This document shows positions 1-64,000 of a stretch of DNA of 64,000 nucleotides, piece after piece. Position 1 is the first letter of the stretch, and each line of letters opens with the position of its first letter. Where the stretch lies: contig CAYQQD010000001.1 of assembly GCA_964419575.1 (NCBI GenBank), positions 7,403-71,402 of the forward strand, written 5' to 3'. Origin of the DNA: an uncultured Dehalococcoidales bacterium (GTDB taxonomy: Bacteria; Chloroflexota; Dehalococcoidia; Dehalococcoidales; E44-bin46). The translations under genes were made by a program, and so were the position numbers. The notes beneath the pieces were generated by a model. That model ran no database searches. It worked only from the letters and a program-made list of their open reading frames with translations, and had not been told where the DNA came from.

Positions 1-23
1 TTGATTTATGTGGTAAGCTCTAC

Positions 24-983
24 GTGTCATATATTTCCTTCCCGCCTTCCCTATATAACACTGAGTCGATAAAGGTCCAGGTAAATGAGCTTGTAGAACT
101 CCCTAAAAGGGACAAGGACACGTATAAGGGAAGTTACGGAAGGACTCTGTTCATCGCCGGCTCTTCAAACTATCTAGGGGCGCCTTACTTTTCTGCCCTC
201 TCATTCCTTAAGGCCGGTGGCGGGCTCTCTTACCTAGCCACACCTAGCTCCATTTCGCCATTCCTGGCAAGTAAGGGGAGCGAGATTGTCCTTGCCCCTC
301 AGAAGGAGACGAATTCGGGAAGCTTAGCCCTGGAAAGTAAGGAGGAGCTTCTGGAGTTAGCCAATAGAGTGAGCATGGTCATTATCGGTCCTGGACTTTC
401 CCTGAATGAGGAGACGCAGGAACTGGTGAGGGCGCTGGCAAGGGAAATCGAGACCCCGTTACTAATAGATGGTGACGGAATCACTGCCATTGCCAGAGAA
501 ATAGGAATTATTAGGTCTAGGAAAGCCGAGACCATTCTGACTCCACACAGTGGTGAAATGGCACGAATCACCAAAATGGAAGTAGCTGAAGTAAACAAAG
601 ATAAGATACAGGTGCTGCAAAAAACAGCTAGGGGGCTCAACGCCATCATTGTGCTAAAAGGGGCCCATTCGCTCATAGGCTACCCCGATGAAAGGGTATA
701 TATTAACACCAGTGGAAATCCGGGAATGGCTACGGCTGGGAGTGGGGATGCGCTGGTTGGGGCTATTGCCGCTATGTATGGGCTGGGGTTACCCCTGGGA
801 GAGGCGGTGAGGATGGGCGTCTTTATCCATGGGCTTTCTGGAGACCTAGCCGCTAAGGAAAAGGGTGAGGACGGCATAACTGCCCAAGACATTCTGGACT
901 ATTTGCCCAACGCAGTAAGATATTACCGCCAAAACTTCGATGAGCTTTCAGAAAACTTCTATGGAAGCATCTACACAGTGTAG
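24..983 (+). CDS. nnrD: NAD(P)H-hydrate dehydratase (YjeF C-terminal, carbohydrate-kinase fold). The frame is open to base 3, so the true 5' end may lie outside the window (possibly the C-terminal half of a bifunctional Nnr).
   Basis: 319-aa ORF. 'KGSYGRTLFIAGSSNYLGAPYFSALSFLKAGGG' and 'GNPGMATAGSGDALVGAI' fit the YjeF_C signature. There is no stop codon between the window edge and the GTG at 24. Confidence 0.8.
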   Translation: MSYISFPPSLYNTESIKVQVNELVELPKRDKDTYKGSYGRTLFIAGSSNYLGAPYFSALSFLKAGGGLSYLATPSSISPFLASKGSEIVLAPQKETNSGSLALESKEELLELANRVSMVIIGPGLSLNEETQELVRALAREIETPLLIDGDGITAIAREIGIIRSRKAETILTPHSGEMARITKMEVAEVNKDKIQVLQKTARGLNAIIVLKGAHSLIGYPDERVYINTSGNPGMATAGSGDALVGAIAAMYGLGLPLGEAVRMGVFIHGLSGDLAAKEKGEDGITAQDILDYLPNAVRYYRQNFDELSENFYGSIYTV

Positions 984-991
984 CCGGAGAG

Positions 992-1993
992 ATGAAAGCC
1001 TGGGTTTTACAAAAGCAAGCGGCGATTGAGACAAGACCCCTATTACTGCAAGAATTCCCTATTCCCCAAGTAGGGGAGAGCGAGATAAGAGTAAAGGTGC
1101 ACGCCTGTGGCGTGTGTCGGACTGACCTCCATGTGGCTGAGGGTGATTTGCCTTTAAGAAAGTCGCCTGTAGTCCTGGGCCACCAGATTGTTGGGGTTGT
1201 GGATAGGGTAGGGGAGGGAGTGGCCAAATTTAAAGTCGGCGATGGGGCTGGCATAGCTTGGCTTAATTCCGCTTGCGGCAATTGCTGGTTCTGCCGCTCA
1301 GGGCGAGAAAACCTATGCCCTGAAGCAAAATTCACCGGCTGGGATACCGATGGTGGCTATGCTGAATACGTAACGGTATCACAGGACTTTGCCTTTCGCC
1401 TTGGGAAGACCCTTTCTTTTGTTGAAGCTGCGCCTCTTATGTGCCCGGGAATAACCGGCTACAGGGCTCTAAAACTCACTGAGGCAAAAAGGGGCGATAA
1501 GCTTGGGCTTTATGGGTTTGGACCGGCTGCCTCCTATGTCCTCCAGGTGGCGAAATACTTGGGCATAGAAACATATGCCATTACCAGGAGCCAAAAGAAT
1601 AAAGATTGGGCGACAAGGCTGGGGGTGGACTGGGTAGGGGGATATGAAGATAAGATGCCTACTAAGTTTGACGCCGCAATTGTATTCCCACCGGCAGGGA
1701 ATCTAGTTGAGCTTGCCCTCTCCCAGCTAGATAGCGGGGGAAAGCTGGTTCTGGCGGCGGTCTATATGACTCCCATTGAGGTCAAGAACTATAATCACCT
1801 GTGGATGGAGCGCTCGGTAAAGAGTACGGCTAACATCACCCGAGACGATGGAAGGGAATTCCTGGAGATTGCGGCAAAGATAGGGATAAAAACCGAGGTT
1901 GAGGTCTTCCCATTTGATAAATTGCCAGAGGCTCTAATCCTAGCTAAAGGTGGTAAGGTTAAAGGGAACCCTGTAATTAAGGTCGCTGACTAA
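992..1993 (+). CDS. Zn-dependent alcohol dehydrogenase (MDR superfamily)
   Basis: 333 aa. Catalytic-Zn region 'CGVCRTDLHVAEGDL', 'GHQIVGVV', and structural-Zn Cys cluster 'CGNCWFCRSGRENLC'. Confidence 0.85.
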   Translation: MKAWVLQKQAAIETRPLLLQEFPIPQVGESEIRVKVHACGVCRTDLHVAEGDLPLRKSPVVLGHQIVGVVDRVGEGVAKFKVGDGAGIAWLNSACGNCWFCRSGRENLCPEAKFTGWDTDGGYAEYVTVSQDFAFRLGKTLSFVEAAPLMCPGITGYRALKLTEAKRGDKLGLYGFGPAASYVLQVAKYLGIETYAITRSQKNKDWATRLGVDWVGGYEDKMPTKFDAAIVFPPAGNLVELALSQLDSGGKLVLAAVYMTPIEVKNYNHLWMERSVKSTANITRDDGREFLEIAAKIGIKTEVEVFPFDKLPEALILAKGGKVKGNPVIKVAD

Positions 1994-2002
1994 TTCATTC
2001 TC

Positions 2003-2926
2003 CTATATCTCAAGAACTGCTTTAAGAAAACGAGTGATTTTTCTACTGATAAAGGGATACCAGAGCCAGATGGTAGTGTGGGTGCCGGGAAGCCAGATAA
2101 TGGCAGGTCTGTCACACGCCTCCCAAAAATCTATCGTAGCCTCTTTCGGTATAACCGAGTCCCAACGGGCGTTAATCATCAGTATCGAGCGTTTTTGAAG
2201 ATAGGGGGCAAAGGTCATAGGGTCAGTTAGAAAGCCTTTCTCGGTGGGGATAACATTTTCAAAGCCTTTCTCGGCTACTTGGTCGAGATACTGTTCATAG
2301 CGCCTCTGTGCAGTGAGGTATTCTTCTTCAGTGCCCTTATATCCCATTCTGCGACCAAAGGTCTTGCTCAGCCGGGCAACTTTTCCCAGATTTCCGCCGC
2401 TGGTAATAAGTACGCCTGTCCTAATGCGTTTATCTACGCCCATAGCTATTGCTGAGATGAAACCGCCAAAGCTTATGCCAACGACTGCCACCTGTCCCTG
2501 GTCTATCTCGGCTCTACCGCTTGCCCAGTCTATAACCTGCCGAACATCAATCACTGAGATTTGATAGCTTTCAAACCACTCATCAAGGGTAAGGGCAGGA
2601 AGCCGATTTTTTATGTCTTCCGGCATGCGGCTGGAGTGAAACACTAAATATAGAATAAAGCAAGCTATCCCCCTTTTGACCAGAGTCCGTGCCAGAAGCT
2701 GGCACGGAATTACACTTCGGTCTCCCATCCCGTGAAGCAAAATTGCTAATGGGGCATGACCTGCCCCCTGGGGTTGGAAGTATTCACCCCTGACTATACT
2801 ATTCTTTACATAACGTGCAGGATAGGCAGAGCGAAAATCGACCGCATAGTGGAGCCACCTCGGAGTTGTTTTCTTCAAGTGTAGATTAAAATGGGACACG
2901 TCACCTGAATAACTATATGGATTCAT
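2003..2926 (-). CDS. alpha/beta-fold hydrolase (esterase / dienelactone-hydrolase-like)
   Basis: 307 aa. Nucleophile elbow 'GISFGG' (GxSxG) and 'LLHGMGD' oxyanion-type segment. Confidence 0.7.
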   Translation of the reverse strand: MNPYSYSGDVSHFNLHLKKTTPRWLHYAVDFRSAYPARYVKNSIVRGEYFQPQGAGHAPLAILLHGMGDRSVIPCQLLARTLVKRGIACFILYLVFHSSRMPEDIKNRLPALTLDEWFESYQISVIDVRQVIDWASGRAEIDQGQVAVVGISFGGFISAIAMGVDKRIRTGVLITSGGNLGKVARLSKTFGRRMGYKGTEEEYLTAQRRYEQYLDQVAEKGFENVIPTEKGFLTDPMTFAPYLQKRSILMINARWDSVIPKEATIDFWEACDRPAIIWLPGTHTTIWLWYPFISRKITRFLKAVLEI

Positions 2927-3193
2927 CTCTTATACACAACCAATAAACCTTGATTTTGGAAAGTGAGCTAGCTGTAGAACAGGTAGCATTTGCGGAGCAT
3001 AGCATCTCCGGACAGGAATTCTAGCCTTGATTATTCTATAATGCTAGCGGCACTTTTTCAATTGCTGCCAAAAGGGAAATAGCAGCCTCTTCACATATCA
3101 CCCTTTAACTCTAAACACTAATGAGCCCAAAAATGTTAGAATAGTAACGTACGCAAATTTGTGTCTAGTCTAGCGTTATTCTTTAGGAGAAAG

Positions 3194-4174
3194 ATGGACG
3201 ATTACATTATTAAAGTAGAAAACCTGGTCAAAAAATTTGGTCAACTGGTGGCGGTAAATAACATTAGTTTTAGTGTGGTCCCCAGGGAAATCTTTGGTTT
3301 TTTAGGTCCGAACGGGGCGGGAAAGACGACTACCATCAATATCCTGTGTACCTTGTCTAGACCAACATCAGGGCGTGCCATTGTTAATGGCTACGACATA
3401 GTACGTCAGCAGAGCCAGGTGCGCCAGTCAATCGGTCTAGTCTTTCAAGACCCCAGTCTTGATGATAGGCTCAGCGGGTTACAGAACCTGCGCTTTCATG
3501 CCCTGGTGTATCACGTACCTGCCTCAGTCCGTGAACAGCGGATTGAGCAGGTGCTTAAGATGATGGAACTCTGGGACAAGCGCCATGGTACAGTTCGTAC
3601 CTACTCCGGAGGCATGAAACGCCGCTTAGAGCTAGCCAGGGGCCTGTTACACTACCCCAAAGTACTATTCCTCGATGAGCCAACTTTGGGGCTAGACCCA
3701 CAAACACGCAACCGTATATGGGAATATATACTTGAACTGCGTGAGCGTGAAGGGATTACCATCTTCTTGACCACCCACTATATGGATGAGGCTGACAAAG
3801 CCGACCGTATTGCCATCATTGACCATGGAAAGCTTGTTGCCATGGACACCCCGGAGAGACTCAAGAGGATTGTAGGTAAGGATATTATTTGTGTAAAAAC
3901 CGGCAATGATGACCAAGCAGCTGAAGAAATCAGGCTTCGCTACCAAATTGAGGCTAGACGTGATAGCAATGGGCTGACCTTTGAGGTAGCCAGTGGAGAG
4001 GAGTTTCTCCCCACCTTTATCAAGGAATTTGGCACCGAAATACTGAGCGTCAGCCTGCGCTCTCCGAGCCTAGATGATGTCTTTCTTAAGCTCACCGGGC
4101 GGGAAATACGGGAGGAAACTACTGATGCATTCAAGGCAATGTTTCGCCAACACGGACGGCACACGCGGCGCTAG
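3194..4174 (+). CDS. ABC transporter ATP-binding protein (ABC-2 / DrrA-type exporter)
   Basis: Walker A 'GPNGAGKTT', signature 'YSGGMKRRL', Walker B 'LFLDEPT'. The ATG at 3194 is preceded by AGGAG, and the GTG at 3161 in the ORF track is less likely. Confidence 0.9.
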   Translation: MDDYIIKVENLVKKFGQLVAVNNISFSVVPREIFGFLGPNGAGKTTTINILCTLSRPTSGRAIVNGYDIVRQQSQVRQSIGLVFQDPSLDDRLSGLQNLRFHALVYHVPASVREQRIEQVLKMMELWDKRHGTVRTYSGGMKRRLELARGLLHYPKVLFLDEPTLGLDPQTRNRIWEYILELREREGITIFLTTHYMDEADKADRIAIIDHGKLVAMDTPERLKRIVGKDIICVKTGNDDQAAEEIRLRYQIEARRDSNGLTFEVASGEEFLPTFIKEFGTEILSVSLRSPSLDDVFLKLTGREIREETTDAFKAMFRQHGRHTRR

Positions 4175-4183
4175 GAGGGAGAG

Positions 4184-4972
4184 ATGAATAATCTACGCGG
4201 AGTGTACATCATATGGTACCGGGATATACTGCGTTTCTGGCGTGACCGGGTGCGCATGATTGGGATGGTCTCTCTGCCCCTCCTGTTTCTGTTCGTGTTC
4301 GGCAGTGGCCTTAGCAGTAGGATGGGACTCCTTGGCGCTGGGACTAATTTTGCTCAATTTATCTTCCCGGGCATAATTGGGATGACAGTGCTTATGAGCT
4401 CGTTTATGGCTGGGGTGTCTGTGGTCTGGGACAGAGAGTTTGGCTTCCTAAAGGAAGTGCTGGTGGCACCAATCAGCCGTGCCTCGGTAGCTGGTGGCAA
4501 GACGTTGGGTGCTGCCACCGTGGCACTGATTCAAGGGGCGGTTATCCTGTTATTCGCCCCCCTGATTGGTGTCTCCCTCTCCCCACACCTGGTGCTAATG
4601 CTACTGCCACTAATGTTCCTGCTTGCTGCCGCTATGGGCTCATTCGGCGTCCTGCTGGCGACTCGCATCCGCACTATAGAGGCATTTCAGGCAGTGATGC
4701 AGATGTTAACGTTTCCTATGGTGTTCCTATCTGGGGTTTTCTTTCCCCTCCAGGGGGTGCCGACATGGATGAGTGTCCTGACCAAGATTAACCCGGCTAC
4801 CTATGGCATTGCCACTATCCGCCAGGTAGTATTGGGAACATCACCAAGCTCGCCCTTTGGTATCAACCTGCTCGGGCATACTATGTCACTCTGGGACAAT
4901 GTTGCTGTACTGGCAGCATTTGGGGCAACCATGACCCTGCTGGCGATGCGGTCTTTCGGCAGTCAGGATTAG
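4184..4972 (+). CDS. ABC-2 type transporter permease
   Basis: 262 aa with about six hydrophobic segments. It starts 9 bp after the ATPase stop. Confidence 0.85.
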   Translation: MNNLRGVYIIWYRDILRFWRDRVRMIGMVSLPLLFLFVFGSGLSSRMGLLGAGTNFAQFIFPGIIGMTVLMSSFMAGVSVVWDREFGFLKEVLVAPISRASVAGGKTLGAATVALIQGAVILLFAPLIGVSLSPHLVLMLLPLMFLLAAAMGSFGVLLATRIRTIEAFQAVMQMLTFPMVFLSGVFFPLQGVPTWMSVLTKINPATYGIATIRQVVLGTSPSSPFGINLLGHTMSLWDNVAVLAAFGATMTLLAMRSFGSQD

Positions 4973-5012
4973 GCTGCATGACAGTATTTGGCCTACCTAG
5001 AGAGTGGTGTCT

Positions 5013-6413
5013 CTAAGGATGGTCAACATTTACCTGCCGCTCGTCTATGATAAGCTTCTTGGCTCTGGCTAAGCGCCTCAGCGTACCTTGGCGTACCAGT
5101 TCTACCTTGGGTAAAGCCAATCTTTTGGCGGCGACATTTTTTCTGATTAGCTGGTGGCTTGATACCAATTTCCTTATCGCCTCGCCAATGTGCGGACTCT
5201 CCGTGGTAACCTCAACCCGAAAATGAAGGGTATCCCTGCCTTCTCCTTTGCCAAGGGTCATCTGATAGTCAATGACCTCAGGAATACTAAAAATAAGTTC
5301 ATCAAACATTGCTGGGTATATTTCATCCTCACCGCCTATTTTGGCTATCGCTTCCAGTCTTCGGGTTACATTAGCTATCTTCTTTAAGGTAGCTGCCCCG
5401 CACTCACAGGGAGTGCTAACCAACCGAGATATATCATGCGTCCGATATCTAATCAGGGGCATTGCTTCCCTAGTCAAGGTGGTAAAGACCAGCTCTCCTT
5501 CTTCGTCATCGGCTAACACTGCACCAGTCTCAGGGTCTACCACCTCTAGTAGCAGGTCAGCCTCATTGAAGTGAAAGCCATTATGGGCATGACACTCTAC
5601 GGCAACCCCCAGCCCCATTTCAGTCAGTCCGTAGTGGACGTGGACATCACAATTCCAGGTGTCCTGTAGCTGCTTTCTCATAGAATCAGATAGGTACTCA
5701 GAGGTGACGAATACCACCTTAACCCCCTTCCCTTTTAAATCGTGATTATGCCGTGTTTCCTGTGTAATCCGATACATGGGTGATACTAAGCCGAACAGGA
5801 CGGCTGGGTGAGCCTGGTCTATAATCCTCAGTTGTTGCTCCGGGCTCAGAGTAATGCCGGAGATTACTGGCACACCACCCATCTTCCTTGCCCCCTTAGC
5901 CAGCAAGTCAGCCTGGTCATTTGGTCTGGCGCTGGGCAACATTATCTGAACCACATCACCCTCGGTGGCAACTGTCTTCATACCCGCCGCCATGAAATCA
6001 GTCATCACCTCCAGGTCTCCCTCGGTGAAGAATACTCTCTTTTGCGGGCCGGTAGTGCCTGAAGAGGTAAAGGTAGTTATCCGGGCAATATCACCGAGCG
6101 AAACGCAGGCAAATCGATAGGGGTGTTGGGCGATGTCAATAGGATTAGTCAACGGGATGTTAGCTAGGTCAGTCAGGGACTTTATATCATCAACCTTTAT
6201 TCCGTTGCTATCAAACAATTGGCGGTAGAAAGTGCTCTTGTGGTAAGCATAGGCGAGTATCTTCCTGAGTTTGAAAAGATGATAACGGTCTATATCGGCT
6301 CTGGTCAGCCGGTCAATGCTTTCCCTGCCGACAAATTGCCGATATTCAGGGTCCTCCTTTACTTTTTGCCTGATTATGTTGTGGAGCCACTGTTCCAGAA
6401 AAATAGTTTCCAA
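5013..6413 (-). CDS. adenylate-forming ligase, PaaK / coenzyme-F390-synthetase-like
   Basis: 466 aa. Adenylation motifs 'TSSGTTGPQKRVFFT' and 'YGLTEMG'. TTG start with AGGGGGG 5 nt upstream. Confidence 0.75.
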   Translation of the reverse strand: METIFLEQWLHNIIRQKVKEDPEYRQFVGRESIDRLTRADIDRYHLFKLRKILAYAYHKSTFYRQLFDSNGIKVDDIKSLTDLANIPLTNPIDIAQHPYRFACVSLGDIARITTFTSSGTTGPQKRVFFTEGDLEVMTDFMAAGMKTVATEGDVVQIMLPSARPNDQADLLAKGARKMGGVPVISGITLSPEQQLRIIDQAHPAVLFGLVSPMYRITQETRHNHDLKGKGVKVVFVTSEYLSDSMRKQLQDTWNCDVHVHYGLTEMGLGVAVECHAHNGFHFNEADLLLEVVDPETGAVLADDEEGELVFTTLTREAMPLIRYRTHDISRLVSTPCECGAATLKKIANVTRRLEAIAKIGGEDEIYPAMFDELIFSIPEVIDYQMTLGKGEGRDTLHFRVEVTTESPHIGEAIRKLVSSHQLIRKNVAAKRLALPKVELVRQGTLRRLARAKKLIIDERQVNVDHP

Positions 6414-6429
6414 TATTGCCCCCCTTTAC

Positions 6430-7770
6430 TTAGAGCTTTGGCTGAGGGTAGAGCCTCTGTCCGCTAGTGTTAGTTAGATAATAGGCGCAGAAGGGTATTA
6501 TCTGCCTAGCTGGGGTAACCACGTGACCACAGCACCCACGCAGTCTATCCATGTCCAGACTCCACACATCCTGAAACGGCATGCAGGTGATGGTCAGGTA
6601 ATAGTTTAGCACTCGGTCATAGAGGTCACCACCACAGGACTGGCAGCTGCTTTCATCAAGTCGCCAGTGACGGCTCATAAAGCGGCGCGAACTCTCCTCA
6701 GGAGGAGGCTCAGAGCATGAGCCCCAGCCGGTAACCCTGCCGCGGGCTAGATTACTCATGGCTTGTAGCTTTCCCTCCTGGGTCAGGATGAAGAAGCTAG
6801 AAAACGAGCAGTGGGCATCTTGGGCATGGCGGGGGAGAAAATCTTGCCCCTTGAGTTCACCGTCAGTCTGACATTCTAGGGCACGAATTACATCAGGGAT
6901 GGTTATCCGGTCTTCATCACCAGGTGGGTGGGGGTAACGACCCAGATAGCTTATGGGCTGGAAGTGGATTCCCTTAACGGTGGGAATCCAGCCCTTGGCG
7001 AACTGAACGATGCTTCCTAGCTGATGGTCATTAACACCATGAACAATGGTAGGCACTAGAATAACCCCGATTTTCTCAGATGCGCAGTTAGCCAGCGCCT
7101 GTCTTTTGATGTTGAATAGATTTCGCCCTCGGGTGTAGCGGTAAACGTCATCAGTTACCCCATCAAACTGGAGATAAATGGCACTGGCACCAGCCTCCTT
7201 GAGACGCCATAGATAGTCTGGCTCCCGGGCTATTCTAACCCCGTTGGTGTTAATCAGGATGTGACTAAATCCAACCTCTCGCCCCAAGGCAACGATTCGA
7301 GGTAGGTCATGGCGCACTGTGGGCTCACCGCCACTGAGCTGGATGGTGCAGGCACCCACTCCATCCATGGCTGCTTGATACATACCACGGATGACCTCAA
7401 TATCCGGTTCATATTGTTCGTTCTCATCAGCACTGGCAAAGCAAACCGGGCATCTGAGGTTACACTTGAGGGTAACCTCCAGCACCATGGTACAGGCTCG
7501 TGTCCAGTGCTCCGGGCACAGACCACAATCGTAGGGACAGCCTTTGTCCACCGTAGTAAAGTTGCGAAGCGCTCCTGAGCCCCTCTCGCTGCCTGTAGTC
7601 CATTCCAGATAGTGCCTGGCATCTTGCCGCCAGATAAGAACCTTGCTTTCACCATGCTCGGGGCAGGTCTTTTCCAGATAGACCTTCCCTCTGTCCGCTA
7701 CCTTCCTTGCCGGGATTCGCTTAAAACATACCGGGCATAGACTTTCTGTCTCGCCTAGCAATTTGCCCAT
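6430..7770 (-). CDS. radical SAM enzyme with N-terminal zinc-ribbon (COG1964-like layout)
   Basis: 446 aa. 'CPVCFKRIP...CPEHG' ribbon, 'CPYDCGLCPEH', radical-SAM core 'CNLRCPVCFA' and 'LSGGEPT'. Cys-rich C-terminus ('CQSCGG', 'CCGH'). Confidence 0.75.
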   Translation of the reverse strand: MGKLLGETESLCPVCFKRIPARKVADRGKVYLEKTCPEHGESKVLIWRQDARHYLEWTTGSERGSGALRNFTTVDKGCPYDCGLCPEHWTRACTMVLEVTLKCNLRCPVCFASADENEQYEPDIEVIRGMYQAAMDGVGACTIQLSGGEPTVRHDLPRIVALGREVGFSHILINTNGVRIAREPDYLWRLKEAGASAIYLQFDGVTDDVYRYTRGRNLFNIKRQALANCASEKIGVILVPTIVHGVNDHQLGSIVQFAKGWIPTVKGIHFQPISYLGRYPHPPGDEDRITIPDVIRALECQTDGELKGQDFLPRHAQDAHCSFSSFFILTQEGKLQAMSNLARGRVTGWGSCSEPPPEESSRRFMSRHWRLDESSCQSCGGDLYDRVLNYYLTITCMPFQDVWSLDMDRLRGCCGHVVTPARQIIPFCAYYLTNTSGQRLYPQPKL

Positions 7771-7815
7771 CGTTAATCAAACCTCCGCTATCTGGGTCGA
7801 AGAAAGACTATGCTT

Positions 7816-8601
7816 TCACTTCTTACTCACCGCCACCAGGGCATAGCCGGGTTTCCCCAGCCTGAGAAACTCCTGGTAGGACAAAATAGAGGGGGTAGAA
7901 CCTTCTGTCCCCTTCCGTTGACATGGCCCCGCTGGCAAACCAGCCAAGAAGTTATCTATAGACCCGAAGGTTGTGCCGAGCTGGAAGATTATTTTCCTTA
8001 ATTCGGATGAATAGTCTTCTATATAAGGAGACTGCAAACCAACCTGTTCAAAGAGATTGATATACTCCTCGGCTCGCCAAGCACCTGCAAGACAGCAGGC
8101 AAAACTGACCTGGCGCCTTAGCGCCTTACTTACCTCCCCCCTGAGGATAATATCGGTCATTACCAGCTTCCCCCCTGGCTTTAAGATGCGTCCAATGTCT
8201 CTGGCAGCCACTTCCTTATTGGGAAGAAGGGAGAAGGAACACTCGGATATTACAGTATCAAAGGAAGAATCGCTGAAGGGCAAGTTCTCACCATCACCGA
8301 GCAGGAAACTTACCCTGCTGGTTATCTCTTTTTCCTCAGCCCTAGCTCGACAGGAAGCAATCATCTTATCTGATAGGTCAATGCCGATAACCTGGCAGCC
8401 ATACTTTCTGGCTAGGAAAAAGGCGGTTGTGCCTTTGCCACAGGCAATATCTAAGACCAAATAGTTACTACTAATGCCAGCCACCTCAGCTAACCTTGCC
8501 GTAAGCTTTAGCCCGCCGGGGCGCAGCGTCTCCCCCAACAACTGGTCAAAGACACACGATTCGTATAGTTTAACCGCCTCTTCCTTAGCCTCATTAGTCA
8601 T
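7816..8601 (-). CDS. class I SAM-dependent methyltransferase
   Basis: 261 aa. Motif I 'VLDIACGKGTTA', then 'VIGIDLS' and 'LKPGGKLVMTD'. Confidence 0.8.
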   Translation of the reverse strand: MTNEAKEEAVKLYESCVFDQLLGETLRPGGLKLTARLAEVAGISSNYLVLDIACGKGTTAFFLARKYGCQVIGIDLSDKMIASCRARAEEKEITSRVSFLLGDGENLPFSDSSFDTVISECSFSLLPNKEVAARDIGRILKPGGKLVMTDIILRGEVSKALRRQVSFACCLAGAWRAEEYINLFEQVGLQSPYIEDYSSELRKIIFQLGTTFGSIDNFLAGLPAGPCQRKGTEGSTPSILSYQEFLRLGKPGYALVAVSKK

Positions 8602-8647
8602 ATTAATGTCCTACAATTTCCCCACAAGACCGGTTTTTGACGTTCGT

Positions 8648-8842
8648 TTACTTGGATTCGAGCATCTCCTCAACCTTATTCACTTTTTCCACCACTGTTT
8701 CCTCAAGCAAATAAGCGGCGCCGCATTTGGGACATTTTATCCCCTCGACAGCACCGCTTGTTTCAAGATAAGTCATCTCCACATCACCTTCCACCATTGG
8801 CTGTTTACATTTAAAACAATGCCATTGTTTCATTTTACTCAT
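8648..8842 (-). CDS. small zinc-ribbon protein (two CxxC knuckles)
   Basis: 64 aa. 'HCFKCKQ' and 'IKCPKCGA' lie about 26 aa apart, followed by an acidic helical tail. The start overlaps the upstream stop by 4 nt (ATGA). Confidence 0.55.
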   Translation of the reverse strand: MSKMKQWHCFKCKQPMVEGDVEMTYLETSGAVEGIKCPKCGAAYLLEETVVEKVNKVEEMLESK

Positions 8843-9099
8843 CCTTTCATCTCAGCCTTGTGGGCATATGCCGAGCCGACTATGTAGCTTCCTTGTTCAA
8901 TAGCATATTCCACATAGAACGTGGCTTTGCCTATCCTCAATTTAGCCAGGTACCGGTTTTCATCCGGCAGGTATAGTTTATCATCCCCGGTTTCGGCATG
9001 GTGTATTACCTGCCTCACCTCATCCTCTAAAATATGCCTCTCCTCCAGTAGCTGCTTTACTTCACTACTTACCTGCAGCTTTATCTCTTCCCAGGTCAC
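8839..9099 (-). CDS. small protein of unknown function, translationally coupled to the zinc-ribbon protein
   Basis: 86-aa ORF inside a tightly packed co-directional array, with a 4-nt overlap to the next gene. No family recognised with certainty. Confidence 0.5.
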   Translation of the reverse strand: MTWEEIKLQVSSEVKQLLEERHILEDEVRQVIHHAETGDDKLYLPDENRYLAKLRIGKATFYVEYAIEQGSYIVGSAYAHKAEMKG

Positions 9100-9160
9100 G
9101 TCGGCACCTCCTTAGATTTTGTCTTCCTTGACAAAATGCTTTCTAAGATACCTCTAATCT

Positions 9161-10321
9161 TTAGCCAGTCTTTCCCTTCTCCATCAATAATGACTTAAAC
9201 TGAGACTGGTTTTCTTTTCTGACCGATGGTTTGTTAGGCGGTTTTCGCATATCCTTTTCCCAGTGGGGATTAAATAGGAGGTCGAGGACATGCAGACTGG
9301 GCTTATGGACGGAAAGGGTCTCACGGCAGACGGCACAATAGGCAAGCATATCAAAGTGGGCTTCGGCTACCCTTTCTTTAGTCAAACTGAATACCCGCAT
9401 GGGATTAAGGGGAAGGATTAGACCTCCCTGACCACAGCATAAGGTAAGCTCTCTGGAGTGGGTTAACTCCTCTATCTGGTGCCCGGAAAGCTTGACCAAT
9501 TCCCTGACGCTGTCTTGTAACTTGGTTTCCCACCTAGCGGTACAGGAATCGTGCAGTGAGAAAGTGCGCTGACCATTTTTAGGCTGCTGAGGGACGCCCA
9601 CTTCTATCAGTACCTCATACAGCGTTTTCAGCTCAAAACTGGGGTTAGCCCGCTTAAAGGTGCGGTAGCAATCAGGGCAGGGCACAATCAATTCGGAAGC
9701 CCCCAATTTGCTCATCTCATGCTCTAATCCACCCATCGTCTCCTTAAACTGGGAATGCTCTCCCAAGCCATGATAAGGGGCACCACAGCACCTCAGGATA
9801 ATCCCGGTACCCGGTAGCTTCTTTCTAAGGTAGTCGTAGGTTGCCATGGTAAGGGAAGGCGAATAGGCTGGTAAATTGCAGCCGGTGAAGAATGCCCGCT
9901 TGCACTCAGTGGCATCTGGGTCAGGCAGGGACAGGGCAAAGGCTGGGGAAAGCGCCCATTCTACATCGTCATTGATAACTTTATGCGCCGGGAGCGGTCC
10001 TATTCCTTCCTCTACTAACAACTCACGGAGCACCAAACACAGCTCACCTATATTCACCCGGTAAGGGCAGGTCTTCTGGCATAGTTCGCATAGATTACAG
10101 GAATAGGGAATCTCGGGCTTTTCCTTAAAGTAGTCTTTCATCCCCAATAAGACCCTGCGGGCTATCTTGCGTGGGTCATAGTTCTTGTCGACCTCTCTAA
10201 CCAGGCAGCCAGCAGTGCATGTTCCGCACCCTAGGCAACGCCTCAGGTCTTCACCTTCCATCCGTGCCAAAACCTCTTCCCTGAATTTAGCATCCAGCTT
10301 ATTTACCAGTATTGGTTCCAA
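9161..10321 (-). CDS. HdrD-like Fe-S protein (HdrC-type 2x[4Fe-4S] fused to HdrB-type double CCG domain)
   Basis: 386 aa. Cluster motifs 'CLGCGTCTAGC' and 'CNLCELCQKTCP'. Two CCG-domain patterns are present: 'FFTGC...RCCGAP...PCPDC' and 'HDSC...LCCGQGG...YCAVC'. Confidence 0.8.
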   Translation of the reverse strand: MEPILVNKLDAKFREEVLARMEGEDLRRCLGCGTCTAGCLVREVDKNYDPRKIARRVLLGMKDYFKEKPEIPYSCNLCELCQKTCPYRVNIGELCLVLRELLVEEGIGPLPAHKVINDDVEWALSPAFALSLPDPDATECKRAFFTGCNLPAYSPSLTMATYDYLRKKLPGTGIILRCCGAPYHGLGEHSQFKETMGGLEHEMSKLGASELIVPCPDCYRTFKRANPSFELKTLYEVLIEVGVPQQPKNGQRTFSLHDSCTARWETKLQDSVRELVKLSGHQIEELTHSRELTLCCGQGGLILPLNPMRVFSLTKERVAEAHFDMLAYCAVCRETLSVHKPSLHVLDLLFNPHWEKDMRKPPNKPSVRKENQSQFKSLLMEKGKTG

Positions 10322-10370
10322 CTTTAACCCCCTACCATTACCTATTTATATCAAAGTTTCCGCTACTGGG

Positions 10371-11210
10371 CTAATACTCGCTAGACAACTCATTAAGCTG
10401 AGCTAGAGTAAATACGGGCCCAGCCTGGCAAACATATTTGTTGCCTATGTTGCACCGACCACATTTTCCTATCCCGCATTTCATCTTCATCTCCAGTGAC
10501 AGGATAATCCTCTGCGGTGGAAATCCAAGTTGCCTGAGAACTGGCAAGGTAAACTTTATCATGATTGGCGGACCGCAAACCACAGCATAGGCATTCTCCG
10601 GGCTGGGGGCAACCTCTTTGATAACGTTGGGGACGACCCCCACCTTTCCACGCCAGCCTTCGTCTGCCTGGTCCACGGTAAGATACAGGCCAAGGTCAGG
10701 CCTTGCTTCCCATTGTTTAAATTCGTCCTTATAAAGCAGTAAACCTGGGCGCCTAGCCCCATAGATAACGGTAACATTGCTAAACTGGCTCCGGTTCTCG
10801 TGATACAAAATGTATTTGAGTAGAGAGCGTAGGGTGGTAAAGGCAAACCCGCCGCCAACGATAACTATATTCTTGCCTTTAAACAATTCTAAGGGGAAGC
10901 AATTGCCGAGGGGACCTCTTATCCCGATTATTGCTCCTTCCTCTAGGTTGTGGAGTGCCGTAGTTAACACCCCTACCTTGTTCACCGTAAACTCAAGCGC
11001 CCCGGGTTGGGTTGGGGAAGAGGCTATACCAAAGGGGGCTTCACCTTCACCTAAAACCGATAACTGGGCAAACTGACCTGGCAAGTAGTTAAAGCTACTT
11101 TCCTCCGCCTTATTGAGAAAACTGAGGCTAAATGTCTTTATATTCTTGTCATCGGTTTCAATGACAATCTTTTCTGCTGTCATCGCTAATGGGATATATG
11201 GGTTCTTCAT
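10371..11210 (-). CDS. FAD/NAD(P)-binding oxidoreductase with C-terminal [2Fe-2S] (FlxA / AsrB / PyrK-like)
   Basis: 279 aa. Ferredoxin-reductase-type layout with C-terminal 'CGIGKCGRCNIG'. Confidence 0.8.
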   Translation of the reverse strand: MKNPYIPLAMTAEKIVIETDDKNIKTFSLSFLNKAEESSFNYLPGQFAQLSVLGEGEAPFGIASSPTQPGALEFTVNKVGVLTTALHNLEEGAIIGIRGPLGNCFPLELFKGKNIVIVGGGFAFTTLRSLLKYILYHENRSQFSNVTVIYGARRPGLLLYKDEFKQWEARPDLGLYLTVDQADEGWRGKVGVVPNVIKEVAPSPENAYAVVCGPPIMIKFTLPVLRQLGFPPQRIILSLEMKMKCGIGKCGRCNIGNKYVCQAGPVFTLAQLNELSSEY

Positions 11211-11221
11211 CTCTACTTTGC

Positions 11222-12256
11222 CTATCTATTTAATATGCTATTTAGCACCGTCCGTATATCTAGGTTCACCGGGCAGTCTTTAATGCACCGACCACACCCG
11301 ACGCAGGCGGCCACATTATGGTTATCCACAAAATACTTAAACTTATGCATTACCCTTTGCCTCATCCTTTCCTTCCCGGTGGGTCTGGGATTAACCCCTG
11401 ATGCCTCCAGGGTAAACAGGGGGAAGGAGCAAGTATCCCAGATACGAACCCTTCTCCCCATTTGGTCTAAAGTCTCATCAGCTATATCAAAGCAATGACA
11501 GGTGGGGCAGAGATAGGTGCAAACGGCACAGCCAAGGCACTTCTCGTGTAGCCAGTCCCAGAAGGGGTCTTCAAACATCCCGTCCAATTTCTTCTTTGTC
11601 TCCCCCGTCTCTACTTTGGATTTAATCAAGGTGCTTGCCCTCTGAGTAACCTTTCGCATTAAAGACAGACTACGCCGTCCTGCTTCCCTAAACTGGCTGT
11701 GTTTTTTAACCAGCTGCTTGCCCCTGTCGGTAACTGCTTGAACCACGTATTCCTGGTCGATATCTATGAGAAGCAGGTCTGAGCCGTCTGTGGAGAAAGG
11801 ACCTCCGCCTAAAGAGGTGCAGAAACAGGTACTACTTGGCTGGTTACAACCGATGGCCATGACTAACGTCCTTTCTCTTTTAGCCGTATAGTAGACATCT
11901 TTATACTCCTGGCTATTAAATATATTATCAAAGATAACCAGGCTTCTGGCATCACAAGGGCGGATGCCAAAGATTACCATCGGCTTATCTTCAAAGGTGG
12001 GCTCTTCTATCCCTAACCCCTCTCCACCTAAACGGTAATTAAATAACACCTCAGACTGAGGGAAGAAAATTTCCTTGGGTGGTTTCTTGGAGTTGACATA
12101 ATCTAGCAGGACTTCACTGCCTGAATGAATCTCCTGAAATGCAATAAAGCCGCCCTGTTTCACCGGGGCAAATACCTTATACTCACTGATTAAGCTATCT
12201 AAGAAGCGAGCCAGCTCGCTTTTGGCGATTTTCATTTCCTTCATAGTCATCTTCAC
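11222..12256 (-). CDS. 4Fe-4S dicluster protein (FlxB / AsrA-like)
   Basis: 344 aa. 'CLGCAVCTYLCPTCHC' and 'CVGCGRCIKDCP'. It sits between the FlxA-like and FlxC-like genes. Confidence 0.7.
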   Translation of the reverse strand: MKMTMKEMKIAKSELARFLDSLISEYKVFAPVKQGGFIAFQEIHSGSEVLLDYVNSKKPPKEIFFPQSEVLFNYRLGGEGLGIEEPTFEDKPMVIFGIRPCDARSLVIFDNIFNSQEYKDVYYTAKRERTLVMAIGCNQPSSTCFCTSLGGGPFSTDGSDLLLIDIDQEYVVQAVTDRGKQLVKKHSQFREAGRRSLSLMRKVTQRASTLIKSKVETGETKKKLDGMFEDPFWDWLHEKCLGCAVCTYLCPTCHCFDIADETLDQMGRRVRIWDTCSFPLFTLEASGVNPRPTGKERMRQRVMHKFKYFVDNHNVAACVGCGRCIKDCPVNLDIRTVLNSILNR

Positions 12257-12266
12257 CGGTTGATAT

Positions 12267-13217
12267 TTACCTTATAAATTGTTGAGGGTCATCCAGACTA
12301 AAGGCAGCCAAAGGTGGCATATCCTCAAGATTTACTCCTGCTTGGTAATGGAATAATTCTTTAACATCCTTTTCTATCTTCTTGGTAAGCTTTCTGATAT
12401 CAATACCCATCGGGCAGGCTCGGTCACAGGCACCGCAATCAACACATCGCCCGGCAGTGTGAAAGGCACGGATAATGTGAAACATTGAAGTATCGCTAAG
12501 ATTAGTGGTCTTCCCGATCCATTGGGGCTGGGAGCTATCGACAAAACACTCCTGGCAGTAGCATAACGGGCAAGCATTCCTACAGGCATAGCATCTAATA
12601 CATTTACTAACCTCGTTAGTGAAACTTTGCCATCTCCTATCAGCGGGTTGAGCTTCAAACTCCTTCACCTCTCCATACTCATCAATCCCTTGTTTTTCTT
12701 CTACTTTATCTCCAATTAGGACGTCATATATTACCGGGTTCCTATAGCTACAGGTGTTGCAGGAGTTATGGAGAAATTCTGCCTTGTTTATAGTCTCGGT
12801 AAAGTCACTGCCCTTGAGGATGACCCTTTCGGTTGCTTCATCGGCTTCTAGAATTTCCTTCCCGTCCAATTTAGCTTCGATCTTTCTCCTATCAATCATC
12901 CCGTGGCATGGAATACCAATAATGAGCACTTGCTCCCTAGCCACCTGCTTCTCTTTAATGAGACTAATAATTGAGCGGGTATCACAGCCTTTGGCAACAA
13001 TGCCGACCTTTTCCTTTCTCCCCCACAGATACCTGGCAAGGTTATTCTCGCAACTGGCATTCCAAATGAGCTTTTCTGCTTCTTCGCTCGTCCTAACAAA
13101 ACAGGGAGTGCTACGCAGAGGGAGGGTGCCTGTTTCAAACCCGATTATGAGGTCAACCCTCTTCTGGTCAAGCAATTTCTTGGCTGTATCCCTTATCATA
13201 ACTGATGTATTCAGCAT
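12267..13217 (-). CDS. Fe-S protein (FlxC-like; FrhB-like N-terminal part plus 2x[4Fe-4S])
   Basis: 316 aa. 'CIRCYACRNACPLC' and 'CVDCGACDRACP'. Confidence 0.65.
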   Translation of the reverse strand: MLNTSVMIRDTAKKLLDQKRVDLIIGFETGTLPLRSTPCFVRTSEEAEKLIWNASCENNLARYLWGRKEKVGIVAKGCDTRSIISLIKEKQVAREQVLIIGIPCHGMIDRRKIEAKLDGKEILEADEATERVILKGSDFTETINKAEFLHNSCNTCSYRNPVIYDVLIGDKVEEKQGIDEYGEVKEFEAQPADRRWQSFTNEVSKCIRCYACRNACPLCYCQECFVDSSQPQWIGKTTNLSDTSMFHIIRAFHTAGRCVDCGACDRACPMGIDIRKLTKKIEKDVKELFHYQAGVNLEDMPPLAAFSLDDPQQFIR

Positions 13218-13226
13218 AGGCTTACC

Positions 13227-13664
13227 TTAATCCAACTTTTTAACCAACTCCTTTGCCGGTCCCAAAGCCCTGACTTCCTCGGTAATCTCTGTTATCAGCT
13301 CGGCAAACCTTTTCCCTTCGGCAGCAGATACCCAGGCGAAGTGGACTCGCCCTTTCTCAATACCCAGGTATTCAAGGAGATTATTCAGAATGGCAAACTT
13401 CCTCCTGGCAACATAATTACCACTGAGATAGTGGCAATCACCGGGGTGGCACCCTGAAACCAGGACGCCATCGGCGCCACGCTGCAGGCTTTTTAAGATT
13501 AGCAGCGGACTTATTCTACTTGAGCAGGGGACGCGGATAATCCGAGTATTGGGCGGGTATTGAAGTCGGCTTACCCCGGCTAAGTCAGCGCCAGCATAGC
13601 TACACCAATTACAGAGAAAGGCGATTATTTTGGGTTCCCACCCGTTTACTTTTTCCTCTTGCAT
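13227..13664 (-). CDS. mvhD: MvhD / FlxD-type hydrogenase-delta-like protein
   Basis: 145 aa. 'FLCNWCSYAGADLAG' and 'GCHPGDCHY' signature. Confidence 0.85.
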   Translation of the reverse strand: MQEEKVNGWEPKIIAFLCNWCSYAGADLAGVSRLQYPPNTRIIRVPCSSRISPLLILKSLQRGADGVLVSGCHPGDCHYLSGNYVARRKFAILNNLLEYLGIEKGRVHFAWVSAAEGKRFAELITEITEEVRALGPAKELVKKLD

Positions 13665-13707
13665 TTTCTATACCCGTTATCTTAATTCCCCAGCGCTTAT
13701 CACTGTC

Positions 13708-16700
13708 CTAAGAAGCATTAATTAGGGCTAAAATCTGGGCATTACTGAACCCCTTCATATTCATTGCCCCACATATACAGGAAGAAACACATGCCCCACA
13801 CCCCTTACACAGAGCCTCATTGACCTTGGCTACCTTCTTGTCAGCATCAATGTCTACGGCTTGGAAGGGACAAATCAAGGCACAAACGCCGCAACCACTA
13901 CATTTGCTCTCATCGACAAGCGAGACCAATCCCCCGACTTCAATTACGTCCTTAGATAAGATGGTACCAGCCCTGGATGCTGCTGCCTTAGCCTGGGCGA
14001 TAGTTTCCTCAATAAACTTAGGGCTATGAGCCAGACCGCACATAAACACGCCTTCAGTAGCAAACTCCACCGGGCGTAGTTTCATGTGGGCTTCTAGCAA
14101 AAAGCCGTCCTCATTTAGGGGCACTTTGAATAGCTGGGACAATTTCTTGTTATCGGCAGCAGGAATGGCAGCTACGGCTAAAGCCAGTATATCGGTGTCT
14201 ATGACTAAATCCTCGCCTAATATCGGGTCTCTCATGGTAACCCGGAGCCGGTTCTGATTGTCCTCGGTTACAGTTTCCACCCTAGGTTTATCATCGGTGT
14301 CATAGCGAATGAAGATTACCCCTTTCTCTCTGGCTTCCCGGTAGTAATCTTCCTTAAAGCCATAGGTCCTGATATCCCGATAGAGGACATATATATTCAT
14401 CTTCGGTTTTGCCTCTTTTAGTTTCAGGGCACATTTTATAGACTCGCTGCAGCACACCCGGCTACAATAGGGGCGGTCAGTTTGCCTAGAACCAACACAT
14501 TGAATAATCACCGCATTATCGCAGCCAGCAATTCTACCGTTGCCTGTGGCAACCTCTTCTTCCAGTTCAAGTAAGGTCATCACCCTGGCGTCTTCCCCAT
14601 AAAAGTATTCGCTTGGCTTATACTCCTCGCCCCCGGTAGCAATAATCACCACTCCGTGCTTGAGTTCGTGGGTATCTCGGTTAGCCCCGACCTCTATCCG
14701 GGTAGTAAAATTGCCGACATAACCAGTGGCTTCAACAATATTGGCATTGGTATATACCTGGATTAGGGGACTTTCACAGACCCTGGTGATAAGGTCCTGG
14801 AGATAGGCCTGGATGTCATCGCCCTCCAGGGTATGTCGTATCCTTCTGGCTATTCCTCCCAACTTTTCGCCTCTCTCAACCAGATAGACCTCAAATCCTT
14901 GTTCAGCCAGGTTCAAGGCAGCCACCATCCCGGCTATACCGCCGCCAATAACTAAGCCACGGTGAATTACCTCCAGGGGAGTCTGGGCTACAGGGTGGAT
15001 AAGCCTGGCTTTGGCTACTGCCATTTTTACCAATTCCTTGGCTTTCCCGGTAGCCTCCTCGGGATAATCTTTATGCACCCAGGAACACTGGTCTCGAATA
15101 TTAGCCATCTCAAATAGATACCGGTTTAACCCTGCCTGTCTAATTGTCTCTTGAAACAGTGGTTCGTGGGTGCGGGGGGTGCAAGAAACAACCACTACTC
15201 GATTGAGACTGTGCTGTCTAATCTTCTCCTTTATCCGCTCCTGGGTGTCTTGAGAGCAGGTGTAAAGATTAGCCTCAGCATAGACGACATTGGGCAGGCT
15301 AGCAGCATATTCCTTTACCTCGGGGACATTTACCACTCCAGCAATATTGATGCCGCAGTGACAGACAAAAACCCCAATCCTCGGTGGCTCTCCCCTTATA
15401 TCTCTTTCCGGGGGGTACTCCTTTTTCTTTACCAGGCTATTACGTACCGAGGAAAGTGAGGCAGAAGCTGAAGCTGCGGTGGCACTCGCCTGCATCACTG
15501 TTTCGGGGATGTCTTTAGGACCCTGAAAAGCCCCACAAACGAATATACCTGGCTTAGAGGTCTCAACAGGCAAGAAACCATCAGTTTTACAGAACCCATA
15601 TTTATTGAGTTCGATTCCCAGTCTACTAGCTAGCTCCTCAGCCCCTTTAGATGGCTCAAGCCCAACCGAGAGGACAACCAGGTCAAATTCCTCCTTTATC
15701 AGCTTACCGTCCTCAGCCTCATACTTTATCCTCAGATTTTTTGTCTCTGGTATCTCCTCAATTACCGAGGGTCTACACCTGATAAACCTGACCCCGTGCT
15801 CACTCATTGCCCGCTCATAGTAGGCCTCAAACCCTTTGCCGAAAGTCCGCATATCCATAAAGAAGATGGCGGTGTCCAAGGGGAGACGGCTGTGCTCCTT
15901 AGCCACTATTGCCTCTTTGATGGCATAGGTACAACAGACTCCTGAGCAGTAGCCTTTACCTTGATTTAAATCTCTTGAACCGACGCATTGAATAAAGGCA
16001 ATTTTTTGAGGAATATCCCTATCAGAGGGTCTTAATAGTTCACCCTGATACGGTCCAGAGGCGCTTAGCATCCGCTCAAACTCAATGCTAGTGACGACAT
16101 TAGGGTACTTACCGTACCCGTAGTTCAGCATAAGAGCCACCTCGGGCAACCCATATCCAGGGCAAAGAATGACAGAGCCGACATTTATTGTCTGGATTTC
16201 CTCCTTATCTGAATACTGTACTGCTTTGGCTAGGCACAACTTGTCACATAAGCCGCATCCAATACATTTTTCCCTGTCGATAGCGTAAGCCCTTGGCACT
16301 GCTTGTGGATACTTTACATAAATAGCAGCCCGGTTACTCAGCCCCTCATCAAAGGAATTGGTTGTTCTTACTGGGCAATGTTTGGCACACTCGCCACACC
16401 CGGTACATTTATCAATATCGATGTACCGCGCCTTCTTAGCTAGGGTAACTTGGAAATTGCCGGCTTCGCCTTTTATGTCTTTTATCTCGGCATTAGTCAT
16501 GATACTAATATTTAAATGCCGTCCACACTCAACCAATTTGGGCGACAGGATGCACATTGAGCAATCATTGGTGGGGAAGGTCTTATCAAGTTGAGCCATC
16601 ACCCCGCCAACCGCCGGTGACTGTTCGGCTAAATAGACATAGAACCCTGATTCAGCTAAGTCAAGGGCTGCCTGTATACCCCCGATACCGCCACCAATAA

Positions 16701-16743
16701 CTAGCACCGCTCCCGTTTTGCCATTTAAGCTAACTTTAGCCAA
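13708..16743 (-). CDS. hdrA: giant HdrA-like flavoprotein (two HdrA-type cores in one chain), copy 1
   Basis: 1011 aa. Two dinucleotide loops are present ('VIGGGIGGIQAALDLAESG' at the N-terminus and 'VIGGGIAGMVAALNLAEQG' near aa 600). It also carries 'FPTNDCSMCILSPK', two 'QCVGSR...YCS.VCC' motifs, 'VFVCHCGINI' and four CxxCxxCxxxC motifs. Confidence 0.85.
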   Translation of the reverse strand: MAKVSLNGKTGAVLVIGGGIGGIQAALDLAESGFYVYLAEQSPAVGGVMAQLDKTFPTNDCSMCILSPKLVECGRHLNISIMTNAEIKDIKGEAGNFQVTLAKKARYIDIDKCTGCGECAKHCPVRTTNSFDEGLSNRAAIYVKYPQAVPRAYAIDREKCIGCGLCDKLCLAKAVQYSDKEEIQTINVGSVILCPGYGLPEVALMLNYGYGKYPNVVTSIEFERMLSASGPYQGELLRPSDRDIPQKIAFIQCVGSRDLNQGKGYCSGVCCTYAIKEAIVAKEHSRLPLDTAIFFMDMRTFGKGFEAYYERAMSEHGVRFIRCRPSVIEEIPETKNLRIKYEAEDGKLIKEEFDLVVLSVGLEPSKGAEELASRLGIELNKYGFCKTDGFLPVETSKPGIFVCGAFQGPKDIPETVMQASATAASASASLSSVRNSLVKKKEYPPERDIRGEPPRIGVFVCHCGINIAGVVNVPEVKEYAASLPNVVYAEANLYTCSQDTQERIKEKIRQHSLNRVVVVSCTPRTHEPLFQETIRQAGLNRYLFEMANIRDQCSWVHKDYPEEATGKAKELVKMAVAKARLIHPVAQTPLEVIHRGLVIGGGIAGMVAALNLAEQGFEVYLVERGEKLGGIARRIRHTLEGDDIQAYLQDLITRVCESPLIQVYTNANIVEATGYVGNFTTRIEVGANRDTHELKHGVVIIATGGEEYKPSEYFYGEDARVMTLLELEEEVATGNGRIAGCDNAVIIQCVGSRQTDRPYCSRVCCSESIKCALKLKEAKPKMNIYVLYRDIRTYGFKEDYYREAREKGVIFIRYDTDDKPRVETVTEDNQNRLRVTMRDPILGEDLVIDTDILALAVAAIPAADNKKLSQLFKVPLNEDGFLLEAHMKLRPVEFATEGVFMCGLAHSPKFIEETIAQAKAAASRAGTILSKDVIEVGGLVSLVDESKCSGCGVCALICPFQAVDIDADKKVAKVNEALCKGCGACVSSCICGAMNMKGFSNAQILALINAS
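15542..15797. repeat. 256-bp tract identical to 19356-19611 (inside hdrA copy 1)
   Basis: Base-by-base comparison of the two paralogues shows a constant offset of 3814 bp with no mismatch over 256 bp. Flanks are clearly diverged. Confidence 0.9.
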
Positions 16744-16757
16744 CTCTGTTTGACCGC

Positions 16758-17519
16758 CTATTTCTTGATGTATTTAGGTGTCCTGTGCTCAAGGGTGTGA
16801 AGGTGCACCTCCCCCGTCTGCTCAAGGTCGACCAGATATGAGGAAATAAGCTTTGGGTCAAGGCTGGTAGCTTGAGCTATCTCTCTAACCGACATCGCCT
16901 GTTGTTGTAAAAGGATAGCTATCCAGCTCTTAATATATTCGTCACGAATTGCGGTATCCAAAAGCGACTCAAATTTATCTGGAGATATCTTCTCGCCAAA
17001 CACATTTCCCTTCTCTACTAGACCAATCTCATTACCCACCAGCCAGCGTACTTTTTCCGTCTGTAAGGTAGCTCTAACCGCCCGGAGACGCTGGCGTAAG
17101 GGTTCATCGGTGCCGTCGGCTTTAAGCGGACCGATAGCTCTGACTTTATTGATGAATGAGGTAACGATGTCAACAAACCTCTGCCCCTCAGCGGCTGATA
17201 CCCAGTCAAGGCGAAGCCTTTCCGGATGAACCCCGGCAATATCCAGGAGTCTTTTAGTCATTTTCATCTTTTTCTCTGCGTAGTAGTTACCAGTGCCATA
17301 GTGGCAATCACCAAAGTGGCAACCTAAAACCAGAACCCCGTCCAAACCGGCGAGAAAGGCGGTAATAATAAACACCGGGTCAACCCGGCCTGAGCACATA
17401 GTCCTAATATTCACCACATTAGCCGGGTATTGGAATCGGGATATGCCAGCCAAATCAGCGCCAGCATAAGAACACCAGTTACACAAGAAAGATAGTATTC
17501 TAGGCTCGAAATTTGACAT
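16758..17519 (-). CDS. mvhD: MvhD-like domain fused to a ~120-aa C-terminal extension ending in a winged-helix-like segment
   Basis: 253 aa. N-terminal 'FLCNWCSYAGADLAG' and 'GCHFGDCHY'. The C-terminus 'MSVREIAQATSLDPKLISSYLVDLEQTGEVHLH' looks like a wHTH recognition unit. Confidence 0.75.
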   Translation of the reverse strand: MSNFEPRILSFLCNWCSYAGADLAGISRFQYPANVVNIRTMCSGRVDPVFIITAFLAGLDGVLVLGCHFGDCHYGTGNYYAEKKMKMTKRLLDIAGVHPERLRLDWVSAAEGQRFVDIVTSFINKVRAIGPLKADGTDEPLRQRLRAVRATLQTEKVRWLVGNEIGLVEKGNVFGEKISPDKFESLLDTAIRDEYIKSWIAILLQQQAMSVREIAQATSLDPKLISSYLVDLEQTGEVHLHTLEHRTPKYIKK

Positions 17520-17527
17520 TTTCCCCT

Positions 17528-20500
17528 TTATGCCACTGCCAAGGCATTAATCTGGGCTATTAGCTCGTCATCGGTAAAGTGCCCCATGGTTATTGCCTGC
17601 TGCGGGCAACTAGCGGCACACAAACCACAACCGGTACACAGTGCCGCAATCGTCTCAGCCTTATTGACTCCGTTCACCGGCTTCAGCCGGATAGCCTCAA
17701 AGGCACAAACTGACTCACACAGCCCGCAGCCAATGCATTTTTCGGCATCAACAGAGGACACGATGCCCTCTACTGTGACATAGCCTTTGGATAATGGAAT
17801 TGAGGCTCGCCCGGCAGCCCCCATAGCTTGAGAAATTGATTCGTCTATCATCTGGGGAGAGTGAGCTATGCCGCACAGGAAAATACCTCGGGTGCTTGAA
17901 TCCGCCGGTCTAAGCTTCACATGGGCTTCCATCAAGAAACCATCCTCATTAACCGGAGTCTTCAGCAGCCTAGCTAGCTCATCAACTTTATTGGGGATGA
18001 TGCCGCTACTCAGTGCCACTAAGTCACAATCGATGGCTACTTTTTCACCCAGCATTAGCTCCAATACCGCTACATTGAGTTTGCCATTCTTTGAGGCAAC
18101 TTCTGGCTTATGGCTATCGTCATATCGGATAAACGTTACACCTTCAGCCCTTGCCGTGGTATAAAACTCCTCCCTAAACCCATAGGTCCTTACATCTTTA
18201 TACAGGACATATATATTTGCCGATGGATTTATTTCTTTTATCTTTAGGGCATTTTTGATAGCCTGGCTACAGCATACCCGGCTGCAATACGGTCTTTCCT
18301 GGTTACGGGAACCAACACACTGAATCATTACTACATCGTTTACAGCCTTCTCTTCCAAGGTATGTGTCGCCAGTTTGTGTTCTAATTCCTTCTGGGTTAC
18401 CACATTAGGGTGTTCCCCATACAGATATTCTTTCGGCTTATATTCTTGGCCGCCGGTGGCGACGATAATAACCCCGTGCTCCAAAGTCTCCTCTGCTTCT
18501 GACCTTCTTACCGTAGTCCTAAAATTGCCAATATAGCCGGTAATGTCTTTAATCTCAGCATTGAGATAAACCTCGATTAACCTGTGATGGTGCACCCTGT
18601 CTATGGTCTCTTTCAGAAGCTGCTGAACATCTTTCCCGTCCAAAGTCCAGTAAATATCCCGCAGGTTACCTCCAAGCTTATCGCTTTTCTCAACCAGAAA
18701 GCACATGAATCCTTGCTCAGCTAGCTTCAGGGCTGCTGTCATCCCAGCTATCCCTCCGCCGATAACCAGAGCCTTATTGACCACGCTCACACTGAGTTCA
18801 GTTAATGGCTGGATAAGCCTGGCTTTGGCTACCGCCATTTTAACTAATTCCTTAGCTTTCTCGGTAGCCAGCTCCGGTTGCCCTTTATGCACCCAGGAGC
18901 ACTGGTCTCGGATATTAGCCATCTCAAAGAGGTATTTGTTTAGCCCTCCCTGTCTAATGGTTTCCTGGAATAAGGGCTCGTGAGTTCGGGGGCTGCAAGC
19001 CGCCACGACCACTCGATTAAGGTCATGCTCCTTAATCCTCTCCTTTATCAGCTCTTGGGTGTCTTGAGAGCAGGCATAAAGATTAGCCTCAGCATAGACC
19101 ACGTCGGGGAGGCTAGCAGCATATTCCTTTACCCCGGGGACATCGACCACCCCACCAATATTGACGCCGCAATGGCAGACAAAAACTCCTATCCTCGGTG
19201 GCTCTCCTATTATATCCCTTTCTGGGGGATACTCCTTTTTCTTTATCAGGCTATTGCGGGCAGGGGAGAGTAGGGCGGCGGCTAAAGCAGTGGCAGCACT
19301 GGCTTGAGTTACTGTTTCCGGGATATCTTTTGGTCCGCTAAAGGCGCCACTGACAAATATACCTGGCTTAGAGGTCTCAACAGGCAAGAAACCATCAGTT
19401 TTACAGAACCCATATTTATTGAGTTCGATTCCCAGTCTACTAGCTAGCTCCTCAGCCCCTTTAGATGGCTCAAGCCCAACCGAGAGGACAACCAGGTCAA
19501 ATTCCTCCTTTATCAGCTTACCGTCCTCAGCCTCATACTTTATCCTCAGATTTTTTGTCTCTGGTATCTCCTCAATTACCGAGGGTCTACACCTGATAAA
19601 CCTGACCCCGTATTCATTCATTGCCCGCTCATAGTAGGCTTCAAAGCCTTTGCCAAAGGTCCGCATATCCATAAAGAAGATGGCGGTGTCTAGCGGGATA
19701 GGGCTGTGTTCCTTAGCCACTATTGCTTCTTTAATAGCATAAGGGCAACAGACTGAGGAGCAATAACTACTCTGTGGAGATTCCCCTCGTGAGCCAACAC
19801 ATTGTATCCAAGCAATCTTTTGGGCTTGTTGCCTGTCCGAAGGTCTTAGTAACTCACCTTGATACGGTCCAGAGGCACTTAGAATTCTTTCAAACTCAAT
19901 ACTGGTGACGACATTAGGGTATCTGCCATACCCATACTGCGGAACAAGGCTAGCTTCAAACTTGTTAAAGCCGGGACACAGGATGATTGACCCTACCTGT
20001 AGCTCAATAGTCTGATCGGTTTGGTTGAAATCGACAGCCTTAACCGAGCAGAACTTCTCGCAAGCTCGGCATTTACCCGTTTTAAAGTAAACACAAAGCT
20101 CCTTATCAATAACCGGCACATTGGGTATTGCCTGAGCATAAGGGATGTAGATGGCTTTTCTCTTGCCCAAGCCTTGGTCGAACTCGCTATCCGTTTTCCA
20201 CGGGCACTTCGTTTGGCAGATGCCACATCCGGTACACAGAGATTCGTTTACATACCTAGCTCGCTTGTTAACCCTGACCTTAAAGCTGCCCGGTTTCCCG
20301 CTAACATCCAAGATGTCGGCATAGGTTATGATGTCAACATTTAAATTCCGGCCACATTCCACCAGTTTTGGGGAGAGGATACATATGGAGCAGTCATTGG
20401 TGGGGAAGGTCTTGTCAAGTTGAGCCATCACCCCACCAATAGCCGGCGATTGCTCAACCAAATAGACATAGTACCCAGACTCGGCTAGGTCCAGGGCTGC

Positions 20501-20584
20501 CTGAATACCGCCAATACCCCCACCGACAACCAGTACCGCCCCGGTTTTATGGTTGACAGTCGGCTGGGCACTTGACTTCGCCAT
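17528..20584 (-). CDS. hdrA: giant HdrA-like flavoprotein, copy 2
   Basis: 1018 aa, collinear with copy 1. Same motifs: 'VVGGGIGGIQAALDLAESG', 'VIGGGIAGMTAALKLAEQG', 'FPTNDCSICILSPK', 'VFVCHCGVNI'. Confidence 0.85.
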   Translation of the reverse strand: MAKSSAQPTVNHKTGAVLVVGGGIGGIQAALDLAESGYYVYLVEQSPAIGGVMAQLDKTFPTNDCSICILSPKLVECGRNLNVDIITYADILDVSGKPGSFKVRVNKRARYVNESLCTGCGICQTKCPWKTDSEFDQGLGKRKAIYIPYAQAIPNVPVIDKELCVYFKTGKCRACEKFCSVKAVDFNQTDQTIELQVGSIILCPGFNKFEASLVPQYGYGRYPNVVTSIEFERILSASGPYQGELLRPSDRQQAQKIAWIQCVGSRGESPQSSYCSSVCCPYAIKEAIVAKEHSPIPLDTAIFFMDMRTFGKGFEAYYERAMNEYGVRFIRCRPSVIEEIPETKNLRIKYEAEDGKLIKEEFDLVVLSVGLEPSKGAEELASRLGIELNKYGFCKTDGFLPVETSKPGIFVSGAFSGPKDIPETVTQASAATALAAALLSPARNSLIKKKEYPPERDIIGEPPRIGVFVCHCGVNIGGVVDVPGVKEYAASLPDVVYAEANLYACSQDTQELIKERIKEHDLNRVVVAACSPRTHEPLFQETIRQGGLNKYLFEMANIRDQCSWVHKGQPELATEKAKELVKMAVAKARLIQPLTELSVSVVNKALVIGGGIAGMTAALKLAEQGFMCFLVEKSDKLGGNLRDIYWTLDGKDVQQLLKETIDRVHHHRLIEVYLNAEIKDITGYIGNFRTTVRRSEAEETLEHGVIIVATGGQEYKPKEYLYGEHPNVVTQKELEHKLATHTLEEKAVNDVVMIQCVGSRNQERPYCSRVCCSQAIKNALKIKEINPSANIYVLYKDVRTYGFREEFYTTARAEGVTFIRYDDSHKPEVASKNGKLNVAVLELMLGEKVAIDCDLVALSSGIIPNKVDELARLLKTPVNEDGFLMEAHVKLRPADSSTRGIFLCGIAHSPQMIDESISQAMGAAGRASIPLSKGYVTVEGIVSSVDAEKCIGCGLCESVCAFEAIRLKPVNGVNKAETIAALCTGCGLCAASCPQQAITMGHFTDDELIAQINALAVA
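19356..19611. repeat. 256-bp tract identical to 15542-15797 (inside hdrA copy 2)
   Basis: See the partner repeat. The shadow ORFs 15605-15820 and 19419-19634 give almost the same 71-aa translation. Confidence 0.9.
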
Positions 20585-20692
20585 TACATTCCCCCGAAAA
20601 GAATAAGGTGGGTAACATAGTTAATGCCAGAGTTGCTGGCAATGAGACCATCCCAGCTAGTTGTGGTATTCAGACCAAGTGGTGGTGCTCAA

Positions 20693-21433
20693 CTACTTCT
20701 CTGGTTTAGCTGGTTTAGGAATATTTGTTGGGTTTACTAATTCGGTTAGTTGCTGTGATTCCCAAGTCCGGTTATACCACGGGAAACCTATCAGCGGGGT
20801 AACGATCCCCCTCTGTCTCCTTGACCGTAAGATTATCTCGCAAGTTATCTCCGCCACTAGGGCACATAGCTCAGCACAGTATACAGACCACATTGAGAAA
20901 ACCTCGCCCGACCTAACCCGCTCTATCTGCATGAGGTCAAGACGGTCAACCGGAGCCAGGCGCTTGCCAAAATGGGCATCACACAAATCGCCACAGCGGA
21001 CATGACCATTAGTACGTTGGGCAAACCGTTCCATAAGTTCAAACACCCGTGCCTGGGCTAAAGTAAAATTGCTATGCCCTTTAGACCGAGGTCCGCCTTC
21101 CTCGGTAAAGTCCACCCGCCCGAACGCTAGACCAATAGCAGCGATTCCTCCCACTAGGGCACAGCAAATCTCGTTACCACCAAAACCTCCAGAGAGGGTG
21201 GTCATAAGCACTACCGACTCCCTCGTCCCCAGACCAAGATGAAGGGATAAGGGATATAAAACTGTCTGACCACAAATCCGATACTTAAGCTGTAACTCCC
21301 GCGAGTCCCGAACCACCCTCCTTATAATCGCCTCATCATCGGTTTCATCCCGACTCCAGAACTGCCAGTCCTTCCGGTGCTGTTCATCCTTGAAGACATC
21401 GGCTAAATGAGCCATTAGTTTCCCATATACCAT
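20693..21433 (-). CDS. C_GCAxxG_C_C family protein (putative redox-active)
   Basis: 246 aa. 'GGFGGNEICCALVGGIAAIG' fits the C-GCAxxG core, with further Cys pairs 'RCGDLC' and 'YCAELC'. Confidence 0.65.
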   Translation of the reverse strand: MVYGKLMAHLADVFKDEQHRKDWQFWSRDETDDEAIIRRVVRDSRELQLKYRICGQTVLYPLSLHLGLGTRESVVLMTTLSGGFGGNEICCALVGGIAAIGLAFGRVDFTEEGGPRSKGHSNFTLAQARVFELMERFAQRTNGHVRCGDLCDAHFGKRLAPVDRLDLMQIERVRSGEVFSMWSVYCAELCALVAEITCEIILRSRRQRGIVTPLIGFPWYNRTWESQQLTELVNPTNIPKPAKPEK

Positions 21434-21708
21434 TTGTCGATTCTCCTCCTAAGTTTTAATGCTATCGACCGTGAGTAGAAATTCCTTTCACTAGCCCTAT
21501 GCTGGTAACTAAATTGACAGCTTGAATTGTACTATACACAAAAGGGAAGCGTCAAACAATTTGATGGCGAGGGGAAGGGTCAGCGCAGTTTTGCTCTCCA
21601 GCACCGACTAGAGAGATGGCTGGAGTTTTGATACAATCGGTTGGAAGAAAAGGCGGGCGAGTATTTTGGTTCTAGATTAACAAAGAGGCTATAAAGGGAG
21701 GCACATAG

Positions 21709-22368
21709 ATGGAACTTGAGATCCTAGAGAGCTTGAAAAGAGCCGTCCTAGAATACGATACCGAAGCTGCAACCAGCTGGGCCAGAAGAGCCGTGGCGAC
21801 AAAGGTAAATCCAGTCAAGGCTCTGGATATCCTTACAGAGGCTATCAGACAGGTAGGTGACCGCTTTGGTAGAGGAGAACTCTGGCTTCCTGATTTAGTT
21901 GGGGCAGCTGATGCCATGCAAGCTGCTATGCCCATTCTAGAAGAAGAGCTTAAGAGAACAGGGGCGAAGCGAGAAACCCTGGGGGTTGCTGTCGTCGGGA
22001 CAGTTTTTGGGGACATCCATAGTATAGGGAAGTCTATGGTATGTACCATGCTCACTGCCGGCGGCTTTGAGGTGCATGACCTGGGTGTGAATATCAAGGC
22101 TGAGGAGTTCCTTGAGGCAGTAGAGAAATATCAAGCCGACATCTTGGCTATGTCAGCCCTCTTGACCACCACCGCCGTAGAGCAGAGAAAAGTTATTGAT
22201 GCCCTCAAGGAGAAAGGTATCAGGGAGAAGATAAAGGTCATGGTAGGTGGGGGCGCCATAACCGCAGAGTTTGCCAAAAGCATTGGGGCTGATGGATATG
22301 ACCCCACTGCTCCTGGTGCTGTGGAGCTAGCCAAGAGACTGGTTGGGAAAAGCAGTTGCTCTAGTTAG
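21709..22368 (+). CDS. corrinoid (B12-binding) protein, MtaC/MttC-like
   Basis: 219 aa. 'GDIHSIGK' (DxHxxG), 'MSALLTTT' (SxL) and 'VMVGGGA' (GG), plus an N-terminal helical cap domain. Confidence 0.85.
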   Translation: MELEILESLKRAVLEYDTEAATSWARRAVATKVNPVKALDILTEAIRQVGDRFGRGELWLPDLVGAADAMQAAMPILEEELKRTGAKRETLGVAVVGTVFGDIHSIGKSMVCTMLTAGGFEVHDLGVNIKAEEFLEAVEKYQADILAMSALLTTTAVEQRKVIDALKEKGIREKIKVMVGGGAITAEFAKSIGADGYDPTAPGAVELAKRLVGKSSCSS

Positions 22369-22715
22369 CTTGGTGGCGTTGGTCAGGCATATCGCAGCAT
22401 CGATGGCGGTAAAACCTGGTACGAAGCGCATAAGCCGCCTACCGGAGGGGCTATCTCCTGGATGAGTTGTGATCCCAACACCGATGATTGCTCACTTGTT
22501 TATTGCGTTTCCACTGATTTCTGGGATGTCCTTGTCCCTCGAGACATTGATGTTCCTGTCGCTCGGATGATGGTGGCAACACCTGGGAGCGTGTCCTTAC
22601 CTCAGGTCTGAAGCTACTGGTAGATGGCAGAGAAATTGAAGTCGGACCACACCTCAAGTGTCCAGTTTCAGGGGTTCACTCCAGGCACCCCAGAAGACAG
22701 AGCAAAAAAGAATAA
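22369..22715 (+). pseudogene. remnant of a BNR/Asp-box repeat protein with an internal frameshift and no start
   Basis: Two Asp-box motifs lie in different frames: 'SIDGGKTW' (frame of 22369, stop at 22609-22611) and 'SDDGGNTW' (frame of 22560, stop at 22713-22715). Confidence 0.5.
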
Positions 22716-22800
22716 GAATAAAATCTATATGTATTTTCAAGATAGACTTTAGAACAACAAAACACTGCCACTATTTTGGTAGAGCAGTCTTAATTGGTGT

Positions 22801-24009
22801 TTAAGGGACTCTTCTTTTACTATCGCCTTTAGGGTGCATCGGCAATGCTTGTATTGGGCAATCAGGAGCAAGGCACTTCTCGCATCGCATGCATTGTATT
22901 GCCGCAGAGTCATAGCCTTCTGTGTACGGGCAAACAGCTATGCATTGAGCACAGTATATGCCGTTATCCAGCCAAGCTTGCAGGCATTGTTCCGCTTGTA
23001 TGTACCATTTCTTAACACCAGGATTATTGTTTTCGTTATATCCCTTCATTTTTCTATCACTGAAGCTTATAGCGTGGGCAGGACATGCTTCGGCACAAAC
23101 CAAGCACTGGTTACAGAATTCTGTTAATCCGAAGTCGACAGGCTTATCAGTATTTAGCGGCATATCTGTCAGGACCTTGCATAGCCTGATGCAAGAACCG
23201 TAGTCGGTTGTTATCAGCATTCCATTTCTGCCAAGCTGACCCAGGCCTGCACTTATGGCTAAAGGTATGCTTAAAGCAGTGTCATTCATACATGGGATCG
23301 CATTATAGCCAAGACCTCGTATACACTCAGCCAGAGATATAGATGCTATGCCCATCTTGGAATATCCGAGGTCGGTTCCTGCACTTACACCTGCCCCCGG
23401 GCATTGCTGGATAAGGGCTTTATCCATTTCAACAGCCATCACTACTGCCTTATTTACTGAGTTGGGGATAACTAGAGTGCCGTTTCTTTCCAGTGGTACT
23501 TCGACATTGTCAAATATAAAGCGTTTTCCTACCTGTCTTTCGTAGACCCATCTTGCGTCAAGCTCGGCAACGCCAACAAGACAGGCGCCATATAGCTTGG
23601 CAGCATGTTTTATTGCAGGGGTAAGCTTATCCGGGTCAGTTTCTGTACGCCATTTACTCATTGGTTCTGGTACAAACAGGGGGCTCCACTTTAAAAACTG
23701 AGTATTGGCATTTTGGTCGCCATAACTTCCCAAGATGTAATTTAATGCGACTGCTCCAAACCCGACAGCGTAATCTATCCGTGATTTCCCAGGTGTGCTA
23801 AGTTGAACGTTTTTCATCATGTCTGGCCCTATGTGCGCCATGATAAAACCTGCTATATCCATAATGCCAGTTACAGGTTTACCAGAAAGCCTTTCAGTAA
23901 GTGTTACGAATCCCTCCTTAGACGAATCGAATCTTTTGTATATTTTATTGTCAACCTCGTACATTTCATCTAGAGATTTCCTAGTCTTAGGCTGTGCTAC
24001 TGTAGCCAT
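22801..24009 (-). CDS. rdhA: reductive dehalogenase homologue (RdhA-like) with no TAT signal and no adjacent rdhB
   Basis: 402 aa. 'YKRFD' N-terminal block, 'CNQCLVCAEACP', and an RdhA-type second cluster 'C-x10-CAQCIAVCP'. The N-terminus 'MATVAQPKTRKSLDE' lacks RRxFLK. GAGGAGG RBS. Confidence 0.8.
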   Translation of the reverse strand: MATVAQPKTRKSLDEMYEVDNKIYKRFDSSKEGFVTLTERLSGKPVTGIMDIAGFIMAHIGPDMMKNVQLSTPGKSRIDYAVGFGAVALNYILGSYGDQNANTQFLKWSPLFVPEPMSKWRTETDPDKLTPAIKHAAKLYGACLVGVAELDARWVYERQVGKRFIFDNVEVPLERNGTLVIPNSVNKAVVMAVEMDKALIQQCPGAGVSAGTDLGYSKMGIASISLAECIRGLGYNAIPCMNDTALSIPLAISAGLGQLGRNGMLITTDYGSCIRLCKVLTDMPLNTDKPVDFGLTEFCNQCLVCAEACPAHAISFSDRKMKGYNENNNPGVKKWYIQAEQCLQAWLDNGIYCAQCIAVCPYTEGYDSAAIQCMRCEKCLAPDCPIQALPMHPKGDSKRRVP

Positions 24010-24090
24010 TTCTTAAATTCAACCTCCTCAAAATTTAAATTATAGCGATAGTTGAATGTCATAGTGGGGTGCCCCCGATATTAGTACCAC

Positions 24091-24267
24091 TTAGAATGAG
24101 AGACTGCCCACTTTTTTCAAAGGTTGCTTAACTCCTTTTATCTGGTTCTCCTCGTAGTATCTCCTAGCAAACTCTGCCGGTGTCAGGTAATCCAGCGAGC
24201 TGTGTGGTCGGTAGTTATTATACTCTTGCCTAAAGGCTTCCACAATGGTCTGAACTAGCTCATACTC
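24091..24267 (-). mobile_element. 3' remnant (58 codons) of an rve-type (IS3/IS481-like) transposase
   Basis: My own translation gives 'TIVEAFRQEYNNYRPHSSLDYLTPAEFARRYYEEN...', the conserved C-terminal integrase-core tail. It is bounded upstream by an in-frame TAA and has no catalytic domain. Confidence 0.65.
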
Positions 24268-24579
24268 TTAGGAAAAAGTACCAAGTTAGACATTACAGGT
24301 GAAACGATTGACAGTGAAGTTGATGATTCAGTATTGATAGTAAGTCAGAGGTAACGAAACGCCCTTTTGTGGAATGACAGCTGTGCCGGGTAGTTCTAAG
24401 ACTTTGCTCGGGAGGCATAGGCTTCCTTCGGCAGTATAGCATTTTACTTGAGCCCCAACGATAACCGCGCTTTGTCCTTTTATATTTAAATCTAGACGAA
24501 AGCGAGTGATTACCTCTGCAAATCCCCCTGGCTGGGGGAAGTATTACCAAGTTTAGTCAGCTAGAACCTGCAAAGACTA

Positions 24580-24608
24580 TTGACAAACTTCCCATTTTAT
24601 GCTATTGT
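24580..24608 (+). promoter_or_regulatory. candidate sigma70-type promoter of the Rrf2-led array
   Basis: TTGACA (24580-24585), 17-nt spacer, TATTGT (24603-24608), about 40 nt upstream of the ATG at 24651. Confidence 0.35.
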
Positions 24609-24650
24609 TGAGTAAAAGAATCAACTTAGTCAACAAAGGAGGACAGCTTA

Positions 24651-25091
24651 ATGAAGCTCTCTACCAGAGGACGATATGGAACCAGGATGCTCTTGGATTT
24701 GGCTCTCCAACACGATAGACCGGTTGCACTAAAAGATATAGCTCAAAGGCAGCAGATTTCACTACCGTACCTAGAGCGGCTAATAGCTCCTCTCATAGCC
24801 GGAGGCATAATACGGAGCGCTCGTGGCGTAAGGGGTGGCGTTTGGCTAGCCCAGCCTCCTGAGCAGATAAAGCTGAGCACAGTCATTCAACTTCTTGAGG
24901 GTTCAGTTGCTCCGGTAGAGTGTGTTAATGATCCAGCGATATGCTCCCGCTCCGAATTATGTGTCACCCGGGACATCTGGACTAAGATCAAAAGGGCGAT
25001 AAACGAGGTCTTGGAGTCTACGACCTTGCAGGATTTGGTCGAGGAGCAAAAGAGAAAAGAACGACATGAACAGGTGACATACTACATATAG
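24651..25091 (+). CDS. Rrf2-family transcriptional regulator (IscR-like, likely cluster-ligating)
   Basis: 146 aa. 'MKLSTRGRYGTRMLLDLA' wHTH, with three Cys in 'CVNDPAICSRSELC'. Confidence 0.85.
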   Translation: MKLSTRGRYGTRMLLDLALQHDRPVALKDIAQRQQISLPYLERLIAPLIAGGIIRSARGVRGGVWLAQPPEQIKLSTVIQLLEGSVAPVECVNDPAICSRSELCVTRDIWTKIKRAINEVLESTTLQDLVEEQKRKERHEQVTYYI

Positions 25092-25142
25092 GTTTACTAG
25101 ATTAATAGCTCGGATGGAGTATGTAGAGGGGGAATAACTTCT

Positions 25143-26153
25143 ATGATTGAGAGGTATTCAAGGCAGACCCTTTTTGAGGGTATAGGTCAAGGAGGGCAAA
25201 GGAAACTAGGCAATAGTTGTGTGGCGATAATTGGCTGCGGTGCCTTGGGAACAATTATTGCTACTTCGCTAGTGCGTGCCGGTGTGGGTAAGGTCAGGAT
25301 TATAGACCGAGATTTTATAGAATACCACAATCTGCAGCGGCAAGTCCTTTTTGACGAAGATGATATACGGAATGGGCTGCCGAAGGCAATAGCCGCCGAG
25401 CGGCATCTAAGGAAGGTAAACTCCTCGGTCGAAATTGAAGGCATAGTCGCCGATGTGAACTTTACCAACGTTGAAAGGTTCATCACTGGCGCAGACCTAA
25501 TCCTGGATGGATTGGACAATTTTGAAACTCGTTTTCTTATTAATGATGTCTCGCTAAAGCATGGAATCCCGTGGGTCTATGGTGGAGCTATCTCTTCTTC
25601 TGGAATGACGATGAACATAATCCCGGGCGAAACTCCTTGCTTCCGGTGCTTCTGCTCTACCGCACCAGCTGCAGGAGTAATGCCTACTTGCGATACCGCC
25701 GGGGTAATCGGTCCTGTCCCTTTCATTATCGGTTCTCTTCAAGCCGCTGAGGCACTGAAGATACTGGTTGGAGCTAAAGAAATTAATCGGCGGCTTATAT
25801 GTATTGATGTTTGGACAGGGAGCTTTGAAAAGCTTGAAATAACTCCTTACCACGATTGCCCCGCCTGCTTGGGAAGATACGAGTTTCTGGAGGGAAAATT
25901 TGGAGTAAGAACCACTTCACTTTGTGGTCAAAATGCGGTGCAGGTGCTAAATCCCGAGATAGAAAGGCTCTCTTTCAAGGAGCTTGAAAGTCGGCTTAAG
26001 GTGGTGGGGGAGGTTACCTATAACGAGTTCATGCTACTTTTCAGGGTTGATGGTCGAGAAATGGTTATCTTTCCTGACGGAAGGGCTATCGTTAAAAACA
26101 CCAATGACGAGTCACTAGCACGGGGGCTCTATGCCAAATACATTGGAACATGA
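25143..26153 (+). CDS. ThiF/MoeB/HesA-type E1-like adenylyltransferase with a ~90-aa C-terminal extension
   Basis: 336 aa. 'IIGCGALGT' loop, 'YSRQ' start and two CxxC pairs ('CFRCF', 'CPAC'). The tail is unassigned. Confidence 0.8.
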   Translation: MIERYSRQTLFEGIGQGGQRKLGNSCVAIIGCGALGTIIATSLVRAGVGKVRIIDRDFIEYHNLQRQVLFDEDDIRNGLPKAIAAERHLRKVNSSVEIEGIVADVNFTNVERFITGADLILDGLDNFETRFLINDVSLKHGIPWVYGGAISSSGMTMNIIPGETPCFRCFCSTAPAAGVMPTCDTAGVIGPVPFIIGSLQAAEALKILVGAKEINRRLICIDVWTGSFEKLEITPYHDCPACLGRYEFLEGKFGVRTTSLCGQNAVQVLNPEIERLSFKELESRLKVVGEVTYNEFMLLFRVDGREMVIFPDGRAIVKNTNDESLARGLYAKYIGT

Positions 26154-27357
26154 GAGTAATACCGTGATTTACCTAGATAATGCGGCGACATCCTGGCCCA
26201 AGCCAGAAAGTGTCTACCAGACCATGGATGAGTTCTTGAGGACAAAAGGCGGTAATCCTGGTCGTGGTAGCCACAGTATGGCTGTGGCGGCCAGAGAGAC
26301 AGTTGAAGAAACGCGGCTGCTTGTGGCGCGCCTTATTAGTGCCCCAGAAATGGAGCGAGTCATATTTACTCTGAATTGCACCGATGCCTTGAACCTGGGG
26401 CTAAAAGGACTGCTTAAGCCAGGGGACCACGTAATCACCAGTTGTATCGAGCACAATTCTGTGGTTCGCCCTCTTAGAAAGCTCGAACAGCAAGGGGTCA
26501 AAGTAAGTAGATTACCGCCTTCCCCGAAGACTGGAGCTGTGTCTGCCCTGGATATTGAGGAAGCGATAACTAGAGACACCAGACTGGTAGTGGTTACTCA
26601 TGCCTCTAACGTAACCGGGGTCATTCAACCCGTTGAGGAATACGGAGTAGTTGCTAGGGAGTATAACCTAATTTTCATGGTAGATGCGGCGCAAACTGCT
26701 GGTAAGTATCCTATTGATGTCCAAGCGGGTAACATTGATTTACTCGCCTTTTCCGGGCATAAAGGACTACTAGGCCCTCCAGGCACTGGGGTGCTTTATG
26801 TGGGCAACCGGGTTGACCTTGATTCATTGCGTGAGGGTGGCACCGGCTCATATTCGGAACTGGAGGAGCAGCCAGCCACTCTGCCTGATAGGTATGAAAG
26901 TGGGACAGTGAATAGTGTCGGCATTAGCGGGCTTGGCGCTGGACTGAAATATATCTTCAGCCAAGGTTTGACGAGGATTCGTACTCATGAGCGATGCTTG
27001 ATAGACAAGCTAGTCGAGGGTTTATCTAACATACCTAGATTAATTCTTTATCGGGCTAAAGATGGGTTTAATCAAGCACCTGTGGTCTCCTTTAACATCG
27101 AGGGATATGAGCCAGGGGAGGTAGAAGCCATTCTGGACCAAGCATTTGATATCAAGGTGAGGGCAGGGCTTCATTGTGCCCCAGCAGCTCACAAGACCTT
27201 AGGTACTTATCCATTAGGTACCGTACGTTTAAGTCCCGGATACTTCAATACTGTGGAAGAGATTGCTCTGACGCTTCAGGCCTTGGGGAAAATTGCAAGG
27301 ATGAAGCCTGTCAAGGATTTACCGGAAAGCAGAAGAGCAGTTTACAACAGGTTATGA
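26131..27357 (+). CDS. class-V aminotransferase-fold cysteine desulfurase family protein
   Basis: 408 aa. 'YLDNAATSWP' and PLP-Lys region 'FSGHKGLLGPPGTG'. The start is uncertain (an alternative GTG lies near 26164). Confidence 0.75.
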   Translation: MPNTLEHESNTVIYLDNAATSWPKPESVYQTMDEFLRTKGGNPGRGSHSMAVAARETVEETRLLVARLISAPEMERVIFTLNCTDALNLGLKGLLKPGDHVITSCIEHNSVVRPLRKLEQQGVKVSRLPPSPKTGAVSALDIEEAITRDTRLVVVTHASNVTGVIQPVEEYGVVAREYNLIFMVDAAQTAGKYPIDVQAGNIDLLAFSGHKGLLGPPGTGVLYVGNRVDLDSLREGGTGSYSELEEQPATLPDRYESGTVNSVGISGLGAGLKYIFSQGLTRIRTHERCLIDKLVEGLSNIPRLILYRAKDGFNQAPVVSFNIEGYEPGEVEAILDQAFDIKVRAGLHCAPAAHKTLGTYPLGTVRLSPGYFNTVEEIALTLQALGKIARMKPVKDLPESRRAVYNRL

Positions 27358-27381
27358 GATTAACATAAGGAGGAAATTGAG

Positions 27382-28371
27382 GTGGCAGAGATAATCCAAG
27401 AAGTGGAGAAGCTTCAGTATAAGACTATAGAAATACCTAAGCTAACTAGAGGTATAGCCAGGGACTCTACCGAGCTAATCGGAAACACACCCTTGGTCAG
27501 ATTGAACCGAATAACCCAAGGGTTAAAGGCAGGGGTGGTGGCAAAGCTTGAGTCTTTTAATCCTGTAGGCAGTGTGAAAGACAGGATTGGAGTGTCAATG
27601 ATTGTTGATGCTGAAGAGAGGGGGCTCATTAATAAAGACACGGTTATCGTCGAGCCCACCAGCGGCAATACAGGCATTGCCCTAGCCTTTGTTTGTGCCG
27701 CCAGAGGATATAAGCTTGTCCTCACCATGCCTGACACCATGTCCATGGAGCGTAGACAACTCCTAGCCATATTTGGCGCTGAGCTGGTGCTAACTCCCGG
27801 GGCAGAGGGGATGCCAGGAGCGGTCAGGAAAGCCGAGCAGCTGGTGGCTGAAAACCCGAATTACTTTATGCCCCAGCAGTTTAAAAACCCGGCAAACCCA
27901 GAGGTACACCGACTGACCACAGCCGAGGAGATCTGGCGAGATACTGAGGGGAAAGTGGATATTGTAGTCGCAGGGGTAGGAACTGGAGGGACGATTACCG
28001 GAGTAGCTGAGGTAATCAAACCTAAGAGACCACAATTTAAAGCTATTGCCGTTGAGCCTGCTGATTCCCCGGTTCTTTCTGGAGGAAAGCCAGGAGCCCA
28101 TAAGATTCAGGGCATCGGGGCTGGTTTTATCCCTGATATCTTAAGATTAGATTTAATTGATGAAATTATCGAGGTGACCAATGAAGATGCCGGAATAATG
28201 GCCAGGAGGTTAGCCAAAGAGGAAGGGATATTGGCTGGCATATCCTCGGGAGCAGCAACTTGGGCAGCATTAGAGGTAGCCAAAAGGCAGGAAAACGAGG
28301 GCAAGCTCATAGTGGTAATTCTACCCGACACTGGTGAGCGCTACCTATCTACCTGGCTCTTTCAAGAATAA
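27382..28371 (+). CDS. cysK: cysteine synthase A (O-acetylserine sulfhydrylase)
   Basis: 329 aa. '[11 protein letters not shown]' PLP-Lys motif and 'GTGGTITG'. AGGAGG lies 8 nt before the GTG. Confidence 0.9.
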
Positions 28372-28399
28372 AGAAGTTCAATAAAAAGGTGGGTTTATT

Positions 28400-29116
28400 A
28401 TGTTTAAGACTTTAAGGGAAGATATTCAAACGGTATTTGCTAAGGACCCGGCGGCAAGAAGTGTGCGGGAGGTAATATTCTGTTATCCAGGGCTACGTGC
28501 CTTATGGTATCATCGTGTGGCTCATTTCCTCTGGCGCCACAGGCTTAAATTTCTAGCTCGCTTCTGCTCCCATACTAACCGCTTTCTAACCGGTATCGAA
28601 ATCCACCCCGGAGCCAAAATCGGTCGACGCTTCTTTATAGACCACGGGGCAGGGGTAGTGATCGGAGAGACAGCAGAAATAGGAGACGATGTTCTGATAT
28701 ATCAGGGAGTTGTCTTGGGTGGGACTAGTTTAAAGAAGGAGAAGCGCCATCCCACTGTTGGCAATAATGTGGTAATTGGAACCGGCGCAATAGCTCTGGG
28801 TGCTATCACTATAGGGGATGGAGCTAAGATTGGGGCGGGTTCAGTGGTAATAAAATCCGTTCCACCTGGAGCCACAGTTGTCGGAGTTCCAGGAAGGATT
28901 GTCGAGGAACGCCACAAGCCACTTGCAGACTTAGAGCACGGGGAGTTGCCTGACCCGATAGCAGAAGCTATAAGGCTTGTCCTAGAGGAGCAGGGAAGGT
29001 TAGGAGAGCGCGTGAAAAGGCTGGAGAGTCTGAGTGGTATCGTAGTCCCCGATGATGAAGTGAGGAAGATAAGGAAGGAAACTATAAAGGGCTTCAGCGG
29101 AGGAGGGGGAATATGA
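28400..29116 (+). CDS. cysE: serine O-acetyltransferase
   Basis: 238 aa. '[30 protein letters not shown]' followed by hexapeptide repeats. Confidence 0.9.
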
Positions 29117-30255
29117 GATTTGAAACAATAGCCATTCATGCTGGAGGGAGGCCGGATGCGACATTTGGTGCCGTCTCAGTGCCCATCTACCAGACATCGA
29201 CCTTTGTCTTTGAAGATGTGGGTAAGACAAGAGGCTATGACTATTCACGCACGGCGAATCCGACAAGAAAGGTTCTAGAAGATACCATTGCCCAACTCGA
29301 GGGTGGAAAGGCAGGGTTTGCCTTTGCCACCGGTATGGCTGCCGAAGCCACGGTTATGCACCTGCTTGAGGCTGGTGATCACGTAATTTCGGGGGATGAT
29401 GTCTACGGGGGAACTTATAGACTTTTTCAGAATGTAATGAGGGCCTTTGGGCTGGAGTTCACCTTCTTGAGGATGGATAGTAGGCAAGCGATTGAGGAAG
29501 CGATAAGGCCTAATACTAGGATGCTGTGGCTAGAGAGCCCATCTAATCCATTACTGAATATTATTGATGTAGAAATGGTGGCTGATGTTGCCAAAAAGCA
29601 CGGCATATTGACAGTGATGGATAATACTTTTGCCACCCCCTATTTCCTGAGACCAATTGACTTTGGGATTGATCTTGTTGTTCACTCTACAACCAAGTAT
29701 CTCAACGGACACTGTGATGTTGTTGGGGGTGCTGTGGTAACCACCACTGATGAATTAACCGAGAGGGTTCAATTTCTCCTTAATGCCATGGGAACCTGCG
29801 CCTCTCCCTTCGATTGCTGGCTGGTGCTTCGGGGAATTGAGACTCTCCCGGTAAGAATGAAGCAGCATGAGGCGAACGCAATCGCCGTAGCTAATTATCT
29901 CAGAGAGCACCTTCCAGTAAATAGGGTGTTCTACCCTGGGCTTGAGTCTCATCCAGGACATGAAATCGCCAAGAGGCAGATGAAGGGGTTCGGTGGGGTG
30001 GTGTCGTTTGAATTAAAAGGGGGGATTCAGGCAGCTAACAACTTTCTGAGAAGAATCAAGGTCTTTTCCCTGGCAGAATCGCTTGGTGGTGTTGCTTCCC
30101 TTGCTGAGCACCCAGCTACCATGACTCACGCTTCGATGCCAAAGGATTACCGGGAAAAAGTAGGAATCACTGATGAACTAATCAGGTTGTCGGTTGGGTT
30201 GGAAAATGTTGATGATTTAATTGAGGATTTACACCAAGCGCTGGAGGTTAGCTGA
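29113..30255 (+). CDS. Cys/Met-metabolism PLP enzyme (cystathionine gamma-synthase / beta-lyase / gamma-lyase family)
   Basis: 380 aa. '[16 protein letters not shown]' PLP-Lys motif. ATGA overlap with cysE. Confidence 0.85.
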
Positions 30256-30267
30256 AGGAGTGGAGTA

Positions 30268-31491
30268 GTGTCATACGCTAGAGCTTTACGTTGTCGAAAA
30301 TGCGGGCAGGAATATCCTTTGCAGCCTCTCAACCTGTGCGACTTCTGCCTTAGCCCGTTGGAGGTCAGCTATGACTATAAGTCTATGGCTAAAGCCGTAA
30401 GTCGGGAGAAACTCAGCGGAGGAACGCTGAGCATGTGGCGCTATCGCGATATGCTGCCAGTGGAGGGCAAGGAAGTGGACATTGGTACCGGCTTTACCCC
30501 TCTAGTCAAAGCCGATAACCTTGGGCATGAACTGGGGCTAAACCGCCTCTATATTAAGAATGACTGCCTTAATCCAACATACTCCTTCAAGGACAGGGTA
30601 GTCTCAGTTGCCGTTACCAAGGCGCGCGAATTCGGGTTTGACACCATAGCCTGTGCCTCAACGGGCAACCTAGCGGCTAGCGTAGCCGCCCATGCCGCCA
30701 AGGCGAATATGAAAGCTTATGTTTTCGTCCCCTCTGAGGTAGAACCGGGTAAGCTGGTAGGAGCAGCAATCTATAACCCAGTTCTGGTGACCGTTAAAGG
30801 AAGCTATGACGATGTCAACCGTCTCTGCGCCCGGCTGGTGGAAAGATATAACTGGGGTTTCATCAACATTAATCTCCGACCCTACTATGCTGAGGGGAGT
30901 AAGACCTTGGGCTATGAGGTGGCTGAGCAATTAGGGTGGCGTGCCCCTGACTGTGTGGTGGCTCCCGCCGCCTCGGGGCTGCTCTTTACCCGAATATGGA
31001 AAGGCCTAGACGAGCTAGCTATGCTTGGCTTAATCGAAGCAGTTAATACCCATATGTATCTCGCTCAGGCTACTGGCTGCTCGCCCATAGTTAACGCCTT
31101 TCAGGCGGGCTCTCTCCATGTGCACCCGGTAGAGCCAGACACTATTGCCAAGTCCATAGCCATCGGGAACCCGGCTGATGGTTATTATGCGTTGAGGGTT
31201 GCCAGGCAGTCAGGGGGTGGTGCTTGCGCTGTCACCGATGAGGAAGCAATTGCCGGGATGAAGCTACTGGCTCAAACTGAGGGTATCTTTGCTGAAGCAG
31301 CGGGTGGAGTAGTTATTGCCGGGCTCAAGAGGCTGGCAACTTCGGGGGTGATTAAAAGGAACGAGCTTACCGTGGCTTTCATCACTGGGGCAGGACCCAA
31401 GACACAGGAAATAGTGTCCGGCATCGTTCAGCCCTTTGCTGTCCAGCCCAACCTGGAATCATTTGAGGAGGTGCTCGGTGCGCGAGCTTAA
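30268..31491 (+). CDS. threonine-synthase-family PLP enzyme with N-terminal zinc ribbon
   Basis: 407 aa. 'CRKCG...CDFC' ribbon, 'YSFKDRV' PLP-Lys and 'CASTGN'. Confidence 0.8.
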   Translation: MSYARALRCRKCGQEYPLQPLNLCDFCLSPLEVSYDYKSMAKAVSREKLSGGTLSMWRYRDMLPVEGKEVDIGTGFTPLVKADNLGHELGLNRLYIKNDCLNPTYSFKDRVVSVAVTKAREFGFDTIACASTGNLAASVAAHAAKANMKAYVFVPSEVEPGKLVGAAIYNPVLVTVKGSYDDVNRLCARLVERYNWGFININLRPYYAEGSKTLGYEVAEQLGWRAPDCVVAPAASGLLFTRIWKGLDELAMLGLIEAVNTHMYLAQATGCSPIVNAFQAGSLHVHPVEPDTIAKSIAIGNPADGYYALRVARQSGGGACAVTDEEAIAGMKLLAQTEGIFAEAAGGVVIAGLKRLATSGVIKRNELTVAFITGAGPKTQEIVSGIVQPFAVQPNLESFEEVLGARA

Positions 31492-31547
31492 GCCTGTCAC
31501 ACTCCCCACGTTCAATATTAATCCCAAGAAAAATAAAGGGGGCTAAG

Positions 31548-31790
31548 ATGGTCAAGAGACGAGTAATGTTTACCTTTCCCCAGGAGCTTATTAAGGAGCC
31601 CATCATTTATACTCTCAGCCACCAGTTCAAGGTAGTGACCAATATTCGCCGCGCTGATATATCTGAGGATAAAGGGTGGGTGGTATTGGAGCTAGAGGGG
31701 GATGAGAAGGAAATCGAGCAGGGGATTGCCTGGGTAACTGCCAAAGGGGTGAGGGTCGATCCTGTTATTGGAGATATTGTGGAGGGTTAA
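31548..31790 (+). CDS. stand-alone NIL-domain protein
   Basis: 80 aa. 'VVTNIRRADISEDKGWVVLELEG...' matches my memory of the NIL domain layout. Confidence 0.6.
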   Translation: MVKRRVMFTFPQELIKEPIIYTLSHQFKVVTNIRRADISEDKGWVVLELEGDEKEIEQGIAWVTAKGVRVDPVIGDIVEG

Positions 31791-31793
31791 GCG

Positions 31794-32960
31794 GTGAGAA
31801 GGATATATCTTGATTATGCTGCCACGACGCCGACGCATCCCGAGGTGGTGAAGACGATGCTGCCCTATTTTACCGATGCCTTTGGTAACCCTTCAACCAT
31901 CTATTCCTACGGTCAGGAGGCAAAGGGAGCTATTGAGGAGGCAAGGAGTAAGGTTGCCGACCTTATTGGCGCCCAGAGCGAAGAGATTGTCTTTACCAGC
32001 GGGGGGACAGAGGCAGATAACTTTGCCTTAGAGGGTGTGGCTTTCGCCAAAGAGCCCAAAGGGAACCACATCATTACTAACTCCATTGAGCACCACGCAG
32101 TCATAGAGACGTGTAAGTTCTTGGAGAGAAGAGGGTTCAGAGTAACCTACCTGCCGGTAGATGAGTATGGCTTGGTTGACCCTGGCGATGTCAAAAGGGC
32201 TATCATTGATAAGACCATCCTCATTTCGGTAATGCAGGCTAACAATGAAGTAGGCACCATTGAGCCGATAGCTGAGATAGGTAGGATTACCAAGGAGGCC
32301 GGAATCTATTTTCATACCGACGCAGTACAAACCGTAGGGCACATCCCAGTAAATGTGAATGAACTTGGGGTGGATTTACTGTCTATGTCGGCACACAAGC
32401 TCTATGGTCCTAAGGGGGTTGGAGCATTATATGTTAGAAAAGGGACAAAACTGATTCCCTTTATGCATGGAGGTGAGCAGGAGAGAAGGCGACGAGCAAG
32501 TACTGAGAACGTCCCTGGGCTTGTCGGCTTTGGCAAAGCTGCCGAACTTGCCCAGCAGGAAATGACCGAGGAAGCAGAGCGGTTGACTTATCTTCGTGAC
32601 CAGCTTATTGAGGGTCTTCTAGAGCGGATTGACCACATTCGCTTAAATGGTCATCCCATAAAGAGGCTACCCAACAACGTCAATATAAGTGTTGATTATG
32701 TAGAAGGGGAGTCAATGCTTCTAAATCTTGACTTGGAGGGCATTTGTGCTTCTACCGGCTCAGCTTGTAGCTCATCAAGCCTTGAGCCATCCCATGTGCT
32801 CCTGGCACTGGGCCTCTCCCCTGAGCAAGCGCATGGTTCCTTAAGGTTTAGTCTAGGGAGGTGGACGACTGAAGAGGAGATAGGTCGAGTCCTGGAGGTT
32901 CTGCCCAAGATTGTATCTAAGCTCAGAGATATGTCACCGCTTTTGAAAAGCCATAGATAG
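31794..32960 (+). CDS. nifS: cysteine desulfurase NifS/IscS-type
   Basis: 388 aa. '[15 protein letters not shown]' PLP-Lys and catalytic loop 'STGSACSS'. Confidence 0.9.
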
Positions 32961-32971
32961 GAGAGGAAAAG

Positions 32972-33379
32972 ATGCGTGATGTATGGTCGCTATACAGTGA
33001 TAAGGTGATGGAACATTTCAAAAACCCCAGGAATGTAGGAGAGATAGAGAATCCCGATGGCGTCGGACACGTGGGCAACCCGGTGTGCGGCGATATCATG
33101 GAGCTTTACATCAAGGTAAATGATAGCACCATCGTTGATGCCAAATTCAAGACTTTTGGCTGTGGAGCTGCCATCGCCACCAGCTCTATGGTCACCGAGA
33201 TGGTAAAAGGGAAGAGTATAAGCGAGGCGCTGGAAATCTCCAATCGGGCAGTGGCTGAAGCGTTAGACGGGCTGCCACCATTCAAGATGCACTGCTCAGT
33301 TCTAGCTGAGGAGGCACTAAAATCAGCTATTGAGGACTACCTCGCTAAGAGCTGTCCAACTAAGGTAGCTCAAACATAA
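32972..33379 (+). CDS. iscU: Fe-S cluster scaffold IscU/NifU N-terminal type
   Basis: 135 aa. Three scaffold Cys in 'GNPVCGD', 'FGCGAAIA' and 'MHCSVLA'. Confidence 0.9.
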   Translation: MRDVWSLYSDKVMEHFKNPRNVGEIENPDGVGHVGNPVCGDIMELYIKVNDSTIVDAKFKTFGCGAAIATSSMVTEMVKGKSISEALEISNRAVAEALDGLPPFKMHCSVLAEEALKSAIEDYLAKSCPTKVAQT

Positions 33380-33394
33380 AAGGGAGGTGCTAAA

Positions 33395-34177
33395 GTGGCA
33401 CAAAAGTTCAGTCCAGCGGGAGAAAAGGATATAAGTAGTGCTATAGTCGCTGAGTTTGCCGCTCAGTTTCAAGAATATGTAGAGAGCGACTGTATTATCG
33501 TCGGTGGTGGTCCAAGTGGACTCATGGCAGGTAGGAATTTGGCAAGAGCGGGCAAGAGGGTTCTTATTGTCGAACGGAATAACTATATTGGGGGTGGCTT
33601 CTGGATTGGGGGGTTCCTGATGAACACGGTAACCGTAAGACATCCGGGAGAGAGGATTTTAGATGAGCTCGGTATTCCGTACAAGGCGGTTAATAAGAAT
33701 CTGTGGGGGGCGAACGGTCCGCATGCCTGTTCAAAGCTTATTGCTTCAACCTGCGATGCCGGCGTTAAATTCCTCAATATGGCAAACTTCGACGACCTAG
33801 TATTAAGAGGAGATAATCGTGTTGCCGGAGTTGTGGTTAACTGGACACCTGTCTCAGCATTACCAAGAGAGATAACCTGCGTTGACCCCATTGCCTTGGA
33901 GTCGAGAGTGGTTATCGACGCTACTGGTCATGATGCTCAGGTAGTGAGGAAATTGGAGGAGAGGGGGCTAATCAAAACCAAGGGTTATGGTGCTATGTGG
34001 GTAGAGAGGTCGGAAGACCTAGTCGTTGAGCATACAGGAGAGGTTCACCCGGGGTTGATTGTCACCGGCATGGCGGTATCAACAACCTACGGATTGCCTC
34101 GGATGGGCCCAACTTTTGGGGCTATGCTCTTATCGGGGGAAGTGGCGGCTGAGATTGCCCTAGAGAGTTTGAGATGA
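33395..34177 (+). CDS. thi4: Thi4-type thiazole synthase, His variant (non-suicidal type)
   Basis: 260 aa. '[13 protein letters not shown]' and '[11 protein letters not shown]', with His at the position of the yeast sulfur-donor Cys. Confidence 0.85.
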
Positions 34178-34974
34178 AAGTTCGCCGAATAGAGAAGGTC
34201 CTCTTGTACGATGAAGGTGCGGCTGAAGAATTAAATACAGAGGAAATCGCCAAATATTTGAAAGAGAAGCTAGGGAAAGCACAAGTCAAGGTGAGAGGGA
34301 ATCCCTTTGCTCTTTGGCTTGAGAAAAGCTCAGATTATGCAAGAAAGCTTGCATCTATCAAGATTCAAGATGTGAATAGACAGATAGCCCCTGAGCAGGA
34401 ACCTCTCTATGGCGAGGTTTCGTATGAAGAAAGAAGAATTCTGGGAAAAACCAAGTCCTTTGGAGTGCTCTACGACGGTTTTCAACTTCAAAGGGTCTTT
34501 TCAGAACTCATAGCACGGGAGGAGTGCTCTCTTGAGGTTGTTCACATCTTCTTTACCAACCGTTTGTTTGCTACCTGGGAGGAGAATAACAACCGGTACC
34601 ATGCCAGGACAAGCATGTATGGTATCCCCTCGGTTATCTCAACTACAGGGCTGGTAGAGGCACCGGCCAAGCCAAGGGAGTATTACCTTCTTAAGCAGCA
34701 GTATGAGATGCTAGGAAAGGACCTGTTGGAACTCAAAGAGAGATTGAAGGGAAGTTTTATTGATTACGGGGATGAACGACTGACCGAGGTTATAAAGGGA
34801 TATGCAATGCAGGCGGTTTTCTATCATCTTGTTGGTGACCCTTTTTGCGAGGATAAGGGTTGTCGGCTATATAACGCCCACTGGCAAGAGGAACTCATCT
34901 TTGCCCAGCTTGAGAGCGAATACGAGTTTTGTGAACGCCATACCAGAATCTTAGATAATTTACGTAGGAAATGA
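34174..34974 (+). CDS. hypothetical protein. The C-terminal Cys/His motif resembles a degenerate archaemetzincin-like zinc site.
   Basis: 266 aa. '[20 protein letters not shown]...FCERH'. ATGA overlaps link it to both thi4 and the ThiS-like gene. Confidence 0.6.
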
Positions 34975-35165
34975 AAATGAGCATTCCGGAAATAGAGGTT
35001 AAAGAGGATAAGACAATAAAGGAGCTTATGGATGAGCTCCAGCTCTCTACTGCTCCCATCCTGCTGATGGTGGATGGGAGAATTTTCTACCCAGATGTGA
35101 TAAAGGGCAGAAGGTTAAGGAAAGAGGATAAAGTAACATTAATCCCACTGATAGCGGGGGGATGA
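34971..35165 (+). CDS. ThiS/MoaD-like sulfur-carrier protein ending in Gly-Gly
   Basis: 64 aa. '...EDKVTLIPLIAGG' followed by the stop, and a beta-grasp-like pattern 'TIKELMDEL...LLMVDGRIF'. Confidence 0.75.
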   Translation: MKMSIPEIEVKEDKTIKELMDELQLSTAPILLMVDGRIFYPDVIKGRRLRKEDKVTLIPLIAGG

Positions 35166-35208
35166 GGGAGGCACAACCAATTAAGGTCTTGGTGAAGGAG
35201 GTAGTTTG

Positions 35209-36402
35209 ATGAAGCTATATCAGATGGTCGTAAAAGACATTATACGCCGCAAAAGGCGGGTGTTATTTGCCATCATCGGTGTAATTATCGGCACTATGAC
35301 GGTCGTTGGCATATTTACCATTGCCCGCGCTGGTGAAGCAAGAATGTATGAGCAGCTGGAAAAATATGGCCCTAACTTAACCGTCATACCAGCCATAACT
35401 AACGTTGATGTGAATTTAGGTGGCGACCTGAGTCTTGGGACTTTGTCAGTCGGCGAAAACTGCATCCCCGAGGAAAAATTGCCTGAGATCAGAAGGATAA
35501 CCGATAACGCAATAAGGGAGGCGCTGGGCATTGAAGATGAGGGCAATATTGCCATCATTGCCCCCAAACTCTACGTGAATACCGAGGTGAAAGGGGTATC
35601 GGTGATGGTAGTTGGGGTGGAGCCTCAAGAGGAGAGCAAGATTAAGACATGGTGGAGAATTCGGGAGGGGGAATATCTTGAGCGTGCCGACCAGGCGCTG
35701 ATCGGAGCGGTAGCTGCTGAACTTCTGGAGCTTAGCGAAGGTGATACCATTGCTCTTAACGGCACCGATGTAACCATTACCGGTATTCTCGAGGAGACAG
35801 GTTCCAACGAAGATTACCAGATTTTTGTTCCCCTAGCCACATTGCAGAGGGCGTTTAACAAAGAGGGGCTGATTTCTTCAATGGATATTCGTGCCCTGTG
35901 CAATGCATGCCCGGTGGTAATGATCGCTGACAGTATAAATAGTGAGATTCCCGGGGTTCGGGCAATTGCGGTAAAACAAATAGCTAGCGCTGAAATGGAG
36001 ATGCTGGGGAGAATAAACAGGTTTATGCTGGCTCTGGCCGGAATTACACTGGCTGTTGGCTTGTTTGGGGTAGGCAACACGATGATGCGGTCGGTAAATG
36101 AAAGGATCAAAGACATCGGGATAATGAGAGCAGTAGGGGCGTCACACAATCAGATAATGAGGGTCTTTCTTTACGAGGCTATTATTATTGGTGTATTGGG
36201 GGGTATCTTCGGGTATTGGGCAGGAACCTTGCTGGCATTTGGGCTTGGCCCGGTGCTCTTTCAGATATCAGCCATTAGTTACGTACCCCAGTACTTCCCC
36301 CTAGCACTGGGCTTAGCTATCTCTGTTGCCGTCATAGCCACCATATATCCAGCCTTTCGCGCCACCAGGGTTAAGGTGGCTGATTCCTTTAGGTCTTTGT
36401 GA
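35209..36402 (+). CDS. FtsX/MacB-type ABC transporter permease
   Basis: One N-terminal TM, a ~230-aa extracytoplasmic domain and three C-terminal TMs. GGAGG lies 7 nt before the ATG at 35209. Confidence 0.85.
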   Translation: MKLYQMVVKDIIRRKRRVLFAIIGVIIGTMTVVGIFTIARAGEARMYEQLEKYGPNLTVIPAITNVDVNLGGDLSLGTLSVGENCIPEEKLPEIRRITDNAIREALGIEDEGNIAIIAPKLYVNTEVKGVSVMVVGVEPQEESKIKTWWRIREGEYLERADQALIGAVAAELLELSEGDTIALNGTDVTITGILEETGSNEDYQIFVPLATLQRAFNKEGLISSMDIRALCNACPVVMIADSINSEIPGVRAIAVKQIASAEMEMLGRINRFMLALAGITLAVGLFGVGNTMMRSVNERIKDIGIMRAVGASHNQIMRVFLYEAIIIGVLGGIFGYWAGTLLAFGLGPVLFQISAISYVPQYFPLALGLAISVAVIATIYPAFRATRVKVADSFRSL

Positions 36403-36413
36403 GGTGGGACAAG

Positions 36414-37097
36414 ATGTTAGAAATCAAGAATGTAACCAAGATTTACGGCGAGGGTGAAACTAAAGTAGTTGCCCTTAATAATGTTTCGCTTCGGGTAGAA
36501 AAAGGCGACTTTATAGCTGTTATGGGGCCTTCTGGAAGCGGTAAGTCCACCCTTTTGAATGTCATCGGTGGTCTGGACCGCCTGTCCAGCGGTGAAGTGC
36601 TCCTGGAGGGGAAGCGTATCGATAACCTAGATGAAAATGCTCTTGTTGAGATTAGAAGGGGGAAAATCGCCTACGTTTTTCAGCAGTATCATCTGATTCC
36701 ATCCCTTACTGCCTTGGAGAATGTGCTCCTGCCTTTAATCTTTGCTGAGACAAGTGGGAAGGCTGAGAGGGCACTGAATATTTTGAAAAGGGTGGGCTTA
36801 GAAAAAAGGGCGAAACATAAACCCAGCCAGTTAAGTGGTGGGGAACAACAGAGGGTAGCCATTGCTAGAGCTCTGGTTAATAACCCGTTACTTGTCCTGG
36901 CTGATGAGCCAACAGGTAATATGGACCAAGAAACGGGTCAGAAAATCTTGCATTTATTCGACCAGCTAAATAGAGAGGGGCACAGCATTATTATGGTTAC
37001 CCATAACCCTGAGATAGCCAAATATGCTGGAGAAATTATAGTCCTGCGTGATGGGCAAGTTATAGATAGGATTAATCAAAGAGGAGGAAACCAATAA
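36414..37097 (+). CDS. ABC transporter ATP-binding protein (MacB/LolD-type)
   Basis: '[12 protein letters not shown]', Walker A 'GPSGSGKST', '[15 protein letters not shown]', 'LADEPTGN'. GAGGTG lies 7 nt before the ATG at 36414. Confidence 0.9.
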
Positions 37098-37655
37098 ATG
37101 TTAAAGAGAATCATTGCCTGGTTTATGTTATTACCGCTGGTTGTGATGTTGCTTCTAGGCGCTTGTGCTGGCCCAACGTCAACACCAGCACCGGAGTCGA
37201 CTCCAACACCAGCGCCGACACTGGAACCGACACTACCACCAGCACCAATGCTGACATTGGAACCACCAGCACCGGCAGCCTTCCAGATTACCGATTTAGA
37301 AATCAATCCGACAGTGGCTAGCCCTGGACAGAGGGTAACTATCAGCGCTAAGTTGACAAATACTGGTGACACTGGGGATAGCTACACAATGGAACTGTTT
37401 ATAAATGATGTTGCTGAGGTAGCAGAGGTAGCAAAGGAAGTAACTATACCTTCTGGTCAAACCAGGGAGTTGCGTTTCTCAGAGTTTTTCAAGACACCGG
37501 GTACTTATCGAGTTAACTTGGGTGAGCTTATCGGACAATTTGTGATAGTTGAGTCAGGCGAGCTAACACAATCAAGTACCCCCGGCTGCTGCTCCGGTGC
37601 GCCTGATTCCAGTACCTCGGATAGTTCTAGTTGCAGGTGTTGTTCACGCCGTTAG
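37098..37655 (+). CDS. lipoprotein with a Pro/Thr-rich linker, a CARDB-like Ig domain and a Cys-rich C-terminal tail
   Basis: 185 aa. Lipobox 'LLGAC'. 'ASPGQRVTISAKLTNTGDTGDSYTMELFIND' is CARDB-like. The tail reads 'PGCCSGAPDSSTSDSSSCRCCSRR'. Confidence 0.7.
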   Translation: MLKRIIAWFMLLPLVVMLLLGACAGPTSTPAPESTPTPAPTLEPTLPPAPMLTLEPPAPAAFQITDLEINPTVASPGQRVTISAKLTNTGDTGDSYTMELFINDVAEVAEVAKEVTIPSGQTRELRFSEFFKTPGTYRVNLGELIGQFVIVESGELTQSSTPGCCSGAPDSSTSDSSSCRCCSRR

Positions 37656-37727
37656 GAGTTATTCGAGCTTTTCTCCCACTGTGCCTGCTTCCACTACTCT
37701 ATTTACACACAAAGGAGGATACAATAG

Positions 37728-38303
37728 ATGTTAAGAAAAATAGGAATAGGAGCCTTGGTAGTTTCGCTAGTATTAATCCTTGCCGGGTGTGCTGGCTCAC
37801 CACCAGCATCGGCACCTACTCCGCCGCCGGCACCAGTACCTACGTCACCGCCATCACCAGCCCCTACTCCGCCACCAAGTCCAAAGCCATCGGGGCCAAT
37901 AGAGGCGACATGGATTGAGCCACAACTAGATGGCGATACTGTGTCCATCCCAGTAAGTGAGATTGAGGACAATTGGAATACCCACTTTAAGCTGAGGACA
38001 AGGGTTGATGATAAGAGTGTCAGGCTGAATTTCATGGCATACATACTTGATGGAGAAATCTACGTTCGGGCGAACGTTTGCCCCCCTTGTCGCTCGGTAG
38101 GCTATGCTCTTGAAAATGACATCCTAATATGCGATACGTGTGCGACTACCTTCAATGCCAAAACCGGCGACGGTATTGGGGGAGCCTGTGTTGATTATCC
38201 CAAGGCAGTCGTGCCATATGAAATCACTAATAACCAATTAGTAATGAATGGAGCCGACCTAATAACTGCCTACGAGGACACCCTTAACCCCGGCTGGCCC
38301 TAA
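37728..38303 (+). CDS. lipoprotein with a Pro-rich linker and a Cys4 domain (DUF2318-like)
   Basis: 191 aa. Lipobox 'LAGC', and 'VCPPCRSVGY...ICDTCATTF' with two CxxC pairs. Confidence 0.65.
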   Translation: MLRKIGIGALVVSLVLILAGCAGSPPASAPTPPPAPVPTSPPSPAPTPPPSPKPSGPIEATWIEPQLDGDTVSIPVSEIEDNWNTHFKLRTRVDDKSVRLNFMAYILDGEIYVRANVCPPCRSVGYALENDILICDTCATTFNAKTGDGIGGACVDYPKAVVPYEITNNQLVMNGADLITAYEDTLNPGWP

Positions 38304-38320
38304 ATTAAAAGAAAAGAGGA

Positions 38321-40357
38321 TTGTCAGTGCAAAGAGGCTTTTATTTTGACCAGACTAGATGTATCGGGTGCTTCACCTGTTGTGTAGCCTGTAAGGATTG
38401 GCATGATATACCTGCCGGGCCAGCCCACTGGCGGAGGGTAGCCCCGTTTGAAGACAGTAAATTTCCTCGGCCTTTCCTGGCCTACCTTTCCGCTGCCTGC
38501 TACCATTGTGAGAACCCTCTCTGCGCCGTAGTTTGTCCTGCCGAAGCGATAACCAGAAGGGAAGACGGCATAGTCGTAGTGGACAGGGAAAAGTGTCAGG
38601 AGAGCGCTCGTTGTGGTATTACCCTCACCAATGGCAGTGGCCAGATAAATGTGTCTGCCTGTGAGGTAACCTGTCCCGCTCATGTTGATGTACCAGGCTA
38701 CATCGCTCTAATTAGTAAAGGTAAGTTTAAGGAAGCGCTAGACTTAATGCGAGAGAAACTACCTTTACCTGGCGTTTTGGGCAGGGTGTGCTCTCACCCT
38801 TGTGAAAGTGAGTGCAAAAGGGGTGAAGTTGATAAACCTCTGGCTATCAGAGACCTCAAGCGATTCGCCTATGATGCGGTAGCTGATGAAAAGCCTGTCC
38901 CTCTGCCTAGGACAAAAGAGCAAAGTGTAGCCATTATCGGCTCAGGGCCAGCAGGACTTTCTGTAGCCTACGACCTGATAAGAAAAGGCTATAAGGTTAC
39001 AATCTTTGAAGCACTTCCTGTCATAGGGGGCATGGTGGTGGTGGGTATTCCTCGTTACCGACTGCCCACAGAGGTCTTGAACCGGGACATTGAGTACCTT
39101 AAAGGTCTGGGGATAGAAATTAAGGCCAATACACCTATTGGTAAGGAGACGACTTTGGATGACCTATCCCGCCAAGGTTACGACGCCATCTTCATCGCAG
39201 TGGGGGCTCATAATGGGCGTAAGCTCCCTATTCCTGGCGCTGAAGCTGATAATGTATTAGTGGGTACCTCATTCTTGCGCGATGTAAACCTGGGCAATAA
39301 CATCAAGCTGGGTCAGAGAGTGCTAGTGCTTGGTGGCGGTGGTATAGCCATTGATTGTGCTCGTGTTGCTCTTCGCCTAGGTGCGCAAAAAGTAGAAGCT
39401 GCCTGCCTGGAGTCCCGGGAGCAGATGCCAGCCTTAGACTCTGATATCGCTGAAGCTGAGAGGGAAGGGATAATCATTCACCCCTCGCGTACCTTTAAAC
39501 AAGTTGTGTGTCAGGATGGATGTGCTACTGGAGTAGAGTGCCTTAAATTGCGCTGGATGGAGTTTGATAAGGATGGGAAGCTGCACATAGACCCCATCGA
39601 AGGGTCAGAGCATGTCTTATCTGCAGATACGATTATATTCGCCATTGGTCAATCTCCAGACCTCGATACCCTCTTGGCAGGCACTGACATCGAGGTAACC
39701 AAACGCGGCACCATCGCTGTGGACCCTGAAACTCTACAAACCAGCCGCCCTGGAGTTTTTGCTGGGGGAGACGCAGTTACAGGAACGGCTTGGGTTATCG
39801 ACGCTATTGCCGCTGGGCAAAGGGCGGCATTTTACATTGACCACTATCTAAGGGGGGAAGTCCTGGGGAAGGGTTACATAGATATTCTCATAAAGGCCTC
39901 AGATATTAAAGTTGAGATACCGACTGACCTAGTTAAAGAACCGCGGCAGGAGATGCCGACTCTTGCCGTAGAGCAAAGGGAGGACAATTTTGGTGAGATT
40001 GCACTGGGATACGATGGGGAGAAAGCCATCACCGAAGCCAAGAGGTGCATGAACTGTGCCGGCAGGCTCTGCCTTAGGGTGTGTCCTTATGCTGCCCCTC
40101 AGTTTGGGGCTGAAAATAGAGCTAAAATGGAGAAATGTGACTTTTGTGTGGACAGGCTGGAAGAGGGCAAAAACCCCATCTGTGTAGATGCCTGTATTAT
40201 GCGAGCCTTAGACTGGGGCTCGATGGAAAGCCTAAAGGCAAAATATGGAGATATTCAAGAGGCTATCGGTTTTGCGTATTCATCAAGCGCCAAGCCTTCC
40301 ATCATATTTAAGCCGAAACGTCTGCCAGACAAAGCAGCTTCATCGGAGGGAAAATGA
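38321..40357 (+). CDS. DmsB-like four-cluster ferredoxin interrupted by a GltD-like NAD(P)H:FAD oxidoreductase module
   Basis: 678 aa. The N-terminus has 'FYFDQTRCIGCFTCCVACKDW' and 'CYHCENPLCAVVCP'. Residues ~93-575 carry 'GRVCSHPCESECKR' and 'AIIGSGPAGLSVAYDL'. The C-terminus has 'CMNCAGRLCLRVCPYAAPQF' and 'CDFCVDRLEEGKNPICVDAC'. Confidence 0.8.
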   Translation: MSVQRGFYFDQTRCIGCFTCCVACKDWHDIPAGPAHWRRVAPFEDSKFPRPFLAYLSAACYHCENPLCAVVCPAEAITRREDGIVVVDREKCQESARCGITLTNGSGQINVSACEVTCPAHVDVPGYIALISKGKFKEALDLMREKLPLPGVLGRVCSHPCESECKRGEVDKPLAIRDLKRFAYDAVADEKPVPLPRTKEQSVAIIGSGPAGLSVAYDLIRKGYKVTIFEALPVIGGMVVVGIPRYRLPTEVLNRDIEYLKGLGIEIKANTPIGKETTLDDLSRQGYDAIFIAVGAHNGRKLPIPGAEADNVLVGTSFLRDVNLGNNIKLGQRVLVLGGGGIAIDCARVALRLGAQKVEAACLESREQMPALDSDIAEAEREGIIIHPSRTFKQVVCQDGCATGVECLKLRWMEFDKDGKLHIDPIEGSEHVLSADTIIFAIGQSPDLDTLLAGTDIEVTKRGTIAVDPETLQTSRPGVFAGGDAVTGTAWVIDAIAAGQRAAFYIDHYLRGEVLGKGYIDILIKASDIKVEIPTDLVKEPRQEMPTLAVEQREDNFGEIALGYDGEKAITEAKRCMNCAGRLCLRVCPYAAPQFGAENRAKMEKCDFCVDRLEEGKNPICVDACIMRALDWGSMESLKAKYGDIQEAIGFAYSSSAKPSIIFKPKRLPDKAASSEGK

Positions 40358-42627
40358 GCCAAAACAGCTACCAAACGAAAACAGATGAAAAAATTGTCTA
40401 TACTGCGTGTAATAGCCACTGCGGCGGAGCATGCCTTCTTAAAGTCCACATTAAAGATGGAGTAGTTACTAGGATCGAAACCGATGATGGGGAAGAGCCT
40501 CAATTCCGTGCCTGTCTAAAATGCCGCTCTTACCGTCAGCGGTTATATGCCTCAGATCGCCTCAAGTATCCTATGAGGAGGGTTGGAGCTAGAGGTGAAG
40601 GTAAGTTTGAACCGATCTCTTGGGACGAAGCGTTTTCCACTGTAGCCAAGGAATTAATACGGGTGAGAGATACCTATGGGCCAGGAGCTATTATCTACTT
40701 CTGTTCACTGGCTGATATTCATGTTCTGCATACTATGACACCGATGCACAGACTACTCTGCATGGCGGGGGGTTATACTCCACTTTGGGGTTATTTCTCG
40801 TACGAGGGTGGCGTCTTTGCTGAATGCGCTACCTATGGAACGCATATGGCTAACAGTACCAGGGATGACCTTCTTAACTCCCGGCTGATAATAATGTGGG
40901 GGTGGGACCCGGCAGTTTCAATCCACCGCTGCAACACCCCATACTATATAGCCCAGGCTAAGGAAGCGGGTGCCAGAATCGTTGCCATAGACCCAAGGTA
41001 TACAGATTCCGCAGCCACTTTCGCTGATGAATGGATACCTATTTACCCCGGCACTGATGCCGCCATGCTTATTGCCATGGCTTATGTCATTATTACGGCA
41101 AACCTCCAGGACCAAGCATTCCTCGATAAATATACTGTAGGTTTTGAGAAATTTAGCGACCATGTATTAGGCATTGAAGATGGTATACCAAAGACACCCG
41201 CCTGGGCAGAGGCCATTACTGGCGTAAAGGCAGCTACCATCGAGGGGTTAGCCAGAGAATACGCCACCACTAAGCCAGCAGCTTTGATTACTGGCATCGC
41301 CCCGGGGCGCACTGCCTATGGTGAGCAATATCACCGTGCTGCTATTACTTTATCGGCTATGACCGGCAATATAGGTCTCAGCGGGGGAAGCTCTGCCGGC
41401 AGGGCATGGGGTGGTGAGTACTGGGGTGGGGAGATGCCTTTCTTAGCCCACATCAAGGGTCGGATGCGGTCTCCGAAAAATCCGGTTGAAAAGGGATGGC
41501 CAGCGCGCCGGGATACCATTAAGGCGCGTGGTCCTAACACAAATAGCAGTGTGAAAATAAACGTTGGTCAGATAGCCGATGCCATATTAAGGGGCAAGGC
41601 TGGTGGCTATCCAGCTGATTACAAGCTTCTCTACTTGGCAAACACTAACTATATTAACCAGGTTCTAAATACCAACAAGGCGATAGAAGCTTTTAAGGCT
41701 CTGGAGTTTATTGTTGTCCAGGAGCAATTTATGACAGTTACTGCCAAGTACGCCGATATATTGCTCCCAGTCAATACCTATTTTGAAAGAAATGACTTTA
41801 CCAGCGGTGGGGCTACTCCTTGGTATGGCCTGGTAAACAAGTGTGTTGAGCCTCTTTATGAATCTAAGTCTCACCTTGAAATAGCCAGCGGAATAGCCAA
41901 GGCAATGGGTATTGATGATTATAATGATAAGACGGAAGAGGAATGGCTAAAGGGTATAGTAGAAGGATATAGAGAGGTCTTTGCCCAAGACAAAGAAGGT
42001 CCCGATTACCAAGCACTTAAGCAGAAGGCGTTATATAAATTCCCAACCGATGGGCCCTATGTTGCGTTTAAGAACCAGATTGAAGACTTGGGCAATCACC
42101 CTTTCCCCACTCCTTCAGGTAAAATTGAAATATTCTCGCAAGAGCTAGCTGATTGGCATAACCCTCAGCTACCACCCATTCCCAAGTACATTGAGACCTG
42201 GGAGGGGCGAAATGACCCTCTGGTGAAGAAGTATCCATTACAGCTGGTTACTACCCATTCTCGTAGACGGGCGCACAGTCAGTTCGACAATATACCTTGG
42301 CTTAGAGAGTTGATTACGCAGAGTGTGCAGATAAATACCGAAGATGCCCGGGCTAGAGGCATCAGCAACGGCGACTTAGTGCGAGTCTTTAATGACCGAG
42401 GACAAACGGTTCTCCCGGCTGAGGTAACACAAAGGATAATGCCCGGTGTAGTGAACATTCCGCAGGGTGCTTGGTATGACCCCGATGAAAATGGGATAGA
42501 ACGTGGCGGCTGCGTCAATGTGCTGACCAAGGATGCCAAATCACCCGGTGGTGCATTTTGCACCAATACTACTTTGGTCGAGGTTGAAAAGTGGGGGGAG
42601 GGTGATAGGGCAGCCAGTTTACTTTAA
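40354..42627 (+). CDS. molybdopterin oxidoreductase, DmsA-like catalytic subunit without a TAT signal
   Basis: 757 aa. FS0 motif 'CNSHCGGACLLKVHIKDGVVTRIETDD' (C-x3-C-x3-C as in DmsA). The N-terminus 'MSQNSYQTKTDEK' has no twin arginine. 4-nt overlap with the upstream gene. Confidence 0.85.
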   Translation: MSQNSYQTKTDEKIVYTACNSHCGGACLLKVHIKDGVVTRIETDDGEEPQFRACLKCRSYRQRLYASDRLKYPMRRVGARGEGKFEPISWDEAFSTVAKELIRVRDTYGPGAIIYFCSLADIHVLHTMTPMHRLLCMAGGYTPLWGYFSYEGGVFAECATYGTHMANSTRDDLLNSRLIIMWGWDPAVSIHRCNTPYYIAQAKEAGARIVAIDPRYTDSAATFADEWIPIYPGTDAAMLIAMAYVIITANLQDQAFLDKYTVGFEKFSDHVLGIEDGIPKTPAWAEAITGVKAATIEGLAREYATTKPAALITGIAPGRTAYGEQYHRAAITLSAMTGNIGLSGGSSAGRAWGGEYWGGEMPFLAHIKGRMRSPKNPVEKGWPARRDTIKARGPNTNSSVKINVGQIADAILRGKAGGYPADYKLLYLANTNYINQVLNTNKAIEAFKALEFIVVQEQFMTVTAKYADILLPVNTYFERNDFTSGGATPWYGLVNKCVEPLYESKSHLEIASGIAKAMGIDDYNDKTEEEWLKGIVEGYREVFAQDKEGPDYQALKQKALYKFPTDGPYVAFKNQIEDLGNHPFPTPSGKIEIFSQELADWHNPQLPPIPKYIETWEGRNDPLVKKYPLQLVTTHSRRRAHSQFDNIPWLRELITQSVQINTEDARARGISNGDLVRVFNDRGQTVLPAEVTQRIMPGVVNIPQGAWYDPDENGIERGGCVNVLTKDAKSPGGAFCTNTTLVEVEKWGEGDRAASLL

Positions 42628-42648
42628 TAAAGGGTGCGACATTTACAA

Positions 42649-43122
42649 ATGAGCAAGATAATTGCAGTCTGTAAGAGCAAGAAAAAAGGTACTAGGAAGA
42701 AACCTGTAGCCAAAGGTGTCATCAAAGAAGGTTACGGTCTTGTCGGTGATGCTCACGCCGATTGCTGTACTCATCGTCAGGTAAGCCTGCTGGCAACTGA
42801 AAGTATTGACAAAATGCGCAAGTTAGGCGTGGATGTAGGCCCTGGAGATTTTGCTGAAAATCTCACTACCGAAGGAATAGACTTGCTCTCGTTACCGATT
42901 GGCACACATATATTTGTAGGAGGAGAGATTGTCTTAGAAATTACCCAGATTGGTAAAGACTGCCATACTACCGGATGTGCTATTTACCGTCAAATGGGCA
43001 AATGCATTATGCCCAAAGAGGGAGTATTTACCAAGGTAATCAAGGGAGGACTGGTTAAAGTGGGGGACGCGATAAGAGTCTGGGAGAAGGCAACAATCAA
43101 CAAAAGAGGAAAGGAAGGTTAA
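42649..43122 (+). CDS. MOSC domain protein
   Basis: 'GLVGDAHAD...HRQVSLL...GDFAENLTTEGIDL...' MOSC layout. The ATG at 42649 is preferred over the GTG at 42634. Confidence 0.75.
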   Translation: MSKIIAVCKSKKKGTRKKPVAKGVIKEGYGLVGDAHADCCTHRQVSLLATESIDKMRKLGVDVGPGDFAENLTTEGIDLLSLPIGTHIFVGGEIVLEITQIGKDCHTTGCAIYRQMGKCIMPKEGVFTKVIKGGLVKVGDAIRVWEKATINKRGKEG

Positions 43123-43123
43123 T

Positions 43124-43222
43124 ATGGATAAGCGACGACGTCGCATTCTATATACTTTACTTGGGATTGGTATCGCGGCACTTTGCGTTGGCCTAGTCCT
43201 CCTATTTACGTATTCAGGCTGA
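43124..43222 (+). CDS. 32-codon small membrane protein (not in the ORF track)
   Basis: My own translation is 'MDKRRRRILYTLLGIGIAALCVGLVLLFTYSG'. GGAAGG lies 6-7 nt upstream, and the ORF fills the gap between MOSC and nadA. Confidence 0.45.
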   Translation: MDKRRRRILYTLLGIGIAALCVGLVLLFTYSG

Positions 43223-43247
43223 AGCTGGCCGGAAAGGAGGATTAACA

Positions 43248-44216
43248 ATGGGAAATAGGGATGCTGAACTAATTGAGAAAATTCTAAACCTTAAGAAAAG
43301 GAGGAACGCTGTTTTCCTCGCCCATAACTACCAATTGGGTGAGGTTCAGGATATAGCTGATTTTGTCGGTGATTCTTTAGAATTGAGTCAAAACGCAGCG
43401 AAGACAGACGCTGATGTAATTTTATTTTGTGGTGTTCATTTTATGGCAGAGACAGCCTCTATCCTTTGTCCGAATAAGATAATCTTGTTACCTGATATAA
43501 ATGCCGGCTGCCCTATGGCAGACATGGTAACTGCTGAAAGGCTAAAGGAGAGAAAACGGGAATTCCCAAATGCCACCGTGGTTTGCTATATCAACTCTTC
43601 GGCAGAGGTAAAGGCAGAGTCAGACGTTTGCTGCACCTCGGCCAATGCGGTCAAGGTTATAGAGAGCTTAGACAGAAAGGAAATACTATTTGTTCCCGAC
43701 CAGTACCTGGGTCATTATATTTCCACCAAGACTGGTAAAAAGATGATACTTTGGCCTGGCTTCTGCCCCACTCATCTAAGGATTCGGCCTGAAGACATTA
43801 CACGACTGAAACAGGAATATCCTCAGGCCAAGGTGGTGGTCCATCCTGAGTGCCGACCTGAGGTCATCAACCTTGCTGATGAAGTCTTGAGCACCGGGGG
43901 GATTTGCCGATATGCAAGGCAAGAAGATATCACCCAGATGATTGTGGGAACAGAAATAGGCATAATACACCGGCTCAGAAAAGAGAACCCGGGCAAGAGA
44001 TTCATTCCTGCCTCTGAACAGGCAATCTGCCCCAGAATGAAGCTAATCACCCTAGAAAAGATACTATGGTCTCTGGAGGAGATGACGCCTCAAGTAAAGG
44101 TTCCTGAAGGGATTCGTATCAAGGCAAAATTGGTTGTGGACAAGATGTTAGAAATAGGCAGGGCTGGTTCAGAGAAAGATGTATCTATTCTCCATGCCTG
44201 CCCGCGTCACCAGTAA
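43248..44216 (+). CDS. nadA: quinolinate synthase
   Basis: 322 aa. 'FLAHNYQLGEVQDIADFVGDS' and 'GVHFMAETA' with typical NadA length. Confidence 0.9.
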   Translation: MGNRDAELIEKILNLKKRRNAVFLAHNYQLGEVQDIADFVGDSLELSQNAAKTDADVILFCGVHFMAETASILCPNKIILLPDINAGCPMADMVTAERLKERKREFPNATVVCYINSSAEVKAESDVCCTSANAVKVIESLDRKEILFVPDQYLGHYISTKTGKKMILWPGFCPTHLRIRPEDITRLKQEYPQAKVVVHPECRPEVINLADEVLSTGGICRYARQEDITQMIVGTEIGIIHRLRKENPGKRFIPASEQAICPRMKLITLEKILWSLEEMTPQVKVPEGIRIKAKLVVDKMLEIGRAGSEKDVSILHACPRHQ

Positions 44217-44320
44217 CAGTTCCACATATTTCCTCCCACCACAATGACAAAGCTCACCACTGTGCTATTCGTTCTTCGATTGACAGACATTCTATAATTA
44301 ATGCAAGCTAATAATTGCAA

Positions 44321-44490
44321 CGGTAGGAGAGACCTTTAATAGAGAGACGGGGGTGAGCTCATGGTCTTGAAACTTTCAGGCAAAAGGACTACCATTGGCA
44401 ACATCTCTGGAGAGACCATTGCGTGCGGCCACCGAAGGGGTAAGTCCGCAAATAGGGAGCGGACAATCTTTCAAGCAGAAGGAAAGGGGT
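44321..44490 (+). promoter_or_regulatory. tandem glycine riboswitch (the second aptamer is canonical, the first divergent)
   Basis: Aptamer 2 reads 'CTCTGGAGAG..GGCCACCGAAGGGGTAAG...AATCTTTCAAGCAGAAGGAAAG'. Aptamer 1 reads 'GGTAGGAGAG....AACTTTCAGGCAAAAGGACTACC' and lacks a clean CACCGAAGG box. Both are on the same strand as, and upstream of, the 44631 gene. Confidence 0.7.
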
Positions 44491-44630
44491 GATAATCTGC
44501 GCTAAATCCTTGGTAAGCCTTAAAAAATGATATAGAATTTCAGAGGTAAGGACGGTTTTAAAGGAAGATAAGTATTAGTTTTTGATATGCTACCAAATTA
44601 TTGAATTAATTGAATAAAGGAGTTATGAAA

Positions 44631-45914
44631 ATGGCTAGAAAAGAAATAGAAAAGGGGAAGTGGGACAAGATACTTTCACAGATTGATGTGCCTAAACTCA
44701 TCACCTACGAAAGAAATTTAGTTAAAATTCCGAGCTATTTGGGTGAAGAAGAGGCTAAAGCTGATTATGTTGTCAAAGAACTAGAGAGAATAGGGGCGGA
44801 GGTTTATGAAATGCCCCTGCCGACCGAGGATCCACCGAGACGTCGCAGTGTTATTGGTATCCTCAGGGGTGACGGTACCGGAAGGACTTTATTAACCGGT
44901 GCTCACTTAGATACTCACGCTAAAAAAGAAGGTCAATTACACCCTCATGATGGCGTAATAGAGGATGGTAAAATTTATGGCGTTGGCACTGGTGACAGTC
45001 ATCCCGGCCTGGCGGCAATCATGGAGGCTATGGATACCATTAAGAGGGCAGGAGTTCAACTTAAAGGCGATTTGATATTTGTTGCTGATGCCGATGAGCT
45101 AGGGCATAAGCACGGAGCCAAGATGGTGCTGGATAGTGGTGTCAAAGCCGATATGTGCATCTGGTGTGACGCATCAGAGGATCCTATTAATATGTACATA
45201 TGTAATACGGGTAAAGTTGAGGTTGAAATCAGGGTAAAAGGCACCTACGATTTTATCCTCTCGGCATTTGCCGAGAGAAAAGGGATGAAAGCAGTCAATG
45301 CCGTGGTTTGTATGCATAAGATAATGGATTACCTCTTCCAGATGCAGAAGGAAGAACCATATTTCCACAAGAAGCACCCCTTGCTACCGGGAGAGGGAGC
45401 AGCCTTTTATATCGGTCCAATAATAGGGGGGAGTGTTGGTTATGGCGACCCCACGCGTAAGGCTGGTGTTGGACCAGGTCCGTTTGGACTAGCGGTCCCG
45501 ATGCCGACCTGGTGCAGATTGAGGGTGGGTGCCAGATACTGGCCGGGAGAAACAGCAAAAGAATTTGTTGATGTTGTCAATAAATGGGTAGATAAAGCTA
45601 GAGCTGACCACCCTTCCGCTGAGATAGAAGTCGAATGTTATCTCGACGATGGAAATGTTCCCTGGGAAATATCCCCTGATGCCGAGGTAGTGCACGTGCT
45701 TGGAAGGTGCATAAAGTATGTTCACGGCAAAGAGCCCAAATGTGCCGGGTTTATTGCCTCCGGCGACCAGGTATTTTACTCCCAAGCGCCGATGGAAAGT
45801 ATCTGGTATGGTTGCAACATGAGAATTGGCCGCGTAGACGAGTATGTTACCGTAAAGGAGTTGACCGACCTGTGTAAGGTCTACGTGACAGCCATAATGG
45901 AAGTTTGCACGTAA
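44631..45914 (+). CDS. M20/M25/M40-family metallohydrolase (ArgE/DapE/ACY1-like)
   Basis: About 427 aa. 'GAHLDTH', 'GTGDSHPG' and 'FVADADELG' are metal-ligand-type segments. AAGGAG lies 8 nt before the ATG at 44631. Confidence 0.75.
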   Translation: MARKEIEKGKWDKILSQIDVPKLITYERNLVKIPSYLGEEEAKADYVVKELERIGAEVYEMPLPTEDPPRRRSVIGILRGDGTGRTLLTGAHLDTHAKKEGQLHPHDGVIEDGKIYGVGTGDSHPGLAAIMEAMDTIKRAGVQLKGDLIFVADADELGHKHGAKMVLDSGVKADMCIWCDASEDPINMYICNTGKVEVEIRVKGTYDFILSAFAERKGMKAVNAVVCMHKIMDYLFQMQKEEPYFHKKHPLLPGEGAAFYIGPIIGGSVGYGDPTRKAGVGPGPFGLAVPMPTWCRLRVGARYWPGETAKEFVDVVNKWVDKARADHPSAEIEVECYLDDGNVPWEISPDAEVVHVLGRCIKYVHGKEPKCAGFIASGDQVFYSQAPMESIWYGCNMRIGRVDEYVTVKELTDLCKVYVTAIMEVCT

Positions 45915-46000
45915 TCTCCTACCAACCACTGAGATTGACAAAATAATTAAAGCAGAGGTTTCTCTGGACTATCATAGGGTAACCATTGGAGGTCAAAATA

Positions 46001-47242
46001 ATGGATAAAATAATAGCAGTTTTGGCAACCCTGGATACCAAAGGGTATGAGGCAAAATACCTTAAAGATGAGATAGAGAAGAAAGGAAAGAAAACTTTAG
46101 TAATAGATGATGGCATGCTTAAGGACCCGTTGGCGCTTAAACCTGATATTACGCAGCAAATTGTTGCTGAAGAAGCTGGCTCATCCTTTGAGGTAGTTAG
46201 GAAATTAGGCAGAGGAGCAGCTGCAGAGATAATGATGAAAGGTGTGGCAAAAGTACTTAAGGATGCTCATGCCGCCGGGAAATTTGACGGTGTGATTGCC
46301 GTAGGTGGACAGGATGGGGCTTTGCTTGCTGCCGCTGGAATGAGAGTGTTACCCGTAGGTGTGCCTAAACTTATTGTCACTCCTATATTTCAAGGACAGG
46401 AGCCCTTTGGTAACTATGTAGGTACCAATGATCTAATGATGATGCATTCCGTAGTGGATATTCTAGGTGTTAATGAACTAAGTATGAAAATATTTGATGT
46501 CGCTATTGGTGCCATTGTCGGAATGGTAGAGGCTAATGTGAGCTCCAAAATGCTACAGAGCAAAAACTTGATTGCAACAACAATGTTTGGAAACACTACT
46601 CCGCTGGGCATGATGGTTAAGTCACGCCTTGAGGAAAAGGGATATGAAATGGTCGTCTTTCATCCTAATGGCACCGGGGGAAGATCAATGGAGGAACTCA
46701 TCAAGCAGGGAGCTTTTGCCGCGGTTTTTGATATGACTCCTCATGAAGTAACCGGTGAGTTATTTGGTGATCTTATGAGGGCTGGACCTGATAGATTAGA
46801 AGCTGCCGGTAGAAAAGGAATCCCTCAACTTATCGTTCCAGGATGTATAGATTTTCTTATTCTAGGTCCGTTTGACAGCCTTCCAGCTAAATATAAAAAG
46901 CGCAAAGTTTATCACTTCAACCCGGCGGTCACTATGGTGAGAACAACCAAGGAGGAAATGGCGTTGACTGCCAAGGTTATGGCGGATAAACTAAACAAAG
47001 CAGTCGGACCAACTGCGGTAGTCATTCCTTTGGGCGGGTTTGATATGTACTGTCACAAAGGGGAACCACTTTATGATCCGGAAGCGGATAGGGCCTTTAT
47101 TGAAACTTTTAAGAAGCATTTAAAACCTGAGATTAAGGTTACAGAAGTGGATGCACATATAAATGATCCTGTAGTTGCCGAAACAGTTGTCCCTATTCTT
47201 ATTGAATTGATGGAAGGGCGTGGTAAACATAGAGGTTTCTGA
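46001..47242 (+). CDS. UPF0261-family protein (Tm-1 N-terminal-like)
   Basis: 'MDKIIAVLATLDTKGYEAKYLKDEIEKKG' is a typical UPF0261 start. GGAGG RBS before 46001. Confidence 0.7.
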   Translation: MDKIIAVLATLDTKGYEAKYLKDEIEKKGKKTLVIDDGMLKDPLALKPDITQQIVAEEAGSSFEVVRKLGRGAAAEIMMKGVAKVLKDAHAAGKFDGVIAVGGQDGALLAAAGMRVLPVGVPKLIVTPIFQGQEPFGNYVGTNDLMMMHSVVDILGVNELSMKIFDVAIGAIVGMVEANVSSKMLQSKNLIATTMFGNTTPLGMMVKSRLEEKGYEMVVFHPNGTGGRSMEELIKQGAFAAVFDMTPHEVTGELFGDLMRAGPDRLEAAGRKGIPQLIVPGCIDFLILGPFDSLPAKYKKRKVYHFNPAVTMVRTTKEEMALTAKVMADKLNKAVGPTAVVIPLGGFDMYCHKGEPLYDPEADRAFIETFKKHLKPEIKVTEVDAHINDPVVAETVVPILIELMEGRGKHRGF

Positions 47243-47345
47243 CGCTTTCGACTTATTGAACAATTCATCGTTGTGTTGAACGCATTGATTGGTCCGTCTC
47301 CTGATCTAGAGGAGAATTTAGATAAGAAGACTCCTCGTGGCTGTT

Positions 47346-47597
47346 CTATTTTGCCTTACCCCTAAATAGACCACTCACTTCTATCTGCTCGGCGGTAAGC
47401 GTACTTATGACTTTGCTGGGAGCTTTGGGAACCGGGATGCCTGCCATGGGATTGAGTAGGATATAGTCCTCTCGCTTTGCCCAGGAGAAGAAAGCCTTCA
47501 ACGTGCGGACATAGCCCTGTATAGTGGCTGCAGAAAGCGGCCTTTTGCTTCTGGGAACTTCAGCATGGTTACTTGACGGTAGCGATTGGTTTGCTAA
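47346..47597 (-). pseudogene. fragment of a tyrosine recombinase (second half of the N-terminal SAM-like domain only)
   Basis: My own translation gives '...RPLSAATIQGYVRTLKAFFSWAKREDYILLNPMAGIPVPKAPSKVISTLTAEQIEV...'. It has no start and no catalytic domain, and is bounded by stops. Confidence 0.6.
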
Positions 47598-47717
47598 TCA
47601 ATATGCCCATGGGACTAGGTCTGTGCCCTGTTCTTGTAAAGGCTGCTTTCCCTCTTATTTTTGCAAAGTGCTACTAGCCTTTGAGCAAACCACTCACAAT
47701 ACGGAGCAGGTGCCATA

Positions 47718-48260
47718 CTAGAATGTGCGCTGCCTGAAGGTCTCATATTCTTCCTGAAGACGGTCGTAACGCTTGGCATTGTCCAAGGCAATGGCACCCA
47801 GATGAGCTATTGCCCTTGCGAAGTATATATCGTCCTCACTGAACTGGCGCGGCTCGCTAGTGTATACTCTTAATATTCCTATGTTCTCCTCTCTGAACGT
47901 TACGGGCACAGTAAGCATAGATTTGATTCCCTCTTTTCTGGCAGCCTCTGGATACTGAATCCGCTCATCAGTGGCTGCGTCTAAGACAACCACCGGTTCA
48001 CCCTCTAGTGCTTTGCGAATGCTTTCGTCGACTGTCAGCGGGCCCTTCTTAATGTATGACGCGCTTAGTCCACAGCACACGGTATGAAGCAAGAGTTTCC
48101 TATCCCAAGTAAGGAGCATCAATGCACAACCTTTGGCTGCCATACATTGTGTCACATTCTCAACAATAGAGGAAAGTACATCTTCAGGATTACGGGCTGA
48201 TGTCACTGCCGCGGCTATCCGGTATAGATTCTCATAGTAGCTTTTGCCAATCTGCTCCAC
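47718..48260 (-). CDS. stand-alone GAF-domain protein
   Basis: 180 aa with a GAF-like pattern ('...LLTVPVTFREENIGILRVYTSEPRQFSEDDIYFARAIA...'). Confidence 0.7.
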   Translation of the reverse strand: MEQIGKSYYENLYRIAAAVTSARNPEDVLSSIVENVTQCMAAKGCALMLLTWDRKLLLHTVCCGLSASYIKKGPLTVDESIRKALEGEPVVVLDAATDERIQYPEAARKEGIKSMLTVPVTFREENIGILRVYTSEPRQFSEDDIYFARAIAHLGAIALDNAKRYDRLQEEYETFRQRTF

Positions 48261-48532
48261 TGAAGAACCTCCTTTTCATCCGACATTCGCTAAAATATCG
48301 GTTTACCCCCCTTGTTCAACCAGGGATGCCTCGTAGCTAGCATAAGGCCTGACTATGGCTAGTCTAAGCGAGGGCTCTCCTTCCTGGCAAAATGTAAGGC
48401 TGTATAGCGGCATAGTCTTTGACTACCAGGTAACTCTCTGAGCTTGGCAACCTCATCTTCACCAATAACTGCTATCGTTCCAAATTTGTCTTGTATTTCC
48501 TGTGCAAATGCACATGAGCCACATTCATAGTC

Positions 48533-48838
48533 ATGAGTACACAGTCGAAAAGAAACAGCACCAAGTTCCAGCCAAAGGTGTTTCTTACCTGTTTCTACCT
48601 TTTGCGCTTCTCCCAGAGCTCCTTTGATTGTCTTCTCCCCAGACTCGCCGAAGAGCTGGGAGTAACTACTGACTACCTTCTCTCCGGCAGGGAAGGGATT
48701 ATCACAGGAACAATCCCAGCTATAAAGGCGGATAAAAGCCTCAAACTAAAGGCAAAGAAAATCCTAATAGCTTTGGTAGAGGAACTCCGCAGTGGTGAGC
48801 AAACTGCCCCACCAGAAGCCGATTGCGATAAAGAGTAA
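48533..48838 (+). pseudogene. XRE-family HTH remnant. Only the last ~65 codons (from ~48641) look genuine.
   Basis: 'RLAEELGVTTDYLLSG' is the typical end of an HTH_3 domain. The upstream part of the ORF has no HTH character. Confidence 0.4.
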
Positions 48839-49103
48839 CTTTACTTCCCGCTGATTAGCTCGAGCGGGAGGTAGTGGAACCCCCTTAACCACCCCGCAAA
48901 ACCGCCTAGATTTTGACTCTGGTGCGTCTTGTCGTGTAAAGAGGTGCCATCGGCGTGAGGGCAGTTGCCTTGGAGCCCCTCTTTTTGTTTATCGGACTGC
49001 ACGAAACAAGCTTTTGTTAAATGATGGTCATAGGTCATAGGAGGATACAACCTAGAAATCTGTGGTAATTTCCCTCAAATTCTCTTTGACCAAGAAGGAT
49101 TTT

Positions 49104-49931
49104 TCAGTGGCTTTTTTCTTTTCCCCGGAAAAACACTCCTAGATGGGGTTTTTCCAATACTGGGGACTGAGCCAATCTCAGTGCTAGCCTGATATTACCA
49201 GGATCATGATTCCAAGGTTTTTCTTTCGATGAATCTGGTAACTCCACTGGTTGTCCGTCTGTCAGGTAGCTGGCCTTCTTCTTTATTGTTTTGAAGAGCT
49301 CTAGAGGATCAAAGATAGCACACGGAGTTAGCACACTGATAAACGAAAACCCTCTATGCTTAATTCCTTCTTCTATCAACCAGGCGAGATGAGGAGGGTC
49401 GGTAGCAATACCTTGAGCAATAAAACTCGCTCGCGTTGAAACACTGTAGCTAATCATATCTAACATCGGGTCTACTGGCGGATAGAATTGCCATGAGAGA
49501 AATGGCCCTTCACCGCGTTCCAGATGAGGGGTGGTAGGGCTAGTCTGCCCTTTGGTGAGAGCATATACAAAATTATTGACCATGATGCAGGTTATATCAA
49601 TATTTTTCCTTACTGCATGTGGAAGATGCCCAGCTCCAATGCTGAAAAAATCACCATCCCCACCTATGGCTATGACTGTTAGTGCAGGCTTGGCTAGTTT
49701 CGCACCCTGGGCAATGACGATTGCTCGGCCGTGTAGGCTATTAATACCATAAGTATCTATATAAGCAGGCATTCTTGAGGAGCAACCAATTCCGGAAACC
49801 ATGAGAGCCTGATGGCGGGGTATCCCAAGCCCGGGCAGCACTCTTTTGGTAAGGGCGGTGAGCAGGCTAAAATTCCCGCAGCCAGAGCACCAGACCGGTT
49901 TAAGGCTTGTTCTATAATTGGAGGTTATCAT
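49104..49931 (-). CDS. 2-oxoacid:ferredoxin oxidoreductase beta (TPP-binding) subunit
   Basis: 275 aa. 'WCSGCGNFS', 'GIGCSSR' and 'GGDGDFFSIG'. Confidence 0.9.
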   Translation of the reverse strand: MITSNYRTSLKPVWCSGCGNFSLLTALTKRVLPGLGIPRHQALMVSGIGCSSRMPAYIDTYGINSLHGRAIVIAQGAKLAKPALTVIAIGGDGDFFSIGAGHLPHAVRKNIDITCIMVNNFVYALTKGQTSPTTPHLERGEGPFLSWQFYPPVDPMLDMISYSVSTRASFIAQGIATDPPHLAWLIEEGIKHRGFSFISVLTPCAIFDPLELFKTIKKKASYLTDGQPVELPDSSKEKPWNHDPGNIRLALRLAQSPVLEKPHLGVFFRGKEKSH

Positions 49932-51661
49932 TATTTTACTATCTCCATTATTGGCCCGGTCAGCTCTTTTTTAGTAAATGGTCGACCACCGGCTCTACAG
50001 TAGACCTCGGTTTTTTCAGGCAAATCTACTTGAGAGCGGAGATAGCGGTAAAACTGGCCAGAATAACTCATCTCTATTACTAGTAGTTTGTCTAAGGATC
50101 CTAGAAAGCTCTCGACACTATGCGGCAGCGGGTGAAGCAGCTCGGGGACACAAACCTTAACCTGTTGCTGTAACCCTACGTCCTGAACTATCTCTAGAAC
50201 AATTTGGGCGGAAGAGCCCCAGGTTATTATTCCTGTCCGTTGTTTCTGTTCCCCCAAAATTTTAACCAGTTCATCCCTCTGGCGAAGCGGTAGAAGCTTC
50301 TTCCACCTCTTTTCGTGCAATTTTTGATGGGTCTCAAAGTCAGAAGCTGGTGCCCCCGCTTCATTGTGGGTAAGTCCGCTAGTCTGATATACAAGCCCCT
50401 CGTCACCGACAACTGCCATCGGCGAAAGGAAATCTTCTGTTAATCTGTAGCGGCGATAATGTTCAAAGTCTTCTTTAGCTGCTTTCTTTATTTTTACCCT
50501 TGGATAGTCTTTCTTCAGAAATTCACTATTGGTGGCAACTAGAGTTTGCCCAAGCCATTGGTCAGAAAGAAGAATAACCGGCGTTTGAAAGTATTGAGCG
50601 ATATTAATACTCTCTATAGTCAAGCGGTAACATCCTTCGATGTCGCAAGGCGCAATAACTACCCTCGGAGCATCACCATGCCCTCCGTAGATAGCATGGT
50701 TTAGGTCTGATTGCTCCGACCTAGATGGAATGCCTGTAGACGGTCCGCAGCGCTGAACATCAACAATTACCATTGGAATTTCCGCTGCTGAGGCCAGACC
50801 TATCATCTCCGTCATTAAATCAAGTCCAGGACCACTGGTCGCCGTCATTGACTCTACGCCAACCAAGGAAGCCCCGATAGACATTCCGGTTGATGCGATT
50901 TCATCCTCCGCTTGGATAAAAATACCTCCTCTCCGCGAAAGTTCCTCCTGCATTTCCTGCATGATTTCTGCCGCCGGTGTGATAGGATAGCCAAAAAATG
51001 CCTGACAGCTGACACGAACTGCTGCTCGTGCTATGGCAGTGTTACCATGAAGAATGACTTTGGGGAAATAGTCCCGAGGCGGAGATAGTCTTGGCTCAGG
51101 GAAAGGGAATTCGTAAAACAAATGCTTTCCTGCTTCAATAGCCGGCATGTTCTTTCTCAACAGGACTAGCTCTTCACTCTCCTCAATAGTTTTATTCACT
51201 TTGTCCTCTGGAAGAGCTAGGATTCTTATTAGTAACCCTAAGGCCACTATATTCTTGTTCAGAGTCGATCCAGTTACTTTTTGACTTTTCTTAGAAAAGC
51301 CAACCAGAAAAGATTTTCCCGGCAAATTAATCTCTCTCGGGGGTTCGCTATCATAAAGAAGCAAGGTATCGGCTCCCAATGAGAGTTCATTGGCAAGCTC
51401 TTGGTATTTTCCCCAGTTAAAACATACAATAATGTCGGCGCTGTCTTCCGGCAGGGAAAGACATTCAGCATCCAAGCTCAGTTTTATTGCTGAAGCTCCA
51501 CCTCTGATCTGAGGTCCATAGTATCTAGGCATCTGACTGAAATATCCTTGCGATGCAGTAAGTCTCTGCAGAAGACTGCCTAGCACGATCACCCCATCAC
51601 CACCACCACCAACAATCCCAATGGTCAAACTACGTCTCATCTTTCCTATCAAGTGGGTCAC
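49931..51661 (-). CDS. 2-oxoacid:ferredoxin oxidoreductase alpha subunit (gamma-alpha fusion)
   Basis: 576 aa. N-terminal gamma-like 'IVGGGGDGVIVLG', then 'GYPITPAAEIM'. It abuts the beta subunit gene. Confidence 0.9.
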   Translation of the reverse strand: MTHLIGKMRRSLTIGIVGGGGDGVIVLGSLLQRLTASQGYFSQMPRYYGPQIRGGASAIKLSLDAECLSLPEDSADIIVCFNWGKYQELANELSLGADTLLLYDSEPPREINLPGKSFLVGFSKKSQKVTGSTLNKNIVALGLLIRILALPEDKVNKTIEESEELVLLRKNMPAIEAGKHLFYEFPFPEPRLSPPRDYFPKVILHGNTAIARAAVRVSCQAFFGYPITPAAEIMQEMQEELSRRGGIFIQAEDEIASTGMSIGASLVGVESMTATSGPGLDLMTEMIGLASAAEIPMVIVDVQRCGPSTGIPSRSEQSDLNHAIYGGHGDAPRVVIAPCDIEGCYRLTIESINIAQYFQTPVILLSDQWLGQTLVATNSEFLKKDYPRVKIKKAAKEDFEHYRRYRLTEDFLSPMAVVGDEGLVYQTSGLTHNEAGAPASDFETHQKLHEKRWKKLLPLRQRDELVKILGEQKQRTGIITWGSSAQIVLEIVQDVGLQQQVKVCVPELLHPLPHSVESFLGSLDKLLVIEMSYSGQFYRYLRSQVDLPEKTEVYCRAGGRPFTKKELTGPIMEIVK

Positions 51662-51688
51662 TTACTAATTATAAATATATCACGCTGG

Positions 51689-51976
51689 CTATGAAATAAC
51701 TAGTTTGTTCGCACGGCATGAACAGGTAATATGAGGGTGCCATCCTTTACCATTTCTTTTCAATATATCCGTCTTAGCCGTATAGTCATCAATGAGAAAC
51801 GGCACCTCAAAGATAGTTAAAACGTTCGGGTCTCTCATCGGGAGCATAGTTTCTTGTAATGAAGCTGTGTAACTTCTACGTTGTACTAAGATGCCGTCAG
51901 GATAGAGCTGCCGCGCACGGTTATGGAACTCTAGCCCCTGCTCCATCAGGAATTGGTCGCCCAAAGTACGCGACAC
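51689..51976 (-). pseudogene. N-terminal fragment of a DUF2779 / PD-(D/E)XK-type nuclease
   Basis: 'QGLEFHNRARQLYPDG...TIFEVPFLIDDYTAKTDILKRNGKGW', then nonsense sequence and a stop where the nuclease core should follow. Confidence 0.45.
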
Positions 51977-52117
51977 CCCTAGAAGCTGCCTGGTACTGTT
52001 TCTAGAATTCCGTCTTCCTGCCGGTAGCGTACCTAAAGCTGATTATGAATGTAGTCTGGCGCTAGCAAATCTCCGGAAGCACGTTTTCCTCAAGATGAAT
52101 CAGCAAGTCAAATCGTG

Positions 52118-52258
52118 CTAACGAAAAATTACTGCACCTTTGGTAGCAAAGTCTGTCAGCATTTCCGTATACCAGGACACGGTCTTTGGTGATTTTCCTT
52201 CAGCCTTATTGGACTGGGCGAAGTGAGTTACCAATTTAGTTAGATTCAGTTCCGCCAT
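52118..52258 (-). pseudogene. 46-codon N-terminal fragment of a tyrosine recombinase, directly downstream of the tRNA-Lys 3' end
   Basis: 'MAELNLTKLVTHFAQSNKAEGKSPKTVSWYTEMLTDF' is a typical integrase N-terminal helix pair, followed by a premature stop. Confidence 0.55.
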
Positions 52259-52466
52259 ATTTATGTCCGACCACTTGAAATTTCTGCTTACTTTCATTGT
52301 GATACTTGCCTGCCTTTCTTGTGAATTGTCTGCCAGACAAGCAAGAGGGGTGATACCGGGCAAAGTTTTAGGACGAATCAGGGTGTCACTTTTTGGAAAA
52401 AGAAAAACCACCCTGATTTTAGGGTGGTTTTGTCCAGATACGATTCAGCTATGAATTATCTTTGTC

Positions 52467-52542
52467 TGGTAGGCCGTGAAGGAATCGAACCTTCGACACC
52501 CTGATTAAAAGTCAGGTGCTCTGCCAACTGAGCTAACGGCCC
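52467..52542 (-). tRNA. tRNA-Lys (anticodon UUU), CCA encoded
   Basis: Hand-folded cloverleaf with acceptor GGGCCGT/ACGGCCT, D-arm GCTC-AGTTGGCA-GAGC, anticodon arm CCTGA-CTTTTAA-TCAGG, T-arm GAAGG-TTCGATT-CCTTC and terminal ACCA. Confidence 0.95.
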
Positions 52543-52624
52543 GTATCTAGCTTTGGGGGATCAGTCAAAGTAGCACTCCCTTTAGAGCAGTTAGCGTGTT
52601 GATTTTTGACTTCCTCCCGAGGCT

Positions 52625-52639
52625 TTCGACACCCTGATT
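52625..52639. repeat. 15-bp exact direct repeat of an internal tRNA-Lys segment (partner 52492-52506)
   Basis: 'ttcgacaccctgatt' occurs twice, 133 bp apart. Weak collinear similarity continues to 'gccaac' (52523-52528 vs 52656-52661). Confidence 0.7.
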
Positions 52640-52831
52640 TTAGCAAATAAGCATCGCCAACGCAAGCAGGCTAGCCGCGCTTTAGGAGTTAGAGTCAGAG
52701 GCAAGAAGTTTGAAGACCCCGGAATATCAGACTGGTTTATTCCTGGCTCAACAAAAAAGTAGCTCCAAAGCGTAGGCGAGGATTGATAAAACATTGCCAA
52801 CATGAACCCGTAAGGTCATAATAGCATTGTT

Positions 52832-53812
52832 ATGGCTGAGGTCTATTTCTTCACCAAGACGAAAAAGCTGTTAAGTGCCCTCGACCTTCTTGACATTAAT
52901 GACTTTAGAAGTGAAAGGGTTCCGATAAAGCTTCATATGGGGGAGCCAGGGAATAGGTATTATATTTCCCCGGCTATTGTCAAGCTAGTGGTCGGAAGGC
53001 TAAAGGAGGTTGGGGCTGAGCCTTTTCTATTCGACACCACGGTGACGTACTCTAGCCCCAGGTCTACTAGGGAGGGATATAAAGAGGTGGCTTACAGGCA
53101 TGGCTTTGGGGAGGATGAAATGGGCTGTAAGGTGGTCATTGGGGAGGAAGGGGTAAAAGTCACTGAAGGCGGGCATAGCTTTGAGGTGGCGAAGGAGATA
53201 TACCAGAATAGCCACCTTGTAGTAATCTCCCACGTCAAAGGACATATATCGGCTGGTTTCGGAGGCGCTATCAAGAACCTGGGCATGGGCGGGGTGACCA
53301 AATGGACGAAGCAGAGGATTCACCACATGAGTCAGCCTAAGCTTTCGGTGGAGGAGTGTGACCTTTGTGGGTCATGTGCTGAAGTCTGCCATTACCAGGC
53401 TATAACTGTGGATAAAGTGTGGCGGTATAATAGTGGTGTTTGCTACGGCTGCGGCAAGTGTGTATCTGCCTGTTCTAGCGGAGCTTTGAGCTATGAGGTT
53501 TTGGGCTTCCAAAAGGGGCTGGCACTATCAGCTAAGGCATGCCTTCGAGGTAAAAGGGCGCTCTATATAAATGCCTTGGTTAACATAACCAGTAATTGTG
53601 ACTGCGACTCCGACCCCGGTTCCATGATCTGCCCCGATATAGGCTATCTGGCAGCCAATGAGCTGGCGGCTATAGATAGAGCCTCGCTGGAACTCATAGA
53701 TAAGGTCAAGCCAGGGGTCTTTGAAAAGGTAAACCGAGCCGACCCCTCAAAGCAAGTCCACTATGCACGGGAGATTGGGCTCTCTAGCTCATACCGACTA
53801 AGGAAGCTTTAG
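52832..53812 (+). CDS. DUF362-type protein with an inserted 2x[4Fe-4S] ferredoxin domain (COG2768-like)
   Basis: 326 aa. 'IKLHMGEPGN' DUF362-like start, with 'CDLCGSCAEVC' and 'CYGCGKCVSAC'. Confidence 0.7.
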   Translation: MAEVYFFTKTKKLLSALDLLDINDFRSERVPIKLHMGEPGNRYYISPAIVKLVVGRLKEVGAEPFLFDTTVTYSSPRSTREGYKEVAYRHGFGEDEMGCKVVIGEEGVKVTEGGHSFEVAKEIYQNSHLVVISHVKGHISAGFGGAIKNLGMGGVTKWTKQRIHHMSQPKLSVEECDLCGSCAEVCHYQAITVDKVWRYNSGVCYGCGKCVSACSSGALSYEVLGFQKGLALSAKACLRGKRALYINALVNITSNCDCDSDPGSMICPDIGYLAANELAAIDRASLELIDKVKPGVFEKVNRADPSKQVHYAREIGLSSSYRLRKL

Positions 53813-53847
53813 CCGGAATATGAAAACTAATGCAGGGAGGGAAGCTT

Positions 53848-54426
53848 ATGAATAAGATCCTGATGGGACCTCAAACGTTAATTTATCCCATGCCGGTACT
53901 CTTAGTTGGGGCGAATGTCGATGATAAACCGAATTTTATGACCCTTGCCTGGAGTGGTATTGCCAATGGTGAGCCGCCAATGATTTCTGTGGCCTTACGA
54001 CATGGTCGGTACACCCTCAGAGGCATCAGGAAAAACCTGACCTTTTCCGTTAATTTACCTTCCACTGATATGGTAAGGGAGACGGACTACTGCGGCCTTA
54101 CCCATGGCTCTGAAGTTAATAAAGTAGAAGTCTGTCGGTTTAAGGTTTTCTACGGTAAATTAGGCAGTGCCCCGCTCATTGAGCAATGCCCAATCAATCT
54201 AGAGTGCAAGGTGGTGAATATCTTGGATTTGGGGAGTCATTCCCTTGTCGTTGGCAGAATCGAGGAGACCTATGTCTCAGAGGACTGTCTCACCAACGGG
54301 AAACCGGACGTTAACAAAATTAAGCCCCTTAGCTACATTAGAGCCCCGGCCCAGCGATATCAAGCCCTCGGCCAGGTTATAGCTAAAGCATTCAGTATTG
54401 GTAAGGAGGTTAAAGCAACAAAATAG
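53848..54426 (+). CDS. flavin reductase-like (FMN-binding split-barrel) protein
   Basis: 'YPMPVLLVGANVDDKPNFMTLAWSG' flavin-reductase-domain pattern. GGGAGGG RBS before the ATG at 53848. Confidence 0.75.
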   Translation: MNKILMGPQTLIYPMPVLLVGANVDDKPNFMTLAWSGIANGEPPMISVALRHGRYTLRGIRKNLTFSVNLPSTDMVRETDYCGLTHGSEVNKVEVCRFKVFYGKLGSAPLIEQCPINLECKVVNILDLGSHSLVVGRIEETYVSEDCLTNGKPDVNKIKPLSYIRAPAQRYQALGQVIAKAFSIGKEVKATK

Positions 54427-54476
54427 GCTTTAAGAATAGGAAGAGAATAAAAAGAAGCCAATGACGTGTGGACAAA

Positions 54477-55235
54477 TCATTGAGCTGTCCATCCACCATC
54501 TATGGGCAGTATGACGCCGGTAATCATGGCAGCAGCATCACTAGCCAGGAAGCAAACAGCCTGGGCTACCTCATCGACTGTTACCATGCGGTGCTGAAGA
54601 GGGATTTTATCTAGAACGTAGGTTTTGAATTCTGGGTCGCCTAAATAGCCCTTGGTCATTTCGGTTAGCACAAACGTTGGGGCCACGGCGTTAACCCGAA
54701 TATTATATGGTGCCCACTCTATGGCTTCCTGTCGGGTTAGTTGGGTTACCCCGCCCTTGCTGGCACAGTAATGAGCCCGCTTTGGCCCACCGACGAGACC
54801 CATTATTGAGCCGATATTCACAATAGCCCCCGTCTTACGTGGTATCATCGACTGGATGGCTACTGCCTGATTGCAAAAGAATAGCCCTTTGGTATTGACA
54901 TCGACAACGGTATCCCAGTCAGCTTCGGTGATATCCTGAGCCAATTTAGGAATATTGGTGCCAGCATTACAGACGAGAACATCTATCTCCCCTAGCTCCT
55001 GCCTTATGTGGTTGATAACAGGGGCGATAGCCGGTATATCAGTTACATCTAGCTGGTAACCTCTGGCCTTACCTTTCTCCTGTACCTTCTTGGTGGCTTC
55101 CACCAGACGGTCTAGTCGGCGAGCTACTACAGCTACGCTAGCCCCACTGGCTGCCAATAATTCGGCACAGGCTAGGCCAATACCACTGCTTCCTCCAGTT
55201 ACGACGGCTACTTTATTATCAAAACTGATATTCAA
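54477..55235 (-). CDS. short-chain dehydrogenase/reductase (SDR)
   Basis: 252 aa. 'VTGGSSGIGLA', 'NAG', 'YCASKGG'. Confidence 0.9.
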   Translation of the reverse strand: MNISFDNKVAVVTGGSSGIGLACAELLAASGASVAVVARRLDRLVEATKKVQEKGKARGYQLDVTDIPAIAPVINHIRQELGEIDVLVCNAGTNIPKLAQDITEADWDTVVDVNTKGLFFCNQAVAIQSMIPRKTGAIVNIGSIMGLVGGPKRAHYCASKGGVTQLTRQEAIEWAPYNIRVNAVAPTFVLTEMTKGYLGDPEFKTYVLDKIPLQHRMVTVDEVAQAVCFLASDAAAMITGVILPIDGGWTAQ

Positions 55236-55323
55236 GGAAATGTCCTCTTATTAAATTATACTAGCTAGCTCTCATTTTGAGAAGATTCTAGGTATTACCT
55301 TATTTTTGGCTGATGTTTATGAC

Positions 55324-56379
55324 CTAACCGTCGGGTTTGACTATTATCTTAATCTCGTCATGACCCGGCGAGGTGAGTACATCAAACCCCTTTTTGACAA
55401 TCTCGCTCAACTTAATCTTAGAGGTTATTATCTCGTTAACCGGCAAAAGGCGCCGTTTTAAGAATTCCATGACCATGGGAAATTCATCGTGGTAATAGCA
55501 GAAGCTACCCTGTAAACTGTATTCATAGAGAGTAAAAGGTAAAGGAACGAACGGGATTTCATGAGCATGGAGCCCAACAAGGATAACTTGCCCTCTGGGT
55601 CGGAGAAAGCTAGGCGCACTTTGAAACGCCTCGGGTTTTCCTGAACATTCAAATACCACATCAACCCCGACACCATCTGTCAACTCAAACACCTTTTCTT
55701 TCAAATCTGGAACTTCTGCGGGACAAAACACGTGGTCTGCTCCGAATTTCATTGCTACTTCACCCCGCTTCTTATTCTTCCCCCTGGTAGCAATAATTAA
55801 TCCAGCACCGGCATTTCTCAGGTGGGCAATAACTCCAAGACCTATCATCCCACAGCCCAAAACTATTGCTCTCTCCCTGGGCTTAAAATTCGACATCCTG
55901 ACGGCATGAAGCGAGCAAGCCAAGGGTTCAACCAGCGTTCCCTCTTCGAAGGATACCTCATCGGGAAGGGCATATAACCTGTACTCCGGATGGGGGACTC
56001 TTACATACTTGGCGAAGCCGCCGGCATCCCCTAAGCCAGGAACACAACCTATCTCGTGGTCCAATGCCTGCCGGCAACACGAGGTAAACCCGCGCTCACA
56101 AGCATAGCACTCACCACACTCATATAACTCGTTGCACACCACTCTGTCCCCTATCTTCCAACCCTTCACATTCTTCCCCACCTTAGCCACAACCCCGGAA
56201 AATTCATGCCCTAAATAGGTCCCCGGTTGGATAAAGTCACGAGTTCTATATGAACCTAGGTCACTGCCACAAATTCCACAGTATTTAACTTCTACCAGCA
56301 CCTCATCGTCAGCAATTTCGGGGACTGGCACTTCCTCAAGGACAATATCTCCCGGTCCTCTTAATAGTGCTGCTTTCAC
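55324..56379 (-). CDS. Zn-dependent alcohol/polyol dehydrogenase (MDR)
   Basis: 351 aa. 'CGICGSDL', 'GHEFSGVV', 'CGECYACERG'. Confidence 0.85.
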   Translation of the reverse strand: MKAALLRGPGDIVLEEVPVPEIADDEVLVEVKYCGICGSDLGSYRTRDFIQPGTYLGHEFSGVVAKVGKNVKGWKIGDRVVCNELYECGECYACERGFTSCCRQALDHEIGCVPGLGDAGGFAKYVRVPHPEYRLYALPDEVSFEEGTLVEPLACSLHAVRMSNFKPRERAIVLGCGMIGLGVIAHLRNAGAGLIIATRGKNKKRGEVAMKFGADHVFCPAEVPDLKEKVFELTDGVGVDVVFECSGKPEAFQSAPSFLRPRGQVILVGLHAHEIPFVPLPFTLYEYSLQGSFCYYHDEFPMVMEFLKRRLLPVNEIITSKIKLSEIVKKGFDVLTSPGHDEIKIIVKPDG

Positions 56380-56456
56380 TTTTTCACCTCCTGAAGAAGT
56401 AGTAAATCTTTGCCAGGGCTTGAATCTACGTATCAGAGTTTACATAATAACCGTCT

Positions 56457-57422
56457 TCAAAATACCCCGGTCATTTCCTTCAGTCCAAACGATTTTACTA
56501 TATCTCTAAGCTTCTCCATTTGTTCTTCACTGGGTGGTCTAACCTCTCCCAGCTCATATTGCATGCCTAGCTGTTTATATTTGGATGAGCCAAGCGCATG
56601 ATAAGGCAGCAGCTCTATCATGGTGCCGCCTGATTCAAACACAAACCTGGCTATGGCTTCTATGTCCTGCTCAGAATCATTGCAGCCTGGCACTATTGGG
56701 ATGCGAACAATGATCTCACCGTCACCGTCCACCTCGCCAGAAAGGACCCGCCTAGCATTACTCAGAATCAACTCATTTGACACCCCGGTCAGCTCCTTGT
56801 GCCTCTGCGGGTCCATATGCTTGATGTCATAATATAGCAGGTCAACATATTCCGAGATTTGCTTCAGGTGCTGCCACCGACCATGCCCGCATGTCTCCAA
56901 GGCAGTATGAAAGAACCGCTCTTTGCACCTCTTGAGAAGGACCAGCACAAACTCAAATTGCATCAACGGCTCACCACCACCTACAGTAACTCCGCCCCCC
57001 GACCTATTGTAAAAGAGCCAGTCTTTCTCAACCTCAGCCAACACCTCGTCCACTGTCATCTTCCTCCCGGCGATAGTTCGAGCCCCAAAGAGGCAAGCCT
57101 CGGTGCACCTCCCACAAGCCTGGCAGAGCTCCCAATTGGTAACGGCTTTGCCTTCCGGGGATAGACTAATTGCTCCTTGGGGGCAAGCGTCAACACATGG
57201 CGCCTTACACTTATCGTCACCAACGCATTTGATATTTAGGAAGCGGAGCTTGGGTTGGTGCTTCTGTCCCTCCGGATTACAGCACCATTTGCATGCCAGC
57301 GGGCACCCCTGCATAAAGACCAGGGTCCTGATACCGGGTCCATCGTGAAGGGAAAATCGCTGGATGTCAAATACCCACCCCGTTATCTGCTTAGGCTCAC
57401 TTAGAACCTCTCTGCTTGGCAC
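56457..57422 (-). CDS. glycyl-radical-enzyme activating protein with two extra ferredoxin-type clusters
   Basis: 321 aa. 'GPGIRTLVFMQGCPLACKWCCNPE', 'CKAPCVDACP', 'CQACGRCTEAC'. Confidence 0.9.
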   Translation of the reverse strand: MPSREVLSEPKQITGWVFDIQRFSLHDGPGIRTLVFMQGCPLACKWCCNPEGQKHQPKLRFLNIKCVGDDKCKAPCVDACPQGAISLSPEGKAVTNWELCQACGRCTEACLFGARTIAGRKMTVDEVLAEVEKDWLFYNRSGGGVTVGGGEPLMQFEFVLVLLKRCKERFFHTALETCGHGRWQHLKQISEYVDLLYYDIKHMDPQRHKELTGVSNELILSNARRVLSGEVDGDGEIIVRIPIVPGCNDSEQDIEAIARFVFESGGTMIELLPYHALGSSKYKQLGMQYELGEVRPPSEEQMEKLRDIVKSFGLKEMTGVF

Positions 57423-57508
57423 TTGCTAAGTGTCCCCCCTTAGGAATAGTCTTAAGACAAGAAACCCCAGTCCATATAGCACTGGGGATCAGAGTAAGCT
57501 CAACCCGC

Positions 57509-59977
57509 TCACATACTGTGCTCTGTCCTCATTATGATATCCTCTTGCATGGCGGGGTCCAGTGAGACAAACAGAGCACTATATCCGGCTACCCTTACCA
57601 TTAGGTCGGTATACTTTTCCGGATGCTTTTGTGCCTCCCTCAAGGTCTCGGCAGATACCACATTGAACTGGATGTGCATCCCCTTAAGGTCAAAGTAGGT
57701 TTTGATAAGCGCCGCCAGCTTTCTTAGCCCGGATATATCTTTGAGGACAATGGGGTTAAACTTCTGGTTAAGTAACGAGCCATTATCAGCCAAAACATGG
57801 TCTAGCTTGGCTACCGACTTTACCGCTGCCGTCGGACCCTTAACATCGGTCCCCCGTGTCGGTGAACAACCCTCAGCCACCGGAATATCAGCTTTTCTGC
57901 CGTCTGGAGTAGCACCAATTAGTTCTCCAAAAGGGACATTCTGTGACACTGGGAGTAAGGCAAAACCGCCTCTTCCCCCCGTCCAGCTGGTGTAGCGGCG
58001 CACATCCCTCATGGCGTGACCGGTTGCCTCTTTCACCAGGAGGTCAACATAATCGTCATCATTTCCGTATTTTGGTGCTGCCAAAAGCATTTGCTGTATC
58101 TCCGGCCCGGTTGGTGTGGTAGAGGTATCCTCAAAGTTTGTCTCCAGGGCGTGCATAATCTGGGCACCGGTAAGCTTCCTGTCTTCAAACACCAGCTTCT
58201 TGATGGCGGCCAGGGAGTTCCCCACGTTAGACATGCCCACGCCCCGTAGAAATAGGGTATTATAATGGGCTCCACCCCATTCAATGTCCTTGCCCCTCTG
58301 GATGCAGTCATCCATCAACGCTGAGGCAAATGGTGTTGGCGTCAGCTCGGCGTAGGCTCTCTCTATGCACAGCAGGGCAATTGCTCCCTGCCTATCATAA
58401 TATTCCAGTTGGTGTTTCACCGCCGCCATCACCTCATCAAATGACTGGAATGTAGACAGGTCTTTATTTTCTGGGTTGGGACATAGTCGAATTCCAGTCC
58501 GTGGGTCTCTACCGTTAAATAGGGCTACCTCCAGAACCTTGTGCATATTGTAGCCTGCAGAAGGCCCTTCCCTTCGGGCTTTCCCCGGCTCGGTTGGTGA
58601 AACACAACCGTCAATGGCATAGTCATAAGCATCTTCCAGGCTTATGCCCACTCCCATCTGGGACGGAATTATGACCTCATCGCTATACATTGCTGGTTGT
58701 CCACCGCGGTGGATATTGATGACCTCACAGCATTTGAGCAGAAAATCATCAGGGCACTCATTCCACCACCGCACTGATACCGAAGGTTGTATAACTTTTT
58801 GGTTGGCGGTTGCTTCTAACACTAACCAGGAGAGGTCGTTGATGGCGGACTTGCCATCTATGGTCTGCCCGCCAACGGTTAGTTGCTGGAACATAGGGTA
58901 GCCCATAACCACTCGGGTCGCCGCCCAATCCCTTACTTTATTTATCTCGGTGGTCTTAATCCACAGGCACTCCAGCAGCTCCACCACCTCTTCTGGGGTG
59001 ATTCTCCCCTCATCAATGTCTTTCTGGTAAAAGGGATACATGAACTGGTCAAACCTGCCGTAGCCCATAGAATGTCCGTTAGATTCAATCTGGACAATCA
59101 GATGGGCAAACCATAGGGATTGCATTGCTTCATAGAAGGTTCGCGCTGGGTTACCCGGCACCCACTCACAGTGCTCGGCAATCTTTATTAATTCGGCTTT
59201 GCGCTTTGGGTCTGGCTCCTTACCAGCCATCCCCTTAGCCAGTACCGCATACCTTTTAGCAAAGCCGATGGCTGCCCTCAGCGCAATAATTACCGCTTCT
59301 AGGAATTCTTTCTGTTCCAGAGCCCCAGGCTCCCACAGCTTTAAGTCCTTAATCCTCTCCTCGGCTTCCTTGATTATTCCATACACGCCTTTATTGAGGA
59401 CCTTGGGGTAATCGGCAATAAAGTGCCCCGAGCCACCCCCCTCCCCCCACACGAAAATCTCAATTGCCTGAACGTCATAGCAAGCCTTATATGTCTCCTC
59501 GGGAAGTAGTTTTCGCTTATACTCAGCCATCGTCTTCCCCTCCCACCAATCTGCCAGTTCCCTCAGAATCCTCTCGTCCTCTTGGCTTACCCAGAATGGG
59601 TCTCCCGGTCGTTCCTCAAATCTATAGGGCTTCCTGTCCAGTTCCTCTGTAATAAACCGCATATAGAATTCAGGGAACACCGGGGCAGCTCGCACGTCAC
59701 TGGCTTGGTTACCAACAATAAGCTCGCCGGGACGGATGAATATGCTCATTCCGCCCAGTACCTTTTCCAGAGCCTTTGCCCGTCGTATCACTGTTGGCTG
59801 TCCCTCGGTCTCTTTCCACGATTCGGTATATAGCCTAGCCCGTTCGGAGCAGAGTTTGGGAATAACGGCAAGCATGGTGTCCCTTAACTGCCTGGTCCTC
59901 TCAGTAATCGGCTGTTTACGCTTGGGGTCGGTGACAAGCTCGGTTTTTATTCGCTCTAAATAGGACTTAGCCATCAC
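57509..59977 (-). CDS. glycyl radical enzyme (PFL2 / dehydratase-like clade) with an atypical Cys loop
   Basis: 822 aa. Glycyl motif 'RVAGYSALF' (Gly798). Thiyl loop 'DGCVSPTEPG' (Cys458 at 58604-58606). Confidence 0.9.
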   Translation of the reverse strand: MMAKSYLERIKTELVTDPKRKQPITERTRQLRDTMLAVIPKLCSERARLYTESWKETEGQPTVIRRAKALEKVLGGMSIFIRPGELIVGNQASDVRAAPVFPEFYMRFITEELDRKPYRFEERPGDPFWVSQEDERILRELADWWEGKTMAEYKRKLLPEETYKACYDVQAIEIFVWGEGGGSGHFIADYPKVLNKGVYGIIKEAEERIKDLKLWEPGALEQKEFLEAVIIALRAAIGFAKRYAVLAKGMAGKEPDPKRKAELIKIAEHCEWVPGNPARTFYEAMQSLWFAHLIVQIESNGHSMGYGRFDQFMYPFYQKDIDEGRITPEEVVELLECLWIKTTEINKVRDWAATRVVMGYPMFQQLTVGGQTIDGKSAINDLSWLVLEATANQKVIQPSVSVRWWNECPDDFLLKCCEVINIHRGGQPAMYSDEVIIPSQMGVGISLEDAYDYAIDGCVSPTEPGKARREGPSAGYNMHKVLEVALFNGRDPRTGIRLCPNPENKDLSTFQSFDEVMAAVKHQLEYYDRQGAIALLCIERAYAELTPTPFASALMDDCIQRGKDIEWGGAHYNTLFLRGVGMSNVGNSLAAIKKLVFEDRKLTGAQIMHALETNFEDTSTTPTGPEIQQMLLAAPKYGNDDDYVDLLVKEATGHAMRDVRRYTSWTGGRGGFALLPVSQNVPFGELIGATPDGRKADIPVAEGCSPTRGTDVKGPTAAVKSVAKLDHVLADNGSLLNQKFNPIVLKDISGLRKLAALIKTYFDLKGMHIQFNVVSAETLREAQKHPEKYTDLMVRVAGYSALFVSLDPAMQEDIIMRTEHSM

Positions 59978-60011
59978 TTATCCTCCTTTGGATTATGCCC
60001 ATCCCGCTTAC

Positions 60012-60041
60012 ATTATAGTCAACTTTTATTAGACCCGTCCA
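60012..60041 (-). promoter_or_regulatory. candidate promoter of the GRE operon
   Basis: On the minus strand: TGGACG, 18 nt, TATAAT. It lies about 35-40 nt upstream of the GRE start and is followed by AAAGGAGG. Confidence 0.35.
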
Positions 60042-60161
60042 CATGAGTGCCAATCATCGGCAAGGGGATGCTGCTAACGACACAAAATGAAAAGGTCGTA
60101 AGGGTGTCAGTGTGTTATGGGTATGCGAGGTCATTGAGGGTAAGAATTTTCTAGGTCCGGT

Positions 60162-60980
60162 TCAAGGTGTAAGCAATGCGTTATCTTCGTCAAATTGTCT
60201 ACCACTGGCTTTTTCAAAGGCGGTTATTAAGTCATTGACAGTAAGCCCGTCTCGCTGTTCCTGATTCAGGTCAACTAAAATTTTACCCTCGTGCATCATA
60301 ATCAGCCTATTGCCGTAACGCAAAGCAAGCTCCATGTTATGGGTAACCATTACGGTGGTCATCTTTTCCCGCTGGACAATCATCTCAGTTAAATCAAGCA
60401 CTATTTGAGCCGTCCTGGGGTCTAAATTAGCGGTGTGCTCGTCAAGTAGCAGCAACGCCGGCTTACTTATAGTAGCCATAACCAAAGCTACCGCCTGCCT
60501 TTGTCCACTGGAAAGTGTGCCCACCTGGGCATTTAGCCTGTCTTCTAATCCCAGCCCTAGAGGAGCTAAAGCTGAATGGAATAACTCTTGGCGCTGCTTA
60601 TTGATAGCTACCCTTAGCCCCCTTGGTTGCCCCCGCAGCACAGCCATAGCTAGGTTCTCCTCTATAGTCATCTTGGCGGCGGTGCCTATATGGGGGTCTT
60701 GATATACCCGGCCAACATATGCCGCATGCTTATATTCGCTCAAGCCGGTAATATCAGTGCCATTAACGATAACCTTGCCGCCCCTCTCTGGAGGGAAGAC
60801 ACCGGCAATAATATTAAGTAACGTAGTTTTTCCTGCGCCATTGCTACCAATAATGGTAATATAGTCCTCAGCACTGACATCTAGATTGACATTAGCTAAG
60901 GCAGTAACTTCATCTATGGTGCCTCTGGAGAAAATCTTAGTTATTCCCCTGAGCTGTAGTAAACTCCTATTTTGGCTCAT
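60162..60980 (-). CDS. ABC transporter ATP-binding protein (COG1101-type)
   Basis: 272 aa. 'GSNGAGKTT', 'LSSGQRQAVAL', 'LLLDEHTANLD'. Confidence 0.9.
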   Translation of the reverse strand: MSQNRSLLQLRGITKIFSRGTIDEVTALANVNLDVSAEDYITIIGSNGAGKTTLLNIIAGVFPPERGGKVIVNGTDITGLSEYKHAAYVGRVYQDPHIGTAAKMTIEENLAMAVLRGQPRGLRVAINKQRQELFHSALAPLGLGLEDRLNAQVGTLSSGQRQAVALVMATISKPALLLLDEHTANLDPRTAQIVLDLTEMIVQREKMTTVMVTHNMELALRYGNRLIMMHEGKILVDLNQEQRDGLTVNDLITAFEKASGRQFDEDNALLTP

Positions 60981-60992
60981 AAAACATCCACT

Positions 60993-61907
60993 TTACCATC
61001 TTACTGCTGGTGGCATCCACTCATGCCGTAACTTCTTCCGTATAAATGGGACTGCCAGAGCTATAACCACCAGCACTGCGGTAATCAGTTTCAAATCACC
61101 TGGAGCCATGCCCAATCTAAGGGCAATGGTTATGAATAGCCGATAGCAAAAAGCACCGCCTATTGCCGTCAGCAGAAGCCTAGCCACACCCCGGGGGCGA
61201 AATAGTGCCTCACCAATTATTACCGAGGCTAACCCCATTACAATCATTCCTATCCCCATACCCACATCAGCAAATCTCTGCCCCTGGGCGACCACAGCAC
61301 CAGCGAGTCCAACCAGACCATTAGAAATAGCACAACCCATCAATATGTTTTTATCGGTATCCACCCCCAGACCACGCACCATCTGCTCATTATCACCGGT
61401 TGCCCTTAACGCCAGACCAATCTCAGTACGCAGGAACCAGTTTAGAATGAAGAAAACAACAACGGCAATGGCTATAGCCACAATGATTGAAACTTTAATA
61501 TCGCCGGGGCTGAATCTCAAAACTTCGGCGACTTTATGAAAGGTGGTCACTTGGCGAAGGAGTGAAACATTAGCTCCACCCATAATCCTCAGATTTATGG
61601 AATATAGCCCCACCATCATAAGGATGCCAGCCAGTAGGGCTGGTAGCCTGAGCTTGGTATTGAGAAAGCCGGTGGTCAAACCAGCGCATAGCCCGGCGCC
61701 AATAGCCGCCACCGTTGCCGGGACAGGGTGCACACCATGGACAATAAGCACCGCTGTAGTTGCCCCACCAAGGGTGTAACTCCCATCCACAGTAAGGTCG
61801 GGGAAAGCAAGTACCCGTAGCGTAAGGTATACGCCAATGGCAACCAAGCCAAATACCAGCCCCTCATAGAAGGAAAAAGATAACACACTACTGGCTATAT
61901 CCAGCAT
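60993..61907 (-). CDS. ABC transporter permease (COG4120-type)
   Basis: 304 aa, highly hydrophobic. It lies between the SBP and ATPase genes. Confidence 0.85.
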   Translation of the reverse strand: MLDIASSVLSFSFYEGLVFGLVAIGVYLTLRVLAFPDLTVDGSYTLGGATTAVLIVHGVHPVPATVAAIGAGLCAGLTTGFLNTKLRLPALLAGILMMVGLYSINLRIMGGANVSLLRQVTTFHKVAEVLRFSPGDIKVSIIVAIAIAVVVFFILNWFLRTEIGLALRATGDNEQMVRGLGVDTDKNILMGCAISNGLVGLAGAVVAQGQRFADVGMGIGMIVMGLASVIIGEALFRPRGVARLLLTAIGGAFCYRLFITIALRLGMAPGDLKLITAVLVVIALAVPFIRKKLRHEWMPPAVRW

Positions 61908-61985
61908 CCTTTTTCTCCTATTTAAGACCTGGATAAGTACTTCTTTATCTATTCAATTGATAGCGGTTATTGCTCCCGCAGGTGT

Positions 61986-62984
61986 CTAGTCTTCTAGTAC
62001 TATGTCGGCAGCGTCTATTACTGCTTGAGGAATGGTTACCCCCATTCTTGCTGCTGCCGCCGGGTAGACTACGGTTGACACTGCGCTCTTCATCGGGGGA
62101 ATATTGGCTATATTTTCACCTTTCAGTATCCTGGCCGCGATATATCCCGCCTGCTGACCAATCCAGTAGTAATCGCAGCTACAACCGCCAACCAGACCGG
62201 TTTCAACCATGCCCACTGCGGAACCAAAGACTGGCAGCTGGTTCTCCTCACCAACCTGGATTATGGATTCAATTCCCACACCGCCTACGGTATTGCAGGT
62301 AGGAATCCATATTGCGTCACACCTGCCTACCAGTGACATCCCGGCAGCATAAACATCGGCAGTTGATGCCGCTGTTGCCTCAACAACGCTAAGCCCATAG
62401 TCCGGGGCAACCTCTTTGAGTATCTGTGCCTGCACCTGCGCGTTCACCTCGCCAGGGTTATAGGCAGTGCCCAGTACCTTGACGTCAGGCAGGACTGACA
62501 GAAGAAATTCCACCTGAGGCTCCATATCAAACCAGTCGCTGACCCCGGTTACCGTGGGTGCCGCTTGTTCCCAACTAGGCACTAGACCAGCCGTTACCGG
62601 GTCAGTAATCGAGCTGAAGACTATCGGTATATCTGTACCCTCAGCAGCAGCCACTGCCGTTTGTGCCATTGGGGTAGTTATGGTGTGGATTAGGTCTGGC
62701 TTAAGGGAGACAAAGTAGTCAGCGATTGAAACCGCTACCGTCATATCACCCTCAGCATTTCTTATGATAAACTCAACATTTTCTCCCTCAATAAAGCCCT
62801 TCTCAGCCATAGCATCAATGATACCCTGGCGATTGGCGTCTAGGTCAGGGTGGGTAGCTATCTGACTTATGCAAACCTTATACATCTTTTTCCCACCAGG
62901 AACACAACCGGTCATGAACGGCAGCGTGGTTAATACTAAAGCTAAGCACAGGCTGCCTAACAATACTAATAAGCCTTTCTTCAT
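61986..62984 (-). CDS. ABC transporter substrate-binding lipoprotein (ABC_sub_bind / COG2984-type)
   Basis: 332 aa. Lipobox 'FMTGC', and 'YKVCISQIATHPDLDANRQGIIDAMAEKGFIEGENV'. Confidence 0.8.
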   Translation of the reverse strand: MKKGLLVLLGSLCLALVLTTLPFMTGCVPGGKKMYKVCISQIATHPDLDANRQGIIDAMAEKGFIEGENVEFIIRNAEGDMTVAVSIADYFVSLKPDLIHTITTPMAQTAVAAAEGTDIPIVFSSITDPVTAGLVPSWEQAAPTVTGVSDWFDMEPQVEFLLSVLPDVKVLGTAYNPGEVNAQVQAQILKEVAPDYGLSVVEATAASTADVYAAGMSLVGRCDAIWIPTCNTVGGVGIESIIQVGEENQLPVFGSAVGMVETGLVGGCSCDYYWIGQQAGYIAARILKGENIANIPPMKSAVSTVVYPAAAARMGVTIPQAVIDAADIVLED

Positions 62985-63074
62985 TTAAAACCTCCTTAAG
63001 AATTTTGTTTTGCCAAGATTTCAGGTGAAACCTGCCATCTGCTACCCCCTTCACCGTTAGATTTTAGCGCCTAC

Positions 63075-64000
63075 TCAAAACCCTTGTTGTAAAACTTCAG
63101 CCAATTCCTTTCTGCTCAGGTCGGCTATCCCTAGCTCTTCGAGCGACCTTCCCTCCTTATAATAATCTGTCTGGTTTATCACCGAAGCCAACTTGATTGT
63201 AGCATCAATAATCGGAATGTCAATATTAAATTTATGTGCCAATTGTGCTGCCGGGACTAACCCGTAGGGGACATCCTCAGTTATAAACCTGCTTTTCATT
63301 GATGAAGGTTCGGTGATATTAGCCACAGTGCCCTCTTTATCAAACGGAGCCTTAAAGTAGACCGACATGATTGTGCTCTTTAACCAGAATGATTCCTCAG
63401 GACATTCAAGTAATTTTATACCAATAGCTTCCCCGACTCTGGCTACCTCTTCATAGACCGCTTTTATCGCCCTGGCTATGGACAGGGTGGTGCCATGCTT
63501 ATAAAAGTGGAAGTCCTTACCTAGGGTGTCAATCCAGCCGGCGTTTAGAATTGTCCCAACCGGGTGCACGATTGGATTTGGGTTGTTTAGCGAAGTCGCC
63601 AGAACGTTCTCGCCGGGAACCACCGGGTAAATAGGCTTTAATTCATTTATGACCCTACCTGTGTCCTTGGCTGGAAAGGCAGCTAGTAGCAGCTTCCAGG
63701 CGTCAACGAATATCTTTACTCTGGCTAGAGCTTCTAGCCGGCACCCCCAGGGAAGGGTATGTCCCTCGGCTAGAATAATATCTCTCTTCATCCCCTTTTC
63801 TCTTAACATATTAGCCAGTAATAGCGCCGAGTAGTTTCCCGGCCACATAACTATGGTCTGGCCATCCCTTAGGTAAGGCATTATGGAGCTAAAAAAGTGC
63901 TTGTGTCCCATGGCTGGAATAACCACCATAATATAATCAACGCCCTTTATTGCCTGCTCGAAATCTGTTGTCACCACCCCCGGCTTTACCACCCTCTCCT
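63075..64000 (-). CDS. octopine/nopaline (opine) dehydrogenase-family protein, 5' end outside the window
   Basis: 'HTLPWGCRLE' and the helical C-terminal domain pattern. The N-terminal Rossmann loop is missing and the frame is open to base 64000. Confidence 0.65.
   Translation of the reverse strand, partial: ERVVKPGVVTTDFEQAIKGVDYIMVVIPAMGHKHFFSSIMPYLRDGQTIVMWPGNYSALLLANMLREKGMKRDIILAEGHTLPWGCRLEALARVKIFVDAWKLLLAAFPAKDTGRVINELKPIYPVVPGENVLATSLNNPNPIVHPVGTILNAGWIDTLGKDFHFYKHGTTLSIARAIKAVYEEVARVGEAIGIKLLECPEESFWLKSTIMSVYFKAPFDKEGTVANITEPSSMKSRFITEDVPYGLVPAAQLAHKFNIDIPIIDATIKLASVINQTDYYKEGRSLEELGIADLSRKELAEVLQQGF

Follow-up and report, generated by a model that had tools for sequence, protein, structure and literature searches.

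What does a MacB/FtsX-type ABC transporter do in the company of two cysteine-rich surface lipoproteins? The question is raised by four consecutive genes in a 64,000-nucleotide stretch of DNA from an uncultured Dehalococcoidales bacterium that only metagenomes have revealed (GCA_964419575.1 CAYQQD010000001.1:7403-71402), hereafter the window, for which a sequence-only reading had proposed the capture or delivery of a metal (Fe, Cu, Mo or W). We determined the gene content, domain identities, Cys conservation and gene linkage of this module in the window and at related loci. The reading that we favor, tentatively and with a probability of about 0.45, is that the four genes are one conserved machine of anaerobes, made of a membrane motor and two Cys-rich surface lipoproteins, and that this machine is a minimal, P19/Ftr1-independent relative of Campylobacter FetA-FetBCD, in which a thiolate relay would handle a cargo that is most likely iron. 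New here are the Rieske-fold model and five-Cys signature of one lipoprotein, the CxxC motif in the permease ectodomain, the obligate trio of genes, the accessory nature of the other lipoprotein, and the setting in a Cys/Fe-S operon without P19/Ftr1, beside a molybdoenzyme whose adjacency is not conserved.

Organization and conservation of the cassette

Positions 35209-38303 hold four ORFs, for a permease, an ABC ATPase and two lipobox proteins, here called lipoproteins A and B, as had been described (Table 1). Both lipoprotein genes were said to follow the ATPase with zero gap, which holds for lipoprotein A, because its start at 37098 is the base after the ATPase stop, and fails for lipoprotein B, because its start at 37728 comes 72 nt past lipoprotein A. 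The long Pro/Thr/Ala/Ser linkers are present in both proteins (35 aa, 77% P/T/A/S in lipoprotein A; 33 aa, 91% in lipoprotein B).

Table 1. Features of the module and its upstream island, in window coordinates
Feature	Position	Strand	Basis or remarks
Sulfur/Fe-S island upstream of module, co-directional	24651..35165	+	Pfam, NCBIfam, Rrf2 sequence
Type VII (MacB/FtsX-family) ABC permease, 1 TM + ectodomain + 3 TM	35209..36402	+	Pfam, hydropathy, RBS + ATG
Permease ectodomain CxxC motif (CNAC in 'RALCNACP')	35899..35910	+	Alignment of permeases
ABC ATPase, LolD/FtsE/MacB-NBD type	36414..37097	+	ABC_tran; alternative GTG start 36399
Lipoprotein A, lipobox + linker + Ig-like domain + Cys-rich tail	37098..37655	+	Sequence, AF2 model, Foldseek
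Lipoprotein A C-terminal Cys-rich tail PGCCSGAPDSSTSDSSSCRCCSRR	37581..37652	+	5 Cys, two vicinal CC pairs
Lipoprotein B, lipobox + Pro-rich linker + DUF2318/PF10080 domain	37728..38303	+	Pfam, AF2 model, Foldseek
Lipoprotein B five-cysteine signature CPPC-x13-CDTC-x15-C	38079..38189	+	C118, C121, C135, C138, C154

The cassette is more than a chance arrangement, because its gene order recurs: the permease and ATPase lie directly upstream of lipoprotein B in 41 of the 45 Dehalococcoidia and Methanosarcinaceae loci with enough upstream sequence, and the same three genes occur together in 6/6 Thermodesulfobacteriota contigs. Permease, ATPase and lipoprotein B form an obligate trio in these three lineages. 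Since the lipoproteins are fixed within the cassette across dozens of genomes, they are part of the transporter and not unrelated adhesins.

Permease and ATPase

The permease, whose ATG start has GGAGG ahead of it, matches MacB_PCD (73 bits) and FtsX (64 bits), both over the Pfam threshold, and hydropathy bears out the proposed topology of one TM, a large external domain and three TMs (TM 17-43, an ectodomain of ~225 aa, and three TM segments at 270-386). Four TM segments, a big domain between TM1 and TM2, both Pfam matches and a cognate NBD place it in the type VII (MacB/FtsX) class; it presumably works as a homodimer. Its NCBIfam matches, to LolCE, MacB and FtsX, are partial and all far under the equivalog cutoffs. 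The ATPase matches ABC_tran (Pfam, 129 bits), with DarD, LolD and the MacB NBD as best NCBIfam matches; in metagenome contigs of identical sequence its annotated length is 227 aa. Against a single Fusobacterium locus, the sole Fet-type reference for this comparison, the permease scores 108 and 78 bits with the FetB/FetC-like permeases versus 53 bits with an unrelated FtsX of the same locus, and the ATPase is 50% identical to the FetD-like ATPase (226 bits) versus 38% to another ABC ATPase of that locus (154 bits). These sequence affinities point to a specific relationship of the pair with FetB/C/D.

One conserved feature had been missed by the sequence-only reading: the CxxC (CNAC) of the permease ectodomain is kept in 44 of 47 aligned homologs from Dehalococcoidia, Methanosarcinaceae and Thermodesulfobacteriota, and alignment did not find it in FetB, FetC or FtsX2 of the one Fusobacterium Fet-type locus.

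Lipoprotein B

Lipoprotein B (191 aa) has the lipobox LAGC with Cys21, and its Cys-bearing domain (residues 57-191) fits DUF2318, as had been suggested (PF10080, 45.9 bits versus a cutoff of 26.3). The CPPC...CDTC pattern is likewise there, and the label 'Cys4' needs correction, as five Cys instead of four (CxxC-x13-CxxC-x15-C) are invariant in 53 aligned homologs; homologs number at least 774. This spacing equals the motif CxxC-x13-CxxC-x14/15-C of the DUF2318 domain in C. jejuni FetA (PMC6083913), as well as that of Fusobacterium FetA. Modeling with AF2 gave pLDDT >90 across the domain, and at least the top 20 Foldseek PDB matches of the model are all Rieske-type ferredoxins (TM ~0.72, target-normalised; E 6e-5), so that lipoprotein B is predicted to have a Rieske-ferredoxin fold. 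C118, C135 and C138 align, weakly (E 0.23), with the Rieske ligand positions Cys, Cys and His. Lipoprotein B has no Rieske family match in Pfam and no significant sequence similarity to Rieske ferredoxins, and instead of the ligand set CxH...CxxH it carries Cys in place of both His. Pfam calls PF10080 'membrane iron-sulfur containing protein' and the NCBI name is 'Fe-S-containing protein'.

Rather than a signal compatible with biogenesis of a cofactor protein (Tat or cytoplasmic), lipoprotein B carries a Sec-type lipobox without RR. With such signals the lipoprotein would cross the membrane unfolded, and, as the lipobox signal peptides have no twin-arginine, loading would take place outside the cell. 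In one natural fusion (P0212), a ...PACCRR tail is attached to the DUF2318-like domain.

Lipoprotein A

Behind its signal peptide (lipobox LLGAC with Cys23) and Pro/Thr/Ala linker, lipoprotein A consists of an Ig-like beta-sandwich (~residues 61-150), a disordered Ser-rich spacer and a Cys-rich tail that is present exactly as quoted earlier. AF2 predicts 7 strands with pLDDT ~90, whereas the tail stays at pLDDT <50, and Foldseek matches the model to FnIII/Ig-like domains. The Ig-like part of the earlier assignment stands in this model as a generic Ig/FnIII-like sandwich; its CARDB part does not, since the Pfam score stays under the gathering threshold of PF07705 (20.2 versus 22.7 bits, E 7e-4), although the ortholog P0125 has a precomputed PF07705 match.

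Homologs of lipoprotein A were seen solely within this cassette, at the same place, and take two forms, type-1 with a Cys-Cys-rich tail and type-2 fused to a redoxin domain with a conserved FCGCC motif, which recalls FetE/F. Among the orthologs listed, all 20 of type-1 have at least one CC doublet in their last 45 residues, typically within a set of 2-3 CC/CGC pairs that often ends CC(G)R or CGCGG, behind a spacer of variable sequence. The gene is present in 20/37 bacterial modules and missing from 16/37 and from every archaeal module. Lipoprotein A is an optional accessory of the module, and the idea that an Ig-like lipoprotein with a thiol-rich tail takes the place of P19/Ftr1 was not borne out. 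The dispensability of lipoprotein A in nearly half of the modules counts against the relay reading.

Genomic context

Upstream of the module, the island encodes Rrf2, ThiF, NifS-like, CysK, CysE-like, MetY-like, PALP with a Zn ribbon, NIL, NifS, NifU, Thi4, DUF6775 and ThiS, with C-x7-C-x5-C in the Rrf2. The usual Dehalococcoidia operon reads Rrf2-CysK-(CysE)-MetY, then the module, then PALP-NIL-NifS-NifU; the module has this place between MetY and PALP in most loci of that class, and 34/53 bacterial loci have these genes. At 20 other module loci there is an Rrf2 ortholog whose Cys motif resembles that of IscR, as operon head in most and directly adjoining the module in three (L032, L054, L019), and the delta-type module is adjoined by NifU-NifS-TusA-DsrE or MetY/PALP. 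The placement beside sulfur/Fe-S genes, pointed out earlier, is a conserved link, which is not true of the molybdoenzyme: its adjacency, previously taken as a clue to Mo or W, is limited to 6/58 loci, leaving these metals without comparative support.

In line with the sequence-only reading, Pfam scans and precomputed Pfam matches found no P19 or Ftr1 in the whole 64-kb window, nor are these among the recurrent neighbors at the sampled related loci. The sampled flanks showed none of the iron-specific genes (Ftr1, P19, Feo, Fur), so that the case for iron is made by gene neighborhood and by distant relatives. The surroundings of the module in other lineages suggest instead a stress caused by soft metals or affecting the envelope: ArsR, HMA/YHS P-type ATPases and HtrA adjoin some Thermodesulfobacteriota modules, BlaI/BlaR1-like pairs adjoin the module in Methanosarcinaceae and at one further locus (L069), and of the 13 Dehalococcoidia loci that lie outside the sulfur island, 4-5 have OmpR-type two-component systems. 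Related Dehalococcoidia cassettes include redoxin/AhpC-TSA lipoproteins, fused to the lipoprotein A Ig domain or free-standing, and one locus (L059) a thioredoxin.

A possible thiolate relay

The relay, the role of ATP in it, its direction and its cargo are what we infer. By analogy with the mechanotransmission established for MacB, LolCDE and FtsEX (PMC5985334; PMC7668044; PMC12646458), cytoplasmic ATP hydrolysis by this type VII complex would move the ectodomain without passage of a substrate through the membrane. Lipoproteins A and B would be tethered beside the ectodomain on their long flexible linkers, B as a Sec-exported Rieske-fold domain with its five invariant Cys on the cluster-binding loops, and A as an Ig-like scaffold with vicinal Cys-Cys pairs at the end of its disordered tail. 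The tail of A, the Cys5 of B and the ectodomain CxxC would then make up a chain of surface thiolate sites that catches a thiophilic cargo and hands it on through ligand exchange, with ATP-driven motion forcing loading or release. The cargo may be Fe(II) or a small FeS species, bound for Fe-S cluster synthesis and crossing the membrane by a separate route.

Because the module sits inside a cysteine/Fe-S biosynthesis operon, iron or another sulfur-loving surface cargo appears most likely. Iron itself is favored because that Cys/Met/NifS-NifU operon is Rrf2-controlled and because the only relatives examined by experiment are required when iron is limiting, a condition in which fetA, fetB, fetC and fetD mutants are impaired (PMC10783030). 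A doubtful extension of this proposal, which we hold to be rather improbable, is that the module acts as an ATP-powered 'thiol fishing line' with which strict anaerobes that live in sulfidic settings (Dehalococcoidia, Methanosarcinaceae, sulfate reducers) would harvest iron plus sulfur, as aqueous FeS clusters or from metal-sulfide minerals, for Cys and Fe-S cluster synthesis; if true, the module would be an entry point specialized for the iron form really present in euxinic environments. Two general points count against the favored reading: thiolate ligands prefer Cu(I), Zn, Cd, Ni and Co to Fe(II), against an iron cargo, and MacB-family systems are known as extruders, extractors or activators, not uptake aids, against iron uptake.

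Alternative explanations

The same preference of thiolate chemistry for soft metals lends some weight to defense or buffering, in which surface thiols would tie up ions such as Cu(I), Zn, Cd or Hg on the outer side of the membrane and the MacB-type motor would expel or shed them, much as substrates are extruded by HrtBA or MacB; cysteine-synthesis genes would lie close by because metal tolerance draws on a supply of thiols. The stress-related contexts described above, joined by cupredoxin and PCYCGC genes in Thermodesulfobacteriota, agree with it, as do the direction of known MacB-family action (PMC5985334) and the YHS domain of C. jejuni FetA (PMC10783030). We nevertheless regard it as unlikely, as in the lineage of the window the module belongs to an anabolic Cys/Met/Fe-S operon with Rrf2, not a metal sensor, at its head, a delta locus too has NifS/NifU/TusA neighbors, and Fet relatives aid growth in iron scarcity, not metal resistance (PMC10783030). 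Those anabolic neighbors could also speak for sulfur: the tails and Cys5 would pick up sulfane sulfur, in persulfide or polysulfide form, from S0, polysulfide or metal sulfides and carry it in the way of SoxY, and CysK, MetY and NifS would receive sulfide set free at the membrane. SoxY is a sulfur carrier with an Ig-like scaffold and a C-terminal GGCGG arm, and lipoprotein A likewise joins an Ig-like domain to a flexible Cys/Gly arm, which ends in CGCGG in a few orthologs (L007, L025); the immediate neighbors include the sulfide-fixing CysK and MetY besides NifS, ThiS/ThiF/Thi4, TusA and DsrE, and redoxin, DsbD and thioredoxin partners offer a possible means of reducing the bound sulfur. However, lipoprotein A has no SoxY family match in Pfam or NCBIfam scans (E<=0.01), the window's own tail ends CRCCSRR and not GGCGG, H2S is freely membrane-permeant, module-bearing sulfate reducers have sulfide in excess, and a MacB-type complex in a sulfur relay would be without known precedent; together with the iron phenotype of studied relatives (PMC10783030), this makes sulfur capture a rather weak candidate.

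The predicted fold of lipoprotein B and its family names in Pfam and NCBI suggest electrons as another cargo, shuttled at the surface by an all-Cys [2Fe-2S] cluster or redox disulfides together with the CC tails, and gated or assembled by the ABC complex. In the proposed Fet model, FetA to FetF would give FetMP reducing power (PMC10783030), redoxin, thioredoxin, DsbA and CcdA-like partners occur in related loci, and multihaem cytochromes lie near three Dehalococcoidia modules. A redox relay is still very unlikely in our judgment, given Sec-type export in the unfolded state with no known extracytoplasmic route of Fe-S assembly, a window cassette that encodes no electron donor or acceptor, and electron transfer that needs no ATP-driven motor. 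Handling of molybdate, tungstate or thiomolybdate for the adjacent DMSO-reductase-family enzyme, an option of the sequence-only reading, gains from a GltD/DmsB fusion gene that starts 17 nt past lipoprotein B, with a DmsA-family gene and MOSC behind it; it is disfavored by the comparative data to the point of being highly improbable, as Mo-enzyme genes lie near the module in just those 6/58 loci, often on the opposite strand, and the core module is found without them in three phyla. That two S-layer or adhesin proteins have by chance come to lie next to an efflux pump unrelated to them is scarcely tenable: CARDB-like Ig folds and Pro/Thr linkers are common among surface proteins, but conserved linkage contradicts this reading, with lipoprotein B fixed beside permease and ATPase in three phyla, lipoprotein A confined to the cassette and a co-conserved CxxC in the permease itself.

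Comparison with known systems

The association of DUF2318 and an FtsX/ATPase pair with P19/Ftr1 (FetMP) in C. jejuni, invoked by the sequence-only reading, is correct (PMC6083913, PMC10783030), and sequence likeness suggests that the window module is a stripped-down relative of this Fet iron-uptake accessory system. With FetMP-FetABCDEF (cj1658-1665) it shares a DUF2318 domain of identical five-Cys spacing, a permease and ATPase of the same class with specific affinity to the Fusobacterium Fet-type reference and, in cassettes related to the window's, a thioredoxin-fold lipoprotein. The window's DUF2318 protein is a 191-aa lipoprotein with one signal/lipobox segment and no YHS, whereas FetA is a ~8-TM protein with a periplasmic DUF2318 domain and YHS; there is one permease gene versus the FetB/FetC pair, with an ectodomain CxxC that the sole Fet-type example examined (n=1) lacks; FetM/Ftr1, FetP/P19 and the thioredoxins FetE/FetF are absent; an Ig-domain lipoprotein with a Cys-Cys tail is additional; and the module lies in a Cys/Met/Fe-S operon under Rrf2, whereas Fet is a Fur-controlled iron operon.

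Other type VII systems (MacAB-TolC, LolCDE, FtsEX-EnvC, YbbAP-TesA, HrtBA) resemble the module in their 4-TM permease with a big TM1-TM2 ectodomain, MacB_PCD and FtsX domains, a separate LolD/FtsE-like ATPase and action via extracytoplasmic partner proteins. The module differs in its Cys-rich lipoprotein partners and conserved ectodomain CxxC, and has no MacA/TolC-type adaptor; we know of no type VII ABC member that acts on metal- or thiol-based partners. Metal hand-off in NosDFY-NosL is ATP-driven, according to later structural work. That system, an ABC complex with a lipoprotein Cu chaperone that matures N2O reductase (PMC8457098), is a functional analogy only, in which a thiophilic metal is passed on at the membrane's outer side through the joint action of an ABC ATPase complex and a metallochaperone that is a lipoprotein; its folds are unrelated (ABC-2 type permease, NosD beta-helix, NosL), with no homology, and its acceptor enzyme is known. 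Lipoprotein B would have the fold of Rieske [2Fe-2S] ferredoxins, with two Cys loops at the places of cluster ligands in the weak alignment, but its ligand candidates are all Cys versus Cys2His2, and it is Sec-exported and lipid-anchored.

For lipoprotein A, the closest parallels are the flexible Cys-bearing terminal arms with which SoxY, the Mer Hg(II) relay, and MerA and large thioredoxin reductases, the latter two bearing C-terminal Cys-Cys/Cys-Sec arms, move a ligand or redox equivalents. Homology to such arms was not detected by Pfam, NCBIfam or Foldseek, and the tails of lipoprotein A differ in being longer and Ser/Gly-rich, with 2-3 Cys pairs. Among delta-type accessory proteins, the analogous motifs ASCCxxGCGGG and KCACGGCG occur on unrelated scaffolds.

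Gene content of the cassette

Four closely packed genes on the forward strand, encoding a MacB/FtsX-type permease, an ABC ATPase and two lipoproteins (A and B), span positions 35209-38303. The permease starts at an ATG seven bases 3' of a GGAGG, and its hydropathy profile predicts one transmembrane segment (residues 17-43), an ectodomain of ~225 residues and then three more transmembrane segments. Lipoprotein A begins at the first base after the ATPase stop codon, whereas lipoprotein B is preceded by its own GGAGG and separated from lipoprotein A by 72 nt, so that only the first of the two zero gaps described in the sequence-only reading stands. That description of the four genes was otherwise right apart from two amendments. 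The CARDB match in lipoprotein A is sub-threshold in Pfam (20.2 vs 22.7 bits), although the structural model does contain a seven-strand Ig/FnIII-like sandwich (residues 61-150, pLDDT ~90) followed by a disordered tail, and the domain of lipoprotein B, which had been counted as Cys4, has five conserved cysteines. The DUF2318-like identity of this domain was borne out by HMM comparison, with PF10080 (formerly DUF2318, 'FtrD-like') scoring 45.9 bits against a cutoff of 26.3. A scan for promoters and terminators between 24.5 and 44.4 kb gave counts indistinguishable from those of shuffled sequence and so does not bear on operon structure. Named homologs and genome hits mark the source as an uncultured, anaerobic bacterium of Dehalococcoidia type. 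Thirteen metagenome contigs carry identical copies of the window locus; since the 95-aa open reading frame that overlaps the two lipoprotein genes is not called as a gene in the identical contigs, it is probably a non-gene.

Coordinates of the cassette and of other features (window positions unless a locus is named)
Feature	Position	Strand	Description
Electron-transfer gene cluster	~9160-20584	-	two ~1010-aa HdrA-like FAD/polyferredoxin fusions, FlpD/MvhD-like proteins, CCG-domain protein, ferredoxins
Rrf2	24651-25091		C-x7-C-x5-C motif of IscR type
PALP/NIL pair	30268-31790	+	threonine-synthase-like PALP enzyme with N-terminal Zn ribbon; free-standing 80-aa NIL-domain protein
Permease	35209-36402	+	MacB_PCD 73 bits, FtsX 64 bits (Pfam)
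CNAC motif	35899-35910		within permease ectodomain
ATPase	36414 or 36399 to 37097	+	LolD/FtsE/MacB-type NBD
Lipoprotein A	37098-37655	+	lipobox LLGAC, linker, beta-sandwich, tail PGCCSGAPDSSTSDSSSCRCCSRR
95-aa ORF	37631-37918	+	overlaps end of lipoprotein A and start of lipoprotein B
Lipoprotein B	37728-38303	+	lipobox LAGC, 33-residue Pro-rich linker, PF10080 domain
DmsB/GltD-like fusion	38321-42627	+	678-aa fusion of DmsB-like ferredoxin segments and GltD-like NAD(P)H/FAD module, then 757-aa DmsA-family molybdoenzyme
MOSC	42634-43122		follows molybdoenzyme
Glycyl-radical enzyme	56457-59977	-	822-aa enzyme and radical-SAM activase, adjoining two dehydrogenases and an ABC uptake system
Extra proteins, Thermodesulfobacteriota	L068 4349-5943; equivalent genes in L070-L073		Zn-ribbon/CcmH-like and SurA_N-like proteins

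Cysteine sites of the lipoproteins and the permease

The AlphaFold2 model of the lipoprotein B domain, built on a 53-sequence alignment, reached pLDDT >90, and Foldseek returned a Rieske-type ferredoxin for every one of its 20 or more best PDB matches (E down to 6e-5, TM ~0.72 normalised to target). Sequence searches of the PDB with the protein and its family profile returned nothing significant, the best matches being a Rieske ferredoxin (E 0.23) and the MerA N-terminal domain (E 0.66), so that only the fold search was informative. Five cysteines (C118, C121, C135, C138 and C154) are invariant in the alignment, with the spacing CxxC-x13-CxxC-x15-C described for the DUF2318 domain of Campylobacter jejuni FetA (PMC6083913). 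The weak alignment to the Rieske ferredoxin sets C118, C135 and C138 at its Cys, Cys and His cluster ligands, a correspondence that is suggestive only. Signal peptides of the lipoprotein B family are without twin-arginine, and the protein would therefore cross the membrane unfolded and acquire the occupant of its cysteine site outside the cell. Four homologs (P0007, P0012, P0013 and P0195) carry two tandem DUF2318 domains per protein.

Lipoprotein A is accessory to the module: among 37 bacterial modules it occurs in a Cys-tailed form in 17 and a second form in 6 and is absent from 16, and all archaeal modules are without it. A word-based search found 11 homologous proteins, and the family became visible through iterated HMM searches within the sampled loci. 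Its Ig domain, which matched generic Ig-like domains only in Foldseek, contains neither Cys nor His, which makes the tail the chemically interesting part; in the window protein a linker of 35 residues (77% Pro/Thr/Ala/Ser) lies between the lipobox and the sandwich. Orthologs of the Cys-tailed form keep the Ig domain and vary in the spacer; all 20 sequences listed have at least one vicinal CC within the last 45 residues, typically as two or three CC/CGC pairs 10-17 residues apart, and often end in CC(G)R or CGCGG. The second form (~300 aa) is a fusion of this Ig domain with a thioredoxin-fold domain of the Redoxin/AhpC-TSA type, which has a conserved FCGCC motif and one Cys where the active site normally lies, and one cassette contains a free-standing redoxin lipoprotein. 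The 219-aa metagenomic lipoprotein P0212 combines a degenerate DUF2318-like domain (CPNC...CHSC) that lacks the fifth Cys with an acidic spacer and, at the C-terminus, ...PACCRR, an ending shared with lipoprotein A tails; a single polypeptide here links CC tail to Cys domain.

The permease ectodomain contains a CxxC of its own (CNAC), which the sequence-only reading had missed. The motif ('RALC-x-x-CP') is kept in 44 of 47 aligned permeases, comprising all those from Dehalococcoidia, Methanosarcinaceae and Thermodesulfobacteriota, and its retention indicates that the motor bears a conserved, predicted extracytoplasmic dithiol. The remaining three sequences, without the motif, are an unrelated FtsX and the FetB-like and FetC-like permeases of Fusobacterium, a single locus being the sample of Fet-type permeases here.

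Distribution and genomic context

A pattern scan based on the lipoprotein B alignment, over one genome per GTDB species, found 55 loci, of which ~48 belong to Dehalococcoidia/Chloroflexota MAGs and five to Methanosarcinaceae, including Methanococcoides vulcani. When loci were annotated using the window proteins as queries, the permease and ATPase lay immediately upstream of lipoprotein B in 41 of the 45 loci with at least 2.5 kb of upstream sequence. An exhaustive phmmer search of the lipoprotein B domain against 1.84 billion cluster representatives gave 223 clusters at E<=1e-3, almost all of 160-240 aa, and the short form is therefore a separate family.

The usual order in Dehalococcoidia is Rrf2, CysK, (CysE-like), MetY-like, then permease, ATPase, (lipoprotein A) and lipoprotein B, followed by PALP with a Zn ribbon, NIL, NifS and NifU, and genes of this sulfur island accompany 34 of 53 bacterial loci. 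In the window the same island occupies 24.6-35.2 kb with the cassette shifted to its end, 3' of Thi4-DUF6775-ThiS, while in L008 the cassette sits between a NifS-like gene and CysK; linkage kept despite such rearrangement points to a functional tie between cassette and island. Orthologs of the window Rrf2 occur in 20 other loci, and an Rrf2 gene directly abuts the module in L032 and L054 and diverges from it in L019. Directly 3' of the module, most Dehalococcoidia loci have the PALP/NIL pair. Where a Dehalococcoidia module lies outside the island, an OmpR-type two-component system most often precedes it; no other neighbour recurs there, and Ftr1, P19, Feo and Fur are not enriched. Three such modules (among L037, L046, L047 and L058) have multihaem MtrC/MtrF-like and cytochrome c7-type proteins nearby.

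Archaeal module proteins share 36-50% identity with those of Dehalococcoidia, a level suggestive of transfer between the two domains of life. In Methanosarcinaceae the trio diverges from a BlaI-type winged-helix repressor and an M48/M56 BlaR1-like membrane protease (L056, L057, L059 and L065; likewise beside the trio in L069 of Thermodesulfobacteriota), neighbours that suggest control of the module by an extracytoplasmic signal, and in L059 the trio is followed by thioredoxin and a PAPS-reductase-like protein. Thermodesulfobacteriota have a five-gene unit of Zn-ribbon/CcmH-like protein, SurA_N-like protein, DUF2318 (signal-anchored, with a cytoplasmic Zn ribbon), FtsX and ABC. The two extra proteins have conserved motifs, KCACGGCG...CxC (4/4) and ASCCxxGCGGG (5/5), placing Cys/Gly-rich elements also on scaffolds unrelated to lipoprotein A. 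Neighbours here include NifU-NifS-TusA-DsrE, MetY/MetX/MetW and PALP, as well as ArsR, HMA/YHS P-type ATPases, HtrA, DsbA/CcdA-like proteins, a cupredoxin and a PCYCGC protein.

Relation to the Fet system

The nearest known system is FetABCDEF of the C. jejuni FetMP-FetABCDEF iron-uptake cluster, which is known genetically and not mechanistically: deletion of fetA, fetB, fetC or fetD causes iron-dependent growth impairment, and the same work says outright that what FetA and FetBCD do biochemically is unknown (PMC10783030). The single Fet-type locus in a plasmid collection, an unannotated Fusobacterium chromosome filed as a plasmid, encodes a FetA-like protein (428 aa, membrane-anchored, C-terminal PF10080 with the same five-Cys motif), two FtsX permeases and an ATPase. 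The window permease scores 108 and 78 bits against the FetB/C-like proteins there and 53 against another FtsX, and the window ATPase shares 50% identity with the FetD-like protein as compared with 38% for the other ABC ATPase. Together with the PF10080 motif, these affinities argue that all three core components share specific ancestry with the Fet module. Unlike the Fet system of pathogens, this module has its Cys5 domain in soluble form, makes do with a single permease and lacks FetMP, while the FetE/FetF thioredoxins are paralleled by redoxin-type lipoproteins in related cassettes. DUF2318 genes were reported by Liu et al. as 'almost always' clustered with FetMP homologs (PMC6083913). Ftr1 (the FetM family) and P19 (FetP), whose absence here the sequence-only reading had noted, were found neither in the 64-kb window, nor in the sampled related loci, nor within 9 kb in Fusobacterium, so the pattern is not followed here.

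Proposed mechanism and alternatives

MacB-family (type VII) ABC proteins pass no substrate through their own membrane, but transmit ATP-driven motion to an ectodomain that does work outside (PMC5985334), as in FtsEX activating EnvC and in YbbAP-TesA (PMC7668044, PMC12646458). The motor's invariant partner here is the surface-tethered Cys5 domain, its own ectodomain has the CxxC, and three lineages have independently added further proteins, tethered to the membrane, that carry either flexible segments rich in CC/CGC or thioredoxin folds. The simplest reading, which we consider reasonably probable, is that thiolate sites arranged in a chain would bind a thiophilic cargo and hand it over by ligand exchange, with ATP-driven movement enforcing its capture or release. 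The cargo may be iron, as Fe(II) or small FeS species destined for Fe-S cluster synthesis, which we favour because the Fet relatives show an iron phenotype and because the module is embedded among Rrf2, Cys and NifSU genes; for the statement as a whole, iron included, our estimate is tentative, at about 0.45. The cassette encodes no route for cargo across the membrane.

Soft-metal detoxification would account for the ArsR/HMA-ATPase/HtrA, BlaI-BlaR1 and two-component contexts and would agree with the outward direction known for MacB-type systems, yet we judge it unlikely. The sulfide-fixing neighbours and the Ig-plus-Cys/Gly-arm design could instead speak for capture of sulfane sulfur in the manner of SoxY, but there is no SoxY homology and the window tail sequence does not match, which leaves this rather improbable. 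A pure redox relay, through an all-Cys [2Fe-2S] cluster or disulfides, draws on the Rieske fold and the thioredoxin/DsbD partners; it is awkward to reconcile with Sec export, and we give it little credence. The sequence-only reading had also placed the cassette between Fe-S/sulfur genes and a molybdoenzyme. The former do recur. Molybdoenzyme genes follow the cassette in the window, but only 6 of 58 loci have such genes close to the module, and Mo/W handling is rejected on this count. The comparative data also speak against the lipoproteins being unrelated adhesins.

By what means anaerobes acquire iron, or other thiophilic metals, in places where sulfide locks them up is an open question; methanogens grow on pyrite-derived FeS species by uptake machinery that has not been identified (PMC8630215, PMC8516115, PMC10846266). 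Conserved in the right organisms and wired into a Cys/Fe-S operon, the module is a concrete candidate for acquisition of metal (or sulfur) in sulfidic anaerobes. As the simplest version of the enigmatic FetABCD, it makes the biochemistry of DUF2318 and its ABC partner directly testable, and, if the thiolate-chain reading is true, metal or thiol trafficking would join the short list of jobs of type VII ABC mechanotransducers. The component families (type VII ABC, DUF2318, Ig-like domain) are already known. Searches of the literature on PF10080, FtrD-like and COG4393 gave nothing relevant and no description of the lipoprotein form of DUF2318, a domain named in only five papers, and a paper on the Methanosarcina barkeri Fe/S proteome makes no mention of the module. 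Four features thus appear to be undescribed in the searchable literature: the stand-alone DUF2318 lipoprotein; its obligate pairing, in Dehalococcoidia, methanogens and sulfate reducers, with a CxxC-FtsX permease without FetMP; the Ig lipoproteins that have Cys-Cys tails or are fused to a redoxin; and the placement of the module inside an Rrf2-Cys/Met-NifSU operon.

Other genes in the window

The DmsA-family molybdoenzyme that follows the DmsB/GltD-like fusion has the N-terminus MSQNSYQTKTDEK..., which carries no twin-arginine signal, and for this reason it is apparently a cytoplasmic, pyridine-nucleotide-linked enzyme of the DMSO-reductase family. The reverse-strand cluster with two HdrA-like fusions looks like an electron-bifurcating-type complex.

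Follow-up and report, generated by a model that had tools for sequence, protein, structure and literature searches.

How does a molybdoenzyme of the DMSO reductase type obtain its electrons when its locus holds no gene for a membrane anchor and a flavoprotein module lies within its iron-sulfur subunit? The question is raised by two overlapping genes in a stretch of 64,000 nucleotides from an uncultured Dehalococcoidales bacterium, referred to here as the window. In metabolic reconstructions of marine Dehalococcoidia, "DMSO reductase" genes are cited in support of anaerobic respiration (e.g., PMC4959651, PMC7506110). Reconstructions of Asgard archaea cite such genes likewise. Both groups are abundant in the subsurface. 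The locus consists of the following genes.

38321..40357, + strand: gene 1, the subunit for electron input, in which a GltD/NfnB-type FAD/NAD(H) cassette splits a four-cluster ferredoxin of the DmsB type
40354..42627, + strand: gene 2, a Tat-less DmsA-type predicted Mo/W-bisPGD catalytic subunit of 757 aa (TIGR02166, Pfam)
42634..43122, + strand: a MOSC-domain gene (PF03473; C-terminal half of PRK14499 MoaC/MOSC)

A flavin cassette inside a DmsB-type subunit

The open reading frame of gene 1 runs from a TTG at 38321 and encodes 678 aa. The true start is likely the GTG at 38327 (676 aa), which is preceded by AGAGG; homologues begin with MQxGFYF. The protein is divided as follows.

38321..38620, + strand: N-terminal part of DmsB, residues 1-100 (TIGR02951 profile 1-121)
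38621..40066, + strand: circularly permuted GltD/NfnB cassette, residues 101-582 (alignments to NfnB, NfnA and StnC)
39332..39421, + strand: second Rossmann (pyridine-nucleotide) site, residues 338-367 (GGGGIAIDCAR...VEAACLESRE)
40067..40357, + strand: C-terminal part of DmsB, residues 583-678 (Fer4_11 at 572-633)

An earlier, sequence-only reading of this DNA had proposed that a GltD unit was inserted inside the four-cluster subunit instead of being fused to its end. Profile searches confirmed this arrangement. Pfam places Fe-S domains on both sides of the cassette, the order being Fer4 (13-77), Fer4_20 (109-189; PF14691, 88 bits), Pyr_redox_2 (202-497; PF07992, 121 bits) and Fer4_11 (572-633). 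The match to the NCBIfam DmsB model TIGR02951 is broken into two pieces, in one of which residues 4-116 correspond to profile positions 1-121 of 161. The pieces sum to 159 bits, compared with a family cut-off of 214, and about 480 residues interrupt the chain. NF009408 and TIGR03315 match the GltD part, and NF009410 (PRK12771, "NAD(P)-binding protein") covers residues 111-604 (profile 47-543 of 566) with 470.5 bits, under its cut-off of 516. The motifs named in the sequence-only reading (GRVCSHPCESECKR, AIIGSGPAGLS, a second GGGG loop and CDFCVDRLEEGKNPICVDAC) were all found. In a single-chain AF2 model (pLDDT 88.7, pTM 0.89), confidence is low at the seams only.

The DmsB host has kept all 16 cysteines of its four groups. 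The N-terminal part contains groups I (C14/17/20/24) and II (C60/63/68/72) together with the opening cysteine pair of group III (C92-x5-C98-G-I). The C-terminal part, collinear with E. coli DmsB "CHMACPYGAPQY...CDGCYDRVAEGKKPICVESC", holds the last two of group III (C584-x3-C588-P) and group IV (C606/609/621/625). None of these 16 cysteines varies among 13 diverse homologues, and each is conserved to at least 90% in a set of 110. The cassette lies exactly between the second and third cysteines of group III. At this site, uninterrupted DmsB proteins of the clade read C-x5-C-x2-C-x3-CP, and gene 1 reads C92-x5-C98-GI, then the cassette, then L-C584-x3-C588-P. Unsplit DmsB orthologues (~60% identity) occur in the same lineages as the split form; compared with those of loci L036-L079, identity is about 60% in the N-terminal half and about 55-65% in the C-terminal half. 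In FdnH and NarH structures, group III marks the expected end of the cluster wire. By analogy, the group III cluster of gene 1 is expected at the far end of the wire, which normally faces DmsC.

The cassette carries C114-x3-C118-P, C157/C161/E162/C165 and a terminal C576-x2-C579 as putative ligands, the FAD loop GSGPAG at 207-212 and the NAD(H) loop GGGG at 338-341. Its core (residues 113-513) aligns to positions 46-462 of NfnB (4ylf_B), and residues ~550-590 align to NfnB 7-53 (E = 4e-7); the cassette is thus circularly permuted relative to stand-alone NfnB and GltD. Indeed, the first ~27 positions of Fer4_20 stand behind the core, where a linker (498-534) is followed by a trailing "N-terminal leader" (535-582). 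Foldseek gave a TM of ~0.8 for gene 1 against NfnB and GltD (4ylf_B, 5jca_L). The best PDB relatives of the cassette are NfnA (9bov_A, 9n5u_A) and StnC (8oh5_C): residues 112-580 align to 9bov_A 102-567 and residues 113-582 to 8oh5_C 103-568, and the trailing leader aligns to 522-568 in these nested relatives. Two ferredoxin-type Cys motifs at the seams are each made half by the host and half by the cassette. The sequence-only reading had described a complete GltD unit. A GltD-type module is present, but it is permuted and has Cys motifs in common with its host. All 23 cluster-ligand cysteines of gene 1 are invariant among the 13 diverse homologues. Across the 110 homologues, 19 of the 23 are invariant and the remaining four, including C14, C17 and C20, are at least 90% conserved.

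At the second Rossmann site, CLE (C362-L363-E364) stands at the place of YRR, which occupies the aligned position in 9bov_A, 9n5u_A, 5jca_L and GltD and is present in all solved NADPH-binding relatives. E364 is found in 107 of 110 family members. Because CLE replaces YRR, the cassette is predicted to bind NADH rather than NADPH. This prediction combines the general Rossmann-fold rule with the comparison to NADPH binders.

The catalytic subunit and its surroundings

Gene 2 begins within an ATGA, which gives the 4-nt overlap with the stop of gene 1 that had been noted from the sequence. Its ribosome-binding site is GGAGG, and the overlap would couple its translation to that of gene 1. Two features bear on its cofactors.

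40408..40524, + strand: FS0 [4Fe-4S] motif, C19-x3-C23-x3-C27 ... C54, plus C57
40798..40800, + strand: codon of Ser149, the predicted Mo/W ligand, placed opposite Ser147 of the R. sphaeroides DMSO reductase (1eu1_A) in an alignment

The best family for gene 2 is TIGR02166 (dmsA_ynfE), in which residues 4-746 match profile positions 34-793 with 674.9 bits. This score is below the curated cut-off of 777.7 bits, which is consistent with a sister clade. In a neighbour-joining tree, drawn without support values, the clade of gene 2 is indeed sister to E. coli DmsA/YnfE/YnfF. Pfam recognises Molybdop_Fe4S4, Molybdopterin and Molydop_binding. The C-x3-C-x3-C motif reported in the sequence-only reading is present and matches the E. 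coli DmsA pattern "CTVNCGSRC...RAC"; C23, C27 and C54 are nearly invariant in the 62 aligned sequences. A strict swap between C19 and C57 as alternative FS0 ligand was dismissed, since neither cysteine is found in eight sequences. Serine occupies the Mo/W ligand position in 62 of 62 aligned sequences, a set made up of clade members and the E. coli references (DmsA/YnfE/YnfF).

The same reading had described the catalytic subunit as free of a twin-arginine leader and of an anchor, and both points held. The family match starts at profile position 34 and an upstream extension of the gene is impossible, so gene 2 has no Tat leader. RR leaders are likewise absent from 56 DmsA genes of the clade. 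The product is therefore predicted to be cytoplasmic. A tblastn search with E. coli DmsC found no DmsC in the window and 79 related loci, and a hydrophobicity scan, by which alone NrfD-type anchors were covered, found no conserved polytopic membrane neighbour in the loci. All-versus-all clustering of 809 neighbour ORFs revealed no accessory genes beyond A and B that are conserved across lineages. In the window, the gene pair is surrounded by an ABC transporter, lipoproteins, NadA and a peptidase.

The MOSC ORF follows gene 2 after 6 nt (GTG) or 21 nt (ATG), as had been noted; of these two starts, the ATG at 42649 is favoured. In the window, the ORF is probably co-transcribed with the gene pair. 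Its inclusion in a self-contained unit, as first proposed, did not hold up. A MOSC gene lies at most 2 kb from the pair in the window and in two other loci, L001 and L002, which are the closest relatives; in both of these it stands beside NadA upstream of gene 1. No MOSC gene occurs within 8 kb at the remaining ~28 split loci. MOSC does not belong to the conserved part of the system; its conserved partner is NadA.

Relation to known systems and distribution

E. coli DmsABC and YnfEFGH belong to the type II DMSO-reductase family and are quinol-dependent S-/N-oxide and selenate reductases. Gene 2 resembles them in its closest curated family, its place in the tree, its serine ligand and FS0. Gene 1 shares the four Cys groups with E. 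coli DmsB and is collinear with it outside the insert. In contrast, the window proteins score under the family cut-offs, gene 2 lacks a Tat leader, and neither a DmsC anchor nor a DmsD/TorD protein is encoded nearby. The enzyme would therefore be cytoplasmic and not quinol-linked. Moreover, group III of the clade differs from that of E. coli DmsB in its C-x5-C-x2-C-x3-CP spacing, to which gene 1 adds the ~480-residue flavin cassette.

The same cassette, 33-42% identical and with the same core and trailing leader, is known from StnC of StnABC (8oh5) and NfnA of NfnABC (9bov, 9n5u), where it also lies mid-chain in another Fe-S protein. There, electrons from NADPH pass through its FAD, which is non-bifurcating, and its two clusters to reach the cluster chain of the host. 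However, the host of StnC and NfnA is NuoG/Fdh-like with an inactive pterin domain, the complex is bifurcating and three-subunit, and the nucleotide is NADPH (YRR). The window has a DmsB host, an apparently active DmsA-type partner, no BfuBC/StnAB nearby, and CLE. The identical cassette type is present in many other host proteins. Proteins of the AegA/YgfT/YgfK type, reviewed as GltD-like electron-input modules, likewise unite two parts in a single chain, a poly-ferredoxin similar to DmsB/HybA and a GltD-like module. They are end-to-end fusions, whereas the cassette of gene 1 is permuted and sits inside a Cys motif. P0245 is an end-to-end relative with the same cassette. Stand-alone NfnB, GltD and SudA, which are two-cluster flavoproteins that depend on NADPH, share the fold, the FAD loop, the second Rossmann site and the C-x3-C-E-x2-C motif; in gene 1, by comparison, the leader and C-x2-C have moved behind the core, the host provides the first Cys pair and CLE replaces YRR.

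The general logic of a cytoplasmic chain from NAD(P)H over flavin and Fe-S clusters to Mo/W-bisPGD is common to the Moorella NADPH-dependent formate dehydrogenase with its GltD-like beta subunit SfrB. NADH-dependent assimilatory NasBC/NasCA nitrate reductase and NAD-dependent FdsABG follow the same logic. These enzymes differ in that they belong to Cys/SeCys-ligated Nas/Fdh clades and use other flavin modules or separate subunits, and neither a DmsA-type partner nor a split DmsB occurs in any of them. The Clostridial operons L031 and L033 encode a DmsA-like protein, a DmsB, an ankyrin protein and a stand-alone GltD, i.e., the same three parts in separate genes. They are only ~30% identical, and their GltD, which keeps a complete Fer4_20 domain, is not permuted. 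The ~300-aa ORF between DmsB and GltD in these loci was considered as an NfnA and dismissed, as it encodes the ankyrin-repeat protein.

Collinear full-length homologues of gene 1 fall into >120 database clusters (53-100% identity over 98-100% of the length), and all homologues of the gene pair come from MAGs or metagenomes. A recurrence of this extent goes well beyond chance. The split gene occurs in about 30 GTDB species of Dehalococcoidia, Asgard archaea, Desulfobacterota and others, including on contigs of 0.3-4.6 Mb. In all complete split loci, which come from four or more phyla, a DmsA-like gene lies next to the split gene, and the other context varies. No named or characterised homologue of either subunit was found; the nested fusion is common in MAGs across phyla but carries generic automatic names only. 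In the literature searched, there was no description of a cytoplasmic, soluble or NADH-/NADPH-dependent DMSO reductase, and none of a DmsB host and DmsA partner for a nested GltD cassette. Papers on Asgard archaea and Dehalococcoidia refer to DMSO reductase genes generically only. The sequence-only reading had named no precedent for the architecture. For the nested cassette as such, StnC and NfnA are precedents. The DmsB host and DmsA partner are what appears new here, next to known pyridine-nucleotide-linked Mo-bisPGD enzymes and known nested GltD cassettes.

Electron path, rival explanations and meaning

We regard as fairly probable a soluble cytoplasmic alpha-beta molybdo- or tungsto-enzyme of the DmsA/DmsB lineage, which would use NAD(H) instead of membrane quinol, most likely for non-respiratory reduction of an oxo-substrate. 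The cassette would contribute FAD, a nucleotide site and two [4Fe-4S] clusters, spliced into the DmsB wire at group III. As host and cassette each give half of two Cys motifs, these shared motifs would hold the cassette exit cluster beside the wire entry cluster. Electrons would pass from NADH to FAD, through the two cassette [4Fe-4S] and the four DmsB [4Fe-4S] clusters to FS0, and on to a Ser-ligated Mo/W-bisPGD. There, a high-potential oxo-substrate (S-oxide, N-oxide or oxyanion) may be reduced, with a role as electron sink, in detoxification or in repair. The wiring from pyridine nucleotide over FAD and Fe-S to Mo/W-bisPGD put forward in the earlier reading thus stays plausible, with NADH now predicted rather than NADPH. 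DmsA paralogues can act on unexpected substrates, as reported for sulfate reduction (PMC13524816).

The chain might also run in reverse, with the DmsA-like subunit oxidising or hydroxylating a low-potential or organic substrate (CoA ester, aromatic, sulfite) and the cassette reducing NAD+. Ser-ligated cytoplasmic hydroxylases and transhydroxylases exist in the DMSO-reductase superfamily, and 4v4c_A and 4v4c_B are detectable relatives. Genes for enoyl-CoA hydratase, CoA-transferase, thiolase, SDR and VOC proteins recur near clade loci (a crotonase at 11 of 31 split and 8 of 43 unsplit loci), and such CoA-ester neighbours could indicate an organic substrate. Tandem DmsA paralogues after one DmsB, seen in some clade loci, suggest substrate diversification. 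Nevertheless, we consider the reverse direction unlikely. The clade is sister to the DmsA/YnfE/F reductases and not to hydroxylase branches, the CoA-gene signal is largely owed to Asgard loci that are closely related and syntenic, and the window lacks it. On general thermodynamic grounds, moreover, NAD+ could not be reduced by most C-H hydroxylation couples, whose potential is too positive. It is quite improbable that the cassette is part of a larger bifurcating, confurcating or ferredoxin-coupled complex such as NfnSL or NfnABC/Stn instead of a simple NADH input. The closest structural relatives of the cassette are all in bifurcating enzymes, the equivalent of the flavin-N5 arginine, R247, is kept in 108 of 110 family members, and the unsplit DmsAB of the clade must have a soluble donor, possibly ferredoxin. 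However, no HydBC/BfuBC-like or NfnA/PyrK-like partners were found conserved beside split loci, the homologous FAD in StnC and NfnABC is explicitly non-bifurcating, and the cassette has a single exit path into a linear wire.

A role of MOSC as integral third subunit or dedicated maturation factor is very improbable. Its place directly downstream on the same strand, its occurrence near the pair in three loci and its likeness to the MOSC half of MoaC/MOSC fusions linked to Moco synthesis would fit such a role, but in L001 and L002 it is upstream, so that the conserved pair is MOSC-NadA, and the other split loci have none nearby. The chance that separate DmsB and GltD genes were merged into the long ORF by an assembly error or a frameshift, named early on as what would overturn the architecture, is negligible: this explanation was dismissed in view of the collinear clusters, the species genomes and long contigs in which the gene recurs, the Cys ligands invariant over both seams and the confident single-chain model. 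A broader proposal is made only tentatively. The whole clade of Tat-less, anchor-less DmsAB enzymes, which has been taken for DMSO respiration in marine Dehalococcoidia and Asgard archaea, may be non-respiratory. Within it, the GltD-split members may be NADH-driven fermentative sinks that arose when one insertion placed a permuted flavin cassette in a cluster-binding motif and that then spread through bacteria and archaea, or else NAD+-reducing hydroxylases acting on unrecognised sedimentary organic or sulfur substrates.

The preferred reading, NADH-driven reduction of an oxo-substrate, predicts that E364 favours NADH over NADPH, that the enzyme carries FAD and seven Fe-S clusters, and that it does not need MOSC. 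Gene 1 is a natural example of domain insertion via interleaved ferredoxin motifs, and a self-sufficient NADH-driven sulfoxide or oxyanion reductase might be of use in biocatalysis. The locus would be a compact two-gene case in which the anchor of a complex iron-sulfur molybdoenzyme is swapped for a soluble nucleotide module at the entry cluster of the wire; judged from the genes, the NAD(H)/FAD module within the iron-sulfur subunit takes the place that a membrane anchor usually has. With no Tat leader, no anchor and a built-in NAD(H)/FAD input, such an enzyme should conserve no proton-motive force. "DMSO reductase" genes of this design in subsurface Dehalococcoidia and Asgard archaea are thus probably not respiratory, and their products would serve as soluble electron sinks, detoxification or repair enzymes, or dehydrogenases.

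Gene pair and nested subunit

The system under study comprises two adjoining genes followed by a third open reading frame (ORF):

38321-40357, + strand: gene 1, ORF of 678 aa, a DmsB-type ferredoxin with an inserted GltD/NfnB cassette (DmsB::GltD)
40354-42627, + strand: gene 2, ORF of 757 aa, the DmsA-type catalytic subunit
42634-43122, + strand: MOSC ORF, 162 aa

An AGAGG ribosome-binding site is located 7 nt 5' of GTG 38327, which is likely the true start of gene 1 and yields 676 aa, as in the identical database entry P0001. The ATG of gene 2 has GGAGG upstream and overlaps the gene 1 stop codon (ATGA). The MOSC start lies 6 nt (GTG) or 21 nt (ATG) 3' of the end of gene 2. Base composition of the region is unremarkable.

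The sequence-only reading described gene 1 as a DmsB protein split by a GltD module. All motifs it quoted were found in the window sequence, and both the domain scan and collinear homologues bear out the nested architecture. The scan detected Fer4 (residues 13-77), Fer4_20 (109-189), Pyr_redox_2 (202-497) and Fer4_11 (572-633). TIGR02951 (DmsB) matches as two pieces, with residues 4-116 corresponding to positions 1-121 of the 161 in the profile, and GltD-type models span ~111-604 (the best, PRK12771, at 470 bits, under cut-off). In the profile search, no curated family model spanned the whole protein.

More than 120 database clusters match the gene 1 protein at 53-100% identity over 98-100% of its length with the same Pfam set; these homologues, from Chloroflexota/Dehalococcoidia, are named just "FAD-dependent oxidoreductase". 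In a genome scan with one genome per GTDB species, ~30 loci encoding the full nested protein were found among the best 80 of 558 relatives. An artefactual fusion was rejected on the strength of these clusters and loci. The nested protein occurs in Dehalococcoidia (two loci 87-91% identical to the window protein), in many Asgard archaea (Promethearchaeota, Hod-, Thor- and Odinarchaeota; contigs up to 470 kb), in Desulfobacterales/"Deltaproteobacteria", and in one Hydrogenedentota and one "Pseudomonadales" MAG; the taxonomy labels are the submitters' own and MAG-based, and ORFs of related loci were called mechanically. Since only about 7-8 clusters of a 50%-identity representative library match the family profile end to end, the family is compact in sequence yet widely distributed.

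Insertion site and permuted flavin cassette

The same species scan returned ~45 loci with an uninterrupted ("unsplit") DmsB of ~183-200 aa, which matches both halves of the window protein at ~55-65% identity. In unsplit DmsB, the third of the four cluster-ligand groups (Cys groups I-IV) reads C-x5-C-x2-C-x3-CP, e.g., "CLGKDSCGLCLEACP". In the window it reads C92-x5-C98-G-I, followed by residues 101-582 and then L-C584-x3-C588-P. This comparison places the insertion between the second and third Cys of group III. In FdnH and NarH structures, the first three group III Cys and the last group II Cys presumably form the distal wire-end cluster facing the membrane anchor, so that the cassette would occupy the usual electron-delivery site of DmsC. 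The 16 Cys of groups I-IV together with C92, C98, C114, C118, C157, C161 and C165 are invariant in a 13-sequence alignment. With 110 sequences, 19 of these Cys are still invariant, C14, C17 and C20 are at least 90% conserved, and E162 is invariant (110/110).

The cassette core (113-513) aligns with residues 46-462 of the stand-alone T. maritima NfnB. The segment behind the core (~550-590) aligns with NfnB 7-53, i.e., the N-terminal leader and its C-x2-C-x4-C-x3-CP motif (E = 4e-7). Read from these alignments, the cassette is a circularly permuted NfnB/GltD module, running from the third NfnB Cys (C114-x3-C118-P) to the second (C576-x2-C579). Two complete hybrid motifs are present, one made of host C92/C98 and cassette C114/C118, the other of cassette C576/C579 and host C584/C588. 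Whichever quartets bind which cluster, the cassette exit cluster and the wire entry cluster would have adjacent ligands. The analogous modules DPD, GltS and NfnB (PMC8097209) lead one to expect two [4Fe-4S] clusters in the cassette, the fourth ligand of one being a residue other than Cys, and six clusters plus FAD are thus predicted in the gene 1 subunit.

The best solved relatives of the cassette are NfnA of NfnABC (9bov_A, 42% identity; 9n5u_A) and StnC (8oh5_C), and the alignments to all three chains continue through the trailing leader. StnC and NfnA carry a GltD/NfnL-like domain mid-way in a NuoG/Fdh-like protein, and electrons pass from NADPH via a non-bifurcating FAD and two clusters to the host chain (PMC10482914, PMC11829005). 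The nested GltD cassette is the same in gene 1, but its host is DmsB instead of a NuoG/Fdh-like protein. An AlphaFold2 model built with 110 homologues (pLDDT 88.7, pTM 0.89) has low confidence only at the seams (~101-110, 511-530), in loop 591-600 and in the C-terminal tail, a pattern that should be expected of a domain inserted via two linkers. Foldseek confirmed the GltD lobe and aligned the model with 9n5u_A and 8oh5_C over more than 600 columns, reaching into the flanking Fe-S parts.

As for the nucleotide, YRR follows beta-2 of the second Rossmann fold in every solved NADPH-binding relative (9bov_A, 9n5u_A, NfnI-L and A. brasilense GltD). The window has C362-L363-E364 at this position, and E364 is kept in 107/110 family members. 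An acidic residue at that position is the classical NAD(H)-binding signature. With CLE in place of YRR, NADH is predicted with moderate confidence.

The same cassette (profile ~110-590) was found by representative search at differing positions in hundreds of proteins of 500-1500 aa, behind a flavodoxin, a NuoF C-terminal cluster domain or a complete Fer4_11, and in each example host the Fer4_20 match opens at profile position ~28-30. In six database proteins (P0245, P0256, P0264, P0294, P0305, P0308), the permuted cassette is joined to very different partners, namely these three, a CCG-type Fer4_8/17 and a Yip1 membrane domain; a 510-aa form consists of little besides the cassette. The permuted GltD cassette looks like a promiscuous electron-input module.

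Catalytic subunit and gene neighbourhood

The best model for gene 2 is TIGR02166 dmsA_ynfE (675 bits vs a cut-off of 778). Residues 4-746 match profile positions 34-793, and the part of the profile holding the Tat leader is therefore missing. A twin-arginine leader is missing from all 56 DmsA genes of the clade, with split and unsplit DmsB partners alike, and neither a DmsC homologue nor a conserved polytopic neighbour was found in the window and related loci. The Tat-less catalytic subunit and the absence of a DmsC-like anchor, both proposed earlier, thus stand. S149 aligns with Mo-ligand Ser147 of R. sphaeroides DMSO reductase and, with Ser in 62/62 aligned sequences, is the predicted ligand. 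In a neighbor-joining (NJ) tree (727 columns, distance-based, without support values), gene 2 falls in a Tat-less clade which as a whole pairs with E. coli DmsA/YnfE/YnfF as sister group, to the exclusion of TorA and BisC. Every one of the best 120 gene 2 homologues (59-90% identity) is from a MAG or metagenome, and none has more than an automatic name.

Within FS0, the N-terminal [4Fe-4S] motif, C23, C27 and C54 are nearly invariant. Across the window (40408-40524) and the aligned DmsA of the related loci (L001-L079), position 19 is C in 31, S in 19 and T in 8, and position 57 is C in 21 and G in 38. S/T at 19 is often paired with C at 57 (16 cases), and eight sequences have neither Cys; some clade members may have a three-Cys or Ser-ligated FS0. 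Another database protein, P0228 (944 aa, 61% identical to the catalytic subunit), carries Fer4_11/Fer4 and is apparently DmsA and DmsB fused into one chain.

When the insert is cut out and the DmsB core placed in an NJ tree (189 columns, distance-based, without support values), almost every split form falls in a single clade, which fits one main insertion event. The exception, L027, pairs with L048, a locus ended by a contig edge. The DmsA tree contains an all-split subclade with the FS0 variant "TSAFDCGGRC" (Asgard, delta and some Dehalococcoidales loci) and a mostly unsplit one, across which the window, L001, L002, L025, L027 and L007 are dispersed. This pattern suggests that partners were swapped or recombined and that genes passed between bacteria and archaea. 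Three Asgard loci hold split and unsplit DmsAB side by side; on these MAG contigs (L003, L024, L026), the two pairs lie on opposite strands, ~3 kb apart or less.

A DmsA-like gene directly adjoins DmsB::GltD in every complete split locus, mostly in the order A-B and in the order B-A in the window, L001 and L002. When 809 neighbouring ORFs were clustered, nothing besides A and B proved to be conserved across lineages. The MOSC ORF, which matches the MOSC half of MoaC/MOSC fusion proteins, had been counted as part of the system. This was not upheld: MOSC is found near the pair only in the window, L001 and L002, and there it is tied to NadA. The order is B-A-MOSC-NadA in the window vs MOSC-NadA-B-A in L001/L002; as MOSC keeps to the NadA side in both, the B-A pair moves as a two-gene module. 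MOSC is directly followed by quinolinate synthase NadA at window 42634-44216, L001 495-1868 and L002 6060-7436, with the B-A pair on opposite sides.

Two Clostridia MAGs (L031 3442-9251, L033 5332-11050) have an operon in which a distant DmsA-like gene (30% identity) is accompanied by genes for a 245-aa DmsB, an ankyrin-repeat protein and a 474-aa stand-alone GltD that is not permuted. The operon looks like an unfused counterpart with a bacterial ankyrin gene, itself unusual, at its centre. In seven unsplit loci, a VOC/glyoxalase-family gene lies between DmsB and DmsA, and two tandem DmsA paralogues are possible behind a single DmsB. Examples of either arrangement are:

L036 8001-13477
L039 2527-7956
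L063 8001-11838

Further features of the window

33395-34177: Thi4-family gene, its end overlapped by 4 nt by the next gene
34174-34974, + strand: DUF6775/DUF7001 'probable metallopeptidase' gene
35206-38303, + strand, directly upstream of the pair, absent from L001 and L002: MacB/FtsX-type ABC permease and ATPase, then two lipoprotein-like genes, both with Pro/Thr/Ser-rich linkers (CARDB domain at 37098-37655, FtrD-like Cys-rich domain at 37728-38303)
11222-20584, - strand: two tandem pairs of a ~1010-aa double HdrA-like flavoprotein and an MvhD/FlpD protein, then Fer4_8/Fer4_22 proteins; looks like a soluble Hdr/Mvh-like electron-transfer gene cluster
13708-16743 and 17528-20584, - strand: the HdrA-like flavoproteins (Pyr_redox_2 twice, Fer4)
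13227-13664 and 16758-17519, - strand: the MvhD/FlpD proteins

Proposed electron path and function

The evidence best supports a soluble oxidoreductase linked to NADH, in which a flavin cassette would take the place of the quinol-oxidising anchor. Electrons would pass from NADH to FAD, through the two cassette clusters and the four DmsB clusters to FS0, and finally to a Ser-Mo/W-bisPGD centre. Given the sister relationship of the catalytic clade to S-/N-oxide and selenate reductases, the enzyme would most likely reduce a high-potential oxo-substrate, serving as an electron sink outside respiration or in detoxification or repair. Less probably, the enzyme would run in reverse, oxidising a substrate and reducing NAD+; CoA-ester metabolism genes recur near some loci, and DmsA paralogues can have unexpected substrates. 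A bifurcating complex is unlikely, since no bifurcation partner genes were found beside split loci and the homologous FAD in Stn is non-bifurcating.

The principle of a cytoplasmic chain from pyridine nucleotide via flavin and Fe-S clusters to Mo-bisPGD is already known, and so is the nested GltD cassette of StnC and NfnA. The earlier suggestion of an undescribed architecture hence does not hold for the nesting of GltD as such. It stands for the DmsB host and the DmsA-type partner: in the literature searched, no description was found of these, of an insertion within a Cys motif or of the permutation. The DmsB::GltD-DmsA system yields clear predictions open to testing, and the "DMSO reductase" genes of Dehalococcoidia and Asgard archaea need a changed interpretation.

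Follow-up and report, generated by a model that had tools for sequence, protein, structure and literature searches.

Tandem glycine riboswitches of the gcvT class (RF00504) join two aptamers by a P0-forming linker, and the ON-type members usually stand before gcv or transporter genes. Ghost-aptamer singlet glycine riboswitches are thought to derive from degraded tandems (PMC5066625, PMC6944388). Among UPF0261 proteins, the first enzyme is MarK, an ATP-dependent aromatic kinase (PMC12624787). In a literature search, we found no report of a tandem glycine riboswitch before an M20–UPF0261 operon. The DNA analysed here, a stretch of 64,000 nucleotides from an uncultured Dehalococcoidales bacterium (the window), carries two adjacent glycine-aptamer-like units at 44314-44496, upstream of an M20 gene (44631-45914) and a UPF0261 gene (46001-47242). 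The features of the locus are as follows.

44280-44298, + strand: promoter-like element, TTGACA (44280-44285), 7-nt spacer and TATAAT (44293-44298); conserved
44315-44401, + strand: P0 leader-linker helix with the degenerate aptamer 1 inside it; RF00504 24.3 bits, RNAalifold
44397-44496, + strand: aptamer 2 with core substitutions; RF00504 26.8 bits, non-canonical P3 pairs flagged
44494-44506, + strand: ~75-nt platform deletion, its junction lying between AATCTGCG(C/A)TAAA direct repeats; alignments
44503-44630, + strand: downstream leader common to all alleles, aptamer-less ones included; alignment
44631-45914, + strand: divergent M20-family protein of the NaaA-like subfamily, 427 aa; PF01546
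46001-47242, + strand: UPF0261 protein with a Tm-1/MarK-type ATP-binding fold, 413 aa; PF06792 and PF23189
47526-47551, + strand: terminator-like hairpin and T-run 3' of the operon; consensus match only

Two degenerate aptamers in the window leader

The RF00504 model, whose gathering score is 32 bits, matches aptamer 1 at 44314-44401 with 24.3 bits (E 0.053, 2 kb scanned) and aptamer 2 at 44397-44496 with 26.8 bits (E 0.0014, 251 nt scanned). Both matches fall short of the gathering score, and a whole-window Rfam scan at that score returned no glycine riboswitch. The preliminary description, which had called the leader a glycine riboswitch, had named the RF00504 scan beforehand as a test that could refute it, and on that test the window copy fails. 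The features that it had listed (two units, GGAGAG, a GGTAG/CTACC stem and the other boxes) were all recovered in place. The P0 helix pairs UUGC (44315-44318) with GCAA (44398-44401), giving the tandem architecture of two serial aptamers plus P0; RNAalifold, run on five sequences, recovered P0 as well as the P1 helix of each aptamer, with compensatory changes.

Aptamer 1 retains its P1 helix (GGUAG 44322-44326 with CUACC 44389-44393), GGAGAG at 44326-44331 and CAGGCAAAAGGAC; its CCGAAGG box reads GACGGGGG. Compared to the sister contigs L009 and L016, it has lost 13 nt, AAGAGACCGGGGT, at a junction near 44354/44355, a segment that comprises the 5' arm of P3b and the UAA bulge. The L016 aptamer 1 folds as a canonical three-way junction (-34.6 kcal/mol, z -3.38). 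The window aptamer 1 does not: its minimum free energy (MFE) is -14.2 kcal/mol (z +0.51) and P3 is absent from the MFE structure.

Aptamer 2 forms P1 between 44402-44408 and 44485-44491 and carries GGAGAG (44409-44414), CACCGAAGGGGUAAG (44430-44444) and UUUCAAGCAGAAGGAA, with CACCGAAGG kept but CAAGCAGAAGGAA read in the third core box; its A-rich (UAA) bulge is still present. It had been described as near-consensus, which is too strong: CAGG has become CAAG (44474), GGAC has become GGAA (44484), and one of three Watson-Crick pairs is left at the base of P3. The fold has a z of -0.44 in the window; RF00504 gives the L016 ortholog 48.5 bits. Judged by consensus and pairing rather than by structure, these core substitutions would be disabling. 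Neither window aptamer forms the full P1-P2-P3 three-way junction with P3a/P3b and an A-rich bulge, about two thirds of the core boxes (GGAGAG, CCGAAGG, CUCAGGCA...GGAC) are kept in each, and neither window-type aptamer matched in a relaxed core pattern scan.

Intact and damaged alleles in sister strains

With nhmmer, the 225-nt unit of the window matched the tandem units found at the same operon in sister Dehalococcoidia (233.7 bits, E 5e-70). The ortholog in L016 is a bona fide tandem glycine riboswitch (RF00504, 62.6 and 48.5 bits) in front of the same M20–UPF0261 operon; this intact state is known from one 2.5-kb contig. Thus the earlier assignment stands as regards descent from a glycine tandem, while the window copy itself remains sub-threshold; and the proposed placement of such a riboswitch before M20–UPF0261, instead of gcv or transport genes, holds in the intact form. 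In L016, a terminator hairpin at 1380-1418 comprises 13 bp followed by UUUUUACUUU (dG -22.4 kcal/mol, z -4.05), and its 5' arm overlaps the 3' strand of aptamer-2 P1 (1379-1386). As read from the sequence, such an overlap is how a glycine-ON transcriptional switch is built.

An expression platform competing with aptamer-2 P1 is present in L016 and absent from the window. Alignment with the sister leaders places the terminator 3' arm within the ~75 nt missing from the window allele, and both window deletions (13 nt and ~75 nt) are flanked by short direct repeats. No hairpin was found at 44470-44545 of the window (z +1.34), and none equivalent to the L016 terminator in L009 (z -0.34). The lack of a terminator had been taken to suggest translational control. 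It is no evidence of that, since the platform had an intrinsic terminator in its ancestral form. In the window we rejected translational control, as we found no anti-Shine-Dalgarno element specific to aptamer-bearing alleles, the leader near the Shine-Dalgarno (SD) site is the same without aptamers, and shuffled versions of the whole leader fold just as well (z -0.07). A terminator together with an independent promoter before M20 had also been named as counter-evidence to a riboswitch. No terminator-like site was found between the window aptamers and M20. A promoter candidate, TTGGTA-17-TAGAAT (44510-44538), agrees at 9/12 positions; the region holds 9 such matches versus 6.4 ± 2.6 in shuffles, the site is not conserved in L016, and it is a candidate, not a demonstrated promoter.

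Four further contigs, from four different samples (L049-L052), carry the window allele unchanged, so it is no assembly artefact; it is stable and widespread. Other siblings carry independent lesions: L053 has lost the 3' part of aptamer 1 together with aptamer 2 and the platform, in L002 both aptamers are deleted, and in L047 the promoter-riboswitch cassette is inverted. M20 is the same or nearly the same in these contigs. The promoter-like element, a putative promoter with a 7-nt spacer that is non-canonical for sigma-70, is conserved in the window, L009-11, L048, L002, L016 and L047; it is the start of the shared cassette, and the sequence 5' of it varies by context. Flanking repeats of a mobile cassette were sought in the window and none was convincing; an integrase-like fragment gave no Pfam match.

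Identity in the downstream leader reaches 98.6% with L009-11/L002, about 90% with L047 and 79% with L016. The leader contains a candidate stem (44507-44520 with 44554-44566) and the SD sequence GGAG (44619-44622), and RNAalifold gave a weak signal of four compensatory pairs among four sequences. Over the full extent of the locus, the identity of the window with L009 varies as a mosaic, a pattern that suggests recombination. Because of this mosaic we rejected leader conservation as a mark of selective constraint; likewise, the conservation of aptamer 2, which differs between the window and L009 at only 2 positions, cannot be taken as a sign of constraint.

A survey of 57 M20–UPF0261 loci, drawn from several phyla, found the aptamer core in one Dehalococcoidia sub-lineage only. 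Rfam scans, nhmmer searches and core-pattern scans, the last covering the 57 loci, found no riboswitch in other M20–UPF0261 lineages, that is, outside the clade of at least 87% identity. In the clade of 72-75% identity, we considered whether the ~440-nt leader might be a further-decayed glycine element and rejected this, as the local resemblance ACCGTTTATAGAAGAG...CAGGCAAATGGGA was unsupported by nhmmer or Rfam. The association of M20/UPF0261 with a glycine riboswitch is real, but it was found only in this sub-lineage and with one intact contig; the idea that the pair is a glycine-responsive function in general does not hold.

A probable riboswitch relic and the alternatives

Homology, sub-threshold scores, deletions, an intact ortholog with its terminator overlap and independent sibling lesions are all observed directly. 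The explanation that we favor, at a probability of roughly 60%, is that the window leader is the relic of a tandem glycine riboswitch that turned transcription on. The ancestral order, kept in L016, would have been promoter, P0, aptamer 1, aptamer 2 and intrinsic terminator, with the 3' strand of aptamer-2 P1 serving as the terminator 5' arm. Bound glycine would hold P1 closed and block the terminator, allowing the polymerase to enter M20–UPF0261. Three lesions would have undone this in the window: the 13-nt deletion, stripping aptamer 1 of its P3b 5' arm and A-rich bulge; the aptamer 2 substitutions, breaking two of the three pairs at the foot of P3 and altering the conserved GGAC; and the ~75-nt deletion, taking the terminator 3' arm. 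Because the terminator is gone and both sensors are damaged, transcription from the conserved promoter probably enters the operon irrespective of glycine. The glycine response has probably been lost and the operon is probably expressed constitutively; residual control, if any, would come from the conserved 128-nt leader 3' of the junction.

We regard it as unlikely that the window copy is a working type-2 singlet sensor, in which aptamer 1 would be a ghost scaffold, aptamer 2 would bind glycine and the output would not be termination. Aptamer 2 might still bind, because aptamer-1 P1 and the aptamer-2 A-rich bulge are what a type-2 singlet needs; together with P0 these parts are kept, and with one aptamer they suffice for singlets (PMC5066625). 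Degradation of a tandem to a singlet is a described route, although in ON contexts it is normally aptamer 1, not aptamer 2, that is retained (PMC6944388). Against binding, aptamer 2 scores below the gathering threshold, has two P3-base mismatches and carries an altered GGAC. As an example of an output, UCCUU (44507-44511) could be contested by the aptamer AAGGA (44480-44484) and the Shine-Dalgarno AAGGAG, and the AAGGA-UCCUU pairing does appear in the MFE structure of 44470-44545. However, UCCUU and the SD region are unchanged in the aptamer-less L002 and L053, so they have not co-evolved with a sensor, and the shuffle comparison of the whole leader gives no support. The allele is fixed in several samples, yet the sensor is dispensable in sibling strains.

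Very unlikely, in our estimate, is a retuning of the aptamers to a non-glycine ligand related to the M20–UPF0261 substrate. The idea draws on substitutions common to the window and the L009 group (GCCG-GGGG for GCCGAAGG in aptamer 1; CAAG and GGAA in aptamer 2), which recur in the diverged lineages of the window, L009-11, L048 and in part L047, and on a gene context that is atypical for glycine. However, the changes break pairs and show no covarying remodelling of the pocket, the terminator has decayed in the same lineages, sensor deletions are tolerated, and the best tandem-variant model, RF03166, stays at 39-76 bits where the cut-off is 110; the sequences are too few to show constraint. Finally, chance likeness or assembly artefacts, which the two Rfam scores below threshold might suggest, are effectively refuted by two neighbouring same-strand matches with a P0 linker, by the nhmmer match to orthologous tandem units of which one clearly passes Rfam, by the same allele in four further contigs, and by junction repeats of 5-9 nt, a length at which an assembler would not go astray.

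Beyond the relic reading of the window, we offer a speculative and rather doubtful extension: that in L016-type strains glycine turns on a NaaA-like M20 protein and a UPF0261 kinase, an undescribed glycine-linked catabolic step, and that the 385-nt promoter-plus-riboswitch cassette is a movable module, flipped in L047 to drive a divergent SDR gene and being lost in siblings such as the window strain.

The locus offers a natural allele series for a single riboswitch inside one narrow lineage. At one end the switch is intact; other alleles are point-mutated or partly deleted, and at the far end it is deleted outright or inverted, while purifying selection continues to act on the regulated genes. 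Such snapshots of riboswitch loss are rarely documented, and the series supports the published view of eroding glycine tandems. The intact form ties glycine to a conserved, uncharacterised M20–UPF0261 pair; since the first catalytic assignment of a UPF0261 protein dates only from 2025, a glycine-ON switch is a concrete lead to the substrate of the pair. For annotation, the lesson is that a sub-threshold riboswitch match may come from a genuine homolog whose function has been lost.

Downstream genes and comparison with known systems

Both gene calls of the preliminary description are borne out. The M20 protein passes PF01546 (82.8 bits, gathering score 24.6). No NCBIfam equivalog passes; TIGR01910 (ArgE/DapE deacylases) gave 134 bits against a cut-off of 217.6. 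In an alignment to DapE (7uoi), the canonical C-terminal His lies opposite a gap in the M20 family profile, and the set of five canonical metal ligands is incomplete. Relatives are few, only 44 among 5.8 billion proteins, and identity is 95-99% at codon positions 1 and 2 as compared to 82-86% at position 3, indicating purifying selection. N-acyl- or N-carbamoyl-glycine conjugates, put forward earlier, would be hypothetical substrates. The UPF0261 protein scores above the gathering score with both PF06792 (163.4 bits) and PF23189 (268.2 bits), reaches 470 bits with NF002674, and is encoded directly 3' of M20 at almost every locus, whatever the phylum.

The nearest solved relative of the M20 protein is NaaA, the 5-nitroanthranilate aminohydrolase (5k8m). 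The profile match between them runs over the full length (E 2e-26), both have a C-terminal motif that ends in Cys and both lack the canonical C-terminal His ligand, but the relationship is distant. The UPF0261 protein matches 9mpy, which is probably MarK, in the same two-domain fold family (E 3e-64), and its Lys14 aligns with the ATP-site lysine K16 needed for activity. MarK works with acetovanillone-pathway genes, whereas the fixed partner here is an M20 protein.

Similar to ON-type tandem glycine riboswitches, the leader has two aptamers, a P0-forming linker and, about two of the three in each window aptamer, the GGAGAG/CCGAAGG/CUCAGGCAAAAGGAC boxes, and in the L016 ortholog the terminator competes with aptamer-2 P1. 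In contrast to them, M20–UPF0261 lies downstream, and in the window copy both aptamers score under the cut-off and the terminator is missing. The glycine-GGAnGA family (RF03166) belongs to the same clan, and its tandem model aligns end to end with L016 (76.1 bits) and L009-11 (39-41 bits), but no score comes near the gathering score of 110, and none of them counts as a member; for the window, the single-aptamer RF00504 model outscores RF03166. As in ghost-aptamer singlets, one window aptamer is eroding with its P1 helix retained. Unlike in those singlets, the surviving aptamer is damaged too and the expression platform is deleted, and whereas published ON-context singlets keep aptamer 1, the large deletion in the window sits in aptamer 1.

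The glycine-aptamer leader and its intact relative

The preliminary description had proposed a tandem glycine riboswitch upstream of the M20 (44631-45914, +) and UPF0261 (46001-47242, +) genes. Sequence reading of 44260-44640, together with an RF00504 alignment for the two aptamer-like units, gave the following layout:

44280-44298, +: conserved promoter-like element, TTGACA-N7-TATAAT
44315-44318 (UUGC) with 44398-44401 (GCAA), +: short P0 helix
44314-44401, +: aptamer-like unit 1, P1 GGUAG/CUACC
44397-44496, +: aptamer-like unit 2, P1 CAUCUCU/AGGGGUG
3' of unit 2, +: about 135 nt of leader, then Shine-Dalgarno GGAG at 44619-44622
44631, +: ATG start of the M20-family gene

The tandem aptamer boxes are real in the sequence, but end-to-end RF00504 scores of 24.3 bits (unit 1) and 26.8 bits (unit 2) leave both below the gathering score of 32, an outcome that the proposal had set in advance as counting against itself. 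An Rfam scan of the whole 64-kb window found no glycine riboswitch at the gathering threshold; the sole match above it was a tRNA (52470-52542, -; 72.5 bits).

The M20 subfamily is rare (44 relatives among 5.8 billion proteins), and the loci fetched with it place the window in Dehalococcoidia; one of them, L002, is a Dehalococcoidia MAG chromosome 95% identical. The window leader can be aligned with those of its closest relatives, and a tandem-unit profile finds the window at 233.7 bits (nhmmer, E 5e-70). Judged by score and predicted fold, the leader of one relative, L016, is a tandem glycine riboswitch of textbook form. Its aptamers score 62.6 and 48.5 bits against RF00504, and aptamer 1 by itself is predicted to adopt the canonical three-way junction (-34.6 kcal/mol, z -3.38). 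Immediately 3' of aptamer 2 stands a 13-bp hairpin, AGGGGGUGGCAAU...AUUGUCAUCCCUU, followed by UUUUUACUUU (-22.4 kcal/mol, z -4.05). Since the 5' arm of this hairpin (1380-1392) overlaps the 3' strand of aptamer-2 P1 (1379-1386), the predicted architecture is that of a glycine-ON transcriptional switch, in which ligand-stabilised P1 would shut out the terminator. When five distinct tandem units were compared, RNAalifold recovered P0 and the P1 helix of each aptamer and showed compensatory changes in them.

Damage to the window allele

Against the reference leaders (L009-11, L048 and L016), the window lacks 13 nt, AAGAGACCGGGGT, at the junction between two GGGGT repeats. This loss takes out the P3b 5' arm and UAA bulge of aptamer 1, the remainder of which folds like its shuffles or worse (z +0.51). 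Aptamer 2 carries CAGG to CAAG and GGAC to GGAA substitutions, and one of the three pairs at its P3 base is Watson-Crick (NC marks, RF00504 alignment). A further ~75 nt, including the terminator 3' arm, is absent between two AATCTGCG(C/A)TAAA repeats, and terminator search and folding found no hairpin or terminator left 3' of aptamer 2 in the window leader. The L009 group keeps the ~75 nt, yet its terminator has decayed (z -0.34), and its aptamer 1 reads GCCG-GGGG in place of GCCGAAGG. Assembly error as the source of the window allele is ruled out, because L049-L052, four further contigs each from a different sample, carry the identical allele. The window element is a genuine homolog of an established class of riboswitch, set in a new gene context and in mid-decay.

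In the ancestral state, glycine would have turned the operon on through anti-termination. With both window sensors damaged and the terminator lost, constitutive read-through from the conserved promoter is the most likely present state (probability roughly 60%). The main rival is continued glycine binding by aptamer 2, for which aptamer 1 would serve as a ghost-aptamer scaffold; we consider it unlikely. Singlets require the P1 of the ghost aptamer and the A-rich bulge of the aptamer (PMC5066625), and the window keeps both aptamer-1 P1 and the aptamer-2 A-rich bulge; however, the P3 mismatches in aptamer 2 speak against binding, no platform co-varies with the sensor, and the published pattern is retention of aptamer 1 in ON switches (PMC6944388). 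Retuning of the aptamers to another ligand is more improbable still. If some control persists, it would reside in the 128-nt leader (44503-44630), which is conserved in all alleles, aptamer-less ones included, and could be a second regulatory element. It has no Rfam match; RNAalifold proposes a weakly supported candidate stem there (44507-44520/44554-44566) with four compensatory pairs among 4 sequences.

Repeated loss and reach of the association

An identical M20 protein is found with differing leaders in the window type, L053 and L054. L053 has the 13 nt, but a deletion that begins in the 3' part of aptamer 1 has removed the rest of the sensor, aptamer 2 included, as well as the platform; L054 keeps the platform segment. 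In L002 both aptamers are gone, at a junction between two GGGGTGA repeats. Since the window and L053 alleles cannot be derived from each other, the sensor has been lost repeatedly, by independent events. The M20 gene itself is clearly under purifying selection, judging from its codons (95-99% identity at positions 1 and 2, 82-86% at position 3).

The window and L009 show mosaic identity across the whole locus, coding sequence included, with 98-100% blocks beside ~88% blocks along 44279-47242. This pattern points to recombination, and we therefore rejected leader conservation as a sign of constraint. The promoter, leader, M20 and UPF0261 form a unit (44279-47242) whose flanking genes differ among strains: NadA lies upstream in the window, other genes in L009, L048 and L002, and a divergent SDR in L016 and L047. 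Similarity among copies stops at the UPF0261 stop codon. In the window, a GAF protein follows on the other strand. Just 3' of UPF0261 (47346-47560, -), sequence reading suggested a stop-interrupted, tyrosine recombinase N-terminal-like fragment (LSAATIQGYVRTLKAFFSWAKREDYILLNPMAGIPVPK...), the 51-aa open piece of which had no Pfam match.

In L047 (M20 identity 87%) the promoter-plus-riboswitch cassette is inverted. The 385-nt segment (L016 1015-1395, L047 1274-1638; contigs otherwise syntenic) has the promoter and the tandem riboswitch on the same strand, with another TTGACA...TATAAT-like element on the opposite strand; its aptamer part corresponds to window 44279-44502. The riboswitch faces M20 in L016, whereas in L047 it points towards the divergent short-chain dehydrogenase gene and M20 is faced by the second promoter-like element; the inversion thus exchanges the promoters. 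An inverted repeat of only ~5 bp (GCGCA/TGCGC) flanks the segment. L047 additionally carries a Phage_integrase fragment gene (84-329).

Rfam and nhmmer scans, and core-pattern scans of 57 loci, found glycine-aptamer cores solely in L016, L047, L009-11 and L048; no other lineage had one ahead of M20-UPF0261. The proposed link between riboswitch and gene pair is real, but restricted to one sub-lineage. The intact form is represented by one 2.5-kb contig (L016), plus an orphaned terminator arm in L047 that is still complementary over 12 bp. Glycine riboswitches are already known in Chloroflexi (PMC3766115); our full-text literature search found no report of one with M20 or UPF0261 genes. The element bears on riboswitch evolution and gives a functional lead on UPF0261/M20.

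A clade with 72-75% M20 identity (L001 5560-6000, also L012, L014 and L015) has a different conserved leader of ~440 nt, with a terminator-like hairpin, GATGACCACGCGGGTGTCATTTTTG, ~90 nt 5' of the start codon. Rfam gives no match for it, and homology to the glycine leader is not detectable; it is possibly an as yet unclassified RNA that regulates the same operon in cis. L001, a Dehalococcoidales MAG contig, also encodes a selenocysteine tRNA (1725-1815, -; 72 bits) ~4 kb upstream of M20.

The M20-UPF0261 pair

Both gene assignments were borne out: the M20 protein matches PF01546 (82.8 bits), with no NCBIfam equivalog at its cut-off, and the UPF0261 protein matches PF06792 plus PF23189. The two genes are adjacent in nearly every locus long enough to tell, in Dehalococcoidia, Alphaproteobacteria, Clostridia, Atribacteria and others. 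Genes found repeatedly beside the pair encode creatininase-family amidohydrolases (L038, L040, L046), importers (NCS1 permease, Liv-type and CUT2-type ABC systems) and, in Alphaproteobacteria, a divergent DAO-family oxidase; loci of other phyla with recurrent neighbours are L038, L040, L046, L055/L056 and L036/L042. Two additional UPF0261 genes occur in L040, one beside a creatininase-family gene. In the L055/L056 clade (M20 identity 63%), UPF0261 is called as two consecutive ORFs of 287 aa plus 90 or 126 aa (L055 4395-5645, L056 2558-3808), which could reflect a frameshift or pseudogene. We infer that the two genes are part of a module that catabolises an imported small molecule carrying an amide or amine group, and that this module would be glycine-induced in L016-type strains; the N-acyl- or N-carbamoyl-glycine substrates suggested earlier are possible.

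In the M20 subfamily, C295 and C426 are invariant and C176 nearly so (alignment A1), and the conserved Glu at the GEPT position is missing. A structure-profile alignment shows that the canonical C-terminal His ligand is also missing, and the metal site may be non-canonical. The subfamily resembles the hydrolytic deaminase NaaA, its closest solved relative (5k8m, E 2e-26, full length), more than it does peptidases. The only characterised UPF0261 member is MarK, an ATP-dependent aromatic kinase (PMC12624787); the window UPF0261 protein matches 9mpy, probably MarK, with E 3e-64, and the lysine required by MarK is present in it.
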